The position numbers and the translations under genes were made by a program. Shown here piece after piece: positions 1 through 64,000 of a stretch of 64,000 nt of DNA. The notes under the pieces were generated by a model. That model was not told where the DNA came from. It worked only from the letters and a program-made list of their open reading frames with translations, and did not search any database. Numbering within the stretch: position 1 is the stretch's first letter; each line of letters starts with the position of its first letter. The stretch lies in NCBI GenBank assembly GCA_963841565.1, contig CAWJCY010000006.1, positions 256,001 through 320,000 on the forward strand. Reading direction: 5' to 3'. This DNA comes from an uncultured Nitrososphaerales archaeon. Its GTDB lineage: Archaea > Thermoproteota > Nitrososphaeria > Nitrososphaerales > Nitrososphaeraceae.

Positions 1-395
1 CAGGAAGACGAATCCTTCTTACACGAGATAACTTTGGCAGTGGGAGCTCTCGTGAGCATGCAGTATGGGCATTAAAGGATTTTGGTATTATTGTTCTAAT
101 TGCTCCCTCATTTGCTGACATCTTCTATAATAACTGCTTCAAGAATGGGATTTTACCTGTCAAGCTTAAGAGTCAAGAAGTAGAGTTTCTGTTTAAGAAT
201 TCTGAAAATGAGGAAATTGTAGTCGATTTAGATAAACAAGAGGTAGCTTGTTGTGATCAGTCATTCAGCTTTCTTATAAATGGTTTTAATAAGAGGATGT
301 TGATGCAAGGACTAGATGAAATAGGACTAACCCTTGAACTGGAGAGCGATATAGGAGAATATGAATCTAAAAGAGGCATTCATTCTTCTGCATGA
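1..395 (+). CDS. leuD: 3-isopropylmalate dehydratase small subunit, 3' part (truncated by window edge)
   Basis: Frame starting at nt 3 reads GRRILLTRDNFGSGSSREHAVWALKDFG...APSFADIFYNNCFKNGILP...GLDEIGLT; TGA at 393-395. Confidence 0.93.
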   Translation, partial: GRRILLTRDNFGSGSSREHAVWALKDFGIIVLIAPSFADIFYNNCFKNGILPVKLKSQEVEFLFKNSENEEIVVDLDKQEVACCDQSFSFLINGFNKRMLMQGLDEIGLTLELESDIGEYESKRGIHSSA

Positions 396-1178
396 TGCTT
401 CCTCATTATTCCAACTGCCCTTTTATGTTGTAGTAATAAATACTTGATTATGCAAACGTCATAGGTTGTTATCATTGATATGAGCTGCTAGTACGTACAG
501 TATTATTCATTTACGAATCCTTTAATAACACGACAATTCTGATTGAATACTATTTACACAATGGTGATAATCAAAGGCTTTTGAGCTCTTGAGCAGATGT
601 GCTTCGATCGCTGCGTATTGAGATAGCCAAACAAATGAAAATGTCTGATTCAATATTATAATCGCGAGTTTGGAATCTTGTCATAGCAGAATCAACTGAA
701 GACCGATCAATTTTTCAAACCCTCCCAGTAAGTTTATTCTCTTGTCGATAACAGCAGATAAGACTACAATCTGTTGACATTCATAAATTTAATTGGAATC
801 TAATCGTTAAAGTAGTGATCAGCGATATATCAACGTCACACGAAGTTTGTGAGTTTTATTACAGCCATAAATAAGTTTGATATATTTGAAAACGCATGCG
901 AAAAATTACTGTGGGTTAGGAGTAAATAGTTGAAAACAAGATACTCAAAGTAATCTCGTGTAATAGGGATTGACCTAATAAGCGCCTTATAAAAGGTGGA
1001 AGTTCAATGTATCTTAAGTTGAAATCTTGGAAATGAAACTAAACATCTGTGTAACAAAGAAGCGGTAGAGAATGAGGATCCACTTTTGAATTTCCGGTGT
1101 AATGGATGTATGTTTATCAAGGTGGACTTCGTCTAACCATCCAATACAATTATTAGGGGTTTTTCTTACCCACACCTT

Positions 1179-1637
1179 ATGCGACATTACATTGCTGACA
1201 CTTGGCTTAAAATGTGGAAGTCAAATTCTGACGAGCTCAAGGGAAAGGCAATTAGTTGGAGGAAAGAACCCTCAATTCATAGGATTCCAAGACCGAGTAG
1301 GCTAGATCGTGCTCGAAAGATTGGTTATAAGGCTAAACAAGGCATAGTTGTGGTACGAGCAAGAGTAGGCAGAGGCGGAATGAGAAAACAAAGACCTGTG
1401 GCAGGAAGAAGACCAAAACATTTAGGGGTTGTACGTATTAAACAAGGAACTAGTATGCGAAAAGTCGCAGAAAGAAGGGTGGGTGAAAAGTTTCCAAATT
1501 TGGAAGTAGTAGGATCTTATTACTTGCATAAGGACGGAATGCATCAGTGGTTTGAGGTCGTCCTGGTAGATCCTATGCATGGATCCATTTCCAAAGATAG
1601 AGAAATGAGAGGAAAGCTTGTAGCTTTTTCCAAATAG
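1179..1637 (+). CDS. rpl15e: 50S ribosomal protein L15e
   Basis: RPSRLDRARKIGYKAKQG, RVGRGG and AERRV...FPNLEVVGSY motifs. Confidence 0.96.
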   Translation: MRHYIADTWLKMWKSNSDELKGKAISWRKEPSIHRIPRPSRLDRARKIGYKAKQGIVVVRARVGRGGMRKQRPVAGRRPKHLGVVRIKQGTSMRKVAERRVGEKFPNLEVVGSYYLHKDGMHQWFEVVLVDPMHGSISKDREMRGKLVAFSK

Positions 1638-1666
1638 ACAAGCGGCATTATACCGTTAGAATATTC

Positions 1667-2065
1667 TCAATTGCCTATGGTGGGATCTCCATGCATTTTA
1701 ATAGATTCAATTATCTTTAGGATTTCTTGATTCTCTGCGTCTTTTTCTAAGGTAATATAGAAAAATCCTCTAGTTATTGGTATCGTTACTATTTTGACCT
1801 TTTCATTTTCAGTAATTGTGAATCTTGTCTTACCTATAGCCTTTTCAAATTTCATTCTTAGTTGGTTCCTATTTGCTTCCAGAAAGTTCTCGTCTCTAGC
1901 CTCATCAGGAGAAAACAATGGTATAACACCCTTGCGAAGCTGTCCTGAAATAGTTCTTCCAAAATTGTTCATTAAACCGACATATCTAATTTTGGGCGAC
2001 AGCCCTAAAAATTGTCTGCATAACTTTCTGTTTTTTTGTAATTTCTCTTCATCAGCGCCATTCAT
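1667..2065 (-). CDS. Thaumarchaeal roadblock/profilin-like protein (DUF6659-like)
   Basis: C..IL..SPKIRYVG.MN..G..I.G..RKG..PL pattern typical of this expanded Nitrososphaerales family. Confidence 0.6.
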   Translation of the reverse strand: MNGADEEKLQKNRKLCRQFLGLSPKIRYVGLMNNFGRTISGQLRKGVIPLFSPDEARDENFLEANRNQLRMKFEKAIGKTRFTITENEKVKIVTIPITRGFFYITLEKDAENQEILKIIESIKMHGDPTIGN

Positions 2066-2322
2066 CGCGTAGAGCTATAAAATTCTAGAAATATATTTGT
2101 TCAATTTCTGAGTATTACGATGATAATGTGAATGCGATGATCTTGAAAGAGAAAAAACCCCACTATATGAAAGAAGAATGAAGCTACGTTACCCCTCAAA
2201 TTGGCTTTGATTATTCTGGCAAGATTGGTTGCGTCATCATTTTAGTGTGCGTCACGGCATTTATTCTAGTTACAGTTAAATTCAATAATCAGTGAGGTGT
2301 TACTTGTATTTGTAATCTATCT

Positions 2323-2640
2323 TTGGCGCTGGATTTGCTCCGTTCAAAAGCACTTTTCCAAAACACTATCGATGTATGGATCATGTTTTGCGAAGAAAGG
2401 GGAATCGATTGGTATGATATTAATGCGTATACAAGCTTTGTGAGCTATCTAAAATCAAATGGCTTTAGAATGCAAAAATTCCCTCTTTGCATTAAGGAAT
2501 CAGCAGGAGTATATGAAAGAGGTAAAGACAAGGCCAAATTTCTAGAGGAATTATCCCATATTTCTACGGACGACGCAGGAGCTTTCACAATAAAATTGGC
2601 AGATAATACAATGTCTACTATACGAAATTTTAGGATTTAA
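2323..2640 (+). CDS. Hypothetical protein
   Basis: 105-aa ORF with TTG start and globular composition; no recognised motif. Confidence 0.6.
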   Translation: MALDLLRSKALFQNTIDVWIMFCEERGIDWYDINAYTSFVSYLKSNGFRMQKFPLCIKESAGVYERGKDKAKFLEELSHISTDDAGAFTIKLADNTMSTIRNFRI

Positions 2641-2710
2641 TCTTACAGCCTTTTGATGCACCTACCAAACTCCAGCACACAATTCTAGAGCATTTTCATT
2701 TTTATCATTG

Positions 2711-3646
2711 TCAAACGGAAATCTCTTGGAATCTGTGAATGAGTTTCTCAGCAATCACTCTGGCTGCCAAATCCTGTGCCTCTTTGGTTTGTGCACCAAT
2801 ATGAGGAGTACATATGATATTGGGTAATTCTAGCAATTTTCTATTAGTAGGTGGCTCGATCTCAAAGACGTCTAGTCCAGCTCCAGCTAGCTTTTGATCT
2901 TTCAAATGATCGTACAAAGCGACTTCATCCACGATCCCTCCTCTTGAAGTATTGATGATGTAGCTTGACTTTTTCATTCTAGAAAGAAGCTTGCTATCAA
3001 AAAGATGGTATGTGTCCGACGATAGCGGAACATGGATGGTTATGAAATCGGAACTTTCAACCAATGTATTTAGATCAGCATTAATCATGCTAACTTCGTT
3101 GATGTATTCTCTGCTGATAGGGTAAATGTCGTAGCCTATGATATTCATTCTTAATGCTCTAGCAATGCGCCCCACGTTTCTTCCTATATTCCCTACACCG
3201 ACTATGCCTAGATACTTCCCACTTAGCTCTGTTCCCATCAGAGACTTCTTGATCCAATTTCCTTTCGATGTTTCAGAATGCGCGTATGGAATAAAGCGAG
3301 CCAATGATATCATGAAACCGATGACCAACTCTGACACTGCTTTTGTTGCAGCTTCTTGAGCATTTATGACTTGTATGTTCTTACTTTCCGCATAGTTGGT
3401 ATCAATATTATCCAGTCCGACCCCAACGCGTGCAATGACTTTAAGTGAATTTCCACTTTCAATAACGTCTTTAGAAACATTTGTTCTGCTCCTCACAACC
3501 AATACATCGTAACCATTAACAAGGGACTTGAGTTTTTCAAGCGTAATATTTGGCTGATAATCAACAATCATTCCAGCCTTTTTTAATATCTCAACCCCTA
3601 TCTCATCAATTGAGTCACAGATAAGAACTTTCCAAACACCACTCAT
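2711..3646 (-). CDS. serA: D-2-hydroxyacid dehydrogenase / D-3-phosphoglycerate dehydrogenase (short form, no ACT domain)
   Basis: RVGVGLDNID, GIVGVGNIG, INTSRGGIVDE, LDVFEIEP and TPHIGAQT motifs. Confidence 0.85.
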   Translation of the reverse strand: MSGVWKVLICDSIDEIGVEILKKAGMIVDYQPNITLEKLKSLVNGYDVLVVRSRTNVSKDVIESGNSLKVIARVGVGLDNIDTNYAESKNIQVINAQEAATKAVSELVIGFMISLARFIPYAHSETSKGNWIKKSLMGTELSGKYLGIVGVGNIGRNVGRIARALRMNIIGYDIYPISREYINEVSMINADLNTLVESSDFITIHVPLSSDTYHLFDSKLLSRMKKSSYIINTSRGGIVDEVALYDHLKDQKLAGAGLDVFEIEPPTNRKLLELPNIICTPHIGAQTKEAQDLAARVIAEKLIHRFQEISV

Positions 3647-4459
3647 AATGGACAGGCAACTATTAGCCTATATATACTATTTCAAGATGAATTCAAGATT
3701 TCATAGATTCTCGATTGGAGATTCCAAGTGAAAACTATGAGGTATATAATCAGACTCGTAAGTCATGTTGAAGCCCCTAATTAGAAACACTAGAACTTCC
3801 TTTTTAAATATGCAATATTGGTAACGTATTATAAAATTATGTTAGAGGAATAATTATCTGCCTACGAGATATTTGAAAATGTTTTAGAATCATACACAAT
3901 TCACATTCAAAATCAGTTCGAATGAAATCGAATATTTACCGTTTCCTAAGACTTGTGCTTATTATCATATTTGAGGTTGAAAATCTAATGTGATAAAATG
4001 AGAAATTATTGATTTATATCCCACTCACGTAGCAGTTGCATCTGAAATAATTTTTTAGTGTACAAGCCATTGAATGCTCTAGGTTACATAAGTAGTCGTT
4101 GATACGATACAATGTATCTGACTTGTTCGATCCTTTGTATGAAGAACAGTTGATTGGAGGTCATTAGAAACTTTACTCTCTTATTGTACTCGTTAATGAA
4201 AAAAGATCTATTAGTTCTCCACGGATTATTCTTATGGCTGCATTGTCAATACAGTTACTTATGGCCAAGAAAGTAGCAAGGAAAAGGGATGACTGGCTAG
4301 CAATACTATTAGACTAATTGTACGCTAAGGTTTATCGTTGGATGATTTTTGTTGAGATCACTCTTTATGCCCTCAATAGTTGCTCATAGTGCTACCACGG
4401 TTGTCGGTATCCAGTCATCCAATCAAATCGTGGCGGTCAAGCATTTAGGGGACAAGTAT

Positions 4460-5000
4460 TTCTGATTCCGGTCGCTCAATCGCTTCTTGCAACTTGTTCT
4501 TTGTTCCGCCATTTAGCATAGTATTCAATCTGGAATGCGTAATGCCCCATCGCCCTAATTACTGATCCTTTCAATTCATCAAGATCAACATACTGTCCTC
4601 TTACAGCTTTTGCTAAAGGAGAAAATTCTGCAGTAGCTCCAATCTTCTGAAAAGATCAAGTTGCTGTTTAGTTTTGGCGTCAAGAGTTTCTAAGCTTTTT
4701 ACTGTCTATCCAGAGATGGAGAAAAGATCTGCCGCTTCACAGTTCGGAGGGATCTTCTGTTGCATTATTCGATTCAGCAATCGTTGCCTCCAGATCCTTC
4801 AAAACTATCTGAGTTATTTTACTTCAGTGTTACACTGAATTCCATGCTTAATGATATTTCTTCAGCTTCTTCTTTCAATACTTTTACTTTAACTGTTAGT
4901 TGTTCCTTTTCTAGCCTTTTTCGTCATAATCGTCCAAATTCGTCGTCAAATTCGTCGTCGATCTCGTCGTCATTCTCGTCATTTGAAACATGTCCCCCAA
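4460..5000 (-). pseudogene. Decayed coiled-coil/acidic protein gene remnant
   Basis: Minus-strand fragments read ENDDEIDDEFDDEFGRL*RKRLEKEQLTVKVKVLKEEAEEI and FQKIGATAEFSPLAKAVRGQYVDLDELKGSVIRAMG, broken by stops and frameshifts; boundaries approximate. Confidence 0.45.
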
Positions 5001-5242
5001 TGGAGCGAATGGGTTAACATGATTACAACAAGCTGCTTCAGGAAGCCAGCGATATCGTTATATTGAAAAGTAGATAAAACAGGATCAAAAGCCCCAGGAT
5101 GTCATTCATCAGATATCGACTTATGAGGATTAGAAGGCTCACCAAGAGTAGAGTATATTTGATAGTTAGATCTTTGCTTTTCCTATATCTGAAAATAAAA
5201 ATAAAATTAGGCTGGTATTGACTTTAAAGGCATTCGATCGGA

Positions 5243-7360
5243 CTACTTTTTAGATAAGCCAATTCTTACGTCTACGGCCCTTGTTCCTACTCCTTCTTCG
5301 AAAACCAGAAGTGGATTCATATCAAACTCTTCTATTTCCGGAAAATCAGTTACCAATTGCGATAATCTCTGGAGATTTTCCGCCAATGCTTTCAAGTCGG
5401 AGGGTTTCTCGCCCCTCGCTCCTTTCAATAATTTGATTGACTTTATAGACTCGATCATCTCAGTGGAGTCTTTTTCGGTTACAGGGGCTATTCTAAATGT
5501 AACATCTTTGAGAACTTCTACATAAATGCCTCCCAGACCAAACATCAACAATGGACCGAACAAAGGGTCGCGTTTCGCACCGATAATAGTCTCCTTACCG
5601 GATCTAACCATCTCCTGAATCAGAATTCCCTTTATTAATGCATCCTTATTGTATTTTCGTATGTTTCCAATGATATCTTTGTAACCCTTTCTTACTTCTT
5701 GCTCATTAGTAAGGCCTATCTTAACACCACCTGCATCAGATTTGTGAATGATCTGCGGGGAGACTATTTTCATAACTAGAGGATACCCGATATTTCTTGC
5801 TGCTTCAGCGCATTCATCTTCACTTTTTGCCAAATAGTTTTTCGGAGTTTGAAAACCGTAAGATTGAAGAACCTCGTACCCTTCTTCCTCTAACAGGTTA
5901 GATCGTCCTTCTTTCTTAACATTATCGAAAATCTTGGTTACCTTTTCAATATCCACCGGGAAACTCTTGGGTGGTTCCTCTTCTCTTGAGAGCCATTCCC
6001 TAAATCTGTACATTCCGGCAAGTGTCTGTATAGCTGGTTCAGCGTACATAAAATGTGGGATATCGCCATCAGACAGTACTTTCTTGTTTTCCTCACCTTC
6101 TGCTAAACCCATTAGAGCGGCAAGCATTGTCCTCTTTGTTCCTTTTGAAGTGTTCACAATAGTCCTTGCGAGTTCAGTATAGTCTAAAGTGGCTGATGGG
6201 GTACACATTGTTACTATTGCTCCAACGTTACTATTTGACAGTAATTCAACCAATACTTTCTCGAATCTCTTGTAATCAGCATCTCCAACAATGTCTACTG
6301 GATTCCTGGCAGATCCATGAGGTGGAATAATCTTTAAAATTACATCTCTTGAGGAAGATATGTCTGCCATTTTCAAGCCATATTCGGAACATATGTCGGT
6401 GGAGATTATGGCTGGCCCTCCTGCGTTTGACACTATAGCAACCCCCGAATCTTTATCAGGAACTGCCTGTTTTGAAAATGCCGTCGCCAGCTCGAATAAC
6501 CTTTGCATCGTATCCACTCGAATAACTCCTGACTGATCAAATAAAGCATCATATGCTTCATCAGAGCCCATTAGAGCGCCAGTGTGAGACATCGCAGCTT
6601 TTGCCCCTTCGGGAGTTCTTCCGGATTTAAGAACAATGATAGGGATCTTATTTTCCTTGGTTATTTTCTTGGCTACCTTCATGAACTTCCTCGCATCGTG
6701 AATATCTTCCAAGTACATTACGATTACACGTGTTTCTACGTCATCAGCTAATAGTTCTAGCACATCATTTTCGTCCATATCGACTTTGTTTCCCATGCTA
6801 ATAACTTTCGAAAATCCTATCCCTTGTGCAATGGCATCTTCCACTGTAGCAGCACAAATCGCTCCGCTTTGCGATACCAATGCAATCCCTCCATGCTTAG
6901 GTGTGATCTTGAGAAAAGTGGCATTCATCATATTTTCTGGAGAAAGGCTCATTATTCCCAAACAATTTGGACCAATGATTCTTGTCCCGTACTTCGCACC
7001 AATGTCCCCCACTTCTTTTTCAAGTTGAGCACCGACACTGTCAACCTCTTTGAATCCTGCGGTTACTATAATTGCTCCCTTTATCCCTTTCTTTCCGACT
7101 TCCTCAATGACTGAGGGCACAGTTTTATTGGGGGTAGCAACGACTGCAAGGTCGATATCGTCAGGAATGTCTAGTACGCTCTTGTAGGCTTTCAAATCAA
7201 AGACCGTAGGATTGGAAGGGGTAACCGGATAAATCTTTCCTCGATATCCTTTCTGTATGTTAGAAAATATAGCCCTTCCTACACCAGGTTTTTCTGACGC
7301 ACCAATCACTGCTATTGAAGAAGGTGACAAAAATACTCGGTGAGATCCATGATCTGCCAT
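5243..7360 (-). CDS. ADP-forming acyl-CoA synthetase, most likely 4-hydroxybutyryl-CoA synthetase of the thaumarchaeal HP/HB carbon fixation cycle
   Basis: CoA-binding domain first and ATP-grasp last; GPNCLG, SQSGAICAA, SHTGALMGSD (phospho-His), NAGGPAIISTD, NPVDIVGDAD and HKSDAGGV motifs; resembles the Nmar_0206 type as recalled. Confidence 0.85.
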   Translation of the reverse strand: MADHGSHRVFLSPSSIAVIGASEKPGVGRAIFSNIQKGYRGKIYPVTPSNPTVFDLKAYKSVLDIPDDIDLAVVATPNKTVPSVIEEVGKKGIKGAIIVTAGFKEVDSVGAQLEKEVGDIGAKYGTRIIGPNCLGIMSLSPENMMNATFLKITPKHGGIALVSQSGAICAATVEDAIAQGIGFSKVISMGNKVDMDENDVLELLADDVETRVIVMYLEDIHDARKFMKVAKKITKENKIPIIVLKSGRTPEGAKAAMSHTGALMGSDEAYDALFDQSGVIRVDTMQRLFELATAFSKQAVPDKDSGVAIVSNAGGPAIISTDICSEYGLKMADISSSRDVILKIIPPHGSARNPVDIVGDADYKRFEKVLVELLSNSNVGAIVTMCTPSATLDYTELARTIVNTSKGTKRTMLAALMGLAEGEENKKVLSDGDIPHFMYAEPAIQTLAGMYRFREWLSREEEPPKSFPVDIEKVTKIFDNVKKEGRSNLLEEEGYEVLQSYGFQTPKNYLAKSEDECAEAARNIGYPLVMKIVSPQIIHKSDAGGVKIGLTNEQEVRKGYKDIIGNIRKYNKDALIKGILIQEMVRSGKETIIGAKRDPLFGPLLMFGLGGIYVEVLKDVTFRIAPVTEKDSTEMIESIKSIKLLKGARGEKPSDLKALAENLQRLSQLVTDFPEIEEFDMNPLLVFEEGVGTRAVDVRIGLSKK

Positions 7361-7847
7361 ACTAGAGGTAAAGACCCAGAAGGATAGTTATAAATGCATT
7401 TGTTCACTAGCTAGCAATGACAACTTGAGCTTAGCTACTCAAGACATAGTTTACTCAGATATAATAATCTCAGCGCAATTTACATGGTACAATAATTTGG
7501 ATAGTATAACTATCGGAATACGCGTGGGCTGCTGCAATATATCGTGTTAATTAACAAGGATACAAATACGCTGAGGTGAAGTTCAAAGGAATGAATTCGA
7601 TTTCAGTGTTAGATTTGTCAAAAATGGCGCAAAAGTATTCATCCTAATGCTCTTAAAAAGTAGTATCGATTTTTCCAGGTACGATTGCGGCCTCTATAAA
7701 GAACGACATTTCGATGCTATTACGTGTTCAATTGCAAGTAATCATCTCTAGGAAAATCTTTCTTTCAAACAAAAGTTATTCAAGCCAAATTAAATAACCA
7801 AAATGCCAAAAATCATAATTATCGTTTGTTAATAAATAGATGCATTG

Positions 7848-8681
7848 TCAAGGTTTTTTATCTATTCCACATATTATGTGTGCGCCTTTATTGGTTCCTT
7901 CGTAAATGTATACGCCCAATGCGTCAATATTGGATGGCATCTTTGGTGCGAGCAGCCTTATTATTTCGGTTGATAGATTTTCAACTGTTGCCTCGCCTGA
8001 TAACATAAATGTCGTGGCTTTTGGCACTTGTAAATTGAAGTCACCTTGTAGACCTGCGAAGGAAACGAAATAATGCTTTTCGTCTTCTTTTACAACATAT
8101 TTTTTGGATATGAAAAACTTGTGATCCATCAAATTCAAGGTCTGTTTAATGATCCGTTTAGCATCTCCAAAATCTATTACAAGATTATTCCTGGTTGTAC
8201 CTATTATCTCTACCATCACATTAGACGTATGTCCATGCAGTATAGAGCACTTTTCGACTAAGGGAAGAATATGTGCATAATCGAATGCTAGTGAAGGATC
8301 CTCTATAAAAATAGAACTAGTTTCATTATCTTGAGAGTCGAACAGGAATACTGATTCTAATTCGTCTACCTTTGCGAGATACCTAGATGATCCAAAAGCA
8401 ATGATGTCAAGGTCGGGATATTTCTGCTTTATAGCTTTGAATTTCTGAAGATCCGCCTCGGAATCAACTACCTCGATATACTTGTTCTTAGTTTTGAAAT
8501 CTATAGTTACTGGCTTATCGTTAGTTAGCCCTGGAACAGCCACGTCATATTCAAATTGATCATCTAAAAATGATAGCAATTTTGCCAGAGTTGATTCTGT
8601 CCTACTCCTATAGGTTACACTATTGTGATCCAAATACCTAATGTCCTTGTCCTGAAGGCTTTTCATATAAAATATCGTCAA
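7848..8681 (-). CDS. queD: QueD/6-pyruvoyl-tetrahydropterin synthase-family protein with extra N-terminal restriction-endonuclease-like domain (start may be ATG at 8666)
   Basis: C-terminal FDYAH...C-x3-HGH, VIDFG, MDHKF, TVENL and YEG motifs; N-terminal ~110 aa YRSRTE...FEYD...IDF...IEV. Confidence 0.75.
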   Translation of the reverse strand: MTIFYMKSLQDKDIRYLDHNSVTYRSRTESTLAKLLSFLDDQFEYDVAVPGLTNDKPVTIDFKTKNKYIEVVDSEADLQKFKAIKQKYPDLDIIAFGSSRYLAKVDELESVFLFDSQDNETSSIFIEDPSLAFDYAHILPLVEKCSILHGHTSNVMVEIIGTTRNNLVIDFGDAKRIIKQTLNLMDHKFFISKKYVVKEDEKHYFVSFAGLQGDFNLQVPKATTFMLSGEATVENLSTEIIRLLAPKMPSNIDALGVYIYEGTNKGAHIICGIDKKP

Positions 8682-9258
8682 TTTATGAGCGTTTCACATA
8701 TAAACTGTTTTTGTCCATTGGTTTTCCTCTAATCCAACCTTTCCTCATGGTTTCGTATGTGTCAAAACCTAAGTATACATTAGCGACCCTATTCTGGATA
8801 CTTAGAAGCACATGATGGTTGATTCTTCTCATCTTCCTAACATCGTAGGGTCAAGGAGGGCCTAAACCCTTTGCAAGAACATTGAGATTAGCAGAATTAA
8901 TTGCTGTGACTTACAGTAAATGAATTGTTTTTCAGAGATCTCATAGCCCCATCCCCCCACTCTTGAAGTATGCAAATAGCATCCTCAAAGTTTGATGCCC
9001 TTAATAAGCGAACTTCGAATCGGCTTGCTGAATTAGTTATAGCAGTCACCTGCAATTATTGCGGAAATAATTCATGCTGCTTTATGTAGCGACGCTCTAA
9101 GAAATGTTATACTATTCGATGGTCTATCCAACTAGTCCCTTTTATAGGATCAGGTTAATCTTTCTATTTAAAACCTGACAAAATAAGGACTTGCTAATGA
9201 ATCCAATGCTTGTAACAATTAGCTTAATCCTACATTCATAGGATCGAGGTCTTTCGCA

Positions 9259-9756
9259 TCAAACTGATAATGTATCCATTATTGAGCTTGTTGAAATATT
9301 ATGATTCGCTATGAATCCTGATGAAGCAGCTATCACATACTTAGCAGGTAAAGTATTCTTGTAAGTGCATTTTGAAGCATCAAATGGATTAGTACAAATT
9401 TGTGCATTTTCTTTTGCATAGATCACATGACCATTTTCATCAAGCCAGATCAAATCAAGATTATACTGGATGTTGATCAGCCATAGTGCATAGAGGTCTG
9501 GCTTTCCGTAAACCAATAGCATTGCTGAATCCATAGGAATCGGATCCTCCCGGAACATCAACCATCTTTGTCTCTCCTCAGGTGATTTGGCTACCTCTAC
9601 TTTGACAGTATCATTGTCAATTTTTATTGTGCCAGTAGGAAAACTGAGATCTCTATTCTTGACCTCTGAAGGGGCCAAAATGAGACCTAAAATTCCGATA
9701 ATAAAGGCGGCTAAAATGGCAGGTAACAAAACCACCATCTTACTAGCCATAACCAC
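9259..9756 (-). CDS. DUF192-family membrane-anchored protein
   Basis: N-terminal TM helix; VEVAKSPEER..WLMFR, ML.VY, LDLIWLDENG.V and AKYV motifs. Confidence 0.85.
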   Translation of the reverse strand: MVMASKMVVLLPAILAAFIIGILGLILAPSEVKNRDLSFPTGTIKIDNDTVKVEVAKSPEERQRWLMFREDPIPMDSAMLLVYGKPDLYALWLINIQYNLDLIWLDENGHVIYAKENAQICTNPFDASKCTYKNTLPAKYVIAASSGFIANHNISTSSIMDTLSV

Positions 9757-10256
9757 ATAAACTAGGCATTAAATAAATTTGAACCTTGCTATGATTGACT
9801 TAAATAAATGAGATCCAATTCAGCTTTATCCGCTCCTGATATGTCCCTACAAGATATAATGGTAGCTCTGTTGATTTTTCATGGTTATTTCGTGAATCCC
9901 AAATACAAATCGACTTGCAAAGGGCACAGGAAGGACATCAAGCTTATTATGTGATGTACCAAGATTGGTATGTGAAGTAAAAGGTAATTTCCGGGCTCTG
10001 TCTGGGGTTTATGTCACGATTATCCTTGTCCTTGTCTAATTTATGAACGTATAACTGGCATTTACAGTGGCTTTAAATCAATCCCGATGGTAGATGGTGT
10101 GACGTTTGCACCTAAACTTGTGTTTGAGTAAATTGACCAAAGTGAAGAGAGAAAATTGCATTTTAATGCTACAGAGATAGGCAGATCCAACCTATTTTTC
10201 TGTCTACTACCCCTTCTCGCTTGGCCGATCTGGGAACCGATAATATATCTAGATCA

Positions 10257-10294
10257 CACCATTAGGATTAGAACTCACCATTAGGAATAGAACT
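10257..10294. repeat. 19-bp tandem duplication
   Basis: CACCATTAGGATTAGAACT followed by CACCATTAGGAATAGAACT (1 mismatch). Confidence 0.8.
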
Positions 10295-10861
10295 TGATTT
10301 TGTTGCATCCTTTCATTTACACGTTCATTTTGTCTTGGATAGTAAAGAGTAATGCACATCCATATGTTTTGGTCCCATGTCATAATAAGGTTGCAAAATA
10401 AGTATATGATAGATTCGTGTATTGATCCAAAAAAGTAGACTTATGCTTACACATGATCAGATCATGATAATTCTTTTTTACTGCGCATCATTACTAACTT
10501 TGGGACCAATACTACCTATCCGAATTTTTCATAACCAATAATATCCACGATCGAGGAACCGTGGGAAATATCATTCTAATGAGACATCCGGATCAGACAA
10601 TTATGAATTAAAAGAATCTTGCGAATATAAGTCCAAAAATATTCCACACTGTAATTAGGAAAAATCTTGCCACGTTCAATTTGAATAGATCATTTTTGAA
10701 ATTAATCGATGACCCTTTTCTAGATTCAAGTGGCTAGTGAACTAACAGCATGCAAAGGAGCGTTTCGTCATACTCAGAATCGATCAGCTCTGTGAACCAA
10801 TATATACTTCAAGTTAAGGATCGAAACCGTTATTACTCTATTTAACACGGCATACAAAGTA

Positions 10862-13591
10862 TTGGGCAAAAAGGAACTTTCTGCTCTGTTTTCTGCTAAC
10901 CCGGATAAATACTATAAAATAGCACTTTTCGATAAAGTTGGATTTCAGCGGCACAAATGCATTCATTGTGGTAAGTTTTTTTGGTCTCTTGTAGATAGGA
11001 CGGCTTGCCCCGATCATGAGGCTTATGGGTTTCTTGGAAATCCCCCAACAAGCAAGCGTCTAGACTATATTGATGCGTGGAAGGAAGTCGAATCTTTCTT
11101 TGGTTCAAATGGACATACCATAGTAAACAGGTATCCTGTTGTCTGCAGATGGCGCGATGACCTCTATTACACAATAGCCTCTATCGTTGATTTTCAGAGA
11201 GTAGTTGAGAACAAGGTGTTCTTTGAACTCCCTGCCAATCCTTTGGTAGTACCTCAAATGTGCGTTCGGTTCAACGACATAGAGAATGTAGGTCTCAGCG
11301 GTCGCCATTACACAACCTTTTGCATGATAGGACAAACCTGCGACGCAGATGCCGAAGGAGGATATTGGAAGGATCGTTGCATGGATTTAGATTACCAATT
11401 GTTGACGAAAATATTAGGAATTGATCCCACGGCTATTACCTTCGTAGAAGACGTCTGGATGGGGGCAGGTGCTTTTGGGTATTCGCTAGAATATTTTGTC
11501 AATGGGCTTGAACTGGGTAACGCAGTGTTCACCGAATTTGAAGGAAGCGAAAATGAATATCGAACAATGAAACATCGAATTATAGACATGGGGGCAGGAT
11601 TGGAGCGTTTCTCATGGATAACCATGGGCACACCAACCAGTTATGACTGTACATTCGGTCCAGTCATTGATGAGATGATGAGCAAAACTGGAACAATGCG
11701 CGATAAAGAAATACTTGGAAGCTACTTTAGGTTTGTTTCAAATGCGCTAGAGAGAACAGAGGTGGATTTAAGAGCTCTCAAGTCCACCTTTGCGAAGGAA
11801 ATGAAGATCTCATTTGAAGATTTGAATAAGATAGTCAACCCGTTCGAAGCAATGTATACTATCGCAGATCATACGAGGACATTACTCTTTGCCATTAGCG
11901 ATGGTTCTATTCCATCTAATGTAGGAGGTGGCTATAATCTAAGGGTGATTCTTAGAAGGGCATTGGCAATACTAGAAAGATTGGGTTGGAAATTTGACTT
12001 AGCTGAAATAGCCGACATACACATCGGATATCTGAAAAGGATGTACCCAGAATTAGAAGAACACGTAAATGATGTTAGAACCATTTTACAAATTGAGTCT
12101 AATAGATATCTGGGGTCGAAGGAAAGAATGAATTCCATTACCTCGTCAATAAAGGGCAAGAAACAAAGCCTTTCGGTTGATGATCTTATAAGACTGTACG
12201 AGTCAGATGGTATAACGCCTGAATACCTTATAGAATCGGGTGCAATTGAAAGAATTCCCCAAGATTTTTATGCCCGGCTCTCTGAGCTACATGAATCTCA
12301 TCATTCAACACACAATCTTAAGCCAATTACAGGCATTGAAGAATTGCAGCCAACTAGGTTGTTATATTATGAACATGATTTGATGACCGAGTCTGATGCT
12401 AAAATTCTGACCATTGTGGAAAATAAGTACGTTATTCTTGATCAAACTATATTTTATCCTCGAGGTGGAGGTCAGGAGCCTGATACCGGCGATATCGAAG
12501 GGATTAAAGTACTGGACGTAACTAAGCAAAATGAAATTGTAATTCATAAAGTAAGTTCCTCAAAGGGCCTCTTACCCGGAAAAAAGGTTAGAATCCGCAT
12601 AAATCCAAGAAGAAGAGACCTAATTACTAAACACCATACTTCTACGCATATTGTAAATGCGTCTGCTAGAAGTATCCTTGGACCGTGGGTATGGCAAAAT
12701 TCTGCATTCAAGGACGAAGGATATGCGAGACTGGATATTACCCACCACTCGTCACTTACTAGAGAGGAAATCGAAGGAATAGAAAAAGCCGCAAACAAAG
12801 TTGTCAGGCAAAATAGTCCGGTATTAATAAACACATTCGATCGGATTGATGCAGAAAGAAATTACTCCTTTAGAATTTATCAGGGAGGTGTCGTTCCATC
12901 AGGGCAAGTCAGAATTGTAAATATTAAGGATTGGGATATTGAAGCCTGCGGAGGAACTCATGTTAATCGTACTGGTGAAATCGGCTTGATAAAGATTTTC
13001 AGGACTGAAAGAATTCAGGATGGTGTTGTAAGACTAGAATTTGTAGCAGGTGAGGCGGCTATAGACTATGTAGAAAAACAAGAGAATCAGCTTAATACTA
13101 TCTCGCGCGTCTTAGGAGCAAGCAAGGAAAAGGTGGTAGAATCATTGCGTAAATCCGTTGACGACGCAGACGAGACCAAGAGGAAGCTTAGAGCTATTGT
13201 AAGAAAAACTCTTCCCTCTGTTATGAATTCAATTTTCAAAGATGCAAAAGTGATCTCATCTGATGGAATCAAGTTATTTAGCATACACGATGAGGAGCTT
13301 GGTGAAGATTACTATATCTCACTAGGGGAGACAGCGACCCAGAATGATCCATACTTGATTTTTGTCGCACTTATTGGAAAAGGCCAGGGAGTACGTGTCA
13401 TTACATTTGTTGGAGAATTGGCGAGAAAAAGGATCAAGGCGGGCGATTTAGCCCAACGGCTTTCGCTGACCCTCGGCGGATCGGGGGGAGGAAATGATGC
13501 ATTTGGTCAGGGAGGTGGGAAATTTAAGCACAAAATTCGAGAAACGATATCATCGTTAGAAGAGATGATCTCACAAACTATTGGGCGATGA
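10862..13591 (+). CDS. alaS: Alanine--tRNA ligase (archaeal type)
   Basis: RWRDDLY..IASI.DFQ, LELGNAVF, IDMGAGLERF, ADHTR, editing-domain HHTSTH...EACGGTH, GVVRLEF and C-Ala GGSGGG. Confidence 0.97.
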   Translation: MGKKELSALFSANPDKYYKIALFDKVGFQRHKCIHCGKFFWSLVDRTACPDHEAYGFLGNPPTSKRLDYIDAWKEVESFFGSNGHTIVNRYPVVCRWRDDLYYTIASIVDFQRVVENKVFFELPANPLVVPQMCVRFNDIENVGLSGRHYTTFCMIGQTCDADAEGGYWKDRCMDLDYQLLTKILGIDPTAITFVEDVWMGAGAFGYSLEYFVNGLELGNAVFTEFEGSENEYRTMKHRIIDMGAGLERFSWITMGTPTSYDCTFGPVIDEMMSKTGTMRDKEILGSYFRFVSNALERTEVDLRALKSTFAKEMKISFEDLNKIVNPFEAMYTIADHTRTLLFAISDGSIPSNVGGGYNLRVILRRALAILERLGWKFDLAEIADIHIGYLKRMYPELEEHVNDVRTILQIESNRYLGSKERMNSITSSIKGKKQSLSVDDLIRLYESDGITPEYLIESGAIERIPQDFYARLSELHESHHSTHNLKPITGIEELQPTRLLYYEHDLMTESDAKILTIVENKYVILDQTIFYPRGGGQEPDTGDIEGIKVLDVTKQNEIVIHKVSSSKGLLPGKKVRIRINPRRRDLITKHHTSTHIVNASARSILGPWVWQNSAFKDEGYARLDITHHSSLTREEIEGIEKAANKVVRQNSPVLINTFDRIDAERNYSFRIYQGGVVPSGQVRIVNIKDWDIEACGGTHVNRTGEIGLIKIFRTERIQDGVVRLEFVAGEAAIDYVEKQENQLNTISRVLGASKEKVVESLRKSVDDADETKRKLRAIVRKTLPSVMNSIFKDAKVISSDGIKLFSIHDEELGEDYYISLGETATQNDPYLIFVALIGKGQGVRVITFVGELARKRIKAGDLAQRLSLTLGGSGGGNDAFGQGGGKFKHKIRETISSLEEMISQTIGR

Positions 13592-13597
13592 TATGCC

Positions 13598-16500
13598 TTG
13601 CCTGACTCGTACCTACGTACACAAAAGCACGCTGCTAGGCCAGACTGGAATCTAATCGAGAAAAAGTGGAGGCAGATATGGGATGAACAGAAGATATTTG
13701 AATCGAATCCTGATCCTACGAAGCAAAAATATTTAGTAACAGTTGCATATCCATATCCAAATTCCCCTCAACATATAGGACATGGGAGAACGTACACACT
13801 TGCCGATGCTCACGCTCGTTACAAGAGGATGAGAGGATACAATGTTTTATTTCCAATGGGTTTTCACTATACAGGTACTCCCATACTGGCAATGTCTCGT
13901 AGATTGATATCTGGAGATACGGATCTGTATAATACCTTTCTCAATGTATATGGCGTTCCTTCTGATGCTATAGAATCATTTAACGAGCCAGTGAATATAG
14001 CGAGATTTTTCCATCAAGAAATAAAACAAGGGATGAATGAGATGGGATTCTCAATAGATTGGAGGAGGGAATTCACTACCATCGACGAAACATTTTCCAA
14101 ATTTATCTCATGGCAGTTTAACCTTCTCAAGAGAAAAGGCCTCATAATTCAAGGGTCTCATCCAGTTGGGTGGTGTCCTAGAGATCAGAATCCAGTTAGC
14201 CAGCATGATACATTAGGAGACATAGAGCCTAATTTCATTGAATATACGTTAGTAAAGTTCCACCTAGGTGACACATATGTACTACCAGTGGCTACACTAA
14301 GGCCTGAGACGGTTTATGGTGTTACCAATCTATGGGTTAACCCTCACGTAAAGTACGTAGTCGCACGTGTGGGAAAAGATAACGAACCAATGTGGATTAT
14401 CAGTCGTGATGCAGTAAAGAAACTAGAACATCAAGGTCATAAGGTAGACATCGATCACGAAATAGATGGCATGGAGTTAGTAGGTAAGTATGTGAGTAAT
14501 CCTATTACACAAAGCAGACTTCCCATATATCCTGCGTCCTTCGTAGATCCTAAAGATGGTAGCGGGTTGGTTATGTCTGTGCCAGCCCACGCTCCTTATG
14601 ATTATCAGGCACTACTAGATTTCAAAAATGGCAATTTCTCCATGGAAATGCATATTTCTGACATAGTCAAACCAATAACAATTATCGAATCCGAAGGGAA
14701 TGAAGGTGACAACATAGTCCCTTCTCAGATCATAATTGAAAGGTTAGGTGTAAAGGATCAACACGATTCTCTTTTGGAAAAAGCTACTACAGAGCTGTAT
14801 TCTCATGAATTCTATAAGGGGAGGATGAAAGAAAATACTGGAAAGTATGCGGGGATGACAGTTTCAGAAGCAAAGGACCTTATTAGATCCGAACTATTGC
14901 AGAACGGAATTGGCGAAATCCTATATGAATTTGTCAATAAATCAGTCAAGTGCAGGTGTGGTGAAGAATGTGTAGTAAAGGTACTAAATGATCAGTGGTT
15001 TCTTAATTATAGTAATGTTCAATGGAAAGATCTTGCTCATCAATGCATTAATGGAATGGATATCGTTCCTGATGAAATAAGATCTGAATTCAATTATGTA
15101 GTGGACTGGTTGAAGGAGAGAGCATGTGCAAGGAAGTCAGGTTTAGGGACTCGATTGCCTTGGGACCAAGATTGGATCATAGAAAGTCTATCTGATTCAG
15201 TCATCTACACTGCATACTACATTATTTCAAGATATTTTAAATATGGGACCAAAAATAAAATTACTGCGGAAAATTTAACAGATTCCCTTTTTGACTATAT
15301 ATTTTTGGGGGAAGGTTCTCTTAAAGAAATTTCAGAAGAGTCTAAACTTTCTGAGGAGCTCATATGCGATATGAGAACAGAGTTTACTTACTTTTATCCC
15401 GTTGATACACGACATTCCGGAAGGGATCTGGTCCCTAATCATCTCACCTTCTTTGTCTTTAATCACGTAGCTATATTTGATAGGGCCAATTGGCCTAGAC
15501 AAATTGTAGTAAATGGTTCAGTGCTTATGGACGGTAAAAAGATGTCTAAATCCTTTGGAAATATTATTCCCCTACGACAAGCCGTAAAAGACCATAGCGC
15601 GGACACAATTCGAGTGGCATTATTGAGTTCTGCTGAACTACTTCAAGATGCAGATTTCTCATTCGAGGCACTTCGTGGTATTCGATCGAGGTTGGATGAT
15701 ATATACCAAATGGGGATACTTCTTTCTAGTTCAAAAACTAATAGCATATCGTCGCTAAAGCAGTTTTATGATAATCATAGCGTTACCGAGTCTGAGGATA
15801 GATGGATCTTGAGTATGATACAAAGAAGGATAAGAGATACTACAGAATTAATGGATCGACTCCGCGTGAGGGAGGTGCTACATACCATATTGTACTCGAT
15901 GGAGCAGGATCTTCAATGGTATAACAAACGGGTCAAATCTAAGGGCAGAAACGAGACGTTAGTGACTACAATACTGACAGTGTTTCTCGAGACGAGAATC
16001 AAATTGCTCGCGCCTTTTGCTCCTTTTTTGGCTGACGAAGTTTGGAGTAGCATCGTCGGAGATGCCACTGAAATTAGCGCAAATTTAGTTTGGCCGAGTT
16101 CAAGGGAGGAAAGCATCGATCCCACTGCTGAAGAAACTGAAGATCTAATCAAGAATCTTATACAAGATATACAAAATATCCTGAAGGTCACAAAAATAAA
16201 ACCCGCTCATATTAATATATACACATCGGCAAGCTGGAAGTGGAAAGTGTATCAAAAAATACTTGAGCTAATTATCGCGAATCGTAATTCAAGCTTGAGT
16301 GATGTGATGAAAGCATTAGGTGATGATTCAGAAATATCTCAAGCCAGATCAGATATTAAATTGATAAAGAAAATTATGGAGGATATTCTTTCCATTACAG
16401 TTGAGCGGCGTTCGCTTAAATTAAATACTAAGAAGTTAGACGAACTAAGGACAATGGAAGACGCGGCATCACTGATTTCAAAGGAACTGGGAGACGAGAA

Positions 16501-16609
16501 TATTGAAATTTCTGTGTTTAGTGAAGATGACGAGGATACAAAGAAAAAAGATCCACAATCAAAAGCGGGATTCTCTCGTCCATTTAAGCCTGCTATATAT
16601 TTAATTTGA
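13598..16609 (+). CDS. leuS: Leucine--tRNA ligase (archaeal type)
   Basis: AYPYPNSPQHIGH, ATLRPET, VMSVPAHAPYDY, GRDLVPNHL and KMSKS motifs. Confidence 0.97.
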   Translation: MPDSYLRTQKHAARPDWNLIEKKWRQIWDEQKIFESNPDPTKQKYLVTVAYPYPNSPQHIGHGRTYTLADAHARYKRMRGYNVLFPMGFHYTGTPILAMSRRLISGDTDLYNTFLNVYGVPSDAIESFNEPVNIARFFHQEIKQGMNEMGFSIDWRREFTTIDETFSKFISWQFNLLKRKGLIIQGSHPVGWCPRDQNPVSQHDTLGDIEPNFIEYTLVKFHLGDTYVLPVATLRPETVYGVTNLWVNPHVKYVVARVGKDNEPMWIISRDAVKKLEHQGHKVDIDHEIDGMELVGKYVSNPITQSRLPIYPASFVDPKDGSGLVMSVPAHAPYDYQALLDFKNGNFSMEMHISDIVKPITIIESEGNEGDNIVPSQIIIERLGVKDQHDSLLEKATTELYSHEFYKGRMKENTGKYAGMTVSEAKDLIRSELLQNGIGEILYEFVNKSVKCRCGEECVVKVLNDQWFLNYSNVQWKDLAHQCINGMDIVPDEIRSEFNYVVDWLKERACARKSGLGTRLPWDQDWIIESLSDSVIYTAYYIISRYFKYGTKNKITAENLTDSLFDYIFLGEGSLKEISEESKLSEELICDMRTEFTYFYPVDTRHSGRDLVPNHLTFFVFNHVAIFDRANWPRQIVVNGSVLMDGKKMSKSFGNIIPLRQAVKDHSADTIRVALLSSAELLQDADFSFEALRGIRSRLDDIYQMGILLSSSKTNSISSLKQFYDNHSVTESEDRWILSMIQRRIRDTTELMDRLRVREVLHTILYSMEQDLQWYNKRVKSKGRNETLVTTILTVFLETRIKLLAPFAPFLADEVWSSIVGDATEISANLVWPSSREESIDPTAEETEDLIKNLIQDIQNILKVTKIKPAHINIYTSASWKWKVYQKILELIIANRNSSLSDVMKALGDDSEISQARSDIKLIKKIMEDILSITVERRSLKLNTKKLDELRTMEDAASLISKELGDENIEISVFSEDDEDTKKKDPQSKAGFSRPFKPAIYLI

Positions 16610-16641
16610 TGCCTTGTTTAGTAATTAACCTTTTTAGTACC

Positions 16642-16878
16642 TCATTTTCTCATCTTTCTAGAAACTATAGCAGTGGCGAAATACAACACAAACCCAGCTA
16701 TAACAAGAAAAAGGCCATAGAGCGAAATGGCACCACGATCATAATAGGTTCCTATTCCTACAGTAAGTGCTCCGACAACAAGTAACGCTACACCTAGTCT
16801 TGTGAATGAAGACATTCGGGGTTTTTTATTATAATCAGGTTTTTTATTATAATCAGGTTTTTTATTATAATCAGGCAT
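16642..16878 (-). CDS. Small two-TM membrane protein (true start may be ATG at 16815)
   Basis: Two hydrophobic helices; N-terminal (PDYNKK)x3 arises from a tandem repeat. Confidence 0.7.
   Translation of the reverse strand: MPDYNKKPDYNKKPDYNKKPRMSSFTRLGVALLVVGALTVGIGTYYDRGAISLYGLFLVIAGFVLYFATAIVSRKMRK
16820..16875. repeat. Perfect 18-bp tandem repeat x3
   Basis: GGTTTTTTATTATAATCA starting at 16820, 16838 and 16856. Confidence 0.95.
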
Positions 16879-17074
16879 CTTGTATAGTTCGACCTACTCC
16901 TTCATTAACTAAAAACTTAGGCATGTAAAAACTTGTCCCAAATTCTCTAATACTCAACCTGAAGTCTGCTAAAGAATTCTGTCGAAGATCTTTACTTAGA
17001 CGTTAGGATAAATAAAGACACATTAAAAAGTGAAGGGGAGGAGAATTACGACATTTCTCAATAAAACTATCAGA

Positions 17075-17734
17075 CTAGTAAATTGAGCTTTCAGTCCTTG
17101 ATTCTGGACCCTGAGTTGGGAGGTCGGGAAATTTATCCCTAGTATTTTCTTCAACTACTGCAGTAGCTTCCTCAATAATTTTTATTGCTTCATCGTCCAA
17201 GCTTAGAGTACCGCTTGATATTTCAGGCGAAGGTATCTGACCAGTGCCTGACATTATGTTACCCAATAGATCAGATATTTGACCAAAAGATTGATCTGCA
17301 TGTGGCATCATCGAAGAAAGCCCTCCTTGGATCCCCTTTATAACTGACATCGCTGGGCTAAGTGTAATCACGACATCTCCTAGTTCAGTCATCGTGTTGA
17401 GCCGTAATTGAATCTGTTCCAAAGCCAACTTAGCAGAATTGACCATCTTGTTCATCCTTCTGATTTGAGAAAGCTCATTCGATAACAATTTTGCATAACG
17501 ACTATCATGATTCTGCATTGCAGTCACTATCCTGCCGAAAATGAGTTTATCTTTTTCCTGCATTTTGGTTGATATGGTTTCAAGCTTCGTAACCTGCATC
17601 TGCAATTTGCTTCTAGCTTCCTCTATACGCGGCTTCAATGGAGCCTGTGGTTTTACACCTTCAAGTATCTTATTTCTTACGGATTCGCCTACGCTATCCC
17701 CTTGCTGTTTATTCCATTTATTGCCAAACGACAT
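17075..17734 (-). CDS. cdvB: ESCRT-III / CdvB-family (Snf7) protein
   Basis: PLKPRIEEA...KLALEQIQLRLNT..ELGDVV..LSPAMSVIK core and ILEEA..V.E.....FPDLP-type C-terminus; paralog identity uncertain. Confidence 0.85.
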   Translation of the reverse strand: MSFGNKWNKQQGDSVGESVRNKILEGVKPQAPLKPRIEEARSKLQMQVTKLETISTKMQEKDKLIFGRIVTAMQNHDSRYAKLLSNELSQIRRMNKMVNSAKLALEQIQLRLNTMTELGDVVITLSPAMSVIKGIQGGLSSMMPHADQSFGQISDLLGNIMSGTGQIPSPEISSGTLSLDDEAIKIIEEATAVVEENTRDKFPDLPTQGPESRTESSIY

Positions 17735-18189
17735 GATAACAACGTTACAGTTTTGGTTTTGATTATTCTTAATGCATATTAAAAAAAATTGTTAAGGAGC
17801 TTTAATAAATTAGAATCAGTAGAGTTAATGAATTCGGTTCTCTACGATATTTATTATGGCTAGATCGTTTATACATAAGTTCTGACTTTCGTTGCTTTTC
17901 AACTGAACAGTCAAGTACGAACCCATGAAGGAAGTAATAACCAGGTGAATCTTCTCATAAGGGGCTTTAAAATGTAAAGAGCATAATTATAACGTTATAA
18001 TTGTCAAGAAAGAATCTTCAGTCAGAGATTGTTCGGAAATTATGTCGTACCAAGTAGATAGACAAAGGAAGCAGTACGCAAAGGGAACCTCACCAAGGCA
18101 AACTTTGCTGCAGCTCAAGAAAATTATTGCAGAATATTGGCGAAGGATCCAAAGAATAGGCGCCCCATCTAAATAGTTCGTGTTTTGGG

Positions 18190-18429
18190 TTATATTCCCA
18201 TTAACCAGGCTTTGTAGACCGCCGCTCCAGCGTCTGCAATCTTTGTAATCAATTCAGGATTTTCTTTAAATGTGTTTTTGACTTTGGTAAAGAAGGACTG
18301 TGTATTTTCAGGAGAATTAGTAATACTGTCTTTAAAATCGTTGACCAAAGATTTTGCTGCATCTTTGTCCTGTATGTTGGAGTTGTCAATATCTTGAAAG
18401 ACCTTATCGAAATTAGCACGCGCCGTCTG
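18190..18429 (-). pseudogene. Start-less 3' fragment of a helical protein gene
   Basis: 79 open codons QTARANFDKVFQDIDNSNIQDKDAAKSLVNDFKDSI...KIADAGAAVYKAWLMGI* preceded directly by an in-frame TGA. Confidence 0.5.
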
Positions 18430-18482
18430 TCAGTTACTAATAGTGTAAAAGCAATATAAGTCTTGCACTTTTCTTATAAAAT

Positions 18483-18611
18483 ATATATACATAGATATGT
18501 ATATATGAAATATAACTGCTATTACTTGAAAAATGACTGCTATTATTTTTCAGGAATAACTACTATTATTTTTCAGGAATAACTGCTATTATTTGAAAAA
18601 TGACTGCTATT
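18483..18611. repeat. AT-rich palindrome followed by five iteron-like direct repeats
   Basis: ATATATACATA-GA-TATGTATATAT (18483-18506), then ATRACTRCTATT at 18512, 18533, 18556, 18579 and 18600 (spacing 21/23/23/21). Confidence 0.9.
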
Positions 18612-19832
18612 GATTGTTAATTCAGAATACCCAAATAACATGATCAGGATAATGGGGGGGACTGTATGCGTATTCGCTCGCGTACCAGAAGCTATTTTAC
18701 CAGAAGATACTGGAATTATCCTAGCCAAATTTGTCTAGCAAGTGGTTATCACCGAACTTGACAAATTGTCAGGGTAGGTTGAATATACTGGCATTCTGTT
18801 GGTATTTAACCAACAATCAATAATCATATGTTGTGCGATCAATGGCAAGATTTTGTTAGCACGATGCCAACAGAATTAATAATTAATGATTAGCTGAAGT
18901 AGGTATAGGTACGTATCGGGCAGAGTCCAAATTGAAATAATATAAGAACGATAGTGTGAAGTGGGTTAGAAGCGCTTGGGGGGTTGAATGTTCCCCTAAG
19001 TGGTTAACAATTGATTTGGAACTAAGTCAACTAACCCACTACTATTAGTTCAGGTAGGTCTATATCATCGTGTCCATATCCGTTGTCCTGCATAACCAAA
19101 ACGGCAGTTTCTTCTGAAACGGCGTAAAGTTCTACAAGACAATGACAAGTTCTCCCTAGAGAACATGATAAGATAATCTTCTACTTCAAGTGCTATTTGA
19201 GGCATAATAAGATTATAAGTTGATCTGAAAAGAGAATATCTATCGCTAATCTCGCATATAAATCTGGCAATACTCACATTTTTTATCTAGATTGATTACT
19301 CTTCCTTCCTCGGTGACATGATCATTTAGGTGAGACCTAGCTTTTTCGATATTTTTTTTAATACTAGAAATAGTCTTTTCGGATACGTTACCAATACTAA
19401 TATTCCTGATTATGCTAGTATGCAATGTTCTAGCATATACGAGAATTGTAAATACATTATAGCTTTTAAAATAAGACAATGATGTCAACATTCTTCTAGC
19501 AACGATATATGGGAAGTATAGGATCAAAGTTCCCTGTAGAGTACCTTTAGTCCCGTCATAGAATGATCTTTGTATTCACAGAAACAGCAAGTGTGATGTG
19601 ATACGTAGCTGACCTTTCTTGATATGCTAGAATTCGCTGCTGTCATTTTTATAACTAATAACCAAGTCTATTAACTAGTTTTTGAAGCCATGCATAGTTT
19701 CTTATAATTGGTAAAGAAGAGATCTCAGATGTGGTTGGGATCAACATTCGAGATGCTCGAACAAGCTGCATACATTTCTACCATCAAAATGTTAGGGGGA
19801 TAAGGATTCGTTAAACCATAAATCCATCCACG

Positions 19833-20258
19833 CTACATAAAATAATGGATTCTTTCATGCACAGTTCTTTCCTCTATGCTTTTAAAGAATGTCCCACAGT
19901 GACTACAAATGTACATACCAAACTGTTCAACGTCACCCTGTTTTAGTATTGTTAGAGTATCGGCGGACTCGGTATCTTCAGCTACCATGTACTCATCATA
20001 ATTGTTTCGTAGTATATTTTCTACGAAGAGTTTGAAATCCTTTAATGAACCATTGACCCACCGAACAGTGTATAGTTGGTCAGTATCATCTGCGAAACCA
20101 ACTATTTTATTTTCATTTCTGTCTGAGATCATTGAATTCGACTTGGTTTCAGTAATGCCAATCAAATTATCTTGAGAACCTAACTCTGTTTTGATACTCG
20201 CTATGATTGATGATCTTAATTCAAAAGGTAAATAGGAAAGATTTAACTTAATATTCAA
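19833..20258 (-). CDS. Hypothetical protein with C-terminal C2H2 zinc finger
   Basis: YICSHCGTFFKSIEERTVHERIH fits C-x2-C-x12-H-x3-H. Confidence 0.75.
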   Translation of the reverse strand: MNIKLNLSYLPFELRSSIIASIKTELGSQDNLIGITETKSNSMISDRNENKIVGFADDTDQLYTVRWVNGSLKDFKLFVENILRNNYDEYMVAEDTESADTLTILKQGDVEQFGMYICSHCGTFFKSIEERTVHERIHYFM

Positions 20259-20526
20259 ATTTTCTCAGCAGATATCAAGTTTGAGAATTGTGAATCAATC
20301 AACAATGGCTGGGAACGTTCGGATCGGAGTCTAAGAGAGATTACGAACAACAGATGTGACGCTTTGCAAATTGAAAAAAATGGCTGGTAACTATCTGCAT
20401 GTACCTGGAGTGGAAATCCGAGACGTGTGATTGCAAGCGTGCTTAATTGATATGACGTGGAAAGGATCATTTTAACGATTCATTGTTTGAATATTGAAAA
20501 AATTGTGACTAGAACAGATTCCAACT

Positions 20527-21090
20527 CTATGAAACATTAACATCGAAGTGATAGTCTAACGGCTCTACTAAATCTGTCTTGTCATTGTCTATCGTACTTA
20601 ACTCCAAATTTATATTATATGTACCACTTTGATTGAATACAGGGCCGCTAATCGTCATAGGAGATCCTGGATCTGCTATCCATGCGTTTGTAAGCACATC
20701 TTGGTTTCCCCCGATAGTGTGACTTGATGAACTTCCTCCTTTATCTTTGAACATCAATCTGACTTCGCCGGTATGATCGTGAAAGAAGTCAGACAATAAG
20801 TGTTTTCCATCCTTGGAAATATCCATTCTGAAGGTCACATGTTGAATATTTTCGTTTTTTCCTTCATCTAGGAATCCAATCGTCATTAGAACGTTGTCAC
20901 CTTGAGTAATATTCACCGGTTCTGTTTGCATATCTAATACCAGCTTTCTGTCTCCAATCGCTGCTGCTGGAGGTGGTGCACCGTGATGTTGAGCATTAAC
21001 TTCTTGATGGGATGGAGGATAGCCTATAACAGTGCCTCCAATGATAACGAAGGATGCAAAGATAATGAGACACATCCTGTATCTCGTCAT
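20527..21090 (-). CDS. Secreted/membrane-anchored beta-sandwich protein with His motifs
   Basis: Signal/TM segment, then QHHG, QHVTF and FHDH, with a GPVF..SGTYNI Ig-like end. Confidence 0.7.
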   Translation of the reverse strand: MTRYRMCLIIFASFVIIGGTVIGYPPSHQEVNAQHHGAPPPAAAIGDRKLVLDMQTEPVNITQGDNVLMTIGFLDEGKNENIQHVTFRMDISKDGKHLLSDFFHDHTGEVRLMFKDKGGSSSSHTIGGNQDVLTNAWIADPGSPMTISGPVFNQSGTYNINLELSTIDNDKTDLVEPLDYHFDVNVS

Positions 21091-21313
21091 GACAACCTTC
21101 GTTATAGTCTGCTAGAATATGAATTTAATCGGTATGTCCATTCATGCGCCAACAAATCAAGAGGGATGATATAGGTCAGCATCAATTTAAACGCTCAATA
21201 ATTGAGATGTCCCAGCCAATCTTACCAATAAAAGATTTTTCTAAGTAGGTTCTTGGTAATCTTTCGGCATAGATCGGAGAGCAGAGGGTGTTCCGCCTAC
21301 ATAAAAAATCATA

Positions 21314-22045
21314 TTACCTGCGCTCTTTAATCCTTCCTCTCCCAGTCTTCCTTGGGGCAATGTTTCCAACTTTTCTTCCCGGAGGCGTTGTTCTACCTAC
21401 TGAAGATTGACGTCCAATGTGCTGATGTCTGCCACCTCCATGTGGGTGATATACAGCTGCTTGAGCGATTCCCCTAACCTTGGGATAAAGCTTTCCACGT
21501 GAGTGCATATACCTTTCTTTGTTGCCAGCTTTCAGAAATGGTTTCTCTCTCCTTCCCCCTCCTGAGATCGCCCCTATCATAGCTCTGCATCTACGGTTTA
21601 GCATAGAAAACTTGCCTGAGGGAAATTTGATAGTAACGCCTTCCATGCCATGAGAAAACACTATAGCCGACGAACCAGCAGACTTTATCAACTTTCCTCC
21701 ATCACCAACATTCTTTTCAATATTGCATATTATGGTTCCATCTGGGATGGACTCTAGAGGAAGTATGTTTCTCGCAGTTGCACTAGCTCCTCGTCCCATT
21801 TCAATATTATCTCCGACTTTCGATCCATCGGAAGCAGGGATATAGGAATTAATACCATTTTCAAAACGCACTTTGGCTAATGGGGCATCCCTTCCCTTCT
21901 CATGAACCAAATCAACAATTACTCCAGAATGATTTTCTTCCAAATTATAATATGGATACTTTGCAGGAGCTATCTTGCCTACTATAATCGCTCTAAATTG
22001 TTTTCCTCCTCTTCCTCTTCTTCGGACTAAGGTTCTCTTCCCCAA
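21314..22045 (-). CDS. rpl2: 50S ribosomal protein L2
   Basis: MGKR..VRRRGRGG, GRDAPLA, GDGGKL and PKVRG.A.....HPHGGG motifs. Confidence 0.97.
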   Translation of the reverse strand: MGKRTLVRRRGRGGKQFRAIIVGKIAPAKYPYYNLEENHSGVIVDLVHEKGRDAPLAKVRFENGINSYIPASDGSKVGDNIEMGRGASATARNILPLESIPDGTIICNIEKNVGDGGKLIKSAGSSAIVFSHGMEGVTIKFPSGKFSMLNRRCRAMIGAISGGGRREKPFLKAGNKERYMHSRGKLYPKVRGIAQAAVYHPHGGGRHQHIGRQSSVGRTTPPGRKVGNIAPRKTGRGRIKERR

Positions 22046-22174
22046 CTTAAATAATCACATCAAGGATTCTGAATAGGTGATTTTAAGTTTATGCTAACAG
22101 TAGGTATCTTAGATGCTTCCTACGCATATTATTTGAATAGCAAAAACGAAGGCGAAAGCTAATAAGGTATAAAG

Positions 22175-24370
22175 ATGAGTAAAGTTCTAGGTATCTTCGT
22201 GAGCCAGAATACACTCTCGCTAAAAGTACTTGAAGCTTATACTAGAGACGTTGGCAGGGGAGTAGCTCGTATTGATTATGACTCGATGGATTCTCTCACC
22301 GCTTCTACAGGAGATGTTATCGAGATTAGAGGCAAACGTCGAACGGTGGCAAAGTGTTTACCGCTGTACCCCTCTGATGAAGGTAAGGGAATAATTCGTG
22401 TTGATGGTCTTGTACGTAATAATGCAGGTGTTGCTATAGGTGATACAGTAGTTGTAAGAAAGATAAAGGCAGTTCCAGCTGAAAAGGTAATAGTAGCACC
22501 GCTTGAAGCAATTCCACCTATTGATGAAAGGTATCTTGCAGATGCACTTGAAAGTGTACCTCTGATCAAAGGCGATAATGTCATGGTTCCATATTTTGGT
22601 GGAAGACTTACTTTCCAGGTTATCGGGGTTACACCAGCCGGTAGTGATGCAGTGTTGGTCACTCAAAAGACTGTCTTCCACATAGCCGAGAAGGGTGAGA
22701 CATTAAGGGGAGTGCCACAAGTTACCTACGAAGACATAGGTGGCTTGAAGGACGAGATTCAAAAAGTACGTGAGATGATTGAGCTTCCTTTAAGACATCC
22801 AGAGATATTTGAGAAATTAGGAATTGAAGCTCCTAAAGGTGTGCTTCTATTTGGACCCCCTGGAACTGGTAAGACACTGTTGGCAAAAGCTGTCGCCAAT
22901 GAAAGTAATGCTCACTTTATCAGTATATCAGGACCTGAAATAATGAGTAAATTCTATGGAGAATCTGAAGCACGTTTAAGGGAAATCTTTAAGGAAGCGA
23001 AGGAGAAGTCACCTTCGATAATATTCATTGATGAGATAGATTCAATCGCACCAAAGAGAGAAGAGGTAACTGGTGAGGTGGAACGACGAGTTGTCTCTCA
23101 ATTACTTTCATTGATGGATGGTTTAGAAGCTAGAGGAAAGGTTATAGTCATTGCTGCAACCAATAGGCCAAATGCCATAGATCCAGCATTACGCAGACCA
23201 GGTAGATTTGACAGAGAAATTGAGATCAAAGTTCCTGACAAACGAGGTAGACTGGAGATATTACAGATTCATACACGGAATATGCCTCTGGATACTGATG
23301 TAGATCAAGATAAGATTGCTGGTGTAACTCATGGATTTGTAGGTGCAGATCTTGAATATTTGTGTAAAGAAGCAGCTATGAAGTGTTTGAGAAGACTTCT
23401 ACCTGAACTCAACATGGAGGATGAAAAACTTGCTCCAGAGGTTCTAAATAAACTAGTAGTTACTATGGCTGATTTTGAAAACGCTGTAAAGGAAGTCATG
23501 CCATCTGCAATGAGGGAAGTATACCTGGAATCTCCAGATGTTCCATGGACTGACATAGGGGGATTAGATGACGTTAAGCGGGAATTACAAGAGGCTGTAG
23601 AATGGCCACTTCGCTATCCTGACCTCTATACGAAGTTGGGCCACACCATGCCTAAAGGATTACTGATGTATGGACCTTCAGGTACGGGGAAAACCTTGTT
23701 GGCGAAAGCTGTAGCCACAGAATCGGAAGCCAATTTCATTAGCGTTCGAGGTCCAGAATTGCTTAGCAAGTGGGTAGGAGAATCCGAAAGAGGTATACGT
23801 GAAATATTTAGAAGAGCTAGACAAGCATCTCCATGCGTGGTATTTTTTGATGAGATTGATTCAATTGTACCAACGCGTGGTATGGGCGGAGACAGCATGG
23901 TCACTGAAAGAGTGGTATCTCAATTGCTGACTGAATTGGATGGTATACAAACCTTATCGGGGGTCGTGGTTTTAGCGGCAACAAATAGGTCAGACATGAT
24001 AGATCCGGCATTGTTGAGACCAGGACGATTTGATAAAATAGTATTCGTTCCCATGCCTGATAAACTTGCTAGACAAAAGATACTTGAAATTCATTCGAAG
24101 GATAAACCAATAGATCCAGATATAGATTTGAGCAAGATCTCTGATCTTACGGATGGCTTCAGCGGAGCAGATACGGGCTCGGTAACAAACACCGCTGTTT
24201 CATTAGTACTACATGAATACTTAGCTAGATACCCGACACCTGAAGAGGCTGCTAAACACGTAGCAGAGGCTCATGTGATGATGCGTCACTTTGAAGAGGC
24301 AGTGAAGAAAATCAAAGCTCAACGTGAGGGAAAACCGGGGGAAAGAGTTACGGTTCCATATTATCGATAA
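22175..24370 (+). CDS. cdc48: CDC48/VCP-family AAA+ ATPase (likely start GTG at 22199)
   Basis: N-domain [10 protein letters not shown]; two AAA modules GPPGTGKT and [19 protein letters not shown]. Confidence 0.96.
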
Positions 24371-24714
24371 TATCGATACTTACTATGGTAAATCCCTCAA
24401 AATCAGCATGTTGAATTCAAACAGGCGTCAGGCTACCGTAAATTTTCATCTATTGCATTATATTGGGAAGATGATACCCCGATAGTCGGCATGGTAATGC
24501 AATTTGTATGAATTTTCCTTTTGACTTACGCGAAGGAGCATGCAGCAACAGTAGTCTATGTACAACCTATCACAATCAATTGAAGAAAGTGCGTTCCTTT
24601 TGCCTTGGTGATGCATCTTGTAAATAGGGGAAATATTAATACTCGAATCCGTCCTAGACTAAATGGAGCAATGTTTTTAAGTTATATGATTTACCGTTAA
24701 CTAACAAAAAAGAA

Positions 24715-26064
24715 TTGGTGGAAAATTCGCAACTTCAGTTAACAAAAAAACTAAATCTAACAACACATCGCATCAATCATTTTGCAGAACCCAATGATAT
24801 TGAGAGGCTCGCTATACGTTATGGCACTCCTCTGTACATTATCGATGAAAGTACCCTACATAAGAAGGTGCGTGATCTTCGAAACGCTTACTCTAAGTTC
24901 AATGGGCATGTGAAGCTTGCATATTCGGTAAAGGCAAATTTCACTCCCGCTATTTTAATCGCTTTCATTAGAGACGGAGTCACTTTCGACATTACTTCGT
25001 TAGGAGAGCTGCACTTCCTAAGAAGATGCAAGGCACCCCCTGAAAATATAATATATACTAGCGTTACCGAAGAATTTCAAGAATACTATGAAGTGTTGCA
25101 AGCGGGGATAAAAAAGGTTGTAGTTAGCTCCTTTAGCGGTATGACTAATTTGGCCAAAGCAGCGCAAGAGCTCGCTGTCAAACCTCTGACATTGATCAGA
25201 GTTAATCCAGAGGTTGGTGTGAAAGCAGAGATACGTGCCTCATATAGGAATGGAAAATTCGGTGTTCCTTTTAATGGCGGCACCATCGACAGTGCTACAA
25301 AAATGGTCAAGCATCTTATGGATAATGATTTGCTGCTTTTTGAGGGATTTCATTTCCATCTCGGATCTCAAATCACAGATTTCTCTTGTTTTATCCATGC
25401 TATAGATAAAATGCACAACTTTATGACAAAGATGAAAAAAGAGTTTCCGAAATTTACCGCTAATACGTTAGACATAGGTGGAGGTACCCCAGTATATTAT
25501 AACGAGTCTGTGCCAACTCCTTCACAAATGGCAGACAGTTACGTGCCAAGGCTCAACAGATTGATCCAATCACATGGACCATTTGATCTTTTGATTGAAA
25601 GCGGAAGATATCTTGTTGCAGAATCATCCATGCTAATATCAAAGATAGTAAACACAAAGGAGTATAATGAACAAAAAATAGTAATAGTGGATACAGGGTA
25701 CCATCTTTTATTAGATGCGGCGCTTCTAAAGCAAGAGTACCCACAAGAAACAGTATTCACGCTAGGCTCTAGCAATGAACAAGACCGTAGTACAAGTGAT
25801 AAAAGCATTCACTTGGCGGGTCGACTGTGCGATACATATGATGTATTTCCCCAATCTAAGGCTTCTGATCTTACTGGTGCAAGGAGTGGTAGATATGTTT
25901 CATTTTACAACGTAGGTGCGTATTCTGTCGTCTTCAATATGCCTTTCCATTGCCAGACGAAACCTTCCATTGTAATGAAGACCATCAACGGCGAATACAA
26001 GTTAGTTAGAAGAGGAACCTCATATGAACAATTGTTTATCGACGAGGGTGGAAGCCTAATCTAA
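24715..26064 (+). CDS. Fold-type III PLP decarboxylase (diaminopimelate/ornithine/arginine decarboxylase family)
   Basis: YGTPLY, YSVKAN (PLP Lys), HFHLGSQ, DIGGG, ESGRYLV, GRLCDTYD and VGAY motifs; substrate uncertain. Confidence 0.85.
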   Translation: MVENSQLQLTKKLNLTTHRINHFAEPNDIERLAIRYGTPLYIIDESTLHKKVRDLRNAYSKFNGHVKLAYSVKANFTPAILIAFIRDGVTFDITSLGELHFLRRCKAPPENIIYTSVTEEFQEYYEVLQAGIKKVVVSSFSGMTNLAKAAQELAVKPLTLIRVNPEVGVKAEIRASYRNGKFGVPFNGGTIDSATKMVKHLMDNDLLLFEGFHFHLGSQITDFSCFIHAIDKMHNFMTKMKKEFPKFTANTLDIGGGTPVYYNESVPTPSQMADSYVPRLNRLIQSHGPFDLLIESGRYLVAESSMLISKIVNTKEYNEQKIVIVDTGYHLLLDAALLKQEYPQETVFTLGSSNEQDRSTSDKSIHLAGRLCDTYDVFPQSKASDLTGARSGRYVSFYNVGAYSVVFNMPFHCQTKPSIVMKTINGEYKLVRRGTSYEQLFIDEGGSLI

Positions 26065-26131
26065 TGTGCCGCTATAACAACAGGGATGAAATGTGCCCTG
26101 ATGTACCTGTCATGGATTATTCATTAGTACA

Positions 26132-26440
26132 ATGAACGACTTGGACCGGAATAAGAATTGCCAAATTAAGATCAGAGCACATATCGTAGTTAGAGGTAAG
26201 GTACAAGGAGTTTATTTCAGACAGAATGCTCAGCGCATTTGTAATGAATATGGAGTTACAGGTTGGGTACTCAACGTGGATGATGGTAGCGTTGAGGCGA
26301 TCCTCGAGGGTGACAAGAATTCTGTTGAAGATGCAATTAGTTGGTTTAGGGTGGGGCCTCCGGATGCTCACGTAGAAAAGATTGAACTGAGCTATGATAG
26401 GTACTCAGGGGAATTTGAAGATTTCAAGATAAGCTACTAG
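26132..26440 (+). CDS. acyP: Acylphosphatase
   Basis: VRGKVQGVYFR, GWVLN..DGSVEA and GPP.A.V motifs. Confidence 0.93.
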   Translation: MNDLDRNKNCQIKIRAHIVVRGKVQGVYFRQNAQRICNEYGVTGWVLNVDDGSVEAILEGDKNSVEDAISWFRVGPPDAHVEKIELSYDRYSGEFEDFKISY

Positions 26441-26571
26441 GCGCGCCTTTCATGATCTCAGATCTAAACATCCCCTTTCATCTCAGTAGAAAGAAGTTGA
26501 TAGAGCTAAAAAATTCGAAGTTCATGTGTCAAATCAACATAGTCAAATAACCTACTCCCTCATTTACGATT

Positions 26572-27351
26572 TTGAAACTATCCACCCAACTACATAAAGT
26601 AATGGAAGAGGAATTGAAAGATGCTTTAGGAGACGAGAAATCAGTAGCGGTAGCCTTCTCTGGTGGACTTGATAGCTCAGTGCTTGCAAAGATGTGCAGA
26701 GATTTGAATAGGTCAGTGACATTATTGACGGTGGGATTTGAGGGTTCACACGATATGATCTTTTCTGAGATTGTTGCTTCCCAGCTATTGTTCCCTCATA
26801 AGAAACATATTATCCAACAGGATGAATTCTATGAAAACCTCAATAGGGTAAAACGGAGAATCAATTGCGGAATTGCGTCACATTTGGAAAACTGTATTGC
26901 CTATTTATTTGTAGCTCGTTTGGCTAAAGAAAATGGTTTCAATACAGTACTGACTGCGAATGGAATAGACGAACTTTTCTGTGGCTACAATCAATATCGA
27001 TTTGTATATAAATATGGTAAATCTAGTATTATGGAACTTATGCACGGGAAGATTCTAAATGAATTGTTACTAATGAAGGAAATTGCAAAAGTAGCCTCTT
27101 CCTACGGAGTAACTATCAAAAAACCGTTTCTGTCAGAGAAGTTCATCGATTTTGCAAACACAATTCCAATCGACGAGAAAATAAAGAGCGAAGATGATAT
27201 GCTTAGGAAACACATCATACGTAGGCTTGCAAGAGATATGGGAGTACCACAGAAAGCTGCTCTGAAACCCAAAAAGGCATTGCAGTATGGCTCTTTGATT
27301 CACAAATATTTTATTAAGCAGAAACATCACGATCAACGCGAATGTCTTTAG
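26572..27351 (+). CDS. Asparagine-synthase C-terminal-like PP-loop protein (no glutaminase domain)
   Basis: AFSGGLDSS, NGIDELFCGY, PFL, RKHIIR and KKALQYGS motifs. Confidence 0.85.
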   Translation: MKLSTQLHKVMEEELKDALGDEKSVAVAFSGGLDSSVLAKMCRDLNRSVTLLTVGFEGSHDMIFSEIVASQLLFPHKKHIIQQDEFYENLNRVKRRINCGIASHLENCIAYLFVARLAKENGFNTVLTANGIDELFCGYNQYRFVYKYGKSSIMELMHGKILNELLLMKEIAKVASSYGVTIKKPFLSEKFIDFANTIPIDEKIKSEDDMLRKHIIRRLARDMGVPQKAALKPKKALQYGSLIHKYFIKQKHHDQRECL

Positions 27352-27382
27352 GCTTTCGACCAACGGATGCAGGGGTCTTATT

Positions 27383-28765
27383 TTAAGATGGCTGAGCATA
27401 TTTGAGCTGTGCATTATGGACCATTTTTGCTATGTTTTGAATTATAGTTGTCGATGCTGAAAGATGATTACTTGGCTCAAAAATGTCAATTAATTCTTCG
27501 GATGTCAAACGTTTTCCCAATTCTGAATCATTTCGAATGGCGTCGAGAAATGACTGATTATTTTCGATTGCTGAGAAGGCAACTCTCTGTATGTCTCGAT
27601 AAGCGTCAAATCGAGGAATCCCTTTCTTTATGAATTGGTCTAACACGAATTCTGCGTGGATTTGGCCATTTGTCATTTTCAAGTTCGAAATAATTCTATC
27701 TTTGTGAATCACCAAATTGGTGAGGATATTTATCATTAAATTTAACATTTCATCCAATAGAATAGCTGTCATAGGAATCGTAAATCTTTCGTTGGCTGAG
27801 TTTGACAAATCACGTTCGTGCCATAGAGAAACGTTTTCCATTGCAACACCTACCAGCGCTCGCAAAAGTCTGGATAAAGATGAAATCCTCTCGCTTTTTA
27901 TGGGATTGCGTTTAACTGGAACCGCGCTACTTCCTATCTGACCTCTTTTGAAGTGTTCAGAAACTTCTCCAATTTCTGTTCTCTGCAAATTTCTGATTTC
28001 AACTGCCATTCTGTCCAAGGTCGCTCCTACAAGAGCAAGGACAAACTGAGCTTCTGCATATCGTTCCCGAGGGACTACTTGGGTTGCAGCGTCGACTGGA
28101 AATAAACCCAGCCTGTCAGCGACTAATCTTTGCACTTCTAATGCATGGTTGCCCATCACAGATCCTGTTCCAACTACTCCTAGTGTCTTGCAAACCAGAA
28201 ATCGCTTTTTCCCCTCGTCAATTCTTTCCAAGTGTCGGACAATTTCTGATGCCCAGACAGCGAACTTAAGACCGAAAGCAATTACACTGGCATGCTGACC
28301 ATGAGTCCTACCAACTGCTGGCAAATCTTTGAATTGCAGAGCTCGCTCCGATAAGACCCTTGCTAACTTAAGTAATTTGTTTTCGATAATCTTTAACGAG
28401 TCCTTTAGTTGCAAAGATGTACTTGTATCTACTATATCGCTACTCGTTAAGCCATAGTGTACCCATGGTTTAGCTATCTCTGAACATTCTTCAGCAACTG
28501 ATTCTACGAATGCAGCAGTATCATGTTCACTAATCGACTCCAACTCCTTTATCCGTTTCAAGCTTATTCTATTAGAATTCGCGACATCTGCAATTTCCTT
28601 GGAGGCATTTTTTGGGATCACTCCTAATTCGCCTTGTGCCATAGCAACTTCTGCTTCAAATTTCAACTGGTAGTCTAGCTTACGATTGTCATCAAATATC
28701 TCTCGAATTTCTTTGCTTCCATAGCGACCACTATCTAGGGGTAAAATAGGCATCAGTGATTGCAA
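27383..28765 (-). CDS. purB: Adenylosuccinate lyase
   Basis: RYGS, HYGLTSSD, GRTHGQHA, GSSAVPVKRNPI and WHERDLSNSANER motifs. Confidence 0.96.
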   Translation of the reverse strand: MQSLMPILPLDSGRYGSKEIREIFDDNRKLDYQLKFEAEVAMAQGELGVIPKNASKEIADVANSNRISLKRIKELESISEHDTAAFVESVAEECSEIAKPWVHYGLTSSDIVDTSTSLQLKDSLKIIENKLLKLARVLSERALQFKDLPAVGRTHGQHASVIAFGLKFAVWASEIVRHLERIDEGKKRFLVCKTLGVVGTGSVMGNHALEVQRLVADRLGLFPVDAATQVVPRERYAEAQFVLALVGATLDRMAVEIRNLQRTEIGEVSEHFKRGQIGSSAVPVKRNPIKSERISSLSRLLRALVGVAMENVSLWHERDLSNSANERFTIPMTAILLDEMLNLMINILTNLVIHKDRIISNLKMTNGQIHAEFVLDQFIKKGIPRFDAYRDIQRVAFSAIENNQSFLDAIRNDSELGKRLTSEELIDIFEPSNHLSASTTIIQNIAKMVHNAQLKYAQPS

Positions 28766-28909
28766 TTGATCTGAAATAATAAAATTGTTATGAAGTATCT
28801 TTCAGAATGAAACAGTACTTTTTGCTTTATACATTTTGAAAACACAGATGACTTAATACGTCACGCTTTTAATGTATTCGTTGATGCTTGTGGGTCACTC
28901 TATGATTTG

Positions 28910-28945
28910 AAAGCTTAATTATGGGATATGTGTCCTATCATAGGA
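28910..28945 (+). promoter_or_regulatory. glnA promoter: BRE/TATA-like box plus downstream palindrome (candidate operator)
   Basis: AAAGCTTAATTAT at about 28910-28922; TCCTAT-C-ATAGGA at 28933-28945, just before the TTG start. Confidence 0.55.
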
Positions 28946-28952
28946 TATTCCA

Positions 28953-30419
28953 TTGCCTTATAAAGTTACTGATGGTAAAATAGAACCTTTGTCATTTACC
29001 CCAAGCGAGGTTATGCGGAGATTAAGGGTTGATAAAATCAAATTCATTGATCTACAGTTTACTGGTTTAACAGGACGGTTTCATCATACTACTGTGGCCG
29101 CCAATATGTTTCGCGCTGAAGACTTCGAAGTTGGGCTTCCGAAAGTTGATGGATCATCGATACGTGGATTCACAGAAATACAGGAATCCGATTTAATAAT
29201 AATGCCTGATCCCTCTACATATGCTACTATCCCGTGGATTGAAAAAGATCAGACTGCCCGATTGATTTGCGATGTTATTAAAGGAGATTCTAGACGGGAT
29301 GCATTTGTCAGAGACCCCAGAGGAATTGCAGATAAAGCAGAGAAATATGTTCGTAAGAAAGGTTATGAATATTCTTACTGGGGCCCTGAAGTTGAATTTT
29401 TTGTTTTCGACAAACTTGAGGTAAATACGATGACTCCTTATCATGGTCAAAGCTATAAAATTACTTCCAGGGAATCACCATGGTCGGCGGAAGGCGCAGG
29501 TTACGCCCTTCGTTTAAAGGAAGGCTACCTTCCCAGTGCCCCAGGAGATAGTCTAATGGAGTTTCGAAATGAATGCGTAGATGTGCTGAGCAATAACTTT
29601 GGGATTGTTTGTGATGCACACCACCATGAGGTAGCAACTGCCGGTCAGTGTGAAATCGATATTCGATACGATACTCTGGTTAATTCCGCAGATTCGGTAC
29701 AAAGTTATAAATACATTGTGAAAAATGTAGCCAAGAAACATGGTATGATTGCTACAATGATGCCAAAACCTATTGCGTTGGATAATGGTTCGGGGATGCA
29801 TGTTAATGTAAGCCTGTGGAAAGATAACAGAAATCTATTCTTTGATGCTAATGATAAATATGCAGAAGTATCTGAGCTTGCGAGATATTTTGGAGGTGGA
29901 GTGCTAGACCATGCTCCTGCGTTGGCTGCCATAGTCGCTCCGACTACAAATTCATACCGTCGTTTAGTTCCAGGGTATGAAGCTCCCGTATACATCTCAT
30001 GGAGTACGGGAAACAGATCGGCCATAATTAGGATCCCTGCCCACTATAAAGGTGAAAGGTTCTCGGCGTATAAGCGACTTGAATTTAGGGCACCCGATCC
30101 TTCTTGTAATCCATACCTAGCTTTTTCAGCAATAATGGCCGCTGGATTTGATGGTATCAATAAGCATAGCTCAATAGGAGACCCAATTGGTGAGGATATT
30201 TTTAAAATGACCCCTAAAAGAAGAGCTGAACTTGGCATAAGACAACTGCCAACTAGTTTACGTGATGCTTGCGAGGAATTAAGGAGTGACAGAGAATTCC
30301 TGAAGCCGATATTTAGCGATGATACAATTGATTCGATCTTAGAACAAGAAATTAATGACTACAATGAGGTAGCTGTGAGACCTCATCCCCACGAATTTTC
30401 GATGTATGCCGATGTATGA
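28953..30419 (+). CDS. glnA: Glutamine synthetase type I
   Basis: DGSSIRGF, GPEVEFF, HHHEVATAGQCE, DNGSGMH, NSYRRLVPGYEAP, NRSA.IRIP and EFRAPDPSCNPYL motifs. Confidence 0.97.
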   Translation: MPYKVTDGKIEPLSFTPSEVMRRLRVDKIKFIDLQFTGLTGRFHHTTVAANMFRAEDFEVGLPKVDGSSIRGFTEIQESDLIIMPDPSTYATIPWIEKDQTARLICDVIKGDSRRDAFVRDPRGIADKAEKYVRKKGYEYSYWGPEVEFFVFDKLEVNTMTPYHGQSYKITSRESPWSAEGAGYALRLKEGYLPSAPGDSLMEFRNECVDVLSNNFGIVCDAHHHEVATAGQCEIDIRYDTLVNSADSVQSYKYIVKNVAKKHGMIATMMPKPIALDNGSGMHVNVSLWKDNRNLFFDANDKYAEVSELARYFGGGVLDHAPALAAIVAPTTNSYRRLVPGYEAPVYISWSTGNRSAIIRIPAHYKGERFSAYKRLEFRAPDPSCNPYLAFSAIMAAGFDGINKHSSIGDPIGEDIFKMTPKRRAELGIRQLPTSLRDACEELRSDREFLKPIFSDDTIDSILEQEINDYNEVAVRPHPHEFSMYADV

Positions 30420-30813
30420 TGATGATGATGTTGTTGTTGCTATAGACTGAAAAAACGCTCCTGTTAGAAAATATGGTATCAATCTAATATATTGCGCGGA
30501 GCTAGATTATTTTAATTGTCCAAGGTGTATATTTTTGAAAAAGTTTCTATTGATATCCAGTCTGATCTTAAGAATGAGAACAGGGTGTTAAGTGGGATTC
30601 TTATAGAAAGCATACCAGTCCAACTAAGGACCAGAAAATGATCAGATGACATGTAAACGAGTGACCTCAATTGTGACCTACACAAATTAATTGAGATCTA
30701 ACTCAAGCTGTAGACACCGAGAATAAGTCACATGATCACTTCTCACCGAAGTCTGAAGATGTAAAAATCAATAAAGGATCTAAAATTAATTTTATTAATT
30801 CAGTATTATGCCT

Positions 30814-32053
30814 TCATTTAAGTACTTTGAACTTTATACCTTGGCTCTTAAGCAGGTCTATGAGACGTCCCTCATGAGCGATATCTTCAACCTCTAGGCT
30901 TAAATAGACGCCTGCTGTTCCTGCAGAAATGTTAGAGCTTAGTCGATCATGTTCAACTTCGACAATATTCACACTCAAGCCCGCAATGCAGTCAACCACA
31001 TTCTTCAATGCCCCTGGTTTGTCTGGCAATTGAATAAATATTTTGAGCATTCTGCCCATATACATTAGACCCTTCGCCACAACCTGTCCCAATAGGTACA
31101 TGTCAACATTTCCACCAGATAAAAGTGCAATTACCCTTTCATTCCTTTTAGCGTAACCGTTGGACACAAGGTATGCTAAGCTCAGCTGCTCCAGCAGGTT
31201 CAACTACTAGTTTCGCTCGTTCCATTAACAGGAACATGGTCTTGACGATGGAGGTATCATCTACTAACACTATATCATCAACTAAGTTAGTAACTATTTC
31301 GTATGTCAACTCCCCCGGTGATTTCACTGAGATGCCGTCTGCTATCGTATAGCCTGAGTTAATGGTCTGCAATTTCCCTTTGGCAATGGATTCCTTCATT
31401 GAAGGAAATGCTTCCGATTCGACTCCAATGATCTTAACGTTGGGTCTCTTTGCCTTTACGGCGATAGCTACTCCCGCTGCCAATCCACCGCCCCCAATGG
31501 GCAAGTAGATCCTATCAAAATCATTCAAATCTTCAAGTAGCTCCAAACCGATTGTTCCTTGTCCGCATACTACCTGGTTATCGTTAAACGCGTGAACGAT
31601 GGCAAGTCTTTGCTCCTTTGCGATACGAACCGTTTCATCCCACGACGCCTCATAATTCTCGCCAGAAAGGATCACCCTTGCTCCATAAGACCGAGTTGCG
31701 GCGACTTTTGCCGGGGAGGCATTCCTGGGCATTACGATAGTACAACGAATATTCTCTTTAGAAGAAGCGTAGGCAAGGCCTTGGGCATGATTCCCTGCTG
31801 AAGCTGCGATTACCCCATTAGATCGCTCCTTGTCTGACAGAGAATTCAACTTTGTAAATGCACCTCTAACCTTAAATGATCCTGTCTTTTGTAAACACTC
31901 CAGCTTGAGGAATATGTCTGTACCTACCATCCTTGAAAACATATCAGATTTGTGTAGTGGAGTTTTTCTTATACTCATGTCCAGCGAAGTTCTAGCTGTG
32001 GATATATCCTCTATTGTGGGATGCCTATTGGTAGGGATATTTACGCCGTTCAT
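30814..32053 (-). CDS. ilvA: Threonine ammonia-lyase with C-terminal ACT domain; split by a +1 frameshift near 31183
   Basis: QKTGSFKVRG, ASAGNHAQG, IGGGGL and VEPAGAA continue in the next frame as SLAYL...LLSGGNVD...LPDKPGAL. Confidence 0.88.
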
Positions 32054-32551
32054 TTAGAATATGTTTATTGTTGCCCCCTCCCCCTTACTTATAATTTTGT
32101 GTTCGCAAGTTAATGTGAAGCCAATAAATACTCAATGTTACTAATTTTCAGGAAGGCTGAATTCTTGTTCTAGATTTACCCTACTCAACTACCAAAAAGT
32201 TACTGCGCCATATTGCTCCTTTTTATGTTTGCGAAAATTGTATGAATATTGTTGGCAGCATGTACACAGGGCATAGGCATGGGAATGTTGATTGTTCCAA
32301 TAATAAGGTGCGCTGTCTGGCGACATTTGGGAAATCTTTGGTTGTGAAGAATCGCGAGTAATTCTCAAGGGAACATTGTTTAATGTAATTTCATCAATAA
32401 CGTCCCAAATCAGTATTAACGTGGCATGGACATATATTAGCAATTACCCGATTTCTCTCTACAGAACACACACTTAGTATCTATGGAATGTTAGGTGCTT
32501 AGGACAAAGGAACGTTTAATAGACCTCCAGCAAAATTTTCTGACTGAATAG

Positions 32552-34753
32552 ATGCCTAAATTTAAGTCCACCCAGGATATCCTTAGAATCATAGGAAATA
32601 AAGAGCAGATCCGCAATTTTGGGGTCATTGCTCATGTTGATCATGGCAAAACAACCATGAGTGATAGCCTCTTGGCGGCATCAGGAATTATTTCACCTTC
32701 GATTGCAGGACAGGCCCTTGCTCTAGATTCGATGAAACTTGAACAGAATAGGCAGATGACAATTAGAGGAGCTAATGTTACTCTGTACTACGAGAAGGAA
32801 GGGAAGGAGTACGTGGTTAACATGATTGATACACCCGGACACATAGATTTTACTGGAAGGGTTACTCGAGCGCTGCGGGCGATTGACGGGGCGGTAGTGG
32901 TGTCAGACTCCGTTGAAGGGATAATGACGCAGACTGAGACAGTGACGAGGCAGGCTTTAGAAGAAAGAGTAAGACCTGTTCTGTATATAAACAAGATTGA
33001 CAGACTGGTAAAGGAATTGAGATTGGATGCCGGAGCTATGCAAAAGTGGCTGTCTAATATCATCGCCGACTTTAATCATTTGATAGATATTTACGCAGAG
33101 CCAGAGCTCAAAGAAAAATGGAAGGTCAGTATCCAAGGAAACAGCGTTGCTTTTGGCTCAGCCAAGGATAGATGGGGATTTAATTTCAAAGTTGCACAGA
33201 AAAAAGGAGTTAGTTTTAAGGATGTTTATGATGCCTATACATCTGATGATCCTGGGGCAATCAAGAACCTAGCAGAGAGGGCACCGCTGCATGAAGCTGT
33301 TCTCGGGATGGTAGTTGAACATCATCCACCCCCTCATGTTGCTCAACGGTATCGAATTCCCAAAATTTGGCCTGGCGACTTGAATTCCGAACTCGGTAAA
33401 TCTCTCATTTCCTGTGATGACAAAGGTCCAGTAGTAATGATGGTGACGACGATAAATGTTGATCCGCAAGCAGGTAGAATAGCAACAGGACGACTTTTCT
33501 CAGGTACCGTGAAAGATGGAGATGAAGTATATCTGATTGATGCAAAGCGGCCAGGAAAAGTCCAATCCGTGAATATCTATATGGGAAATACCCGTGAACT
33601 GGTAAACATGTTGCCGGCAGGAAATATTCCAGCACTACTTGGATTGGATTATGCTGTCGCAGGTGAGACAATTTCCACAGTGAAGGCAATTCCGGCTTTT
33701 GAATCAATTAAATATGTATCGGAGCCAGTTGTAACGATAGCAGTCGAACCTAAACATCCAAGAGACTTGCCGAAATTAGTTGAAGCCCTAAGGAAGATCA
33801 CAGTGGAAGACCCTAATCTGATTATAAAAATCAATGAGGAGTCGGGTGAAACGCTTATGGCAGGTATGGGAGTTCTTCACCTAGAAATTGCTACGTCTCT
33901 TTTGCAGGAAGCAGGTTTGGAAATAACTACTACTCAGCCATTAATCAACTATCGTGAAACCAGCAGATATAAAACAAGCCCCATCATGAGCAAGTCACCG
34001 AATAAGCATAACAAGATCTTCATGCGAGTAGAGCCGCTAAATGAGGATATTATTGATATGATAAGGAATGGGCAAATTAAAGAAGATATGGATAAGAAGG
34101 AAATGGCCCGACTCCTGCGTGAAAAGGGGTGGAGTGCAGACGAGGCACGTAGCGTTGCTGCTCTAGATGTATCTGGGAATATGCTTATTGATGAGACAAA
34201 AGGTGTTCAATTTATTCAAGAATCCATGGATTCCATTAGGTCAGGGTTTGACGATGTGACACATTCTGGACCAATTGCTCATGAGACTGTCAGAGGAGTC
34301 AAATTTGTGTTGCATCATTTTGTTCCTCACGAGGACCCGGCACATAGAGGGTTAGCTCAGTTAATGCCGGCAACACGTAGGGCCATGCTTGGCTCGATGC
34401 TGATAGCGGATCCCACATTACTTGAACCGATTCTTGGAATTGAGGTAAAATGTCCTCAGGAGCAGATTGGTACCGTAGCAGGAATTCTCTCAAGTAAGAG
34501 AGGCAAATTGATTAACGTCGATCAGAAAGGACTTATCACTATTATCCAGGGCGAAGTTCCTGCATCTGAAACGTTCGATCTTTCTGAGGTTATGCGTGGT
34601 GGAACCGCCGGGAAAGCTTTGTGGAGTACCTATTTTAAAACCTGGCAGCCAGTGCCCCAATCCATCTTAAAGAGCCTAGTTGCAGACATACGAAAAAGAA
34701 AGGGTCTAAATCCAGAGCCACCAAATCCAGATGAATTCATAGATAAAGAATGA
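32552..34753 (+). CDS. fusA: Elongation factor 2 (aEF-2)
   Basis: AHVDHGKTT, DTPGHIDF, NKID and the diphthamide loop HEDPAHRG. Confidence 0.97.
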   Translation: MPKFKSTQDILRIIGNKEQIRNFGVIAHVDHGKTTMSDSLLAASGIISPSIAGQALALDSMKLEQNRQMTIRGANVTLYYEKEGKEYVVNMIDTPGHIDFTGRVTRALRAIDGAVVVSDSVEGIMTQTETVTRQALEERVRPVLYINKIDRLVKELRLDAGAMQKWLSNIIADFNHLIDIYAEPELKEKWKVSIQGNSVAFGSAKDRWGFNFKVAQKKGVSFKDVYDAYTSDDPGAIKNLAERAPLHEAVLGMVVEHHPPPHVAQRYRIPKIWPGDLNSELGKSLISCDDKGPVVMMVTTINVDPQAGRIATGRLFSGTVKDGDEVYLIDAKRPGKVQSVNIYMGNTRELVNMLPAGNIPALLGLDYAVAGETISTVKAIPAFESIKYVSEPVVTIAVEPKHPRDLPKLVEALRKITVEDPNLIIKINEESGETLMAGMGVLHLEIATSLLQEAGLEITTTQPLINYRETSRYKTSPIMSKSPNKHNKIFMRVEPLNEDIIDMIRNGQIKEDMDKKEMARLLREKGWSADEARSVAALDVSGNMLIDETKGVQFIQESMDSIRSGFDDVTHSGPIAHETVRGVKFVLHHFVPHEDPAHRGLAQLMPATRRAMLGSMLIADPTLLEPILGIEVKCPQEQIGTVAGILSSKRGKLINVDQKGLITIIQGEVPASETFDLSEVMRGGTAGKALWSTYFKTWQPVPQSILKSLVADIRKRKGLNPEPPNPDEFIDKE

Positions 34754-35011
34754 CAAGTTTTAATCTTTTATGAATAATGCATATTTTTTTGCTAAGGCGT
34801 GCATCTCTATGATTTTCTCTGAAGGTTTTGTTCAAGAAAACAAATGACTCCCACGATTGGAAAAGGCAGTTTTTAGGTTAAGGCTAAAACATTAGGAATT
34901 TTATTACTGAAGAGTGTGTTATTTCGCCCATTCTTGTACGTCTGCTAGACGTTTTGAATGTTTACATAGCTCCCAATAGTTATAAGCGATAAAATCATTT
35001 CCTTTCTCAAA

Positions 35012-36196
35012 ATGAAACTTGATCATCCCAGGTATACCGAGAGATTTGGGGCAATTAGCTTACACGGTGTACAGCGTGTATATGAATTAGATTCTGGCTT
35101 TAGCAATGGGAGGCCCACTTCAGAGACGATTCGAAGTATTGGAAATGAAGAAATCTCTGAAATAGAGAAAAAAATGGCCATTGTAATCCCCATTAAAGGC
35201 GAACGTTTGAAACTGCTTGAGGGTGTGTTAAGTGGCATTCCACACGATTGCCTTACGATAATTGTCTCCAATAGTCCCAGGCAACCTGTCGATAGGTACA
35301 AATTGGAAAAAGAGGCGTTGGAACAGTTTAACCGTTTCGTTGGTAAGAACGCGTTGATTTTGCATCAGAAGGATCCTGGACTCTCAGATGCGCTTAAAGA
35401 GGTGGGATATAACAGCATCTTTGGACCAGATGACATAGTTAGAAACGGCAAAGCTGAAGGCATGATTACTGGGATGCTTCTTGCTAAGATGGCTGGAAAG
35501 GATTACGTTGGGTTTATCGATGCGGATAATTATGTTCCGGGAGCGGTTAATGAATATGTTAAGATCTTCGCATCAGGACTTGCCATGTCAAATAGTCCGT
35601 ACACGATGGTCAGGATTTCATGGATCTACAAACCTAAAGTTTCAGAGAGTGGTCTGTACTTTTCCAAGTGGGGGAGAGTCTCTGAAATAACTAATCAGTA
35701 TCTTAACTCTCTAGTTTCCTATTATACTGGCTTTGAGACCGAAGTTATGCGTACCGGAAATTCGGGTGAACATTGTATGTCGATGAAGCTTGCCGAATTG
35801 CTTACTTATTCATCTGGCTTTTCAGTAGAACCTTATGAAATAGTCAATGTCCTGGAAGAATTTGGCGGAATTCTACCCACAGAAAATCAAGAGGCAATGG
35901 ACAAGGGCATAGAAATCTCTCAGGTAGAAACACGAAATCCTCATTTTCATGAAGAGAAAGGAGATGACCACATTAAAGAAATGTTCTTCGGGTCTCTTGG
36001 TTGTATTTATCATAGCAAGATCTGTCCTCCGAGGTTAAGGGAAAAAATCGTAGAAGAATTGCGCAATCGAACAATGTTAGAGGAAGGACAGGAAATAGAC
36101 ACTCTAAGGAAGATCAGTCCATTTAACAAAATAGATATGCGACAATTTGCAAATATACTGCATGAAAGGGCTTCAAGCCTGATTCACTTTGTATAA
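35012..36196 (+). CDS. mpgS: Mannosyl-3-phosphoglycerate synthase
   Basis: LLEGVLSGIPH, VRNGKAEGM, YVGFIDADNY.PG, MVRI.W.YKPK, WGRVSE and ETRNPHFHE motifs. Confidence 0.92.
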   Translation: MKLDHPRYTERFGAISLHGVQRVYELDSGFSNGRPTSETIRSIGNEEISEIEKKMAIVIPIKGERLKLLEGVLSGIPHDCLTIIVSNSPRQPVDRYKLEKEALEQFNRFVGKNALILHQKDPGLSDALKEVGYNSIFGPDDIVRNGKAEGMITGMLLAKMAGKDYVGFIDADNYVPGAVNEYVKIFASGLAMSNSPYTMVRISWIYKPKVSESGLYFSKWGRVSEITNQYLNSLVSYYTGFETEVMRTGNSGEHCMSMKLAELLTYSSGFSVEPYEIVNVLEEFGGILPTENQEAMDKGIEISQVETRNPHFHEEKGDDHIKEMFFGSLGCIYHSKICPPRLREKIVEELRNRTMLEEGQEIDTLRKISPFNKIDMRQFANILHERASSLIHFV

Positions 36197-36537
36197 ACTT
36201 GTTATGGCCGATCACGATAAATTGAAATTCTTTTGTTAGCAATTGACCGCTAACCTTTAGCTAAGAATTAGATTTCTTTGCTCTATTGATCGAGTTAACG
36301 TATGGCTCTCAAGCACAGGTTGATGCGAGCCTTATACTCCTATCTCACAGTAACAGTAATAATTAGAACAGAGACAGTCGATAGATAAGATATATTTTTC
36401 AAATACTATTGATAATGCCGATCAGAGTTATGACTCCATGACTCCAAATGTTTTAGTATTGATAGAAGTTATGTAACATAGTTAAGTAGCCAATAGTTAC
36501 TATCGGCTTTAATATCAGCTACGATAATTATTCAGAT

Positions 36538-37812
36538 ATGCGTTATCATGATCTTTCGGAAATGAATTTCAATATTTCGAGTAGACAGAAAAAATTCTTA
36601 TCAAAAGTCGATAACGCATCCAAATTGTTGCGGGGATATGAAGAAGAGTGTTACCTTAGTGAAAGAATCAATAACAGGATTGTACCAGTTTTCAAAAATA
36701 TTGGAATGCTAGGCTGTCCAATTTCTACAAAATATGGGGGTCTGGGGTACGACTTTCTCACCTACTGTCTTGCACTAGAAAGGATTGGAGAAGAAGGAAG
36801 TTCTATTAGAACATTCTTATCAGCTCACACTTCAATTGGTCAGCTGGTCCTTCAAGGGTGGGCAAATGAGGAACAGAAAAGAGAATACCTTCCACATACC
36901 ACAAGAGGGAAAAGCATAATGGCATTCGCCCTTACTGAACCTAACGCTGGTAGCGATCCATCTTCTATAGAAATGGCATTTGAAGAGAAAAGCGACCACT
37001 ATGTCCTCAATGGAAGAAAACATTGGGTTGGTAATGGAACGTTTGCCGACCTGTTGACTACATATGCTAAGGAACGGAACAGTAAATATGGATATGAAAA
37101 CGGAAGAATTTCAGCATTTATAGTAGATAAGAATTGTCAGGGTATAAGGCGAAAAGAGATCAAGAACAAAATGGGTCTCCTCACAGTAAAGAATGCTGAA
37201 CTTCTTTTTAGAAATTGCATTATTCCCAAAAAAAACCTCTTAGGGCTGAAAGGACAGGGTCTAAGCATAGCATACAGCGCACTCATAGATGGCCGTCTGA
37301 GCGTCGCAGCAGGAGCTATAGGTGTCATTAAAGATTGCTTGGCAGAGTCAATCCGTTATTCCAAACACAGAACTCAGCACGGAGACCTTCTAGGTAAAAA
37401 GCAGCTAATTCAAGACCACCTTGCAAAGATGGTAGTTAGTCTGGAGAGCTCCAGATGGCTAGTTTATCGTGCGGCTATCACTAGACAGCAGTTGCAAGAT
37501 TATGTCGAGACGTTTAAGAAAGATAATACGGACTGGCAATTAAAATTAAATAAATCCAATGAGAAGTATATCCGATTAAGAAACGAGGCAGATAGAATTT
37601 CTGCTATATCAAAGTTCTATACTAGCAATTGTGCGTTCGATGCCGCTAATCGTTCAGTTCAAATATACGGTTCAGCTGGATACACCAAAAAATCTAGGGT
37701 TGCAAGACACTTTTTGGATTCCCGTGCAATTATGATTTACGAAGGCGCAAATGAGGTGCTGGCACTTAAAATTGGCTCACAAAGCTTGGGCAAGAATTTT
37801 AAAGCCTATTAG
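36538..37812 (+). CDS. Acyl-CoA dehydrogenase family protein
   Basis: AFALTEPNAGSD, LNGRKHWVGNG, R.Q.G..L...Q, QIYGSAGY and IYEGANEV motifs. Confidence 0.92.
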   Translation: MRYHDLSEMNFNISSRQKKFLSKVDNASKLLRGYEEECYLSERINNRIVPVFKNIGMLGCPISTKYGGLGYDFLTYCLALERIGEEGSSIRTFLSAHTSIGQLVLQGWANEEQKREYLPHTTRGKSIMAFALTEPNAGSDPSSIEMAFEEKSDHYVLNGRKHWVGNGTFADLLTTYAKERNSKYGYENGRISAFIVDKNCQGIRRKEIKNKMGLLTVKNAELLFRNCIIPKKNLLGLKGQGLSIAYSALIDGRLSVAAGAIGVIKDCLAESIRYSKHRTQHGDLLGKKQLIQDHLAKMVVSLESSRWLVYRAAITRQQLQDYVETFKKDNTDWQLKLNKSNEKYIRLRNEADRISAISKFYTSNCAFDAANRSVQIYGSAGYTKKSRVARHFLDSRAIMIYEGANEVLALKIGSQSLGKNFKAY

Positions 37813-38082
37813 CAGTCGTCGATTTCCGCTGATATACGCTCGAGCTGCCTAGAGTCATTATAGTAAACAGTCAGTACGGAGGATCCAATTTAAATATTTT
37901 CTTTCAATGCTTATGACACAGTCTTCCTCATCATACCTGTCCACCTTCTAGCTATTGTTTGTAATATATCATAAATCGGTACAAACTTATTTATTTCAGT
38001 TCTCGTCCCCGTTCTCCTCCAAATATCTATAAAAAAACCCCTGTTTTTAGGGAGATCTAGTCAATCTTTTTATTAGTCACTT

Positions 38083-39123
38083 GTGAATCAGGCTTTAAGA
38101 ATGAAAATTGCTGTAGTTGGGATTGGTGTCGCTGGTGCATACATCATGAACAAACTCAGCCAAGATGGGGATATCACGGTAAAGGGCTTTGAAAGGATGC
38201 CAGAGGAGAAGCATGATGCGGTGTGCGCTTGGGCAACATGCGAGAACGTAATGGATGGTTTAGTAATGGAATGCGGTTTGGATTTCAGCACGTACGTTCT
38301 CCACAAAGGTAAAAATATGAAGGTCGAGTTGATAGATGATAGTATTGATATCAAGTTAAGAGGCATGGTCGCTTATGATAAATTGCAGCTCATTAAAGAT
38401 ATGATACGTGGTACCGACATAGAGTTTGGAAAGGTGCCAAGGAAGGAGAACTTGGAATCTGATTTTGATCTTATTGTAGATGCAACAGGATTTCACAGGA
38501 ATTATTTGCCTAAAGTTAGCAACGAGACTTGGATTCCATGTGTACAATACAAAGTAAAATATGATCGGAATAGGAATCCATATGATGACTTTTATTTGAA
38601 GGCATTTTCTAGTATGTCAGGTTACTTTTGGTATTTTCCTCTCGATAATGGATATGCCCATATAGGAGCTGGTGATTTCGGACGAAAATATACGATTGGA
38701 TTCCTAGATGATTTTTTAAACAGGCATAAATGCGAAATCATTCACAAGGTAGGCAGACCAGTTAGAATAAGCCCCCCTTCTCTATGTGAACCGTTTTCGG
38801 ATGGGAGAAAAACGATTGGAGTAGGTGAATCGATTGGTACCGTCTATGCATTATTGGGTGAAGGTATCGTGCCGTCTACTTGGTGTGCACAGTTATTTGT
38901 AGAACATCTCCATAATTTGAAGCAATACAGAAGTGCAGTATTAAAGAAGTTTGACATCTACGCTTTAGTTCATAAATTCATCAAAATGAAAATCTCAGGC
39001 AGATTTAGCATGCTAAGGAATTCTCGCGACTTGTTGAGAATCTATACTCACATGAAGATGAATGAAAAGAGATACGGAATGAAGGTTGAAATGAAGAACA
39101 TGCTAAAGATCTCAAAAATATGA
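38083..39123 (+). CDS. FAD-dependent oxidoreductase, geranylgeranyl-reductase-like (start probably ATG at 38101)
   Basis: VVGIGVAG, IVDATG, GYFWYFP and VGESIG.V..L.GEGI motifs. Confidence 0.8.
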   Translation: MNQALRMKIAVVGIGVAGAYIMNKLSQDGDITVKGFERMPEEKHDAVCAWATCENVMDGLVMECGLDFSTYVLHKGKNMKVELIDDSIDIKLRGMVAYDKLQLIKDMIRGTDIEFGKVPRKENLESDFDLIVDATGFHRNYLPKVSNETWIPCVQYKVKYDRNRNPYDDFYLKAFSSMSGYFWYFPLDNGYAHIGAGDFGRKYTIGFLDDFLNRHKCEIIHKVGRPVRISPPSLCEPFSDGRKTIGVGESIGTVYALLGEGIVPSTWCAQLFVEHLHNLKQYRSAVLKKFDIYALVHKFIKMKISGRFSMLRNSRDLLRIYTHMKMNEKRYGMKVEMKNMLKISKI

Positions 39124-39696
39124 GGGAACTTCTTGGCTGTTCATATTAATTCGGCCCTGCTGTATTTGCTAAAGTACCGGATCAAGTCATACTGACACAT
39201 GAATTATTAGAATTGAACCCTGTCAAGGGCTTGATGGCTATATTCTGGAAAGGACCAACAGTCCGATAATTGGGGAGATAGATGACGAAATATTTTCTAG
39301 AACATGAGGTCGAGCGTATTTCATCTTGATTCCTTTTTTTCAATTAATTGCACTTTATGTAAAAACTTTCCTTTTTCCATTTTTTGTTTAGAAGACAAAA
39401 TGTATTTTAGTATCTTTTTTTGTGTTAAACATTGCCTTGGGTAAATTCGTGCATTGATATTTGCCAAATTTAATACTTGTTGTTTCAGCTGTGAAGATAC
39501 GACCACCGTGATGATTGCCGGAATTTACTTGACTTTTATGACAAAATCAGAACAGATAGAAACTCATCCTAGCAACATAATAATAGCAACGACCAAACGT
39601 CCGAAGAATCTGACATTTCGTCCTACTGAACACTGGGAGATATAATACACAAACTTCTAGTCACAAATATATGAAAGCCCGAGGATTAAAGGATGG

Positions 39697-40180
39697 ATGA
39701 GCAGCGGAGTTAGCGGCGAACAAGCAGCCCTCGAACAAAAGGTTAATGAAATGATGCAGCAAGCAAGGGTGCTTGAAGCTCATTTGAATGAGATTATTGC
39801 TCGGGAGGCGAGCTGTCAATAGACTGCTAGAAGAGGCCAAATTGGCATCTAGTGCGGTGCAAGAGGTTCAGTCTGAAACAGAAGTTGAATCATACGTTCC
39901 CGTCGGCGTTGGGGTTCATATGAAAGTATCAGTGCCCCCAGTAAAGAAATTGCTTATCAGTATAGGTGCAGGAGTAGCAGTGGAACGGAGTAGAGAGGAT
40001 ACAATCAACTACATAGAGTCTAGGTTGAAGGAGTTCGAAATTGCCTTGAAACAGCTAATGGGGCAAAAGCAACAGGTTTCCCTCCGGATGGAGCAAATCC
40101 AAGTTCAAGTCAACGAAATGGTGCAGAGAGCAACCTCTGGCAGGAGCAGCTTGGGTAATCCCAGTAGCAATAATAAGTAG
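39697..40180 (+). CDS. pfdA: Prefoldin alpha subunit; split by a +1 frameshift near 39810
   Basis: MSSGVSGEQAALEQKVNEMMQQARVLEAHLNEIIARE joins AVNRLLEEA...YVPVGVGV...LISIGAGVAVERS; lies directly upstream of ftsY as in the conserved archaeal operon. Confidence 0.85.
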
Positions 40181-40205
40181 TCGCGTTAAAGTTAAAAAGA
40201 CGCAA

Positions 40206-41846
40206 ATGTTTGAACAGCTCAAAAGAGCGTTTTCTGACGCAGCGAGAAACCTATCGTCTCATAAGGAAATTTCTGAAAGAGATTTAAATAATCAATTATC
40301 TGAACTTGAAATTTCTCTTCTTGAAAGTGATGTTGCCCCAGAGGTTGTGGATGATCTTGTTGTAAGCCTGAGGACCGAATTACTTGGTTTAGAACTTGAA
40401 AAAGGACAAAGTGCAGAAGATGTGATCAGGCTCAAGCTCAGAATGCGGATAGCTGACATGTTTAACAAATCTGGAACTATGAATATTATCCAACTAATCA
40501 GATCTAAGAAGGAAGCAGGAAAAGGACCATTTGTTATACTTCTACTTGGAATTAATGGCACTGGTAAAACAACTACTATTGCAAAAATTGCTCATCTGTT
40601 TAAGAAAAATGGAATTTCAACTGTACTTGCAGCTGCGGATACACATAGAGCGGGTGCAATTGAGCAGCTATCGCAACACGGAGAAAATTTGTCTATAAAA
40701 GTCATTTCGCAGCGATATGGAGCTGATCCATCAGCTGTTGGCCGTGACGCTGTGGATTATGCCACTAAACACCGCGTAGATACGGTACTAATTGATACTG
40801 CCGGCAGAATGCAGACAGCAAAGAATCTGATGGATGAAATTAACAAGATAGTTAGGGTTGTAAAGCCAGATATCAAATTATTTATTGGTGATTCATTGGC
40901 AGGAAATGATACCATTAACCAAGCACGCGAGTTTTATGAGTATACCAAATTTGACGGTGCGATACTAACCAAGACGGACGCAGATGCCAAAGGAGGTTCG
41001 GCCATATCAATTGTACATACCACATCAAAGCCAATTGTGCTCTTAGGAATGGGACAAAGTTACGACGACATTACACCATTTAGCTCTGAGAAATTTCTAG
41101 ATTCGGTCTTTGGTAATTCCCCCATGGTTAGTGAAACGGAGCTTCCTTTTAACAATATCATTCAACAGGATGTGACCAAACAAGATATGAACAGGAGTGA
41201 AAAAGTAGAAACGGATATAGAATTACCGTATGAGGAGGTAACTTTGAGAACTGTAAGTAATGAAGATACTTCTGAGAGACTGAGTCAAAAAATAGAGGGA
41301 ACTCCTCCTGAATTTCCTCCAGATTCAGATGATCCTAGTTCTAATAAATATGAATCACTAGACAAAGTCGCCTCTGAAAAGCTTACTATCCAGCAGCAAC
41401 AACAGACAGATCAGCAAGAAGGACATTTTGAGCAAACACCACACAATTCAGAACAGCAGCAAGATCAAGTGCAACTGCAACAACAAGAACAAACACAGCA
41501 GCAAAGTTATCAAGAACAGCAACCCCAGGTTATTAATGTCACAGCTAGTAAGAAACCTGAGTCAATATCGGAGAAAAAAGAATCTGGTGGCTTTTTTAAA
41601 GGTCTGTTCGGCAAGAAAAATAAAAACAAGACACAAGATCCAGAAAAGGATTCTGCAATTGATAATCATACTATCAACAGCTCTCATGAAAAAAATCTCG
41701 CCTCAGCCGTGGAATCTGAAGGGAAGTCCAATACTAAGGATTTAGTCGAAAACAACGAGAAAAAAACCAGTAGTCAGAAGAAAGACGAAGAAGAAGAAGA
41801 AATAGTATATCTAACGGATGAAGACATTGAAGACCTCCTTAAATAA
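40206..41846 (+). CDS. ftsY: Signal recognition particle receptor FtsY with long C-terminal low-complexity extension
   Basis: GINGTGKTTTIAK, DTHRAGAIEQL, DTAGR and TKTDADAKGG motifs; about 240 aa acidic/Gln-rich tail. Confidence 0.95.
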   Translation: MFEQLKRAFSDAARNLSSHKEISERDLNNQLSELEISLLESDVAPEVVDDLVVSLRTELLGLELEKGQSAEDVIRLKLRMRIADMFNKSGTMNIIQLIRSKKEAGKGPFVILLLGINGTGKTTTIAKIAHLFKKNGISTVLAAADTHRAGAIEQLSQHGENLSIKVISQRYGADPSAVGRDAVDYATKHRVDTVLIDTAGRMQTAKNLMDEINKIVRVVKPDIKLFIGDSLAGNDTINQAREFYEYTKFDGAILTKTDADAKGGSAISIVHTTSKPIVLLGMGQSYDDITPFSSEKFLDSVFGNSPMVSETELPFNNIIQQDVTKQDMNRSEKVETDIELPYEEVTLRTVSNEDTSERLSQKIEGTPPEFPPDSDDPSSNKYESLDKVASEKLTIQQQQQTDQQEGHFEQTPHNSEQQQDQVQLQQQEQTQQQSYQEQQPQVINVTASKKPESISEKKESGGFFKGLFGKKNKNKTQDPEKDSAIDNHTINSSHEKNLASAVESEGKSNTKDLVENNEKKTSSQKKDEEEEEIVYLTDEDIEDLLK

Positions 41847-42769
41847 GAAAAATTTTTTGAGTCTTAATGACCTAGGTAAAGAGGAAATCCTATCAATCTT
41901 AGAGTTATCAAAGGAACTCAAGAGGGACTTGAAAAATGGAAAATCGTCCCAATTATTGAAGGGAAGAACGCTTGCCATGATATTTCAGAAACCCTCTACT
42001 AGGACCAGATTAAGTTTTGAAACTGGAATCGTACAACTAGGTGGCACCGCTATCTATCTGAGTTCAAACGACCTTCAGCTAGCTAGAGGAGAATCAATCG
42101 AAGATACAGCTCGAACTCTTTCGCTCTACGTTGACTTGATTATGGCACGTGTATATGCGCATTCGGATATTGAGAAACTTGCTGCATACTCTTCTGTTCC
42201 CGTCATAAACGGGCTTTCAGATACTTTTCATCCTTGCCAAATTCTGGCCGATCTCCTCACGATTCAAGAGCAGAAAAATACATTCAATGGATTGAAAGTT
42301 GCATGGATAGGAGAGGGCAATAATGTTTGTAATGATCTCAGTACTTGGTTGTTCGAAGATAGGCATGAATCTTTCGATTGCTTGTCCTCCTGGTTTTGAA
42401 CCGAATGAATTTGTTCTAGATGTAGCAAGACAAGAGGCTTCCAAAAGTTCTACAGAAATATCGATCACAGATGATCCTTTAAAGGCCGTTCAAAACGCAG
42501 ATGTATTGGCAACAGACACATTCATATCCATTGGAAAGGATGAGGAAAGACAGCGAAGAGAAGAGATATTCTTACCTAAGTACCAAGTAAATTCTAATCT
42601 GTTGAGATCTGCGAAGCAAGATTGCATTTTTATGCACTGTCTTCCAGCCTCCAGAGGTCGGGAAGTCACTTCCGAAGTAATTGACGGTAAGGCATCTGTA
42701 GTGTGGGACCAAGCCGAAAATAGGCTACACGTACAGAAGGCTTTAATGTGTATGCTACCTTTGAGGTAA
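41818..42769 (+). CDS. argF: Ornithine carbamoyltransferase; split by a +1 frameshift near 42340
   Basis: KPSTRTR, HPCQILAD and GNNVCN, then in the next frame TDTFISIG, FMHCLP and QAENRLH. Confidence 0.9.
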
Positions 42770-42966
42770 ACCCTTCTCGTTCATAATGATTTGACGTCGG
42801 TGAATGAACTTTCGATAGAGGAATTGATATTTTTGAACTTTGAAATCGCTATTCTAAATGATTATTGATTATCGCAAAGACAATTCCCAGTTTGTACTAA
42901 AGTCCGCATTTCCTACTCTAGGACTAGTACATTCATGGAGTTTGTATCGAAATTTACCTTTATATT

Positions 42967-43377
42967 ATGGCTACTATTAGGTGGATAATCATGCCCTCTG
43001 ACGAATTGCATGAAATAAGAAGGGTTTTCCAAGGCTTACAAACTCTGTATCAATTACATCTCCCAAAAATAAGTCCTGCGCTAATACACGATCTGCTCAT
43101 CCGCGAAGAAGAGGAAGTACAAAAGTCTAATAAGACATCGACTTCATCTCCCCCGTTTTATATGGTCGAAATATCTACCACAAAGAGTACAGACCCTGAA
43201 AAAATGAAAAACTTGATATTTAAAAAGACAGGGCTTCTGCCGTCAGTTTATGAAAATGGTACCCACTATGTAGCAAACATGAGACTGACTCTGGAATTAC
43301 TGAAGGTGATTAGTGAATCTGAGGAAGGTATTGTAAAAGTTTCAGGGGACTATACCGGAGGAATAAGCGGAAGATGA
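42967..43377 (+). CDS. Conserved hypothetical protein (start may be ATG at 42991)
   Basis: Coherent ORF with LPKISPALIHDLL and P.VYENGTHYVAN motifs resembling a Nitrososphaeraceae family. Confidence 0.65.
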   Translation: MATIRWIIMPSDELHEIRRVFQGLQTLYQLHLPKISPALIHDLLIREEEEVQKSNKTSTSSPPFYMVEISTTKSTDPEKMKNLIFKKTGLLPSVYENGTHYVANMRLTLELLKVISESEEGIVKVSGDYTGGISGR

Positions 43378-43842
43378 ATTCAAGAAAATAGCTACTAGAA
43401 TAGCCCTTGTTGCCTCAGTTTGAGCGAGAGAGTCAATATTGTATGCAAGTTCTTACGGTGATTGGGCTTTTGGCCCAAAATCGTCATTTAGCGGGTAGAA
43501 TAAGTTGAATTGGGGGGTGGCAAATCTCATGTTTATTGGAATTTTATCCATAGTATTTCATTGTATCCGTACTAGAATCACTCTGGGAGATGGCTAATAT
43601 GGAAGGTCACTTTGAGGAGTTATTATGCGCAGTACTAATGGTGAAATCAACCTATGATAATGGGTTCAGAGCAATTTTAAGATTTATTATCATTTACATT
43701 TACAGGCTACCAGTTTATCTGGATCCTCTATTGTGGAATAAATTAATCGACTTGTTCCAAATACAAGATTAAATAGTTATATAATATCTATAATGAAAAA
43801 ATATATTGTTGAAGCTCTGAGTGGCTTGTTAGTAGTAATGTC

Positions 43843-44229
43843 TTAGGTAGCTGCATCTGCTTCTGCGATTACCACATGTTTGTCAACTTGATCAATACCA
43901 AGTGTCTCCAAAATAGTAAACGGCACTGACTCACCTGGTTGGAGTGTCTGAGACGGTTGAGTAATGAATCTACTGGTCTCAAGTAAAAGTTGTCCATTTG
44001 AATCGTAGAACTGCACGTTTACCCTTATATCATCTACACCCGCAGTCGAATTGTTTACAACTTGTCCTTCCAGTTCTACATTATTGGTAGGACCTGCTAT
44101 TAATTCGACTTGTGAGGTTTCTAGGTTAACAGTGTTCGGTTGTTTTTGTGCCAATACCTCAGCAGTTGTAAAGACAGTCATTGCAGTCAATATAGGAATT
44201 AACACCTTGATGATTGAGTTTGTCATCAA
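43843..44229 (-). CDS. Secreted FxLYD-domain (Ig-like) protein
   Basis: Signal peptide; GQVVNNS...VNVQFYDSNG...LQPGESVPF. Confidence 0.8.
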   Translation of the reverse strand: MMTNSIIKVLIPILTAMTVFTTAEVLAQKQPNTVNLETSQVELIAGPTNNVELEGQVVNNSTAGVDDIRVNVQFYDSNGQLLLETSRFITQPSQTLQPGESVPFTILETLGIDQVDKHVVIAEADAAT

Positions 44230-44414
44230 CTGAAATATCTTTTTACATCCTTAAAAACTGTTCACTTGCACATATGAATTTGTACAAAGCAACATGTTGT
44301 CTAAAAAATTTAATCACTTGCGACTTCCGCTAACATGTCAGGTGATTTAACCAATAATAACCACATATCTGAAAAAAGTGAGATTAAATGATCCGTCGCA
44401 ACGCATTTAGGTGT

Positions 44415-45596
44415 TTACTTTCTATGTTCGTGCTTTTGGTTTTGTTGTTGCTGCTGTAGCCGATGCTGATGCAATATATCAGGTACCGAAATCCATCTCC
44501 TGAATGAAGTAGATTGTGTCGTCATTGGCTTAGCGATCGATGAATGTGGAATTATTGAAATTCTTTCCAGATCTGGAAACTTGGAACGAATCTCCATTTC
44601 AACCTGAAGACATATCATCTCAACATCCTTGAGCGGCTTATCGCCATCTACTTCAATATGCACTTCTGCTTGGGAGACCATTCCTGCTGGTCTAAGCAAC
44701 ACTGAGCGAACCTTGACACTAGTTTGCAATTGCTCCGGTCCTTGGCCAAATCTAAACTGCTTTTGTTCGATGTATTGCTTAATAAGTTCAGTAAGTTTTG
44801 GGTTCTGCCACGAATCTACGAGTATCAAGGATGATTTCTTCAAGGAGATATAAGATACTGAGAAAATGTAGCCTGCAATTATCATCCCGCCTATTGCATC
44901 CATTTGCAAAAATCCAAATTGTGAAGCTATTAAGACACTTAAAAATCCAATTACTGATGCTGAACCATCTTTTATCGAATTCCTAGCATCGGTTCTTAAT
45001 GATAACAAATTGTACTTGTTTGCAATATTCCTCATCTGGAAAGCCCTATGTAATGAGACTGCACCAGCTGCAGCCAAAACAACCATCGTGAGAACTGGTT
45101 GTCTTATTTCATGGGGATGCAACAGTGCCTCGTATGAATTGTAGAATATTACAATCCCTATTGCTACCATTCCAATAGCAGCCATCAACGCAGCAAAGCT
45201 TTCTACCTTATGATATCCAAAATGAAATTTCTTGTCAGCTGGTCTGTGTGCAATACGAAGACCCAACAGAACGATAAATGATATAACTGCATCAGAAACA
45301 GAATCTAGCCCATCTGCTGTTGCTACGACACTACCGCTAAAGTAACCCGTAAGAATTTCTACAATTCCAATGCTGACGAGAGTAACAACGGATATTTTTG
45401 CGATTCTCTGCCCTGCTAGGATTCCTTCGCTTACAAGGCTGCTATGTTCGGAAGACTTTCGATTTCTATTTAATTCGCCAAGGTGGTCTGGTTTCTCACC
45501 TTCTAGGTTCAACCCTTTATCCCGACCTCGAGATGAACCCTTCATTGTACTATCGCTTAGATCGTCATCAGAAGCCCCGGTATTACTGTCGTCCAA
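44415..45596 (-). CDS. Cation diffusion facilitator (CDF) transporter
   Basis: ADGLDSVSD, RPADKKFHFGYHKVE, DARNSIKD and C-terminal dimerisation domain. Confidence 0.92.
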   Translation of the reverse strand: MDDSNTGASDDDLSDSTMKGSSRGRDKGLNLEGEKPDHLGELNRNRKSSEHSSLVSEGILAGQRIAKISVVTLVSIGIVEILTGYFSGSVVATADGLDSVSDAVISFIVLLGLRIAHRPADKKFHFGYHKVESFAALMAAIGMVAIGIVIFYNSYEALLHPHEIRQPVLTMVVLAAAGAVSLHRAFQMRNIANKYNLLSLRTDARNSIKDGSASVIGFLSVLIASQFGFLQMDAIGGMIIAGYIFSVSYISLKKSSLILVDSWQNPKLTELIKQYIEQKQFRFGQGPEQLQTSVKVRSVLLRPAGMVSQAEVHIEVDGDKPLKDVEMICLQVEMEIRSKFPDLERISIIPHSSIAKPMTTQSTSFRRWISVPDILHQHRLQQQQQNQKHEHRK

Positions 45597-46744
45597 TTTC
45601 TAAAATATGCAATCATTAGTACCCATTGGCATGATATAAACATCGCGTATTAGAGGATTTTCATGTTTATTTCCGTATATTTCATCATTTTTGCTGGTAA
45701 GGAAGTATATCATAGAGATATTAATAATAGAAATATAAGAATTAAAATGTAAAGGCTATCCTTGATTTGCCGGTTTAAAATCCCTTGATTCTTGGGAAAG
45801 ACACTAGTTCCGGGATTTATCAAATATGGTTTAGTTTTGAGGAAAGGAATGGACTCGGTAAGTGCTCACTCACCTGTGGCAAAATGGCTGATACATTCCT
45901 GCCTAAATAAGATTTGCGTATCAGAAGGGAGATGTATCCGAACTAATACCTAATCCAATAAATTTATACAAATACGACGTCACATTCCTAAGCAACTCAG
46001 AGCAAAACTGTAGGAAAATTTAGTTCAAAAAATTCCATATAAGGAGATGGAAGCGTTGAAGGATTCGAACGACAAAGGGAATATTGTCAGAGGCCAGACC
46101 GATAAAAATAAAGCAATTACATATTGACTAAATGTACGTTGGTATTTATCTGGTGATATTAGGTATGGTACCATCTCTGTACCTAAAATTACGATGTACT
46201 ATTTCTAACGCTACAATAGAATTCTAACGATATTCCTAGAATATTCTTTGAGTTGTTCTGATACTCAATGTCTACACCCATGATTGGTGGCACTATCCGT
46301 TACCTCGCGGATCGACTAGAGAAACCGACGGGATTTCTCGATGCAATGTATATTAGGTATCCACAGTAGCTTGTAATTATCCATCTGTAATGTATCTATT
46401 GGGCTGCAGTTTTCTAAGGACTAGTAACTGAAGGTTTTAATGCAAGAATGCTTAAAATAGAATAGGACTGATAGCCATATTTACATATAGGTTCCTAGAG
46501 GGACCCTAATTAGTTAGTGTTTGTATCGAAATCTGGGAAGTGAACTATCAGAGTTTATCTAAATTAGGAGATAAATAACTTTATGATTGCAATAGTCCAT
46601 CATGTAGTATCAACCGTATGTCGTATTAGGATGGAGTATAGGGTTTTATCTTAACGGATCACCAAATTTTGACATATAGATGTCACTATCTGAAGAAAAT
46701 AACTTTCAATCTATTTATATCAATGTATTTAATAAGAGTGAAAT

Positions 46745-48214
46745 ATGGCGCCGTCATCTAATTCAGGTGATACTTATTCTCTGATATTTCAATTAGGAAC
46801 AAGAATAGATTCCCTACAAAAAATACCTCTAAGTGCTGGCATTTTATTGGCGGTAAGTCTGGCTAGCTTTTTTACCTATTATGATTTTTCAAATTATGCA
46901 TACATATCACCAATGTTGAAGGAGAGCTGGAATGTTCAAGATTCAGAGATCGCCTTAGGCGCTTCTTTAACAGTTTTGGGATATGTAATAGGTGCAGTCC
47001 TCATTACGATCCATGCTGATCTCTATGGAAGAAAACCTGCTCTTATAATTTCAGTTCTAATCCTGGCAGCAGGCTCCATCCTGTCGGCGTCAGCACAAGA
47101 TATGACTCAGATGGTCATATTTAGATTGATCACTGGTATTGGAATTGGCTCAGAAATTGCAATTGTAACGACATATATCGGAGAAATGTCACCAAAGTCA
47201 AAGAGAGGGAGATACACTTCACTAGTAGTTTTTTTCGGGTGGATAGGTATTGCTTTATCGGGGCCCATCTCTTTTGCACTGTTCGAAAGCGAAATCAATA
47301 AGGTGGTCCAGATAGAGAGTTGGCGAATAATTCTAGCGATAGCAGTAGTACCAGCCCTGATCGCACTAATTCTAAGAATGGGTATGCCAGAGTCCCTTCG
47401 ATGGCTGATATCCAAGGGTAAAACTAAAGAAGCGAATCGACTACTCATCAAGCTTGGGTTAGATCCGGTTACACGTCATCGAGTTGAAAATCACTCTGAA
47501 ATGGAAAATGCATCAAAAAAGGTCCCAGATGTCACAGAGGAAGGAGGACTTGATGACAAAAAAGGGCCAATCAGCTCGAGCCGTGCGGTCAATAAGAATC
47601 TAAGTCTTCTATTCAAGAAGATCGTTACTAATAGGAGACTCGTTTTTGGTAGGATTTCCATACTTTCAGCTATTTGGTCTCTTGCCCTTATACCAATTTA
47701 CGCTTCGCTTCTATTGGTAGTTGAATATACTAACCAAGGATATGAAATTTTAGAATCTATATCTGTGAATATGATCGCAAGTTCGGGGTTTGTGGCGGGA
47801 GGAATATGTTCTCTTATTGTTGCAGACAGGATTGAAAGAAAGTATCAAATCGCATTTTCATGCGCGATTATTGGGTTGGCATTTATCCTCCGTGGTATAT
47901 TCATACATGACTACGTTGGATTAGTTATCTCCAGTTTTATAGCATTTGGGGCTAATGCATGGATGATCTCGAATCTCTTAACCTACACAGCGGAAAATTT
48001 TCCTACCGAGATTCGTTCCACATGCTCTGGGATTGTTGAAGGTGCAGGCAGGTTAATTGCCACAATTGGGCCTTTTGTCTTTATTATGTTTGTAACTTTC
48101 GGATTTCTCAATCTGATGATTGGGCTCTCATCATTTAGTTTTGTTGCGGCCATAGTAGTCTTATTGCTGGGAAGAAATACGTTGAATCTATCCTTGGAAA
48201 AGTTGAATGCATAA
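46745..48214 (+). CDS. MFS transporter (sugar-porter/aromatic acid-like)
   Basis: DLYGRK, RLITGIGIG.E, EMSP...RG, PESLRWL and ENFPTEIR motifs; about 12 TM. Confidence 0.92.
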   Translation: MAPSSNSGDTYSLIFQLGTRIDSLQKIPLSAGILLAVSLASFFTYYDFSNYAYISPMLKESWNVQDSEIALGASLTVLGYVIGAVLITIHADLYGRKPALIISVLILAAGSILSASAQDMTQMVIFRLITGIGIGSEIAIVTTYIGEMSPKSKRGRYTSLVVFFGWIGIALSGPISFALFESEINKVVQIESWRIILAIAVVPALIALILRMGMPESLRWLISKGKTKEANRLLIKLGLDPVTRHRVENHSEMENASKKVPDVTEEGGLDDKKGPISSSRAVNKNLSLLFKKIVTNRRLVFGRISILSAIWSLALIPIYASLLLVVEYTNQGYEILESISVNMIASSGFVAGGICSLIVADRIERKYQIAFSCAIIGLAFILRGIFIHDYVGLVISSFIAFGANAWMISNLLTYTAENFPTEIRSTCSGIVEGAGRLIATIGPFVFIMFVTFGFLNLMIGLSSFSFVAAIVVLLLGRNTLNLSLEKLNA

Positions 48215-48460
48215 GCCAGTCATAATGACAAGTTGGATTACGAGCTAGTTGCTGTTTGAAATGTGCTCATAGACTTGTTCGAGAATTAGAGATATAATCA
48301 TAAAAACTAATCAGTAATATCTGGGTCAGCGACAGTAAAAGTCAAGAATTACGGATGCAGATTTGAGATAATTATTGCGTAAGGTAGACTTAAAATGAAG
48401 GCATGGTCGCTTGAAATATGTTACCTTATAGATTTGCTCTGGACTTCATTGATTACTTGA

Positions 48461-49168
48461 TTAGTAATGCTGAGAATCTAGAATCATCCTAGCAGTTTGA
48501 AAGATTACTATCCACATTTTCCACGTTAATCTTCCTGTGTTAGTATTCTGCCTACTTGGATGATATGACGATAAAAGAACCTTATTACCTTTGATATTGA
48601 ACTTACCGCCGTGTTGAAACTCTATTGCAGTGATGCCGACAAGCTTGCAATATGTTTGAAATGCAATATGTCCAAGAGTGACGATAACCTTGACTGTTTT
48701 ATCAAGCAAATCTAATTCAGACCTTAGATATTGGGAACAGTTCGCTATTTCAAACGAAGTGGGCCGATTGTGAGGGGGTGCACAGCGTACGACTGCTGTA
48801 ATATATGCATCTTTTAATGCAAATCCGTCATTCATGCACCGACTAACAAAAGAGCTAGCAAACCCCGTTTGGAATAATGCTTTGGCAACCCAGTCTCCTG
48901 AGCTATCACCTGTAAACATACGTCCTGTTCTATTTCCACCATGAGCAGCCGGTGCTAGTCCGATAATTAGTAACCTTGCATTGGCATCTCCAAAGCTGGG
49001 AACTGGTCTTGCCCAGTAAAGTTCATTTCCGTACCGCTTTGGTCTGTTTGATGAAATTAATCTTATATGTTCCGATAACCTTGGACATATCTGACACACA
49101 GTTACTCTTCTATTAATTTCAAAAAGCTTCTCCTTTGAATCACAGTTTCCGACATTGGAGTTCATCAA
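48461..49168 (-). CDS. udgB: Uracil-DNA glycosylase family 5 (Fe-S)
   Basis: C..CPRL, GLAPAAHGGNRTGRMFTGD, RCAPP and YHPSRQNTNT motifs. Confidence 0.92.
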   Translation of the reverse strand: MMNSNVGNCDSKEKLFEINRRVTVCQICPRLSEHIRLISSNRPKRYGNELYWARPVPSFGDANARLLIIGLAPAAHGGNRTGRMFTGDSSGDWVAKALFQTGFASSFVSRCMNDGFALKDAYITAVVRCAPPHNRPTSFEIANCSQYLRSELDLLDKTVKVIVTLGHIAFQTYCKLVGITAIEFQHGGKFNIKGNKVLLSSYHPSRQNTNTGRLTWKMWIVIFQTARMILDSQHY

Positions 49169-49454
49169 TGTAGATACATACTCTTTTGGCCTTCAAGATA
49201 ACTTCCTCGGAGGTAAACCCTGTATATTAATATTTTATGCCTAGTTTCAAATTAACGTAATCGCTCGATGCATATTTACATTAAGAAGCCGGTATCAATT
49301 TACTGAATAGGGATCACAACTTGCGTGAGTGCATAGCTTTCTCATTATGATTCTGTTGATAGGTAGGAATTCTTACTAATTTTTGTTGATATACAATCAT
49401 GAAAATCAAAGGATTTGTTTTACTAAATAGTGTTTTTTAAATATCTGGTGATAT

Positions 49455-50885
49455 ATGTACGCATTTGTTAGAGATGCAGGAGGATGTCTGTGGTTGACTG
49501 AAGAATTTTGGCGACGGATAGAAGAATATCGACAATTGGGGTTCGACCCTTTGAGGTGGATTGCTACTGGTTCTAATGAAGTTGATTATTGGAAAATTGA
49601 ACAAATGGTAAATGAAATGAAACGTAGCTCTATAAAGTTGGATACAAATTGGTTCGATGCATTCCATTATGCCGACGGAAAAACGCCTGACCTTACAAGA
49701 AGGGTCTTTTCCCTACGTGATCCTGCAGTTGAAAACGAGGTTGACCTTAAACACGCCATTGCGATGTTCCGGGTACATAAGGAGATAGAGAATGATTCTC
49801 CGTTATTTACTGATATTCTAAATAATTTCTTCAGAAATTTCAGATGTAAAGTTTCCGTCAATAAGAGCACATTTGCAGTTACAGAACATAGAGATGCACA
49901 ATTTGCATTACTTGATTACATTGGTTTGCACAGAGGAGATAAGGTAGGTTTTACCGCCGCTGATAATGCCACTGCGCATGTGATTGATCCTACACTAGAA
50001 CCCGATTCCGAGCTCCATACAGACATTCCCATGACACGATGCATCGACCATTTGAATCTGCTTGGATGCACATCAGGATTTGACCTCTATCCCATATATG
50101 ATTCTCCTCAAGAATCTTCACTAGATATCATCGGAAAAAATCTTGACGCATTCACCTCCAGATATAATCTCAAGATGGATGATTACAGCTCACTTAAAAT
50201 AGGAAGGCTCTTCTTTGGAGCAACTGGGATTGCTAACACCTACAAAGAACTACCTACAAATTATGACCAGATCGAAGAGACCATGCAGATTATTATCACT
50301 AATCCGCTCGGTTCATTGATGGCATTAAGTCTTTACACGCTAGCACAAATTGATGAGAAGATTATGTTTACTTTAGAAAACAAGGGCATCAACAATCAAG
50401 ATCTTGTATCTGCAAAAGATGAATGCATGAAGAATCTCTGCGAACCACATTTTTCACTTGGAAAAATAGTCTCAAAGTATTGTCCCGGGTTTGGGACTCC
50501 GCTTCAGAAGAACGAGAATTTGATAGCCGTTCATCCTTTAGCTAGTGACGGTATACTTGGCTTATGGAAGCTTGCCCGAATTAGTAATTGTCATCTTGTA
50601 GTCAATGACCTTCCAATGATGTTTGAGGAAATTGCAAGACTAGCTTCAAGTGAGGCCCTTGTAATGAACCCAACTGCTGCACTAAATGGATGTCACACCA
50701 TAGTCGCAACCAATGATATTTCAAGTTTAATGCTAGATGAATTGCGAAAACATAACTTTAGAGCAACGGTGATAGGTTTTATTGCCAAAAAGGGAGAGAA
50801 GAATGTTACCTTTGGAGATAACATTAAGGATCACTTTGCTGCGAAAATTGGATTATCAATACTCAATAAAATAGCAGGTAAGTGA
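49455..50885 (+). CDS. SelD-like / PurM-fold protein (probable start TTG at 49494, after GGAGGA)
   Basis: FWRRIEEYRQLGFDPL..ATG N-terminus, IDPT, PIYD.P, DYSSLK.G.L..GAT, TNPLG and NG.H motifs resemble the archaeal SelD-related family. Confidence 0.7.
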   Translation: MYAFVRDAGGCLWLTEEFWRRIEEYRQLGFDPLRWIATGSNEVDYWKIEQMVNEMKRSSIKLDTNWFDAFHYADGKTPDLTRRVFSLRDPAVENEVDLKHAIAMFRVHKEIENDSPLFTDILNNFFRNFRCKVSVNKSTFAVTEHRDAQFALLDYIGLHRGDKVGFTAADNATAHVIDPTLEPDSELHTDIPMTRCIDHLNLLGCTSGFDLYPIYDSPQESSLDIIGKNLDAFTSRYNLKMDDYSSLKIGRLFFGATGIANTYKELPTNYDQIEETMQIIITNPLGSLMALSLYTLAQIDEKIMFTLENKGINNQDLVSAKDECMKNLCEPHFSLGKIVSKYCPGFGTPLQKNENLIAVHPLASDGILGLWKLARISNCHLVVNDLPMMFEEIARLASSEALVMNPTAALNGCHTIVATNDISSLMLDELRKHNFRATVIGFIAKKGEKNVTFGDNIKDHFAAKIGLSILNKIAGK

Positions 50886-50965
50886 ACGATGATGGTGAAT
50901 ATATGACAAAGATTATTAATTACTCGAAGACTTGAAGTCTTATTCGAGTACTGATCGCCGTGTGA

Positions 50966-52072
50966 CTAATCTGAGAACTTGTTTGTCTGATTCTCATCAT
51001 TATCGTTCTTGTCGATTGAAACTTCTCCATCTGGCCTGCTTCTTCCTTCTTTTACCAGAACATATTTGATTCTAACAAATGAAAATAGTATTGCTAATCC
51101 GAGGATTCCAAAGATAACAGCTATGGAAGTAGGGATAGGTATTTCGTATAACTCGGATATTAACATCTTGATGCCTATGAAAAGCAGTATTGCAGCCAGT
51201 CCTGGTTTCAGATAGTAAAATTTGTCTATCATACCCGCGAGAAGAAAGTACAGGCTCCTCAAGCCCAGTATGGCAAATATATTAGAGGTTATCACTAGAA
51301 ATGAGTCAGTTGTAATTGCAAGAATTGCAGGAATAGAATCAAGTGCAAACACCAAATCTGTCATCTCTATGATTACTAGTGCAATTAGCATTGGGGTTGC
51401 ATACATTATACCATCTGAGGCCCGGTGTAGAAACTTGTCTGAGGTATTACCTTTTAATTCGATAGGAATGAACTTTTTCAAAATTCTTACTGCTATGTTC
51501 TTTTCGATTTCTATGTTCTTTTCCTTCTTTGCTACTAGCATTCGTATCGCGGTGAATACCAATAGACCACCAAAGAGGTATATCGTCCAATGAAATGACT
51601 CAAGCAGAGAAATCCCTGCGAGAATGAGGGCTATCCTCAGCCCAATTGCACTTAGTATTCCAAGCATCAATACCTTGTGCTGATAGATGTATGGGATACC
51701 AAGTGATGAAAATATTAGCACAAATACAAACATGTTATCTACGCTTAGTGATTTTTCAATAGCATATCCTGTCAGGAACAAAAGTGATTTGTCATACCCC
51801 ATACTTACAAAAATTAGGCCTGCAAATACGCCCGCAAGCGAAATCCAGATTATAGTCCAACGCAATGCATGTTCGAATGTTTTCTTGCTTCTTTCCTGGT
51901 TGCTTAGAACCTGTACAGTATTGTTGTCTGAAGAGTCCTTATTCTTAGATATCCTCCTCCTTATACTCTCAATCATCCCTAAGTCTATCGCTAAAGCTAT
52001 CCCTACGAATAACCCAAAAGCAATCCACATCAAAGATTGATAGCTACTATCAGCGAATACAAGAGGTTCCAT
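50966..52072 (-). CDS. TerC/Alx-family membrane protein
   Basis: GYAIEKSLSVDNMFVF, IEMTDLVFALDSIPAI and TSNIFAILGLRSLY motifs. Confidence 0.93.
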   Translation of the reverse strand: MEPLVFADSSYQSLMWIAFGLFVGIALAIDLGMIESIRRRISKNKDSSDNNTVQVLSNQERSKKTFEHALRWTIIWISLAGVFAGLIFVSMGYDKSLLFLTGYAIEKSLSVDNMFVFVLIFSSLGIPYIYQHKVLMLGILSAIGLRIALILAGISLLESFHWTIYLFGGLLVFTAIRMLVAKKEKNIEIEKNIAVRILKKFIPIELKGNTSDKFLHRASDGIMYATPMLIALVIIEMTDLVFALDSIPAILAITTDSFLVITSNIFAILGLRSLYFLLAGMIDKFYYLKPGLAAILLFIGIKMLISELYEIPIPTSIAVIFGILGLAILFSFVRIKYVLVKEGRSRPDGEVSIDKNDNDENQTNKFSD

Positions 52073-52377
52073 CGTTTAGACGATAAGAAATTTTTAGTCT
52101 AAGATATATTTGACTTGCAGGTATTCATTGTGTTACTTTGTATTGCCACATGTTCCTGACCTTCGATAATAATAGGATCAAGAAAGCATGACAGTTAAAT
52201 TAGGTAAATGGTTATTCGTAGGTAGCCTAAACTATTTCTATTCTTTTATCTTCTACAGGACGTTAGCTGTATAAGATGGACAAGTCTTGGTAAGTCTGCA
52301 GAGAAATTTCTAATCTCATTAAGAATTGGTTTTTCAACCGGTATTTCATGACATGTTGAGCTGTGTTTACAATTTGT

Positions 52378-52761
52378 TCAAGTCATCATGTAGTTGCTAA
52401 TCTTCATAGGTTCATTGAATTTTATTCGCTGTTTTGGAAAATCGTCAACAATTACGTCAAAGCTCATTTCTCTCAAAGTTTCTGGTACGCCGATCATCAC
52501 TTGGTCGCTTGTAAGAATACCTTGAGCAGCATTTTCGATTTGGTCTTGAGATTTGTACTCCCTCATCTGTTCAATCACATATGCACAAAAAATGGCAAGC
52601 GATTCATTGGCATTGATCCTTAAGTCCATTTCAATTTTCTTTTTGATCGATACTATGACATTGAAAAATATCGATTCCTCTTCCTTGTCAGGAAATTGAA
52701 ATACCCTTATGAATGGAGGAGTATCGATTTCCCCTCGAACCATGACTTTAATATCTATCAT
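52378..52761 (-). CDS. Stand-alone urease gamma-subunit-like protein
   Basis: INANESLAIFCAYVIEQMRE...ILTSDQVMIGVPETL..M.F......KQRIKFNEPM matches the UreA pattern LN..EA.A.I...I.E.AR...L..DDVM.GV..M...PI; ATGA overlap with the upstream gene. Confidence 0.7.
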   Translation of the reverse strand: MIDIKVMVRGEIDTPPFIRVFQFPDKEEESIFFNVIVSIKKKIEMDLRINANESLAIFCAYVIEQMREYKSQDQIENAAQGILTSDQVMIGVPETLREMSFDVIVDDFPKQRIKFNEPMKISNYMMT

Positions 52762-53882
52762 CGATTGTTTCTTTTTGGGGGCGCTGCTTTAGGACCGTTC
52801 CCAAAATCATATGTATGTCCCTTCCCACGATAGAATTTTGGCCTTACAGGATTTCCTTCCATTTCCCCTTTCTTTGTGAGTGAAAGCCCTGCCAAAAGTT
52901 CGACAATTAGTCGATTTGCCAAGCCTGAAGTGATTCCTCCGTTGTAAGAGTTGACGTCGCTTACATCATAATTGGGTGCTACTTCGACCAAATCGAATGC
53001 AAACTTGTCCGGATCAAAAGAGGTGGACAATAATCGCATCAATCTCATACCCTCTCTTGAAGTCAGCCCATTGGGCTCAGGCTCGCCAGTACCTGGCGCG
53101 TAGGCGGGGTCAAACGTATCGATATCCCAACTTATGTATACCGCATCAACATTATCATTTGCCCTATCGGCCGCTTCCTTAGCGATCGGGTCAATTCCCA
53201 TTTCTTCTACGTCCAGCATTGTAAACCACTGGAAATCCTGATCAGCCATCCATTTATAGAGATCAGGTCCAGGCCAATATCCTCTTGGGCCAATTAGGGT
53301 ATAATTTTTGCCCTTTAGACAACCTAACTCCATAATCCTTCTTATATGCGCCCCATGATCATATTTGAATCCGCAAAGTCCTTGAGGAGCGCAATCCGCG
53401 TGGGTGTCGATATGGATCATACCAATGTTTTTGTACTTCTTGGCAAACGCTCTCACGTTAGCGAATGTAATTGAGTGATCTCCACCTAACATTACAGGGA
53501 TCCCATCGATATCGAGAACCTCCTTGACCTTATCTGTCATTCTTCTGTGTGATTCAATGACGTCGCCAGGAGACACTACAACGTCACCATAGTCTACAGT
53601 TTTAAATACACCAAAAGGGTCCACTCCTGTTTCAATGTTGAAATGTTCATAAGGGGGAGATGGCACAGTTGAAGCTGCTCGGATTGCGCGTGGCCCATAT
53701 CTCGCACCAGGACGTATGGTTGTTCCAAAATCAAATGGTTCTCCTATTATAGCTACATCTGGTTTTATCTTTTCTAATTCCTGACGGGACCTGAGCCAAG
53801 GCAACTTCAGAAAAGTTGGTATACCAACAAAAATCGGCTCATCATTACCTTTGTACGAATCCCCATAGAATTCCATTCCCAT
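52758..53882 (-). CDS. Ureohydrolase (agmatinase/arginase superfamily), substrate unknown
   Basis: PFD.GT..RPGARYGPRAIR, GGDHSIT, DTHAD, DHG, SWDIDTFDP, PGTGEPEP and DLVEVAP motifs. Confidence 0.9.
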   Translation of the reverse strand: MGMEFYGDSYKGNDEPIFVGIPTFLKLPWLRSRQELEKIKPDVAIIGEPFDFGTTIRPGARYGPRAIRAASTVPSPPYEHFNIETGVDPFGVFKTVDYGDVVVSPGDVIESHRRMTDKVKEVLDIDGIPVMLGGDHSITFANVRAFAKKYKNIGMIHIDTHADCAPQGLCGFKYDHGAHIRRIMELGCLKGKNYTLIGPRGYWPGPDLYKWMADQDFQWFTMLDVEEMGIDPIAKEAADRANDNVDAVYISWDIDTFDPAYAPGTGEPEPNGLTSREGMRLMRLLSTSFDPDKFAFDLVEVAPNYDVSDVNSYNGGITSGLANRLIVELLAGLSLTKKGEMEGNPVRPKFYRGKGHTYDFGNGPKAAPPKRNNR

Positions 53883-53900
53883 CTTCTAATCGCTAAATAT

Positions 53901-53930
53901 TAGGACACGTACAATGTTTTTAAGCATTTC
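53901..53930 (-). promoter_or_regulatory. Ureohydrolase operon promoter sharing a motif with glnA
   Basis: Minus strand reads GAAATGCTTAAAAACATTGTACGTGTCCTA. Confidence 0.5.
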
Positions 53931-54028
53931 TAAGTAGTTTACGAATCTCTTTAACTCGCTGATCCGACTACATAAAGTCATATGTTACTGGCTTTGGGAT
54001 CAGATACTTACTGATAATGAGAATTAAT

Positions 54029-54070
54029 GGTATGGTTAGGGTATGGTCAGGGTATGGTCAGTGTCAGTGT
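54029..54070. repeat. 11-bp tandem repeat x3
   Basis: GGTATGGTTAG GGTATGGTCAG GGTATGGTCAG followed by TGTCAGTGT. Confidence 0.8.
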
Positions 54071-54331
54071 ATACTAATGGTCTCGTTAAGTGATCTACAT
54101 TTTATACATTGAATTCATTGATATTAAGCTAAACCAACCATGTAGAATGTGATACAAAGACCACAATCCTCTAGTAGTTAGCTATCCATAAAATGAAGAT
54201 ATGAAGAGATTTGTCGAATGATATACTAACGTAATCTACGCATTGTATAATACTATACTGATGACCATGCATTTTAAAATGAATGATAGATCAATACTTT
54301 TTTATAGTTACTCCCCTTATAGGAAAATGCG

Positions 54332-54586
54332 ATGAATGCGGTTAGAAATGAAAGTGATGTTCAAGCTCGAGCAGTAGGAGCGATTGAGACACTGTATGGA
54401 AAAGGCATTTCGGATTTAAAGCTAAGATCACTATTCTCTCTTCCTAATGAGCAAAAAAGAGAGGAATGGGATGCACAGACAACTTTTATGTTAAATAACC
54501 TTCAATATGTGGTCGATCTTACGATTAGGGAACAAGATGGTATCATAACTAATGCTAGGCTGATAGACGTAATGAAACCTCTTTAA
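54332..54586 (+). CDS. Small hypothetical protein
   Basis: 84-aa ORF preceded by a TTTTTATAG TATA-like box; alpha/beta composition. Confidence 0.65.
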   Translation: MNAVRNESDVQARAVGAIETLYGKGISDLKLRSLFSLPNEQKREEWDAQTTFMLNNLQYVVDLTIREQDGIITNARLIDVMKPL

Positions 54587-54840
54587 CCTACTGGCATTTC
54601 GTTCTCAAGGATTCATTTTCGTAGGCTCCTAGCCAAGAAAGTCATCGCTGATGACTGATACGAATCCCATTTTAATGGCCAAAAATTTTTTTGGGTCGCC
54701 ACAAGTCTAGAAATGTTTGTTTTAAGAATGCATAAATTCGTAATATACATTATTCAATCGTACTTTATTATACCCTAATATTGGTAGTATACATATACTG
54801 AGGAAGTATTTTTATATATAATGTCTATAACCATAACACT

Positions 54841-55201
54841 ATGAAAGAATTGGATGTCTTTATCCGTTCAGAGCATCGTTCGAAAGTGACAGATATACTC
54901 CAAAAGAATAGAGCAGGCATCAGTTTTTTCGAGGTCCTTGGTACAGGGAGTACACCAAGTGCAGCTCCGGAAGTAGTACATTCATACAGAACTGGTAGAA
55001 CTACTGTCCCTGAATTCGTAACAAGGCTTTTGGTTATGACAGTCGTACCTGATTCTTCTGCAAAAAAAAATAGTCGACGAGCTCGTAAATAGTTTCGGTA
55101 AAACATCAGAGCCTTATAGAGTGCTCTTTGTGAAGGATGTCACTGAAGCTTATCAATTTGGTACGAAGGTAGTCGGGGAGGAAATCCTGACACCTAAATG
55201 A
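54841..55201 (+). CDS. P-II family nitrogen signalling protein; +1 frameshift in the A9 tract at 55062-55070
   Basis: MKELDVFIR...GISFFEVLGTG...YRTG...PEFVTR; removing one A gives AKKIVDELVNSFG...LFVKDVTEAYQFGTKVVGEEIL*. Confidence 0.8.
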
Positions 55202-55299
55202 CCCGAACCGTTGCAAAATCTAACCTCCTGTATAGGCGTTACTTTGTCGCTTCCACAACCTATGAACTATGAGCAGTTGTGTGGCTAATGGTTTAATGG

Positions 55300-55357
55300 G
55301 AATTCACTGATTCCACTACTCTAGACACTCAGAATTCACTGGTTCCACTATTTGACA
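55300..55357. repeat. Imperfect direct repeat pair, 32-bp period
   Basis: GAATTCACTGATTCCACTACTCTAGACA and GAATTCACTGGTTCCACTATTTGACA. Confidence 0.75.
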
Positions 55358-55430
55358 GGATTAATTGAAAAACCGGTCCGGTTCGCATAAATGTACGAGA
55401 TTAGAATGATGCAAACCGCCGAATCTCAAA

Positions 55431-57135
55431 TCAATAATAGTGATGCATAGGCCTTTGTTGTTTTCCTAGTCGATCGAAATAGTGATCATGCTTCTTGTCT
55501 CCTCCTGGATGTGAATGTTCTACACCATCAGCGTGAGTATGAGTCTGCATTTTTGGTTTAGCCATTAAAACATCATCTACGCGCAATAACATGCACGTTA
55601 CCTCCACAGCTGTTTTAAGGACTTGTTCTTTTACTATCGATGGTTCTATTACTGACGAAATGATATTCTCCACCTTTCTGCTTTTTGAATCAATTCCATA
55701 CCACCTAATCTTGCTGTTAGCAGGCAAGTGTTTAGATCTCAATTGTACTATCGTGTTGACGGTATCCATTCCGGCATTTCTAGCAAGCGTGGTTGGTATT
55801 TCCTCTAATGCTTCAGCAAATTTCTGAAGTACGAGCTGAACACGGCCTTTAATTAGTCTAGATCTATCTCTAATGATGGCTGCGACCTTCATTTCAGTAG
55901 CACCAGCTCCTCCAACAATTCGAGGTGATAGAATATAGTCTCTTAGAACAGCAAATCCGTCCAATGCTGAACGGTGGTACTCATCAAGTACTCTTTTTGA
56001 ATTTGCCCTCAACAAGAGAGTCACTGATTTAGGATTTTTACATTCATCGATAAAGACCATCTTGTCATCACCAACCAATTTTTCATACACTTTCCCTGCA
56101 TACCCCAAGTTATTAGATGGTATTGGGCCATTCAAATCTTTAACAACCTTTGCACCTGTTGATCTCTCCAACCACAACATATCATTTTCTTTAACTCTAT
56201 GAAGGGTGAGAATATCTGCTCTTGATAATCGCTGTTGAACTATTTTGTTTATTCCCTTCTGAGAAATCACGATATTCGCACCAGACTCTATAATATTCTG
56301 TACCTTTATTTCGAGTAGTTCGTATTCAGATTTGTAGTATTTCTCTAGCTGACCACATGATGATATATTCAATTCAGAATTAGTCCGAGTCCTGCTCCTA
56401 TCGAGTTCTTCGTTAGTTAAAAGTATCTTGGCGTTTTCAATCTGTTTGACCATGGTTGAAGCTGCAAAGGTCTTGTCAATCACCGTGCCTCTTATTAGGG
56501 TAGTATCAGAAGGGTTACCCAGTTTTTCTTCAATTTTGATATCGTCTATATCAATAGTCTTGTTTCTCAAATCTGAGATGCTCCAAACGGCCTCAACTAC
56601 TAGATCAGCGAGCACTATTATTTTCTCTAGCAACTATGCCTGAGATAGACCTAGTTTGAAGACAAGTCTCTGCCAACTTACTCATTACTTCTCTGTGTAA
56701 ACTGGCTGAGGATACTGAAATTTGACCGAGAGTTTGAAGTGAGATTTCTAAGCCTTTGAGATACCCATCAATTATAACTGATGGAGCGATTCCATAGAAC
56801 AACAGTTCTTGTGCCTTCGACAATAATTCTCCCGACAAGATGACAACAGATGTAGTACCGTCTCCTACCTCATTGTCTACTGCATTGGCCGCCTCTATCA
56901 GAATTTTTGCTGCAGGATGTTCAACATCAAGTTTTCGCAATATCGCTGAACCATCCTTTGTCACCGTGATCTCTCCCATAATATCGATATACACTTTTTC
57001 CAATCCACAAGGACCAAATGAATTTTTAATCAGGTTTGAGATCAATGTAGCTGCCAAGAGATTATACTGACGACTCTTGCCCTCTTGACTTCTGCCAAAA
57101 CCATCACCGAATAGCTGCTCCTTGCGTGGATCCAT
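55431..57135 (-). CDS. Divergent group II chaperonin (thermosome-like) with His-rich C-terminal tail; +1 frameshift near 56634
   Basis: SFGPCG.EK, VTKDG, VEHPAAK, EVGDGTTS, GGAGATE, LARNAG.D and IEP..VK motifs; tail THTHADGVEHSHPGGDKKHDHY...MHHYY. Confidence 0.88.
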
Positions 57136-57438
57136 GTATCCTCCACGTGTCTGATTTGAACTATATAAGGCTTGTCTGATGAACGAATGAGAACGCCATC
57201 ACAGATAAATTGATTGGGATGCTCACTCAATAGATAATCGAAAATTTTGAATTTCAGTCACTTACTATTCAGATTATGATAAATTAAAACATAGAAATCC
57301 AATAATTGTTTTTTATTGACTGATTACATGTAGTATACGAATGTTCGTTCACTCTCATATCCGTAATTTACATTATTTGGCCTAAAATTTATATAATTTC
57401 ACGTTTAGAATTCAATGTGCAAATCGGTAGCATTGTTT

Positions 57439-57457
57439 CTACTAGTCTGACTAGTAG
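57439..57457. promoter_or_regulatory. Perfect palindrome between the symporter TATA box and start
   Basis: CTACTAGTC-T-GACTAGTAG; TATA-like TTTATATAA at about 57388-57396; GGAGGT at 57485 before the TTG. Confidence 0.55.
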
Positions 57458-57496
57458 TAACGTACCTTTTGTAAAAATAGCTCTGGAGGTATCCTT

Positions 57497-59011
57497 TTGG
57501 TAGACGGATATGCGATTGGGGTCATCGCATTTTTAGCGCTTTCTGTTATTGTTGGGACTCTAACCTCGAAGCTTGTAAAGAAAAGCAGCAAAAGGTTTAT
57601 GATCGCTGGCAAAAGTCTGCCGCTCTTCTTCGTGGGGACTATGCTCGCTGCTCAATCTATCGATGGTAATTCTTCACTTGGAAACGTATCCCTTGTTTAT
57701 CAATTTGGATTCTGGTCAGGAGCCGCAATTCCAATTGGACTTGCTGCGTGCCTCATCTTAACGGCAATATTCTATGCAAAAAAACTTAATAAAATGTCAA
57801 TGCTTACTTTGCCCGATTTTTACTTTAGGAGGTTTGGAAATGCAAGTGAAGGCATTTCCGGAATCCTTATGATGATAAGCTTCGTAGTATTAGTAGCAGG
57901 CAATTTTGCGGCAACTGGATACATCTTGTCTGTCGTTTTACATATTGACTTCATATGGGCAATGCTGATTGGAGCGATAATCGTGTTGATTTATACCTAC
58001 GCAGGGGGTCTATTCTCCTCAGCTTATACAGACATTTTTCAAATATATTTAGCAATAGCTGCATTTTGGGCTGCATTTCTATTCTTCGCAGGAGGCTTTG
58101 CGGGCGTCAGCTTTGATACTATTCTTGGCAGCGCTCCACCTGGGTACTTGGATTTATCTGGACTAACAGATATGGGCAATGGTGCCCTTGTTAATTGGGC
58201 TGGAATCATGGCTTTGGCATTAGGAGACATTGTAGCATTGGATTTCATGGAAAGGGTGTTCGCAGCTAGAGACGGTAAAACCGCAAGAAGAGGAGCCTTC
58301 ATGGGAGCAGGACTAACAATATTAACTATCGTTCCCACAAGCATGATGGGAATTGTTGCATTATACTTTTTGCCAGATTTGACTGATCCCTATACTGCTT
58401 ATCCTGATCTAGCGATTAACCATGTTCCATTCGTTATTGGAGTAGCCCTACTCATGGGAGTCCTTGGTGCCTCGATGTCAACTGCAAATGGCGGTTTGCT
58501 CGCCATTTCCAGTGTCATGTCAAGAAACATTGTTCAAAGAACTATCTTGAAAAGGATACTGAAACGCCCAGGATTGGGAGATAAGAAACTACTGATGGTA
58601 ACACGTATTTTCACTATCCCAATGATGATAGCTGCGTTTGTACTTGCATACCTGATCCCGCAGCCCGGTGTTTATCTTATCCTAGCATTTGATATCGTAT
58701 TTGCAGGTGCTTGGGCTCCACTAACATTTGGTCTATTCTGGAAGAAGGCCAATACTCCTGCAACATTGGCTTCACTCATTATTGGATCATCCTTGAGGCT
58801 ATTGCTCTTCTTCGTCATTCCTGTCGAATTGGCTGGTCTTGATACATTAATACCTCCAGTAATATCTGTTATTATCTTTGTTGTAGTAGCTTTAGCGACC
58901 CAAAAGAAATATCCTGGCAGGTATGGAGTCGTTGACTATGTTCCACCAGAAGAAGATGTATTAAATGGAGAAGACTTGAAGGGATTCGTCGCACCAAATG
59001 CAGGGAAATGA
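57497..59011 (+). CDS. Sodium:solute symporter (SSS) family transporter
   Basis: F.IAGKSLP, TLPDFY.RRFG, YT.AGGL.S.AYTD..Q, ASMSTANG and GLFWKKAN motifs; about 13 TM. Confidence 0.93.
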   Translation: MVDGYAIGVIAFLALSVIVGTLTSKLVKKSSKRFMIAGKSLPLFFVGTMLAAQSIDGNSSLGNVSLVYQFGFWSGAAIPIGLAACLILTAIFYAKKLNKMSMLTLPDFYFRRFGNASEGISGILMMISFVVLVAGNFAATGYILSVVLHIDFIWAMLIGAIIVLIYTYAGGLFSSAYTDIFQIYLAIAAFWAAFLFFAGGFAGVSFDTILGSAPPGYLDLSGLTDMGNGALVNWAGIMALALGDIVALDFMERVFAARDGKTARRGAFMGAGLTILTIVPTSMMGIVALYFLPDLTDPYTAYPDLAINHVPFVIGVALLMGVLGASMSTANGGLLAISSVMSRNIVQRTILKRILKRPGLGDKKLLMVTRIFTIPMMIAAFVLAYLIPQPGVYLILAFDIVFAGAWAPLTFGLFWKKANTPATLASLIIGSSLRLLLFFVIPVELAGLDTLIPPVISVIIFVVVALATQKKYPGRYGVVDYVPPEEDVLNGEDLKGFVAPNAGK

Positions 59012-59036
59012 CTTTGTGAAGAAATGCCCTAATACA

Positions 59037-59983
59037 AAGGGAATGGTACCAGACACGATCATAATAGTGGATCTAAAATATGGGTTTATCTCGATAATCC
59101 AAACGAGATTCCTGTTCTATGTTGCCGGATTTAGCCTGAAGAATTGGTGAAGATATAAGACGTGCGATGACCCGGAAGAATGAACCCTATATACCATTTT
59201 CCTGTCAATGTGCATAGCGATCTAGATCTTCGTTCGCACTCCTTGGGTATTCAAATGTACCGTCTGGCAATATATCAAAATGCAATTCAATATGTTCATA
59301 ACAATAATTATTTTTACATTTTGAACACAGAGTAGTTGGTTTTTTAAAACAATTAACAATACCACATATCCCCTCCTTTTGAGACCTATGAGTCCATTCA
59401 TTTATCTCTGTTTGAGTTGGGTCGTCATTAAGGCGAATGAACAAATCTACCTCAACTTTAGGTGGTTCAGACATACCTCATCTGAATTCGACTTGTCTGC
59501 GGTAGCAGTATTTTAATTTTGCATGCAAACAAATGCAGACGACCAATAAGCAATGTGTCAGGCGTATTGGTCGCCTACCCCCGTAACCCTTGATTGACAG
59601 TGGGTCTTTATGAGTGATTTAAACGTCCAAACTGCCAGTAGCGTATTGTACTACACATTATAAAACAATATTAGAAATAGGTAGGTGACAATTAATAGGA
59701 GCATGGTTTGAGGGTATCAACTACCAACTCTAGTAAAACCATTCAGTTTTTCGAAAAGCTGCATTATTGAGTCACGCGCTACACTCATTATTGATGTGTG
59801 TATGCTTGAGAAATCTGCTTTGAGTTGTCGGGGGTCCAAATTACAAAGAACATGTAAAGGACTTTGTTAAGAATTATCCTACAGCCAAGGGAAACGTACC
59901 AGACACAATCGTAATAGTAGACACCAAATATTGGTATATTTTAGATATTCCGAAAGATACCACTATTCCATGTTTCCAGATCT
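59037..59983. repeat. Two diverged ~100-bp direct copies (about 59037-59132 and 59887-59983), remnants of paralogous membrane-protein genes on the minus strand
   Basis: AAGGGAATGGTACCAGACACGATCATAATAGTGGA... vs AAGGGAAACGTACCAGACACAATCGTAATAGTAGA...; minus strand STIMIVSGTIPFVLG vs STITIVSGTFPLAVG. Confidence 0.7.
59205..59474 (-). CDS. Small AN1/B-box-like zinc-finger protein
   Basis: C-x4-C-x7-C-x2-C-x4-C-x2-H-x3-H. Confidence 0.65.
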   Translation of the reverse strand: MSEPPKVEVDLFIRLNDDPTQTEINEWTHRSQKEGICGIVNCFKKPTTLCSKCKNNYCYEHIELHFDILPDGTFEYPRSANEDLDRYAH

Positions 59984-60319
59984 GTAGTACCACGGAAGAC
60001 ATAAACAGCAAATATCCACAAATATGAATCCCACAAACCATGCCCATGTCAACGCGACAAATACCAGGGTGTAAGATTATGATATGAAATGCAGACAACT
60101 ATAACATTTATGAAGCCAGTTTGGTCGCCTGCACTGCCTTTTTGATATCAATTGGTAGAGTATACTCCAAACACAGTCGGATCTTAGATATCGGATAAGG
60201 GTTACTTCCACCGTTATTACTACCACCTTGTATTAACACAAATAGTTTCAAAGTCTCCAATTCTGATATTATCATAGTATTATCTCCAAACTATTGATAA
60301 GCGATAGCATCATTATAGT

Positions 60320-60514
60320 GTGTCAGAAAAAAATATGGGTAAATGGAAATGCCTGTGGTGTTCTAAAGTGTTGGAAGGAGAATCCCTTATGGATCTAATT
60401 GAGGTTTCTCGAAAGGAGGAAGGCGAACAGCATGTCCATGGCTGGGAAAATATTACTTTGGAAGGAGAAGTAATGGCAACTGCCATACTAAAGACTAAAC
60501 TATCTGCGGTTTAG
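60320..60514 (+). CDS. Small putative Zn-binding protein
   Basis: WKCLWC...HVH; GTG start. Confidence 0.5.
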   Translation: MSEKNMGKWKCLWCSKVLEGESLMDLIEVSRKEEGEQHVHGWENITLEGEVMATAILKTKLSAV

Positions 60515-60561
60515 TTTTACTTTATTTTAGTATCCTGTTTACTAGTAAGTTCTCATAGAGT

Positions 60562-62175
60562 TTATTTCTTATTCGTATCTATTGGCAAACTAAATGTGAA
60601 TGTTGCTCCTACATCTCCGTCATAATTGTTATTCTCAGCCCATATACTGCCACCATGTTTTTCGATTATGCTCTTGGAAATAAATAGGCCCAATCCAGTA
60701 CCTCCTCCATCAGATTTTGTACCGAATTTTGTGAAAAGTTTTGGCAAAATGTCTGGATGTATGCCAGTCCCTGTATCTTTTATTTTGACAATAATCTTGT
60801 TGCTGCTCTCTTTTTGTTCAACAGTAACTTTGATGCGACCATCATTTGTGAACTTGAAAGCATTGCTTATCAAGTTATTAACAACTTGACAGAGCCTGCT
60901 TCTGTCTGCTACTATAATCGTAGCACCATCTCCTTGACATTCATAATGTATAGCTAGGTTGCTTCTATTGCCGTTCTTGATGCTTTGACGATACTCATTC
61001 AATATTTCTATGATCATCTTATCAAGGTCAAATTTTTCTTTCTTTAAAATAAGAGATCCGCTTTCAATTTTTGTAGCATCTAATATATCTTCTGTTAGTT
61101 GCATTAATCTTTTTGAGTTTCTAAGTATAATATCTAGCAACAAGTCCTCTTGCTGCACGGTTATTGGGATGCTTCTACTCTTTCCTTCTCTTACGGAGTG
61201 AAGATATTCAGTTAGTCCAAGTATTGGCTGTATAGGTGTTCGAAGCTCATGTGCTGCCACATTTATGAATTCATCTTTCAATCGATCTTTATGTTTTAAT
61301 TCTTCATTTGCATATTCTAATTCCTTTGTCAATTCATTTTGTTTTTTAATATAGCTCTTCAGAGATTCTACCATTGAATTAAATGAGCGACCTAAAACGG
61401 AGAGCTCATCACTTCCTGTGCCTTTAACTGAAACATCTAAATTACCTTTACCTATTTCAGACGTCGCGGCAGTTAGAGCAAATACAGGTTTTAGAATTCT
61501 CATAACAAGATATAGTACTACAGCAGCAACTGCAATGTTTAAAACTGCAAATATCCCTTGCAACATCATTGAATTCTGTGAACTGACTCTTGCGTACTCT
61601 CCTAATTCCGTAACTAACACATTAGACGAATTCAGTAATGATGATGCGCTAGTTTCAGTTGTTGCTTGTAGAGCTTCAACAGTTGGCGGTGTTATTTCAG
61701 CATTATTGATCCTTCCATTAGGTTGAATTATAGTATTTGTTAAGATCGTTTTTAGATAAACCCATTCTTGATAGATTTTATTCCAGTCTTCCAAAAATTT
61801 TGATGGCAGGGGTCTTAGATCTATATCTGATATCATTCCCCCTTGTTTTAATTTCAAGATGTTTGATTCTAGTTGGTTCATTGCGGAGCTAATTTTAGAC
61901 AGGTCAGTGCCATTTCCTACTTGGGAAAAATATTCTGAGAGCTCTAACATAAGGTTAGAAGTGAGAAATCGATTCTTACCTGCAATATTTATCGAGTTTC
62001 CTAGATGTGTATCTTGTGATTCGTAATAAGAAAGTATACTGAAGCTACTGATAACAAAACCAATTTGAATTACAACCAAAATCCCAATTTTTAAGCCTAT
62101 TTTAGAACGTATTGATCCTATTAGATTAGAACCGTTCTTCAATACTGATCGCCATTGCTGGTCAAGTGTTATCAT
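60562..62175 (-). CDS. Membrane sensor histidine kinase (NarX/PilJ-like sensor, HAMP, HisKA, HATPase)
   Basis: TM, SINIAGKNRF, TM, HAMP (DELSVLGRSFNSM), AAHELRTP, NLISNAFKFT, DTGTGI and GTGLGL. Confidence 0.93.
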   Translation of the reverse strand: MITLDQQWRSVLKNGSNLIGSIRSKIGLKIGILVVIQIGFVISSFSILSYYESQDTHLGNSINIAGKNRFLTSNLMLELSEYFSQVGNGTDLSKISSAMNQLESNILKLKQGGMISDIDLRPLPSKFLEDWNKIYQEWVYLKTILTNTIIQPNGRINNAEITPPTVEALQATTETSASSLLNSSNVLVTELGEYARVSSQNSMMLQGIFAVLNIAVAAVVLYLVMRILKPVFALTAATSEIGKGNLDVSVKGTGSDELSVLGRSFNSMVESLKSYIKKQNELTKELEYANEELKHKDRLKDEFINVAAHELRTPIQPILGLTEYLHSVREGKSRSIPITVQQEDLLLDIILRNSKRLMQLTEDILDATKIESGSLILKKEKFDLDKMIIEILNEYRQSIKNGNRSNLAIHYECQGDGATIIVADRSRLCQVVNNLISNAFKFTNDGRIKVTVEQKESSNKIIVKIKDTGTGIHPDILPKLFTKFGTKSDGGGTGLGLFISKSIIEKHGGSIWAENNNYDGDVGATFTFSLPIDTNKK

Positions 62176-62654
62176 TATATCCGACTTTGAGGTATTTATC
62201 CTTTAATCTCCATATTAAGTGAAATTGGAATTACTTTCAGAATATTTATCATGATAGCAGGTTACTATTTGATGCAATAACTGACAGCTTTTTCAACCAA
62301 ACAGGACGTTAACTGGACCGCGTAGAACATCGAAGTGAGCAAGGCTTTGCAAATCAAGTCTTACTGGCTTATGTTGACGTGAAACCCTATACCAGTAGGT
62401 TTAAGAAATTAATCGCGAAAACGATTTCGCTGAAATTACTGACTCGTTCGTTGACTTTGAATATCTTCTAATTTCTCTTCCATTGCATTCACATATTGTA
62501 CTGAAGGACCATTTTCAAGTAAAACAAACTATGATCTTCTAGCTTCTTAGTATTATTTGCTATTTTGACTAGCCAAATATTAGACTGTTACAAGGTGAAT
62601 CAAACTTATCTTCTTGATACTGAGATTTAAATATGGATGGTGCCCATAGTAACT

Positions 62655-62727
62655 TGAGTAGAATTGGTATTGGGGTAAGGCCTCCAGATCTGTAATCCTC
62701 CTCAGTGTTCGATTCCTGACTACTCAC
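62655..62727 (+). other. Degenerate tRNA-like element
   Basis: 7-bp acceptor-like stem TGAGTAG/CTACTCA spanning 72 nt; T-arm TCAG(T)G-TTCGATT-CCTGA; D and anticodon stems poorly paired. Confidence 0.35.
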
Positions 62728-63203
62728 TTCTTTTGCCAGTACACTTATTGCCTTGACCTAGTTTACTAATTTGAGTAATCTTTATTGTTTCAAGGAAAAT
62801 CTGTAATAGTAGGTTTCCCATGAGTCCCCATACAGCAGCTCAGTTGTAGTTATAGTTCACGGACTAAAGCTCATATACAAGATTTGACCTCGTCTGTTTG
62901 TTTAGCTATATGGGCAATAAAATTTGCCAATTTGGCCATAAATCACGCTCGTTTAGTCATACTCAGGACAAACTTATTATGGTATCAACTCTTTTATGGA
63001 ACCCTATTTGAGCAAGGTAAATCTATAGGTAGTAACTTACATTCATGCTTTCGATCAGATTTCATAATACCTAAGCTATTTTCATCTTATTTAATTAAAT
63101 CAAATTCCAAAATAGTAATGCTGCTTTCAAGCGTCCAATCCCTGACAAAGGCAGCAAATGGCAAAATGAAGCACAACTAGAAAATCCCTCAGCATTAGCA
63201 TCC

Positions 63204-63243
63204 GGGGCCACCTGGTCTTGCAGAATTTCTTCCAGGTGGCCCC
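63204..63243. repeat. GC-rich perfect 12-bp inverted repeat (hairpin)
   Basis: GGGGCCACCTGG-N16-CCAGGTGGCCCC. Confidence 0.9.
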
Positions 63244-63379
63244 TTCATGATTGACCTTACCTAAAAATTAACTGGTTGACATATAAGAGGTAGAACAGTT
63301 AGGAAGAGATTAGGTTAACAATTCATAGCTATCTGTTGCGGTACCGCCGTAACTTAGATTGATTGTTCCAAAACCAAGA

Positions 63380-63973
63380 GAGAGAATAGTATCGAATCAA
63401 AAGTCAAATTCGCACCCATCATTTTTCTAAAATTTAGATATTAGTCTAAGGTTGTTTTAGCTTCCGGGGTACAGAAAGTCAGGTATTGCGGTCTTTCCTT
63501 CTTATATACTATAATCTGGTAAATACCTTATTTAGGTATCTCAAATGGGTGCTTGAACTCAAGATTTAGCAGACCCCTAATCCTTATACCCGAGCTTGCC
63601 AAAAGAAGGATAATAGCCCTATCTCTTTTTGAATGAGCAGAAGCAAATAGCTCGTCAATCTCCTCCCTTGTGTAAAGCCTATCCTCTACTACTGAGTAAA
63701 ATTCACCAATTCATTTCAAAGAAATGCTTTACTGCTACAAGGCGTACTCTAATAGTGACAGGAGCCATTTTTACTTCTCTGAAGTAAAATAAATTACATA
63801 ATCAGTGATCTTGTCCTACAATTTCTTTGCGGAATGTTCAATTAGAAGCTGCTCAAATTCAGTAAATGTCATGCATTTCATGAATTGATTTAGGTTTTGC
63901 AAACAGGCTTGTTGGTCTGTGGAGACTTTAAGGAATTATGAAATTGACCTAAAGCTACTTGTTATTGTTGCAT
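63380..63973 (-). pseudogene. Tyrosine recombinase/integrase pseudogene
   Basis: Fragments FHNSLKSPQT...NQFMK...KKL*DKITDYV and DRLYTREEI...RDRAIILLLASSGIRI...K*GIYQIIVYK...YLTFCTPEAKTTLD*YL; in-frame stops; catalytic C-terminus not found. Confidence 0.8.
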
Positions 63974-64000
63974 TAACTATACAATAATAGGAACAGAGAT

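Follow-up and report, generated by a model that had tools for sequence, protein, structure and literature searches.

A urease-associated gene module of ammonia-oxidizing archaea with an arginase-family enzyme, a urease-gamma-like protein and a His-tailed thermosome

Introduction

GbuA, GpuA and proclavaminate amidinohydrolase each free urea from a guanidino compound, and we know of no UreA-like, chaperonin or SSS partner for any of these enzymes. The helpers of the cyanobacterial GdmH are HypA/B. Urease is a nickel enzyme, and in Helicobacter pylori the His-rich co-chaperonin HspA carries a tail that is a presumed metal store. Nickel-dependent enzymes with an arginase fold exist, namely guanidinase and metformin hydrolase; in the available excerpts of the sources the latter (MfmAB/MetCaCb) is a two-gene heteromer, and the cyanobacterial GdmH needs co-expressed nickel-loading chaperones.

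Nitrification in soils and oceans is driven by ammonia-oxidizing archaea (AOA), whose range of organic nitrogen substrates is still under study. In the excerpted AOA literature, urea as an alternative substrate is treated as established. Genes such as those described here are named agmatinase and DUR3-type urea transporter in AOA papers (excerpts of PMC11131427, PMC6790972, PMC10753782 and PMC6742649), where either of two SSS types may be meant, and one paper, in its available part, noted a cluster of SSS and 'agmatinase' genes within a single soil clade. The available part of Palatinszky et al. reports no guanidine-degradation genes in AOA, which counts against the reading preferred below. 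A chaperonin (Hsp60 homolog) has been described in AOA urease loci (Abby et al. 2018, PMC5797428). No description of the pair formed by the arginase-family and UreA-like genes, or of a His-tailed thermosome, was found in the literature.

Here, we analyzed a region of the window, i.e., the whole 64,000-nt stretch of DNA from an uncultured Nitrososphaerales archaeon. We put at about an even chance that this region is a conserved AOA module that supplies urease with urea from a guanidino- or amidino-type compound, with candidate functions in uptake, hydrolysis and metal loading. At present the parts of this module go by unconnected names: "agmatinase", "urease gamma", "DUR3" and "thermosome".

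Results and Discussion

The Gene Set Is Retained in Two AOA Families

The gene of an arginase-family ureohydrolase of 374 aa (ARG; 52758-53882, minus strand) is followed on the same strand by that of a urease-gamma-like protein of 127 aa (UA; 52378-52761), whose start overlaps the ARG stop (ATGA), as read directly in the sequence. Divergent from ARG lies the gene of an 84-aa protein, s84 (54332-54586, plus strand), and beyond it a frameshifted P-II-like gene (54841-55201, plus strand), a His-tailed group II chaperonin, i.e., a thermosome paralog (55431-57135, minus strand), and, divergent from the chaperonin, an SSS-family transporter of 504 aa (57497-59011, plus strand; Pfam SSF, 98.2 bits). 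A TerC/Alx-family membrane protein is encoded at 50966-52072 (minus strand), 305 nt downstream of UA. An earlier note on this DNA had listed seven genes, all of which were confirmed at their positions; its list was nevertheless only partly right, since the chaperonin is split through an error of the assembly, a frameshift interrupts the P-II-like gene, and TerC and P-II are lineage-specific rather than core components. The s84 gene was absent from that list.

The synteny analysis was based on 40 loci of relatives that were selected by UA, several of them truncated by contig ends. Within this UA-selected set, ARG adjoins UA in 40 of 40 loci, an SSS transporter (504-550 aa) is present in 39, a thermosome-family paralog in 33 and s84 in 29; the 4-nt overlap between the ARG stop and the UA start was observed in 23 of 39 loci. 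The gene set is retained in two AOA families although its order and orientation have been rearranged. The proposed linkage of ureohydrolase, UreA-like protein, His-tailed thermosome and SSS transporter has thus passed the synteny check, and because these core genes are linked across two AOA families, the objection that they might be unlinked in relatives fails. In family f5 the order is ARG-UA-NiCoT-ureA-ureB-ureC, all on one strand.

ARG Is a Distinct Paralog That Lacks the Guanidinase Tryptophan

ARG belongs to the arginase family (Pfam PF00491, 266.1 bits with a cut-off of 22, E 4.9e-79). Its best NCBIfam names are agmatinase models, though the scores are below the cut-offs (156.6 vs 174.3 for TIGR01230 and 203.6 vs 302 for NF002564). 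The two other arginase-family paralogs of the genome are likewise under the agmatinase cut-offs, and ARG is a third, distinct paralog with 28-33% identity to them. Among AOA families ARG is 76-98% identical (median identity 94% and 82%), and the mean column identity of a 39-sequence alignment is 87%. Residues H136, D159, H161, D163, D253, D255, H176, E267 and E300 are invariant in the 39 sequences; among them are all six binuclear-metal ligands (two His and four Asp), which align with the ligands of 9fek, and both catalytic residues, a His and a Glu. ARG also has a GTGEPEP motif and a conserved C-terminal extension.

The solved structures nearest to ARG are GbuA (3nio, 2e-52), GdmH (7esr) and the N. 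inopinata guanidinase (9fek). With GdmH (Synechocystis; 7esr/7oi1) and the N. inopinata enzyme, ARG shares the arginase fold, the same six ligands and similar phmmer scores (2.5e-48 and 7e-48), and in an ammonia oxidiser the urea produced by a guanidinase would feed the nitrifier, as we propose for ARG. Of the residues that have been proposed to act in guanidine hydrolysis, T105, H222, W313 and E344 (N. inopinata numbering), the Thr, His and Glu are kept in ARG, whereas W313 is replaced by Glu267 of the GTGEPEP motif, a residue that is invariant in AOA ARG and in the haloarchaeal homolog, so that the four-residue GdmH-type signature is incomplete. Because ARG is without the guanidinase Trp, a GdmH-like guanidinase activity is not established for it.

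GbuA, GpuA and proclavaminate amidinohydrolase are the best-scoring solved relatives of ARG (2e-52 to 5e-44), but have Thr at the position of Glu267 and lack the C-terminal extension. The SpeB agmatinases, members of the same family whose name ARG bears in the excerpted AOA genome papers, are matched more weakly (1wog, 1.3e-35; 7lol, 2.2e-32), so that ARG is closer to the GbuA, GdmH, PAH and GpuA structures than to those of SpeB. Metformin hydrolase is matched by the ARG query at 2.3e-34 (8snf) and resembles the module in being a two-gene system; however, both of its subunits are of the arginase family, whereas the second gene of the module has a urease-gamma fold and encodes a putative partner.

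UA Has a Urease-Gamma Fold

UA matches Pfam Urease_gamma (39.9 bits, cut-off 23.9) but not the NCBIfam ureA equivalog NF009712 (40.3 vs a cut-off of 123). In the window it lies outside any ureABC operon, coupled to ARG, and the true ureA (150.7 bits) is found with ureB and ureC on another contig (C12), apart from the module. The AF2 model of UA (pLDDT 93.6) has an extra N-terminal beta hairpin, each of its best 17 PDB matches in Foldseek is to a urease, at the gamma subunit or domain, and with separate urease gamma chains a TMt of 0.78-0.83 was obtained. The absence of any conserved His or Cys from the UA alignment counts against the preferred reading, and the predicted 1:1 ARG:UA complex (own alignments) scored 0.00, which speaks neither for nor against binding. 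Since no UA-like gene is present at the loci of the haloarchaeal ARG homologs, and UA is absent from one f5 locus, it is not essential to the enzyme family.

The Thermosome Paralog Has a His-Rich Tail

The chaperonin appears in the window as two ORFs (56605-57135 and 55431-56633), which cover positions 1-134 and 141-490 of the Cpn60_TCP1 profile; the thermosome equivalog cut-offs were not reached by either piece, as scored in this split form. Three public runs, each of a different study (X1, X2 and X5), have contigs with one base fewer at 56610, and the ortholog of a same-genus relative (G400) is a single 567-aa frame, to which the pieces of the window are 85-88% identical in two frames; the split is therefore an assembly error. 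The gene was also considered as a pseudogene, a candidate ruled out by the public contigs of the three runs, which restore the frame.

The His-rich tail seen in the earlier note is real, with 8 His in the last 45 residues, and 28 of 29 full-length module thermosomes carry such a tail (7-10 His in the last 45 residues). It recalls the tail of HspA as a presumed metal store. Counting that of the module thermosome, the genome has four chaperonin genes. As with the Hsp60 of the AOA urease locus, a member of the chaperonin family is here associated with a locus related to urea, but the urease-operon chaperonin lies between ureC and ureE, has 516-532 aa and is a different protein: identity of the module thermosome with the Hsp60 of Abby et al. 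was ruled out by about 25% sequence identity and the absence of His from the tail there.

Nickel Is the Likeliest Metal

The gene downstream of UA differs among lineages. TerC scores 339.9 bits against TIGR03718 (cut-off 246.4) and is thus a TerC/Alx member, but at this position it occurs only in the window and G400, i.e., in one genus; elsewhere, a NiCoT-like protein (f9) or NicO is encoded downstream. The NiCoT-like gene directly follows UA in 17 loci, with a gap of -1 to 24 nt, and a Ni/Co-type permease is next in the operon in most lineages. In a loop of the NiCoT-like protein, 10 of 19 sequences carry an HxHxH(D/E)DGxxHxH stretch similar to the thermosome tail. NicO and NikR are present in some relatives' loci, and in family f5 ARG has its own His-rich tail in 3 of 3 proteins; no tailed thermosome was found in the f5 genomes with His-tailed ARG. 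An Rfam scan of 49000-60500, with E values admitted up to 1, was negative, and hence no Mn riboswitch was found upstream of TerC. The argument for manganese is weak, because TerC is limited to one genus and sits at the site of a Ni/Co permease in other lineages. The suggested link to nickel has gained from the NiCoT-like permease in the operon, from NikR in some loci and from the His-tail of the f5 ARG, all of them in relatives; the genome of the window, 88% complete, has TerC as the permease and yielded neither NicO nor f9, which counts against the preferred reading. The nickel permease and NikR could also serve urease alone, an observation that counts against it as well.

In the excerpted GdmH literature, the nickel-loading helpers are required, and the metal genes around ARG parallel them, though those of the module (His-tailed thermosome, UreA-like protein and permease) are not HypA/HypB-like. 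A tentative extension, which we hold to be possible rather than probable, is that many AOA and some haloarchaea own a hitherto overlooked ureohydrolase system that depends on nickel and acts on a guanidino or amidino compound from outside the cell, and for which a urease-gamma-fold partner has been recruited and the His-tailed group II chaperonin acts as a dedicated metallochaperonin. If this were true, it would mean a new substrate class for archaeal nitrification and a new route for the metal loading of enzymes. As accessory proteins of arginase-fold enzymes, a thermosome with a His-rich tail and a UreA-like partner would each be of a new kind.

The Module Accompanies Urease

A search of 401 class genomes found orthologs of ARG (at least 76% identity) in 118, about 30%, and almost only alongside urease. 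In family f2, 71 genomes have both ARG and ureC, 1 has ARG only, 32 have ureC only and 119 have neither; the corresponding counts for family f1 are 37, 5, 29 and 7, related genomes being non-independent samples in both. In one of the five f1 genomes with ARG and no ureC (G238), ureA and ureB lie at the end of a contig. In G400 and G347, which are ARG-positive and 99% complete, no urease alpha was found above the cut-off, and this counts against the preferred reading. Roughly a third of the urease-positive f1/f2 genomes are without the module. The module is not free-standing but accompanies urease genome by genome, often in the urease neighbourhood. The hydrolase is, in keeping with the earlier note, distinct from the ubiquitous agmatinase paralog, since the 283 ARG-negative genomes still have other arginase-family genes.

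The AOA urease operon has its own chaperonin (about 25% identity to that of the module, 0 His) and its own long SSS, to which the module SSS is only about 22% identical; this value rules out that the two SSS transporters are the same. The module SSS was found in 0 of 5 urease-positive, ARG-negative genomes, and chaperonin matches in these five never extend to the tail, which is reached in both positive controls (G400 and G106). It is ARG rather than urease that the module SSS and the tailed thermosome track.

These distributions bear on the first alternative, which we consider rather unlikely, namely that ARG is an ordinary SpeB agmatinase of the polyamine pathway whose urea is recycled by urease, the SSS being a DUR3-type urea importer, the thermosome and nickel permease serving urease maturation and UA being a spare or regulatory gamma subunit. 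It is the current annotation in the excerpted AOA papers cited above and the simpler reading, it agrees with the best NCBIfam names of ARG, with the fold of UA and with the known nickel content of urease, and it also explains why the module co-occurs with urease, often adjoining it. However, ARG is under both agmatinase cut-offs, is nearer to GbuA and GdmH than to the SpeB structures, and is an extra, patchily distributed and urease-linked paralog missing from 283 of 401 genomes where other arginase-family genes remain. The urease operon already has a chaperonin and an SSS, and those of the module follow ARG instead; in addition, UA is translationally coupled to ARG while the true ureA is elsewhere, and in f5 the His-rich tail is fused onto ARG itself.

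ARG Is Paired with an SSS Transporter in Two Archaeal Phyla

The haloarchaeal homologs are 54% identical to ARG and share the GTGEPEP motif. In two haloarchaeal loci the homolog lies beside an SSS transporter 37% identical to that of the window, and in a third there is an SSS fragment by an IS element, with a urease operon adjoining. That the ARG-SSS pairing is kept in two archaeal phyla is accounted for most simply if both proteins have one substrate in common. This observation argues against a further alternative, an unlikely one in our estimate, in which the enzyme system is the same but its substrate is made inside the cell, e.g., a guanidino by-product that is detoxified or salvaged, and the SSS imports urea or another solute. 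The kept catalytic site and the urease link would hold under this explanation too, the cargo of the SSS is not fixed by the data, and the extreme conservation of ARG would suit a fixed intracellular metabolite; but about 70% of the class genomes searched, and roughly one in three of the urease-positive f1/f2 genomes, lack the module, which would not be expected of a housekeeping salvage step.

According to the preferred reading of a module that supplies urease with urea, the 504-aa SSS permease would import the compound, and ARG, translationally coupled with UA and possibly in contact with it, would hydrolyse it to urea, its catalytic residues being conserved; urease, encoded elsewhere in the genome, would then convert urea to ammonia. 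The binuclear site of ARG may be loaded with metal, most probably nickel, via His-rich sequences, either the tail of the thermosome paralog or, in one family, the tail of ARG itself, and the metal permease encoded just downstream (of the Ni/Co type in most lineages, TerC here) may take part. P-II, Usp, s84, f6 and TPR proteins would be variable accessories. The presence of ARG in about 30% of the class genomes, tied to urease and with its own transporter and metal genes, points to a specific, strongly selected urea source, which is currently hidden under the 'agmatinase' label; naming the substrate would alter models of nitrogen supply to nitrifiers.

The P-II-Like Gene Is Frameshifted

The P-II-like gene is frameshifted at an A9 run (55062-55070), with frame 1 over 54841-55092 and frame 2 over 55064-55201. 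The identical A9, with no gap, is present in the contigs of the three independent runs X1, X2 and X5, and the frameshift is genuine in this species. The intact G400 ortholog, which is without the A9 run, matches Pfam P-II (PF00543) with 38.9 bits (cut-off 25), whereas the window copy has no Pfam match and no intact frame. Among the loci mapped, P-II lies beside the module only in the genus of the window (the window and G400), G286 and G171; frameshifted here and lineage-restricted, it is not supported as part of the core. That the genes have no common function, their adjacency being due to chance or inherited order in a decaying locus, draws on two frameshifts within 2 kb in the window, one of them, that of P-II, real, but is highly improbable, as the frameshift in the thermosome stems from the assembly, which also splits other essential genes (OTCase, a PALP/ACT enzyme and its own ureC), two families have retained the gene set despite rearrangement, and ARG is under very strong constraint.

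s84 and the Intergenic Regions

No Pfam or NCBIfam match was found for s84, which is conserved in relatives (64% mean column identity in its alignment). Its model (pLDDT 88) consists of one helix and four strands, for which a Foldseek search with E up to 0.001 was negative and VIA-align gave generic cystatin/PepSY/NTF2-like matches only (Z up to 9.2).

The two divergent intergenic regions, between ARG and s84 (53883-54331) and between the chaperonin and SSS (57136-57496), presumably hold promoters, as judged by position only. The 9-mers common to the intergenic regions are short, scattered matches only. A direct repeat with 11-nt spacing was observed at 54038/54049 in the former region and a palindrome at 57439-57457 in the latter. 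Small shares of the 64,000-nt stretch are contained in four RNA runs.

Gene content of the locus and its broken reading frames

The gene content listed for this locus in the earlier note was largely confirmed by an ORF listing and by profile scans of the window, which is C6:256001-320000 of a genome (G000) that amounts to 2.05 Mb in 13 contigs and is 88% complete; close homologs are named as Nitrososphaeraceae. The minus strand carries the genes of a TerC/Alx protein (50966-52072; TIGR03718, 339.9 bits), of a UreA-like (urease-gamma-like) protein of 127 aa, here UA (52378-52761; Pfam Urease_gamma, 39.9 bits), and of an arginase-family protein of 374 aa, here ARG (52758-53882; Pfam E 4.9e-79), and the window sequence shows that ARG ends and UA begins in a common ATGA. 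On the plus strand lie a small gene that was absent from the first list (s84, encoding 84 aa; 54332-54586) and an SSS transporter gene (504 aa; 57497-59011; Pfam SSF, 98.2 bits). A group II chaperonin (thermosome) gene was found in two pieces on the minus strand (56605-57135 and 55431-56633), both recognized by Cpn60_TCP1, and 8 of the 45 residues in the C-terminal tail of its product are His. A P-II-like gene (54841-55201, plus strand) breaks in a run of nine A residues (A9, 55062-55070) and continues in another frame. The divergent ARG/s84 intergenic region contains a 13-nt direct repeat with 11-nt spacing (54038-54061), a possible regulator site. Elsewhere in the window, a mannosyl-3-phosphoglycerate synthase gene (35012-36196; Pfam E 2.7e-164) indicates that this soil archaeon has a compatible-solute pathway.

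In G400, a relative of the same genus, both the chaperonin (567 aa) and the P-II-like protein are intact, and each aligns to the window in two frames. Four public runs, each from a different study, provided contigs for a comparison over 54700-57300. One base at 56610 was left out in all three runs that cover this position (X1, X2 and X5), and therefore the split of the chaperonin gene is an error of this assembly. The same three runs, from three studies, span the A9 run without a gap, so that the frameshift of the P-II-like gene is real in the DNA of the species; G400 reads A5-G-A2 at this position and keeps the frame. The P-II-like gene is either a pseudogene fixed in the species or reliant on slippage at A9. 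Indel errors are evidently frequent in this assembly, since further genes are also split into adjacent frames: the N and C domains of an aspartate/ornithine carbamoyltransferase (two ORFs, 41818-42769), a PALP enzyme and its ACT domain (30814-32053), and, on contig C12 of the same genome (locus L076), its own ureC (325 + 247 aa) and ureD.

A linked core of genes in two families

UA was searched for in 401 genomes of the class, and up to 20 kb around a full-length UA match was mapped in 40 genomes, 20 from the family of the window (f1) and 20 from another family of ammonia-oxidising archaea (AOA; f2), with the ORFs clustered by BLASTP. ARG was present in 40/40 loci (split in one, and with the UA ORF uncalled in one), a short SSS gene in 39, a thermosome-family gene in 33 and s84 in 29; because several loci run into contig ends, genes missing from these counts are not taken as absences. 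In 23 of 39 loci, counting the window, the stop codon of ARG and the start of UA overlap by 4 nt, and in three by 1 nt; in the others the two genes are 0-41 nt apart. In 17 loci UA is followed on the same strand, at -1 to 24 nt, by the gene of a 250-aa membrane protein with a His-rich loop (f9), which gave no Pfam match and whose HX4DH-like motif we take to be reminiscent of Ni/Co permeases. A NicO-family gene occupies the same strand after UA in four loci, and the thermosome gene is a convergent neighbour in 11. Other recurring neighbours encode a TPR protein, a 173-aa protein (f6), Usp, a ParB-like protein and, in some loci, NikR, and ureABC and ureEFGD very often lie near the module. In G000, f6, a further module gene (f18) and Usp are located just past the window end (C6:320044-321955), with about 5 kb between them and the SSS gene; this stretch, which encodes a histidine kinase, is missing from G400. 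Within the window (59011-64000) it has the HAMP/HisKA/HATPase kinase at 60562-62175 and a small ORF that gave a weak transposase-like match.

The earlier note had proposed a module for the uptake and hydrolysis of guanidino or amidino compounds, with its own maturation and regulation. This proposal was borne out in part. The linkage of its core genes held across both families, and the core consists of ARG, UA, SSS and the His-tailed thermosome, plus a metal permease. The P-II and TerC genes turned out to be local features: among the loci mapped, P-II-like genes were found in the window, G400, G286 and G171 only, and TerC downstream of UA in the window and G400 only. The TerC gene of the window adjoins a gene for a SelD-related putative sulfur-metabolism protein (49455-50885; NF038049, 246.9 bits against a cut-off of 250), a pairing common to the window and G400 only.

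The module is distinct from the core urease system

The urease operon of G000, on contig C12, comprises ureA, ureB, ureC, a 527-aa chaperonin gene, ureE, ureF, ureG and ureD. This chaperonin is the 'Hsp60 homolog' noted in urease loci by Abby et al. 2018 (PMC5797428). Urease operons of f1 carry such a chaperonin of their own between ureC and ureE, of 516-532 aa and without a His tail (G000:C12:41300-61200, i.e., L076, and L077, L080, L082 and L083); unlike the module thermosome, to which it is ~25% identical, the urease-operon chaperonin has a tail without His. Of the four chaperonin genes in G000, two are housekeeping, one belongs to the urease operon and one to the module. Likewise, the long SSS proteins (660-920 aa) of urease operons in the same family differ from the module SSS (~22% identical); at the corresponding region of G000 (L076) only a 77-aa fragment was detected, possibly broken by indels. 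The module SSS was found at E 1e-10 in none of five urease-positive, ARG-negative genomes (all 98-99% complete), and in the same five no chaperonin match exceeded 292 bits or passed residue 366 of 400, whereas the module thermosomes of G400 and G106, which served as controls, scored 777 and 424 bits and aligned to residue 400. The module is distinct from the core urease system.

ARG orthologs (at least 76% identity) occur in 118 of the 401 genomes, in families f1, f2 and f5 (another AOA family) only, and a urease alpha domain in 196. When genomes were matched between the two tables, f2 gave 71 with both ARG and ureC, one with ARG only, 32 with ureC only and 119 with neither, and f1 gave 37, 5, 29 and 7, respectively; no statistic is attached to these counts because related genomes are not independent. 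The counts with both genes include the unpublished G365 (f1) and G283 (f2), without which they are 36 and 70. As to the five f1 exceptions with ARG and no ureC, in G238 ureA and ureB lie at the end of a contig, two are 88% complete, and G400 and G347, though fragmented, are 99% complete. The module is an accessory of urease-positive AOA and most likely makes urea.

ARG as a ureohydrolase of its own subfamily

For one soil clade, Sun et al. 2024 (PMC11131427) note that the SSS transporter clusters with an 'agmatinase (SpeB)' and that the gene is expressed. Other papers (PMC6790972, PMC10753782, PMC6742649) regard the AOA agmatinase as ubiquitous and as part of polyamine metabolism, and the SSS genes as DUR3 urea transporters, one of them stating that the function awaits experimental proof. 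This conventional reading, an agmatinase plus a urea transporter, is weakened but keeps some probability. ARG is 28-33% identical to two other arginase-family genes of G000, none of the three paralogs reaches the NCBI agmatinase cut-offs, and ARG-negative genomes retain one to three other arginase-family genes. The best solved-structure matches of ARG were guanidinobutyrase (3nio, 2e-52), the guanidine hydrolase GdmH (7esr, 2.5e-48) and the N. inopinata guanidinase (9fek, 7e-48), followed by proclavaminate amidinohydrolase (PAH) and guanidinopropionase, and then by agmatinases at 1e-35 and weaker.

The conservation of ARG is extreme, with a median identity to the window protein of 94% in f1 and 82% in f2; the corresponding values are 40/42% for UA, 75/66% for SSS, ~52/50% for the thermosome and 55/45% for s84. 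In the alignment its six metal ligands and its catalytic His and Glu are invariant. ARG keeps three of the four residues listed for guanidine hydrolysis by Palatinszky et al. 2024; in place of the fourth, Trp, it has Glu267, an invariant residue of its GTGEPEP motif, where guanidinobutyrase GbuA and PAH have Thr. Since the ligands and catalytic residues are invariant but the Trp is not kept, ARG is an active-looking ureohydrolase of a separate subfamily and, by the four-residue criterion, not a GdmH-type guanidinase. A carboxylate near the scissile group suggests a substrate that is small or doubly basic. Palatinszky et al. 2024 report that guanidine-degradation genes were not found in AOA, and none of the AOA genus and species names searched for occurs in the main text of their paper. 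In the openly accessible literature, we found neither the ARG/UreA-like pair nor the His-tailed thermosome described.

When 1.84 billion representatives were searched for ARG homologs, identity fell steeply after the AOA clade: the next cluster, 54% identical to ARG, comes from haloarchaea (Natronorubrum, Natrarchaeobius), is named 'agmatinase family protein' and shares the GTGEPEP motif, and the others were at most 48% identical. Three of five matching plasmid records were examined (L101-L103). The ARG homolog adjoins a urease operon in Natronorubrum bangense, with an SSS fragment beside an IS200/IS605 element; it adjoins an SSS gene in Halalkalicoccus jeotgali; and on pNG700 of Haloarcula marismortui it lies near SSS, Usp, cpn60-family and formamidase genes, the last two adjoining each other. 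The SSS proteins of the last two loci are 37% identical to that of the window over the full length, and no UA-like sequence was detected at E 1e-3 in the three loci. Because the haloarchaeal loci, an independent lineage, pair the ARG homolog with SSS and UA was not found there, the older core is ARG with this SSS, and UA, the tailed thermosome and the permease are AOA additions.

Metal, chaperonin and small proteins

Among full-length thermosomes of module loci, 28 of 29 have 7-10 His in a conserved pattern within the last 45 residues, the remaining one being a housekeeping paralog in one locus, and a similar HxHxH(D/E)DGxxHxH stretch is found in the loop of f9 in 10/19 sequences. The C-termini of group II chaperonins face the cavity. 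In f5, the three ARG proteins examined (G174, G192 and G266; L084, L085 and L104) have a His-rich C-terminal tail of their own, and a search of their genomes yielded no tailed thermosome; in G266, ARG, UA, the NiCoT-like f9, ureA, ureB and ureC are consecutive on one strand. That the His-rich segment sits either on the chaperonin or on ARG is the strongest indication in this analysis that the client of the chaperonin may be ARG. Nickel is suggested as the metal by NicO, by NikR and by published Ni-dependent precedents of the arginase fold. However, the urease next door needs nickel too, and in G000 TerC stands in place of a Ni permease, NicO and f9 not having been found in this 88%-complete genome.

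UA itself is unlikely to bind the metal, because no His or Cys is conserved in its alignment. Ureases made up all of the 17 best PDB matches of its model (pLDDT 93.6), which aligned with their gamma subunit or domain; TMt values of 0.78-0.83 were obtained with separate urease gamma chains, relative to which UA has an additional N-terminal beta hairpin. The model of s84 is a helix on a four-stranded sheet, for which the structural matches were generic only.

Follow-up and report, generated by a model that had tools for sequence, protein, structure and literature searches.

The gene at 52378..52761 on the minus strand of the window appears to encode a UreA (urease gamma subunit) paralogue that has diverged and would no longer be an ordinary urease subunit, and its start codon overlaps the stop codon of a gene for an arginase-family ureohydrolase. 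The window, i.e. the whole stretch of 64,000 nucleotides analysed, corresponds to positions 256001–320000 of contig C6 in a 13-contig genome of 2.05 Mb that is 88% complete. In our preferred reading, to which we give a probability of about 0.5, the paralogue derives from a ureA duplicate and is a non-catalytic accessory partner of the upstream ureohydrolase, a putatively urea-releasing enzyme that is probably metal-matured. We infer most strongly that the hydrolase and the paralogue act together in a urease context. The features of the locus are as follows:

50966..52072, minus strand: TerC-family membrane protein (Pfam TerC, 163.8 bits), downstream of the pair
52378..52761, minus strand: UreA-like gene, 127 aa; urease-gamma fold with an N-terminal β-hairpin of ~20 aa and a short C-terminal tail
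52758..52761, minus strand: ATGA overlap (4 nt) of the hydrolase stop and the UreA-like start; the plus strand reads tcat
52758..53882, minus strand: arginase-family ureohydrolase, 374 aa (Pfam Arginase, 266 bits); motifs GGDH, DxHxD and DxD
54332..54586, plus strand: 84-aa protein of no family; an island member with 60 distinct homologues in AOA loci
54841..55092 (or 54841–55110), plus strand: P-II-like gene with a weak Pfam P-II match; frameshift near the 3′ end relative to the same-genus locus L035
55431..57135, minus strand: thermosome (group II chaperonin) paralogue (NCBIfam thermosome), in two ORFs of 176 and 400 aa
57497..59011, plus strand: sodium:solute symporter SSF (NCBIfam sss superfamily)

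An earlier note, made from the sequence alone, had described a UreA-like core in the 127-residue product, and both profile and fold bear this out. The protein passes the gathering score of Pfam Urease_gamma (PF00547; 39.9 against 23.9 bits, E 5.5e-10), with profile positions 6–88 of 99 aligned to residues 26–107, and a sequence search of the PDB returned urease gamma chains only (best 4fur and 1a5k, E ~4e-8). The NCBIfam equivalog cut-offs for ureA itself are missed by far (NF009712, 40.3 against 123; TIGR00193, 34.6 against 82.3). An AlphaFold2 model computed with 43 family sequences (pLDDT 92.7, pTM 0.86) places two strands, at residues 2–9 and 17–23, ahead of the UreA core; searched against the PDB with Foldseek, this model has urease gamma subunits or domains as each of its best 17 matches (E as low as 2e-6), with TM (target) of ~0.8 and identities of 18–23%. 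The paralogue thus has the same fold as urease gamma (PDB 2kau, 4fur, 2fvh), and the L..N..E and V..GV.E motifs are common to both. The alignment pairs residue 21 with Met1 of canonical UreA, so that the N-terminal extension measures ~20 residues rather than the ~30 proposed earlier; the C-terminal extension relative to canonical UreA is of ~8 residues.

The gene is publicly annotated as ‘urease subunit gamma’, and a protein database holds 125 clusters of it, nearly all of 127 aa, with Nitrososphaeraceae as the source of those named by organism. The reading frame is intact, at 121–143 aa, in all 27 aligned sequences; 91 distinct homologues were found in the loci examined, and the within-genus dN/dS of 0.19–0.28 indicates purifying selection. 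Metatranscriptome contigs from soil and rhizosphere gave shares of 0.05–0.18 only, which by themselves are not evidence of expression.

Comparison of the 91 distinct paralogues with 23 canonical AOA UreAs reveals how far the two have moved apart. Ten positions beyond Met1 are conserved in both sets (L47, N50, E53, R67, L83, V88, G91, V92, E94 and P118), the paralogue does not keep 47 that are conserved in the canonical set, and 19 are conserved in the paralogue only. The last group includes I2, G10, E11, D13 and P16 of the hairpin, with G10, E11, D13 and P16 near-invariant, and Y124 of the tail. In a quick unrooted tree, all 38 sampled paralogues lie on one side of a branch with 99% SH-aLRT support, and the branch between paralogues and canonical UreA amounts to a total of ~2 changes per column. 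Two paralogues of family f3, considered as a stem of the paralogue family, fell on the canonical side of this tree on a long branch of their own and, on this quick tree, are not favoured in that role. Compared with canonical UreA, the paralogue adds an N-terminal β-hairpin and a C-terminal tail and drops 47 conserved positions; its gene follows one of the arginase family instead of preceding ureB/ureC, in a genome that has a canonical ureA as well.

The overlap of the UreA-like start with the hydrolase stop, claimed in the earlier note, was confirmed by reading ATGA at 52758–52761 on the minus strand: the UreA-like ATG occupies 52761–52759 and the hydrolase TGA 52760–52758, with two bases in common. 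Of 27 other genomes, 15 have the same −4 overlap and nine have gaps of 5–22 nt; of the remaining three junctions, two have an uncertain start and one is cut by the end of the locus. Within the Nitrososphaeraceae, the window locus and 19 others were compared, and 20/20 have the hydrolase immediately ahead of the UreA-like gene on its strand (19/19 if L020, from the unpublished genome G035, is set aside). A scan with one genome per species gave 131 relatives of the UreA-like protein, of which the best 80 loci were examined; all are from AOA, with Nitrososphaera, Nitrosopolaris, Nitrosotenuis, Nitrosarchaeum and Nitrosotalea among the record names. The hydrolase is immediately upstream in 79 of these best 80 loci (Nitrososphaeraceae and Nitrosopumilaceae), the exception (L052) being a locus that begins 53 nt before the gene; in L041 the hydrolase match is partial only.

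The occurrence of both genes was followed through a sample of the order comprising 151 genomes: the one to which the window belongs and 150 evenly drawn ones of at least 90% completeness. The paralogue is matched over its full length (from model position 7 or earlier, with E ≤1.4e-17) in 31/151 genomes, in each of which the hydrolase adjoins it (31/31); a hydrolase orthologue (76–100% identity) is present in 36/151, and a Urease_alpha domain (ureC) in 58/151. Thirty of the 31 paralogue genomes and 35 of the 36 hydrolase genomes carry ureC, against 58/151 overall; the ureC-less exception, G156, has a canonical-type ureA match 5.3 kb from the pair and is the only one of the 93 genomes without a ureC match to contain the pair. 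This co-occurrence extends over many genera in no fewer than two families, and the figures are to be read as counts, not statistics, since related genomes are not independent. A search of 42 longer candidates for fused hydrolase–UreA forms gave none, which is weak evidence against a partnership. Prediction of a 1:1 complex of hydrolase and paralogue, run without controls, scored 0.00 and speaks neither for nor against binding.

The upstream enzyme has the features of an arginase-family hydrolase under exceptional constraint. H136, D159, H161, D163, D253 and D255, which we take to be the metal ligands following assignments in the arginase literature, are invariant in 28 hydrolase sequences (two paralogues among them), and a C-terminal tail of ~45 aa is conserved. 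The within-genus dN/dS is 0.010–0.016. Identity to the window protein is 90–98% across genera of the Nitrososphaeraceae, and 81–96% for full-length hydrolases of the Nitrosopumilaceae; against their own window counterparts, the UreA-like paralogue gives 32–85%, the adjoining chaperonin 47–89% and the symporter 53–99%. Synonymous sites are saturated between genera, so the high identity of the hydrolase does not stem from recent transfer.

Sequence searches of the PDB with the hydrolase gave guanidinobutyrase 3nio as the best match (E 2e-52), followed by the guanidinases 7esr and 9fek (second and third, E ~1e-48), proclavaminate amidinohydrolase and guanidinopropionase. By name, the best NCBIfam family is agmatinase SpeB (TIGR01230), the name used in the AOA literature; the hydrolase misses both agmatinase cut-offs (TIGR01230, 156.6 against 174.3; NF002564, 203.6 against 302). 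No NCBIfam equivalog cut-off was reached by the hydrolase or by its two paralogues in the genome, and hence none of the arginase-family paralogues can be named agmatinase by score. Another arginase-family paralogue, on contig C4, occurs in 36 of the 38 genomes sampled from the family, with 50–62% identity between genera. It is this C4 paralogue that is the widespread one; the hydrolase considered here is confined to 36/151 genomes (35 of the 36 with ureC) and is not the housekeeping agmatinase. A guanidino substrate, and hence urea as the product, is predicted from its family membership.

An Rfam scan of 51900–55500, at E up to 1, gave no match, and thus no riboswitch in that interval. Three tandem 11-mers lie at 54029–54061 on the minus strand, ~150 nt upstream of the hydrolase start (two copies of ctgaccatacc and one of ctaaccatacc), and may be a candidate regulator site.

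Hydrolases that lack a full-length partner inform on how closely the two proteins could depend on each other. Three of the 36 hydrolase genomes (G062, G080 and G182) have no UreA-type gene after the hydrolase, and in two others (G074 and G090) it is followed by a UreA paralogue of 109–110 aa with 38–41% identity to the canonical protein; the genes there run hydrolase, paralogue, NicO, ureA, ureB, ureC. The nearest relative of the hydrolase outside this group is a haloarchaeal ‘agmatinase family protein’ with 54% identity (the next relatives have 33–48%), encoded on megaplasmids of Natronorubrum, Haloarcula and Halalkalicoccus. Like the AOA hydrolase, it stands beside urease or SSF, stress and chaperonin genes: in Natronorubrum bangense it is ~2 kb from ureB-C-A-G-D-E-F, and on pNG700 of Haloarcula marismortui it adjoins an SSF symporter, a universal stress protein and a cpn60/TCP-1 protein. 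Unlike the AOA hydrolase, it has no UreA-like gene behind it at either of the two loci examined. On the haloarchaeal megaplasmids (loci L129 and L130), a PhoU-like gene also accompanies the SSF, universal stress and cpn60/TCP-1 genes.

This haloarchaeal neighbourhood mirrors the AOA island, which hints at a shared or transferred module. As five hydrolase genomes and the haloarchaeal relatives do without a full-length partner, the partner is accessory rather than obligatory, the hydrolase evidently can work alone, and the association of hydrolase with urease is older or wider than the partner. The earlier note had read the gene as a repurposed UreA, serving either as a structural subunit of the hydrolase or as an adaptor docking it to urease. 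Of this reading, the UreA fold, the coupling to the hydrolase gene and the tie of both genes to urease are supported; the lineages without the partner speak against a structural subunit that is obligatory. The partner evolves far faster than the hydrolase (39–85% against 76–99% identity), which would suit a contact that is loose or regulatory better than one that is rigid and structural, and between a subunit and a urease-docking adaptor neither appears preferable on present data.

Urease genes are present in the same genome as the pair. Canonical ureA (150.7 bits), ureB, ureC and ureD are located on contig C12, and the UreA-like gene is consequently not the ‘orphan’ it was once called; the accompanying observation that the window has no ureB or ureC is correct, matches to Urease_alpha and Urease_beta being confined to C12. 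The only ureC of the genome is split into ORFs of 247 and 325 aa in different frames (L003 144–1872, minus strand, C12). The thermosome paralogue of the window is split by a 1-nt insertion relative to the intact gene of L035, a locus of the same genus, whose P-II-like gene is likewise intact (175 aa, 37.5 bits). Three genes of the urea island (ureC, thermosome paralogue and P-II-like) are therefore broken in one assembly, which could reflect assembly indel errors or real decay.

Across 11 loci, with 148 ORFs annotated by Pfam, a gene island recurs around the pair. The SSF symporter occurs in 11/11 annotated loci and the thermosome paralogue in 10/11; universal stress, TPR and ParB-like proteins recur as neighbours, and in several loci ureABC lies within a few kb of the pair (L025, L026, L029, L031, L098, L116, L120, L121, L122 and L127, among others). 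The order in the window (TerC, paralogue, hydrolase, 84-aa gene, P-II-like gene, thermosome paralogue, SSF) is that of the island. The 84-aa protein has no Pfam or NCBIfam match; its homologues adjoin the hydrolase or come directly after ureC. TerC also follows the pair in other loci of the same genus, and many other lineages have a NicO-type transporter at that place. Parts of this island have been noted before: the available portions of PMC10753782 and PMC11131427 name this type of SSF as a dur3/SSS urea transporter, those of PMC5797428 describe a urease-locus chaperonin, and those of PMC11131427 an expressed ‘agmatinase (SpeB)’ clustered with an SSS transporter. The UreA-like gene is not mentioned in the text, as far as available, of PMC5797428 or PMC11131427, whose figures and supplements may draw it.

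Several features of these loci concern nickel. A search of 129 sequences (the window and 128 loci) found a gene for a NicO-like membrane protein of 250 aa with a His-rich loop in 44, mostly starting within tens of bases after the paralogue; where the paralogue is absent (L123–L125), the NicO-like gene follows the hydrolase directly. Hydrolases of one related family (L121 5521–6837, L122 7–1323 and L123 2894–4147) have a His-rich tail of ~50 aa. Together, NicO and the His-rich tails suggest a nickel link of the AOA hydrolase. The island of L029 also holds NikR, NicO and ureEFGD. The window's own genome (88% complete) gave no match to NicO (PF03824), with TerC at the corresponding position, and no HypA/HypB-type helper was seen among the 148 annotated ORFs of the 11 loci.

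The arrangement may be compared with two characterised arginase-family systems. The nickel-dependent guanidine hydrolase GdmH and the comammox guanidinase (PDB 7esr, 7oi1, 9fek) are of the arginase family, and the urea which they release goes to urease; the AOA hydrolase differs in being without a HypA/HypB-type helper (148 ORFs) or a riboswitch (51900–55500). Guanidine specificity is ascribed to Thr97 and Trp305 in the part of PMC11410670 available. By our own mapping on the PDB alignment, with an offset of +2 in the PDB chain, the Thr is kept in the window's hydrolase (GTT) and the Trp position is a Glu (PGTGEPEP against PGTGWPEP); the GdmH-type guanidinase signature is not matched. The nickel-dependent metformin hydrolase (PDB 8snf, 8ryi) is reported to be a heteromer of two arginase-family subunits (PMC11271267), and its chains are among the PDB matches of the AOA hydrolase. 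Its partner has the arginase fold, whereas the AOA partner has the UreA fold, and a heteromer would here be predicted from the gene coupling.

In the mechanism that we propose, the paralogue and the hydrolase would be made from one transcript in fixed proportion, as the overlapping stop and start suggest, and the paralogue would bind the hydrolase physically. The conserved N-terminal β-hairpin and the C-terminal tyrosine may form the new contact surface. The hydrolase would free urea from a guanidino compound, and the separate urease of the organism would convert the urea to ammonia, the energy substrate of AOA. The partner would presumably aid assembly, stability or metal loading, or else the transfer to urease.

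Two rival explanations keep the hydrolase as a partner. The paralogue might be a docking adaptor that sits on urease (UreB/UreC) and holds the hydrolase by its hairpin, such that urea is handed over directly. Its near confinement to genomes with urease (30/31, against 58/151 overall), the retention of canonical UreA motifs (L47, N50, E53, R67, V88, G91, V92, E94, P118) and the gene order of L121 and L122, in which the hydrolase, UreA paralogue, NicO, ureA, ureB and ureC follow one another on one strand, are consistent with such a role. The loss of the 47 canonical-only positions argues against an intact urease-binding surface, the pair and ureABC are on different contigs in the window's genome, and, as urea diffuses freely, channelling would bring little obvious gain; we regard docking as unlikely. 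Alternatively, the paralogue may be a metal-centre assembly factor that aids the hydrolase in receiving nickel or a mixed Ni/Mn centre, for instance by bringing it to the urease maturation proteins UreDFG/E or to the adjoining NicO-type transporter. Nickel-dependent members of the arginase family exist, with guanidinase (PMC11410670) and metformin hydrolase (reported in PMC11271267) as examples. The position of the NicO-like gene in the 44 of 129 sequences, mostly directly after the paralogue and after the hydrolase itself where the paralogue is missing (L123–L125), the His-rich tails of L121–L123, and the NikR, NicO and ureEFGD genes of L029 also point in this direction. Against it, NicO might be there just for urease, it is retained beside hydrolases that lack the paralogue, and the window's genome, at 88% completeness, has TerC in place of a PF03824 match. 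In addition, UreD is known to contact mainly the alpha and beta subunits of urease rather than gamma. We regard a role in metal loading as likewise unlikely.

Two further readings dispense with a partnership altogether. The paralogue could be an alternative gamma subunit, ‘UreA2’, which replaces UreA under some condition, its position reflecting shared regulation only. Pfam membership, the fold and the public annotation as ‘urease subunit gamma’ would agree with this, as would the second ure gene sets reported in some Nitrososphaera (PMC4084955 and PMC10753782, in the portions available). No additional ureB or ureC ever accompanies it in the operon of the pair, however; it scores far under the ureA equivalog cut-offs, it has lost 47 canonical positions and gained two conserved extensions, and its translational coupling is to the hydrolase rather than to ure genes, all of which make this substitution quite unlikely. 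The fast divergence relative to the adjoining hydrolase might, finally, be taken for that of a decaying ureA duplicate without function. Such decay is very improbable given a frame that is intact (121–143 aa) in 27/27 aligned sequences, 91 distinct forms, a dN/dS of 0.19–0.28, near-invariant family-specific residues, a confident structure model, and retention in two archaeal families.

UreA-fold proteins and arginase-family hydrolases are each already known. No account of a UreA paralogue tied to a gene of the arginase family came to light in the open-access literature searched, which was covered as text; figures and supplements (e.g. Fig. 4 of PMC5797428 and Fig. S11 of PMC11131427) may draw the gene. 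If the partner, as we favour, binds the hydrolase, a structural subunit of urease would have been re-used by an unrelated enzyme, a case for which the literature searched gave no precedent, and the annotations ‘urease subunit gamma’ and ‘agmatinase/SpeB’ would both be corrected.

Among the sources of organic nitrogen that feed archaeal nitrifiers, urea and cyanate are described in the portions of the literature available, and the present locus is a concrete candidate route for the use of organic nitrogen by AOA. The hydrolase occurs in urease-bearing AOA, evolves with a dN/dS of ~0.01, and stands beside a urea transporter and a partner apparently recruited from urease; it is 76–99% identical across two families, against 50–62% for its sister paralogue across the genera of one. 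A bolder reading, speculative and with only a small chance of being right as a whole, is that of a hitherto undescribed two-enzyme route, in which a UreA-derived adaptor would join a near-invariant Ni/Mn ureohydrolase to urease or to the nickel-loading machinery, such that a guanidino compound from soil or water is converted to urea and then to ammonia for energy. Were this the case, the AOA ‘agmatinase’ would serve to acquire substrate, with a subunit borrowed from urease.
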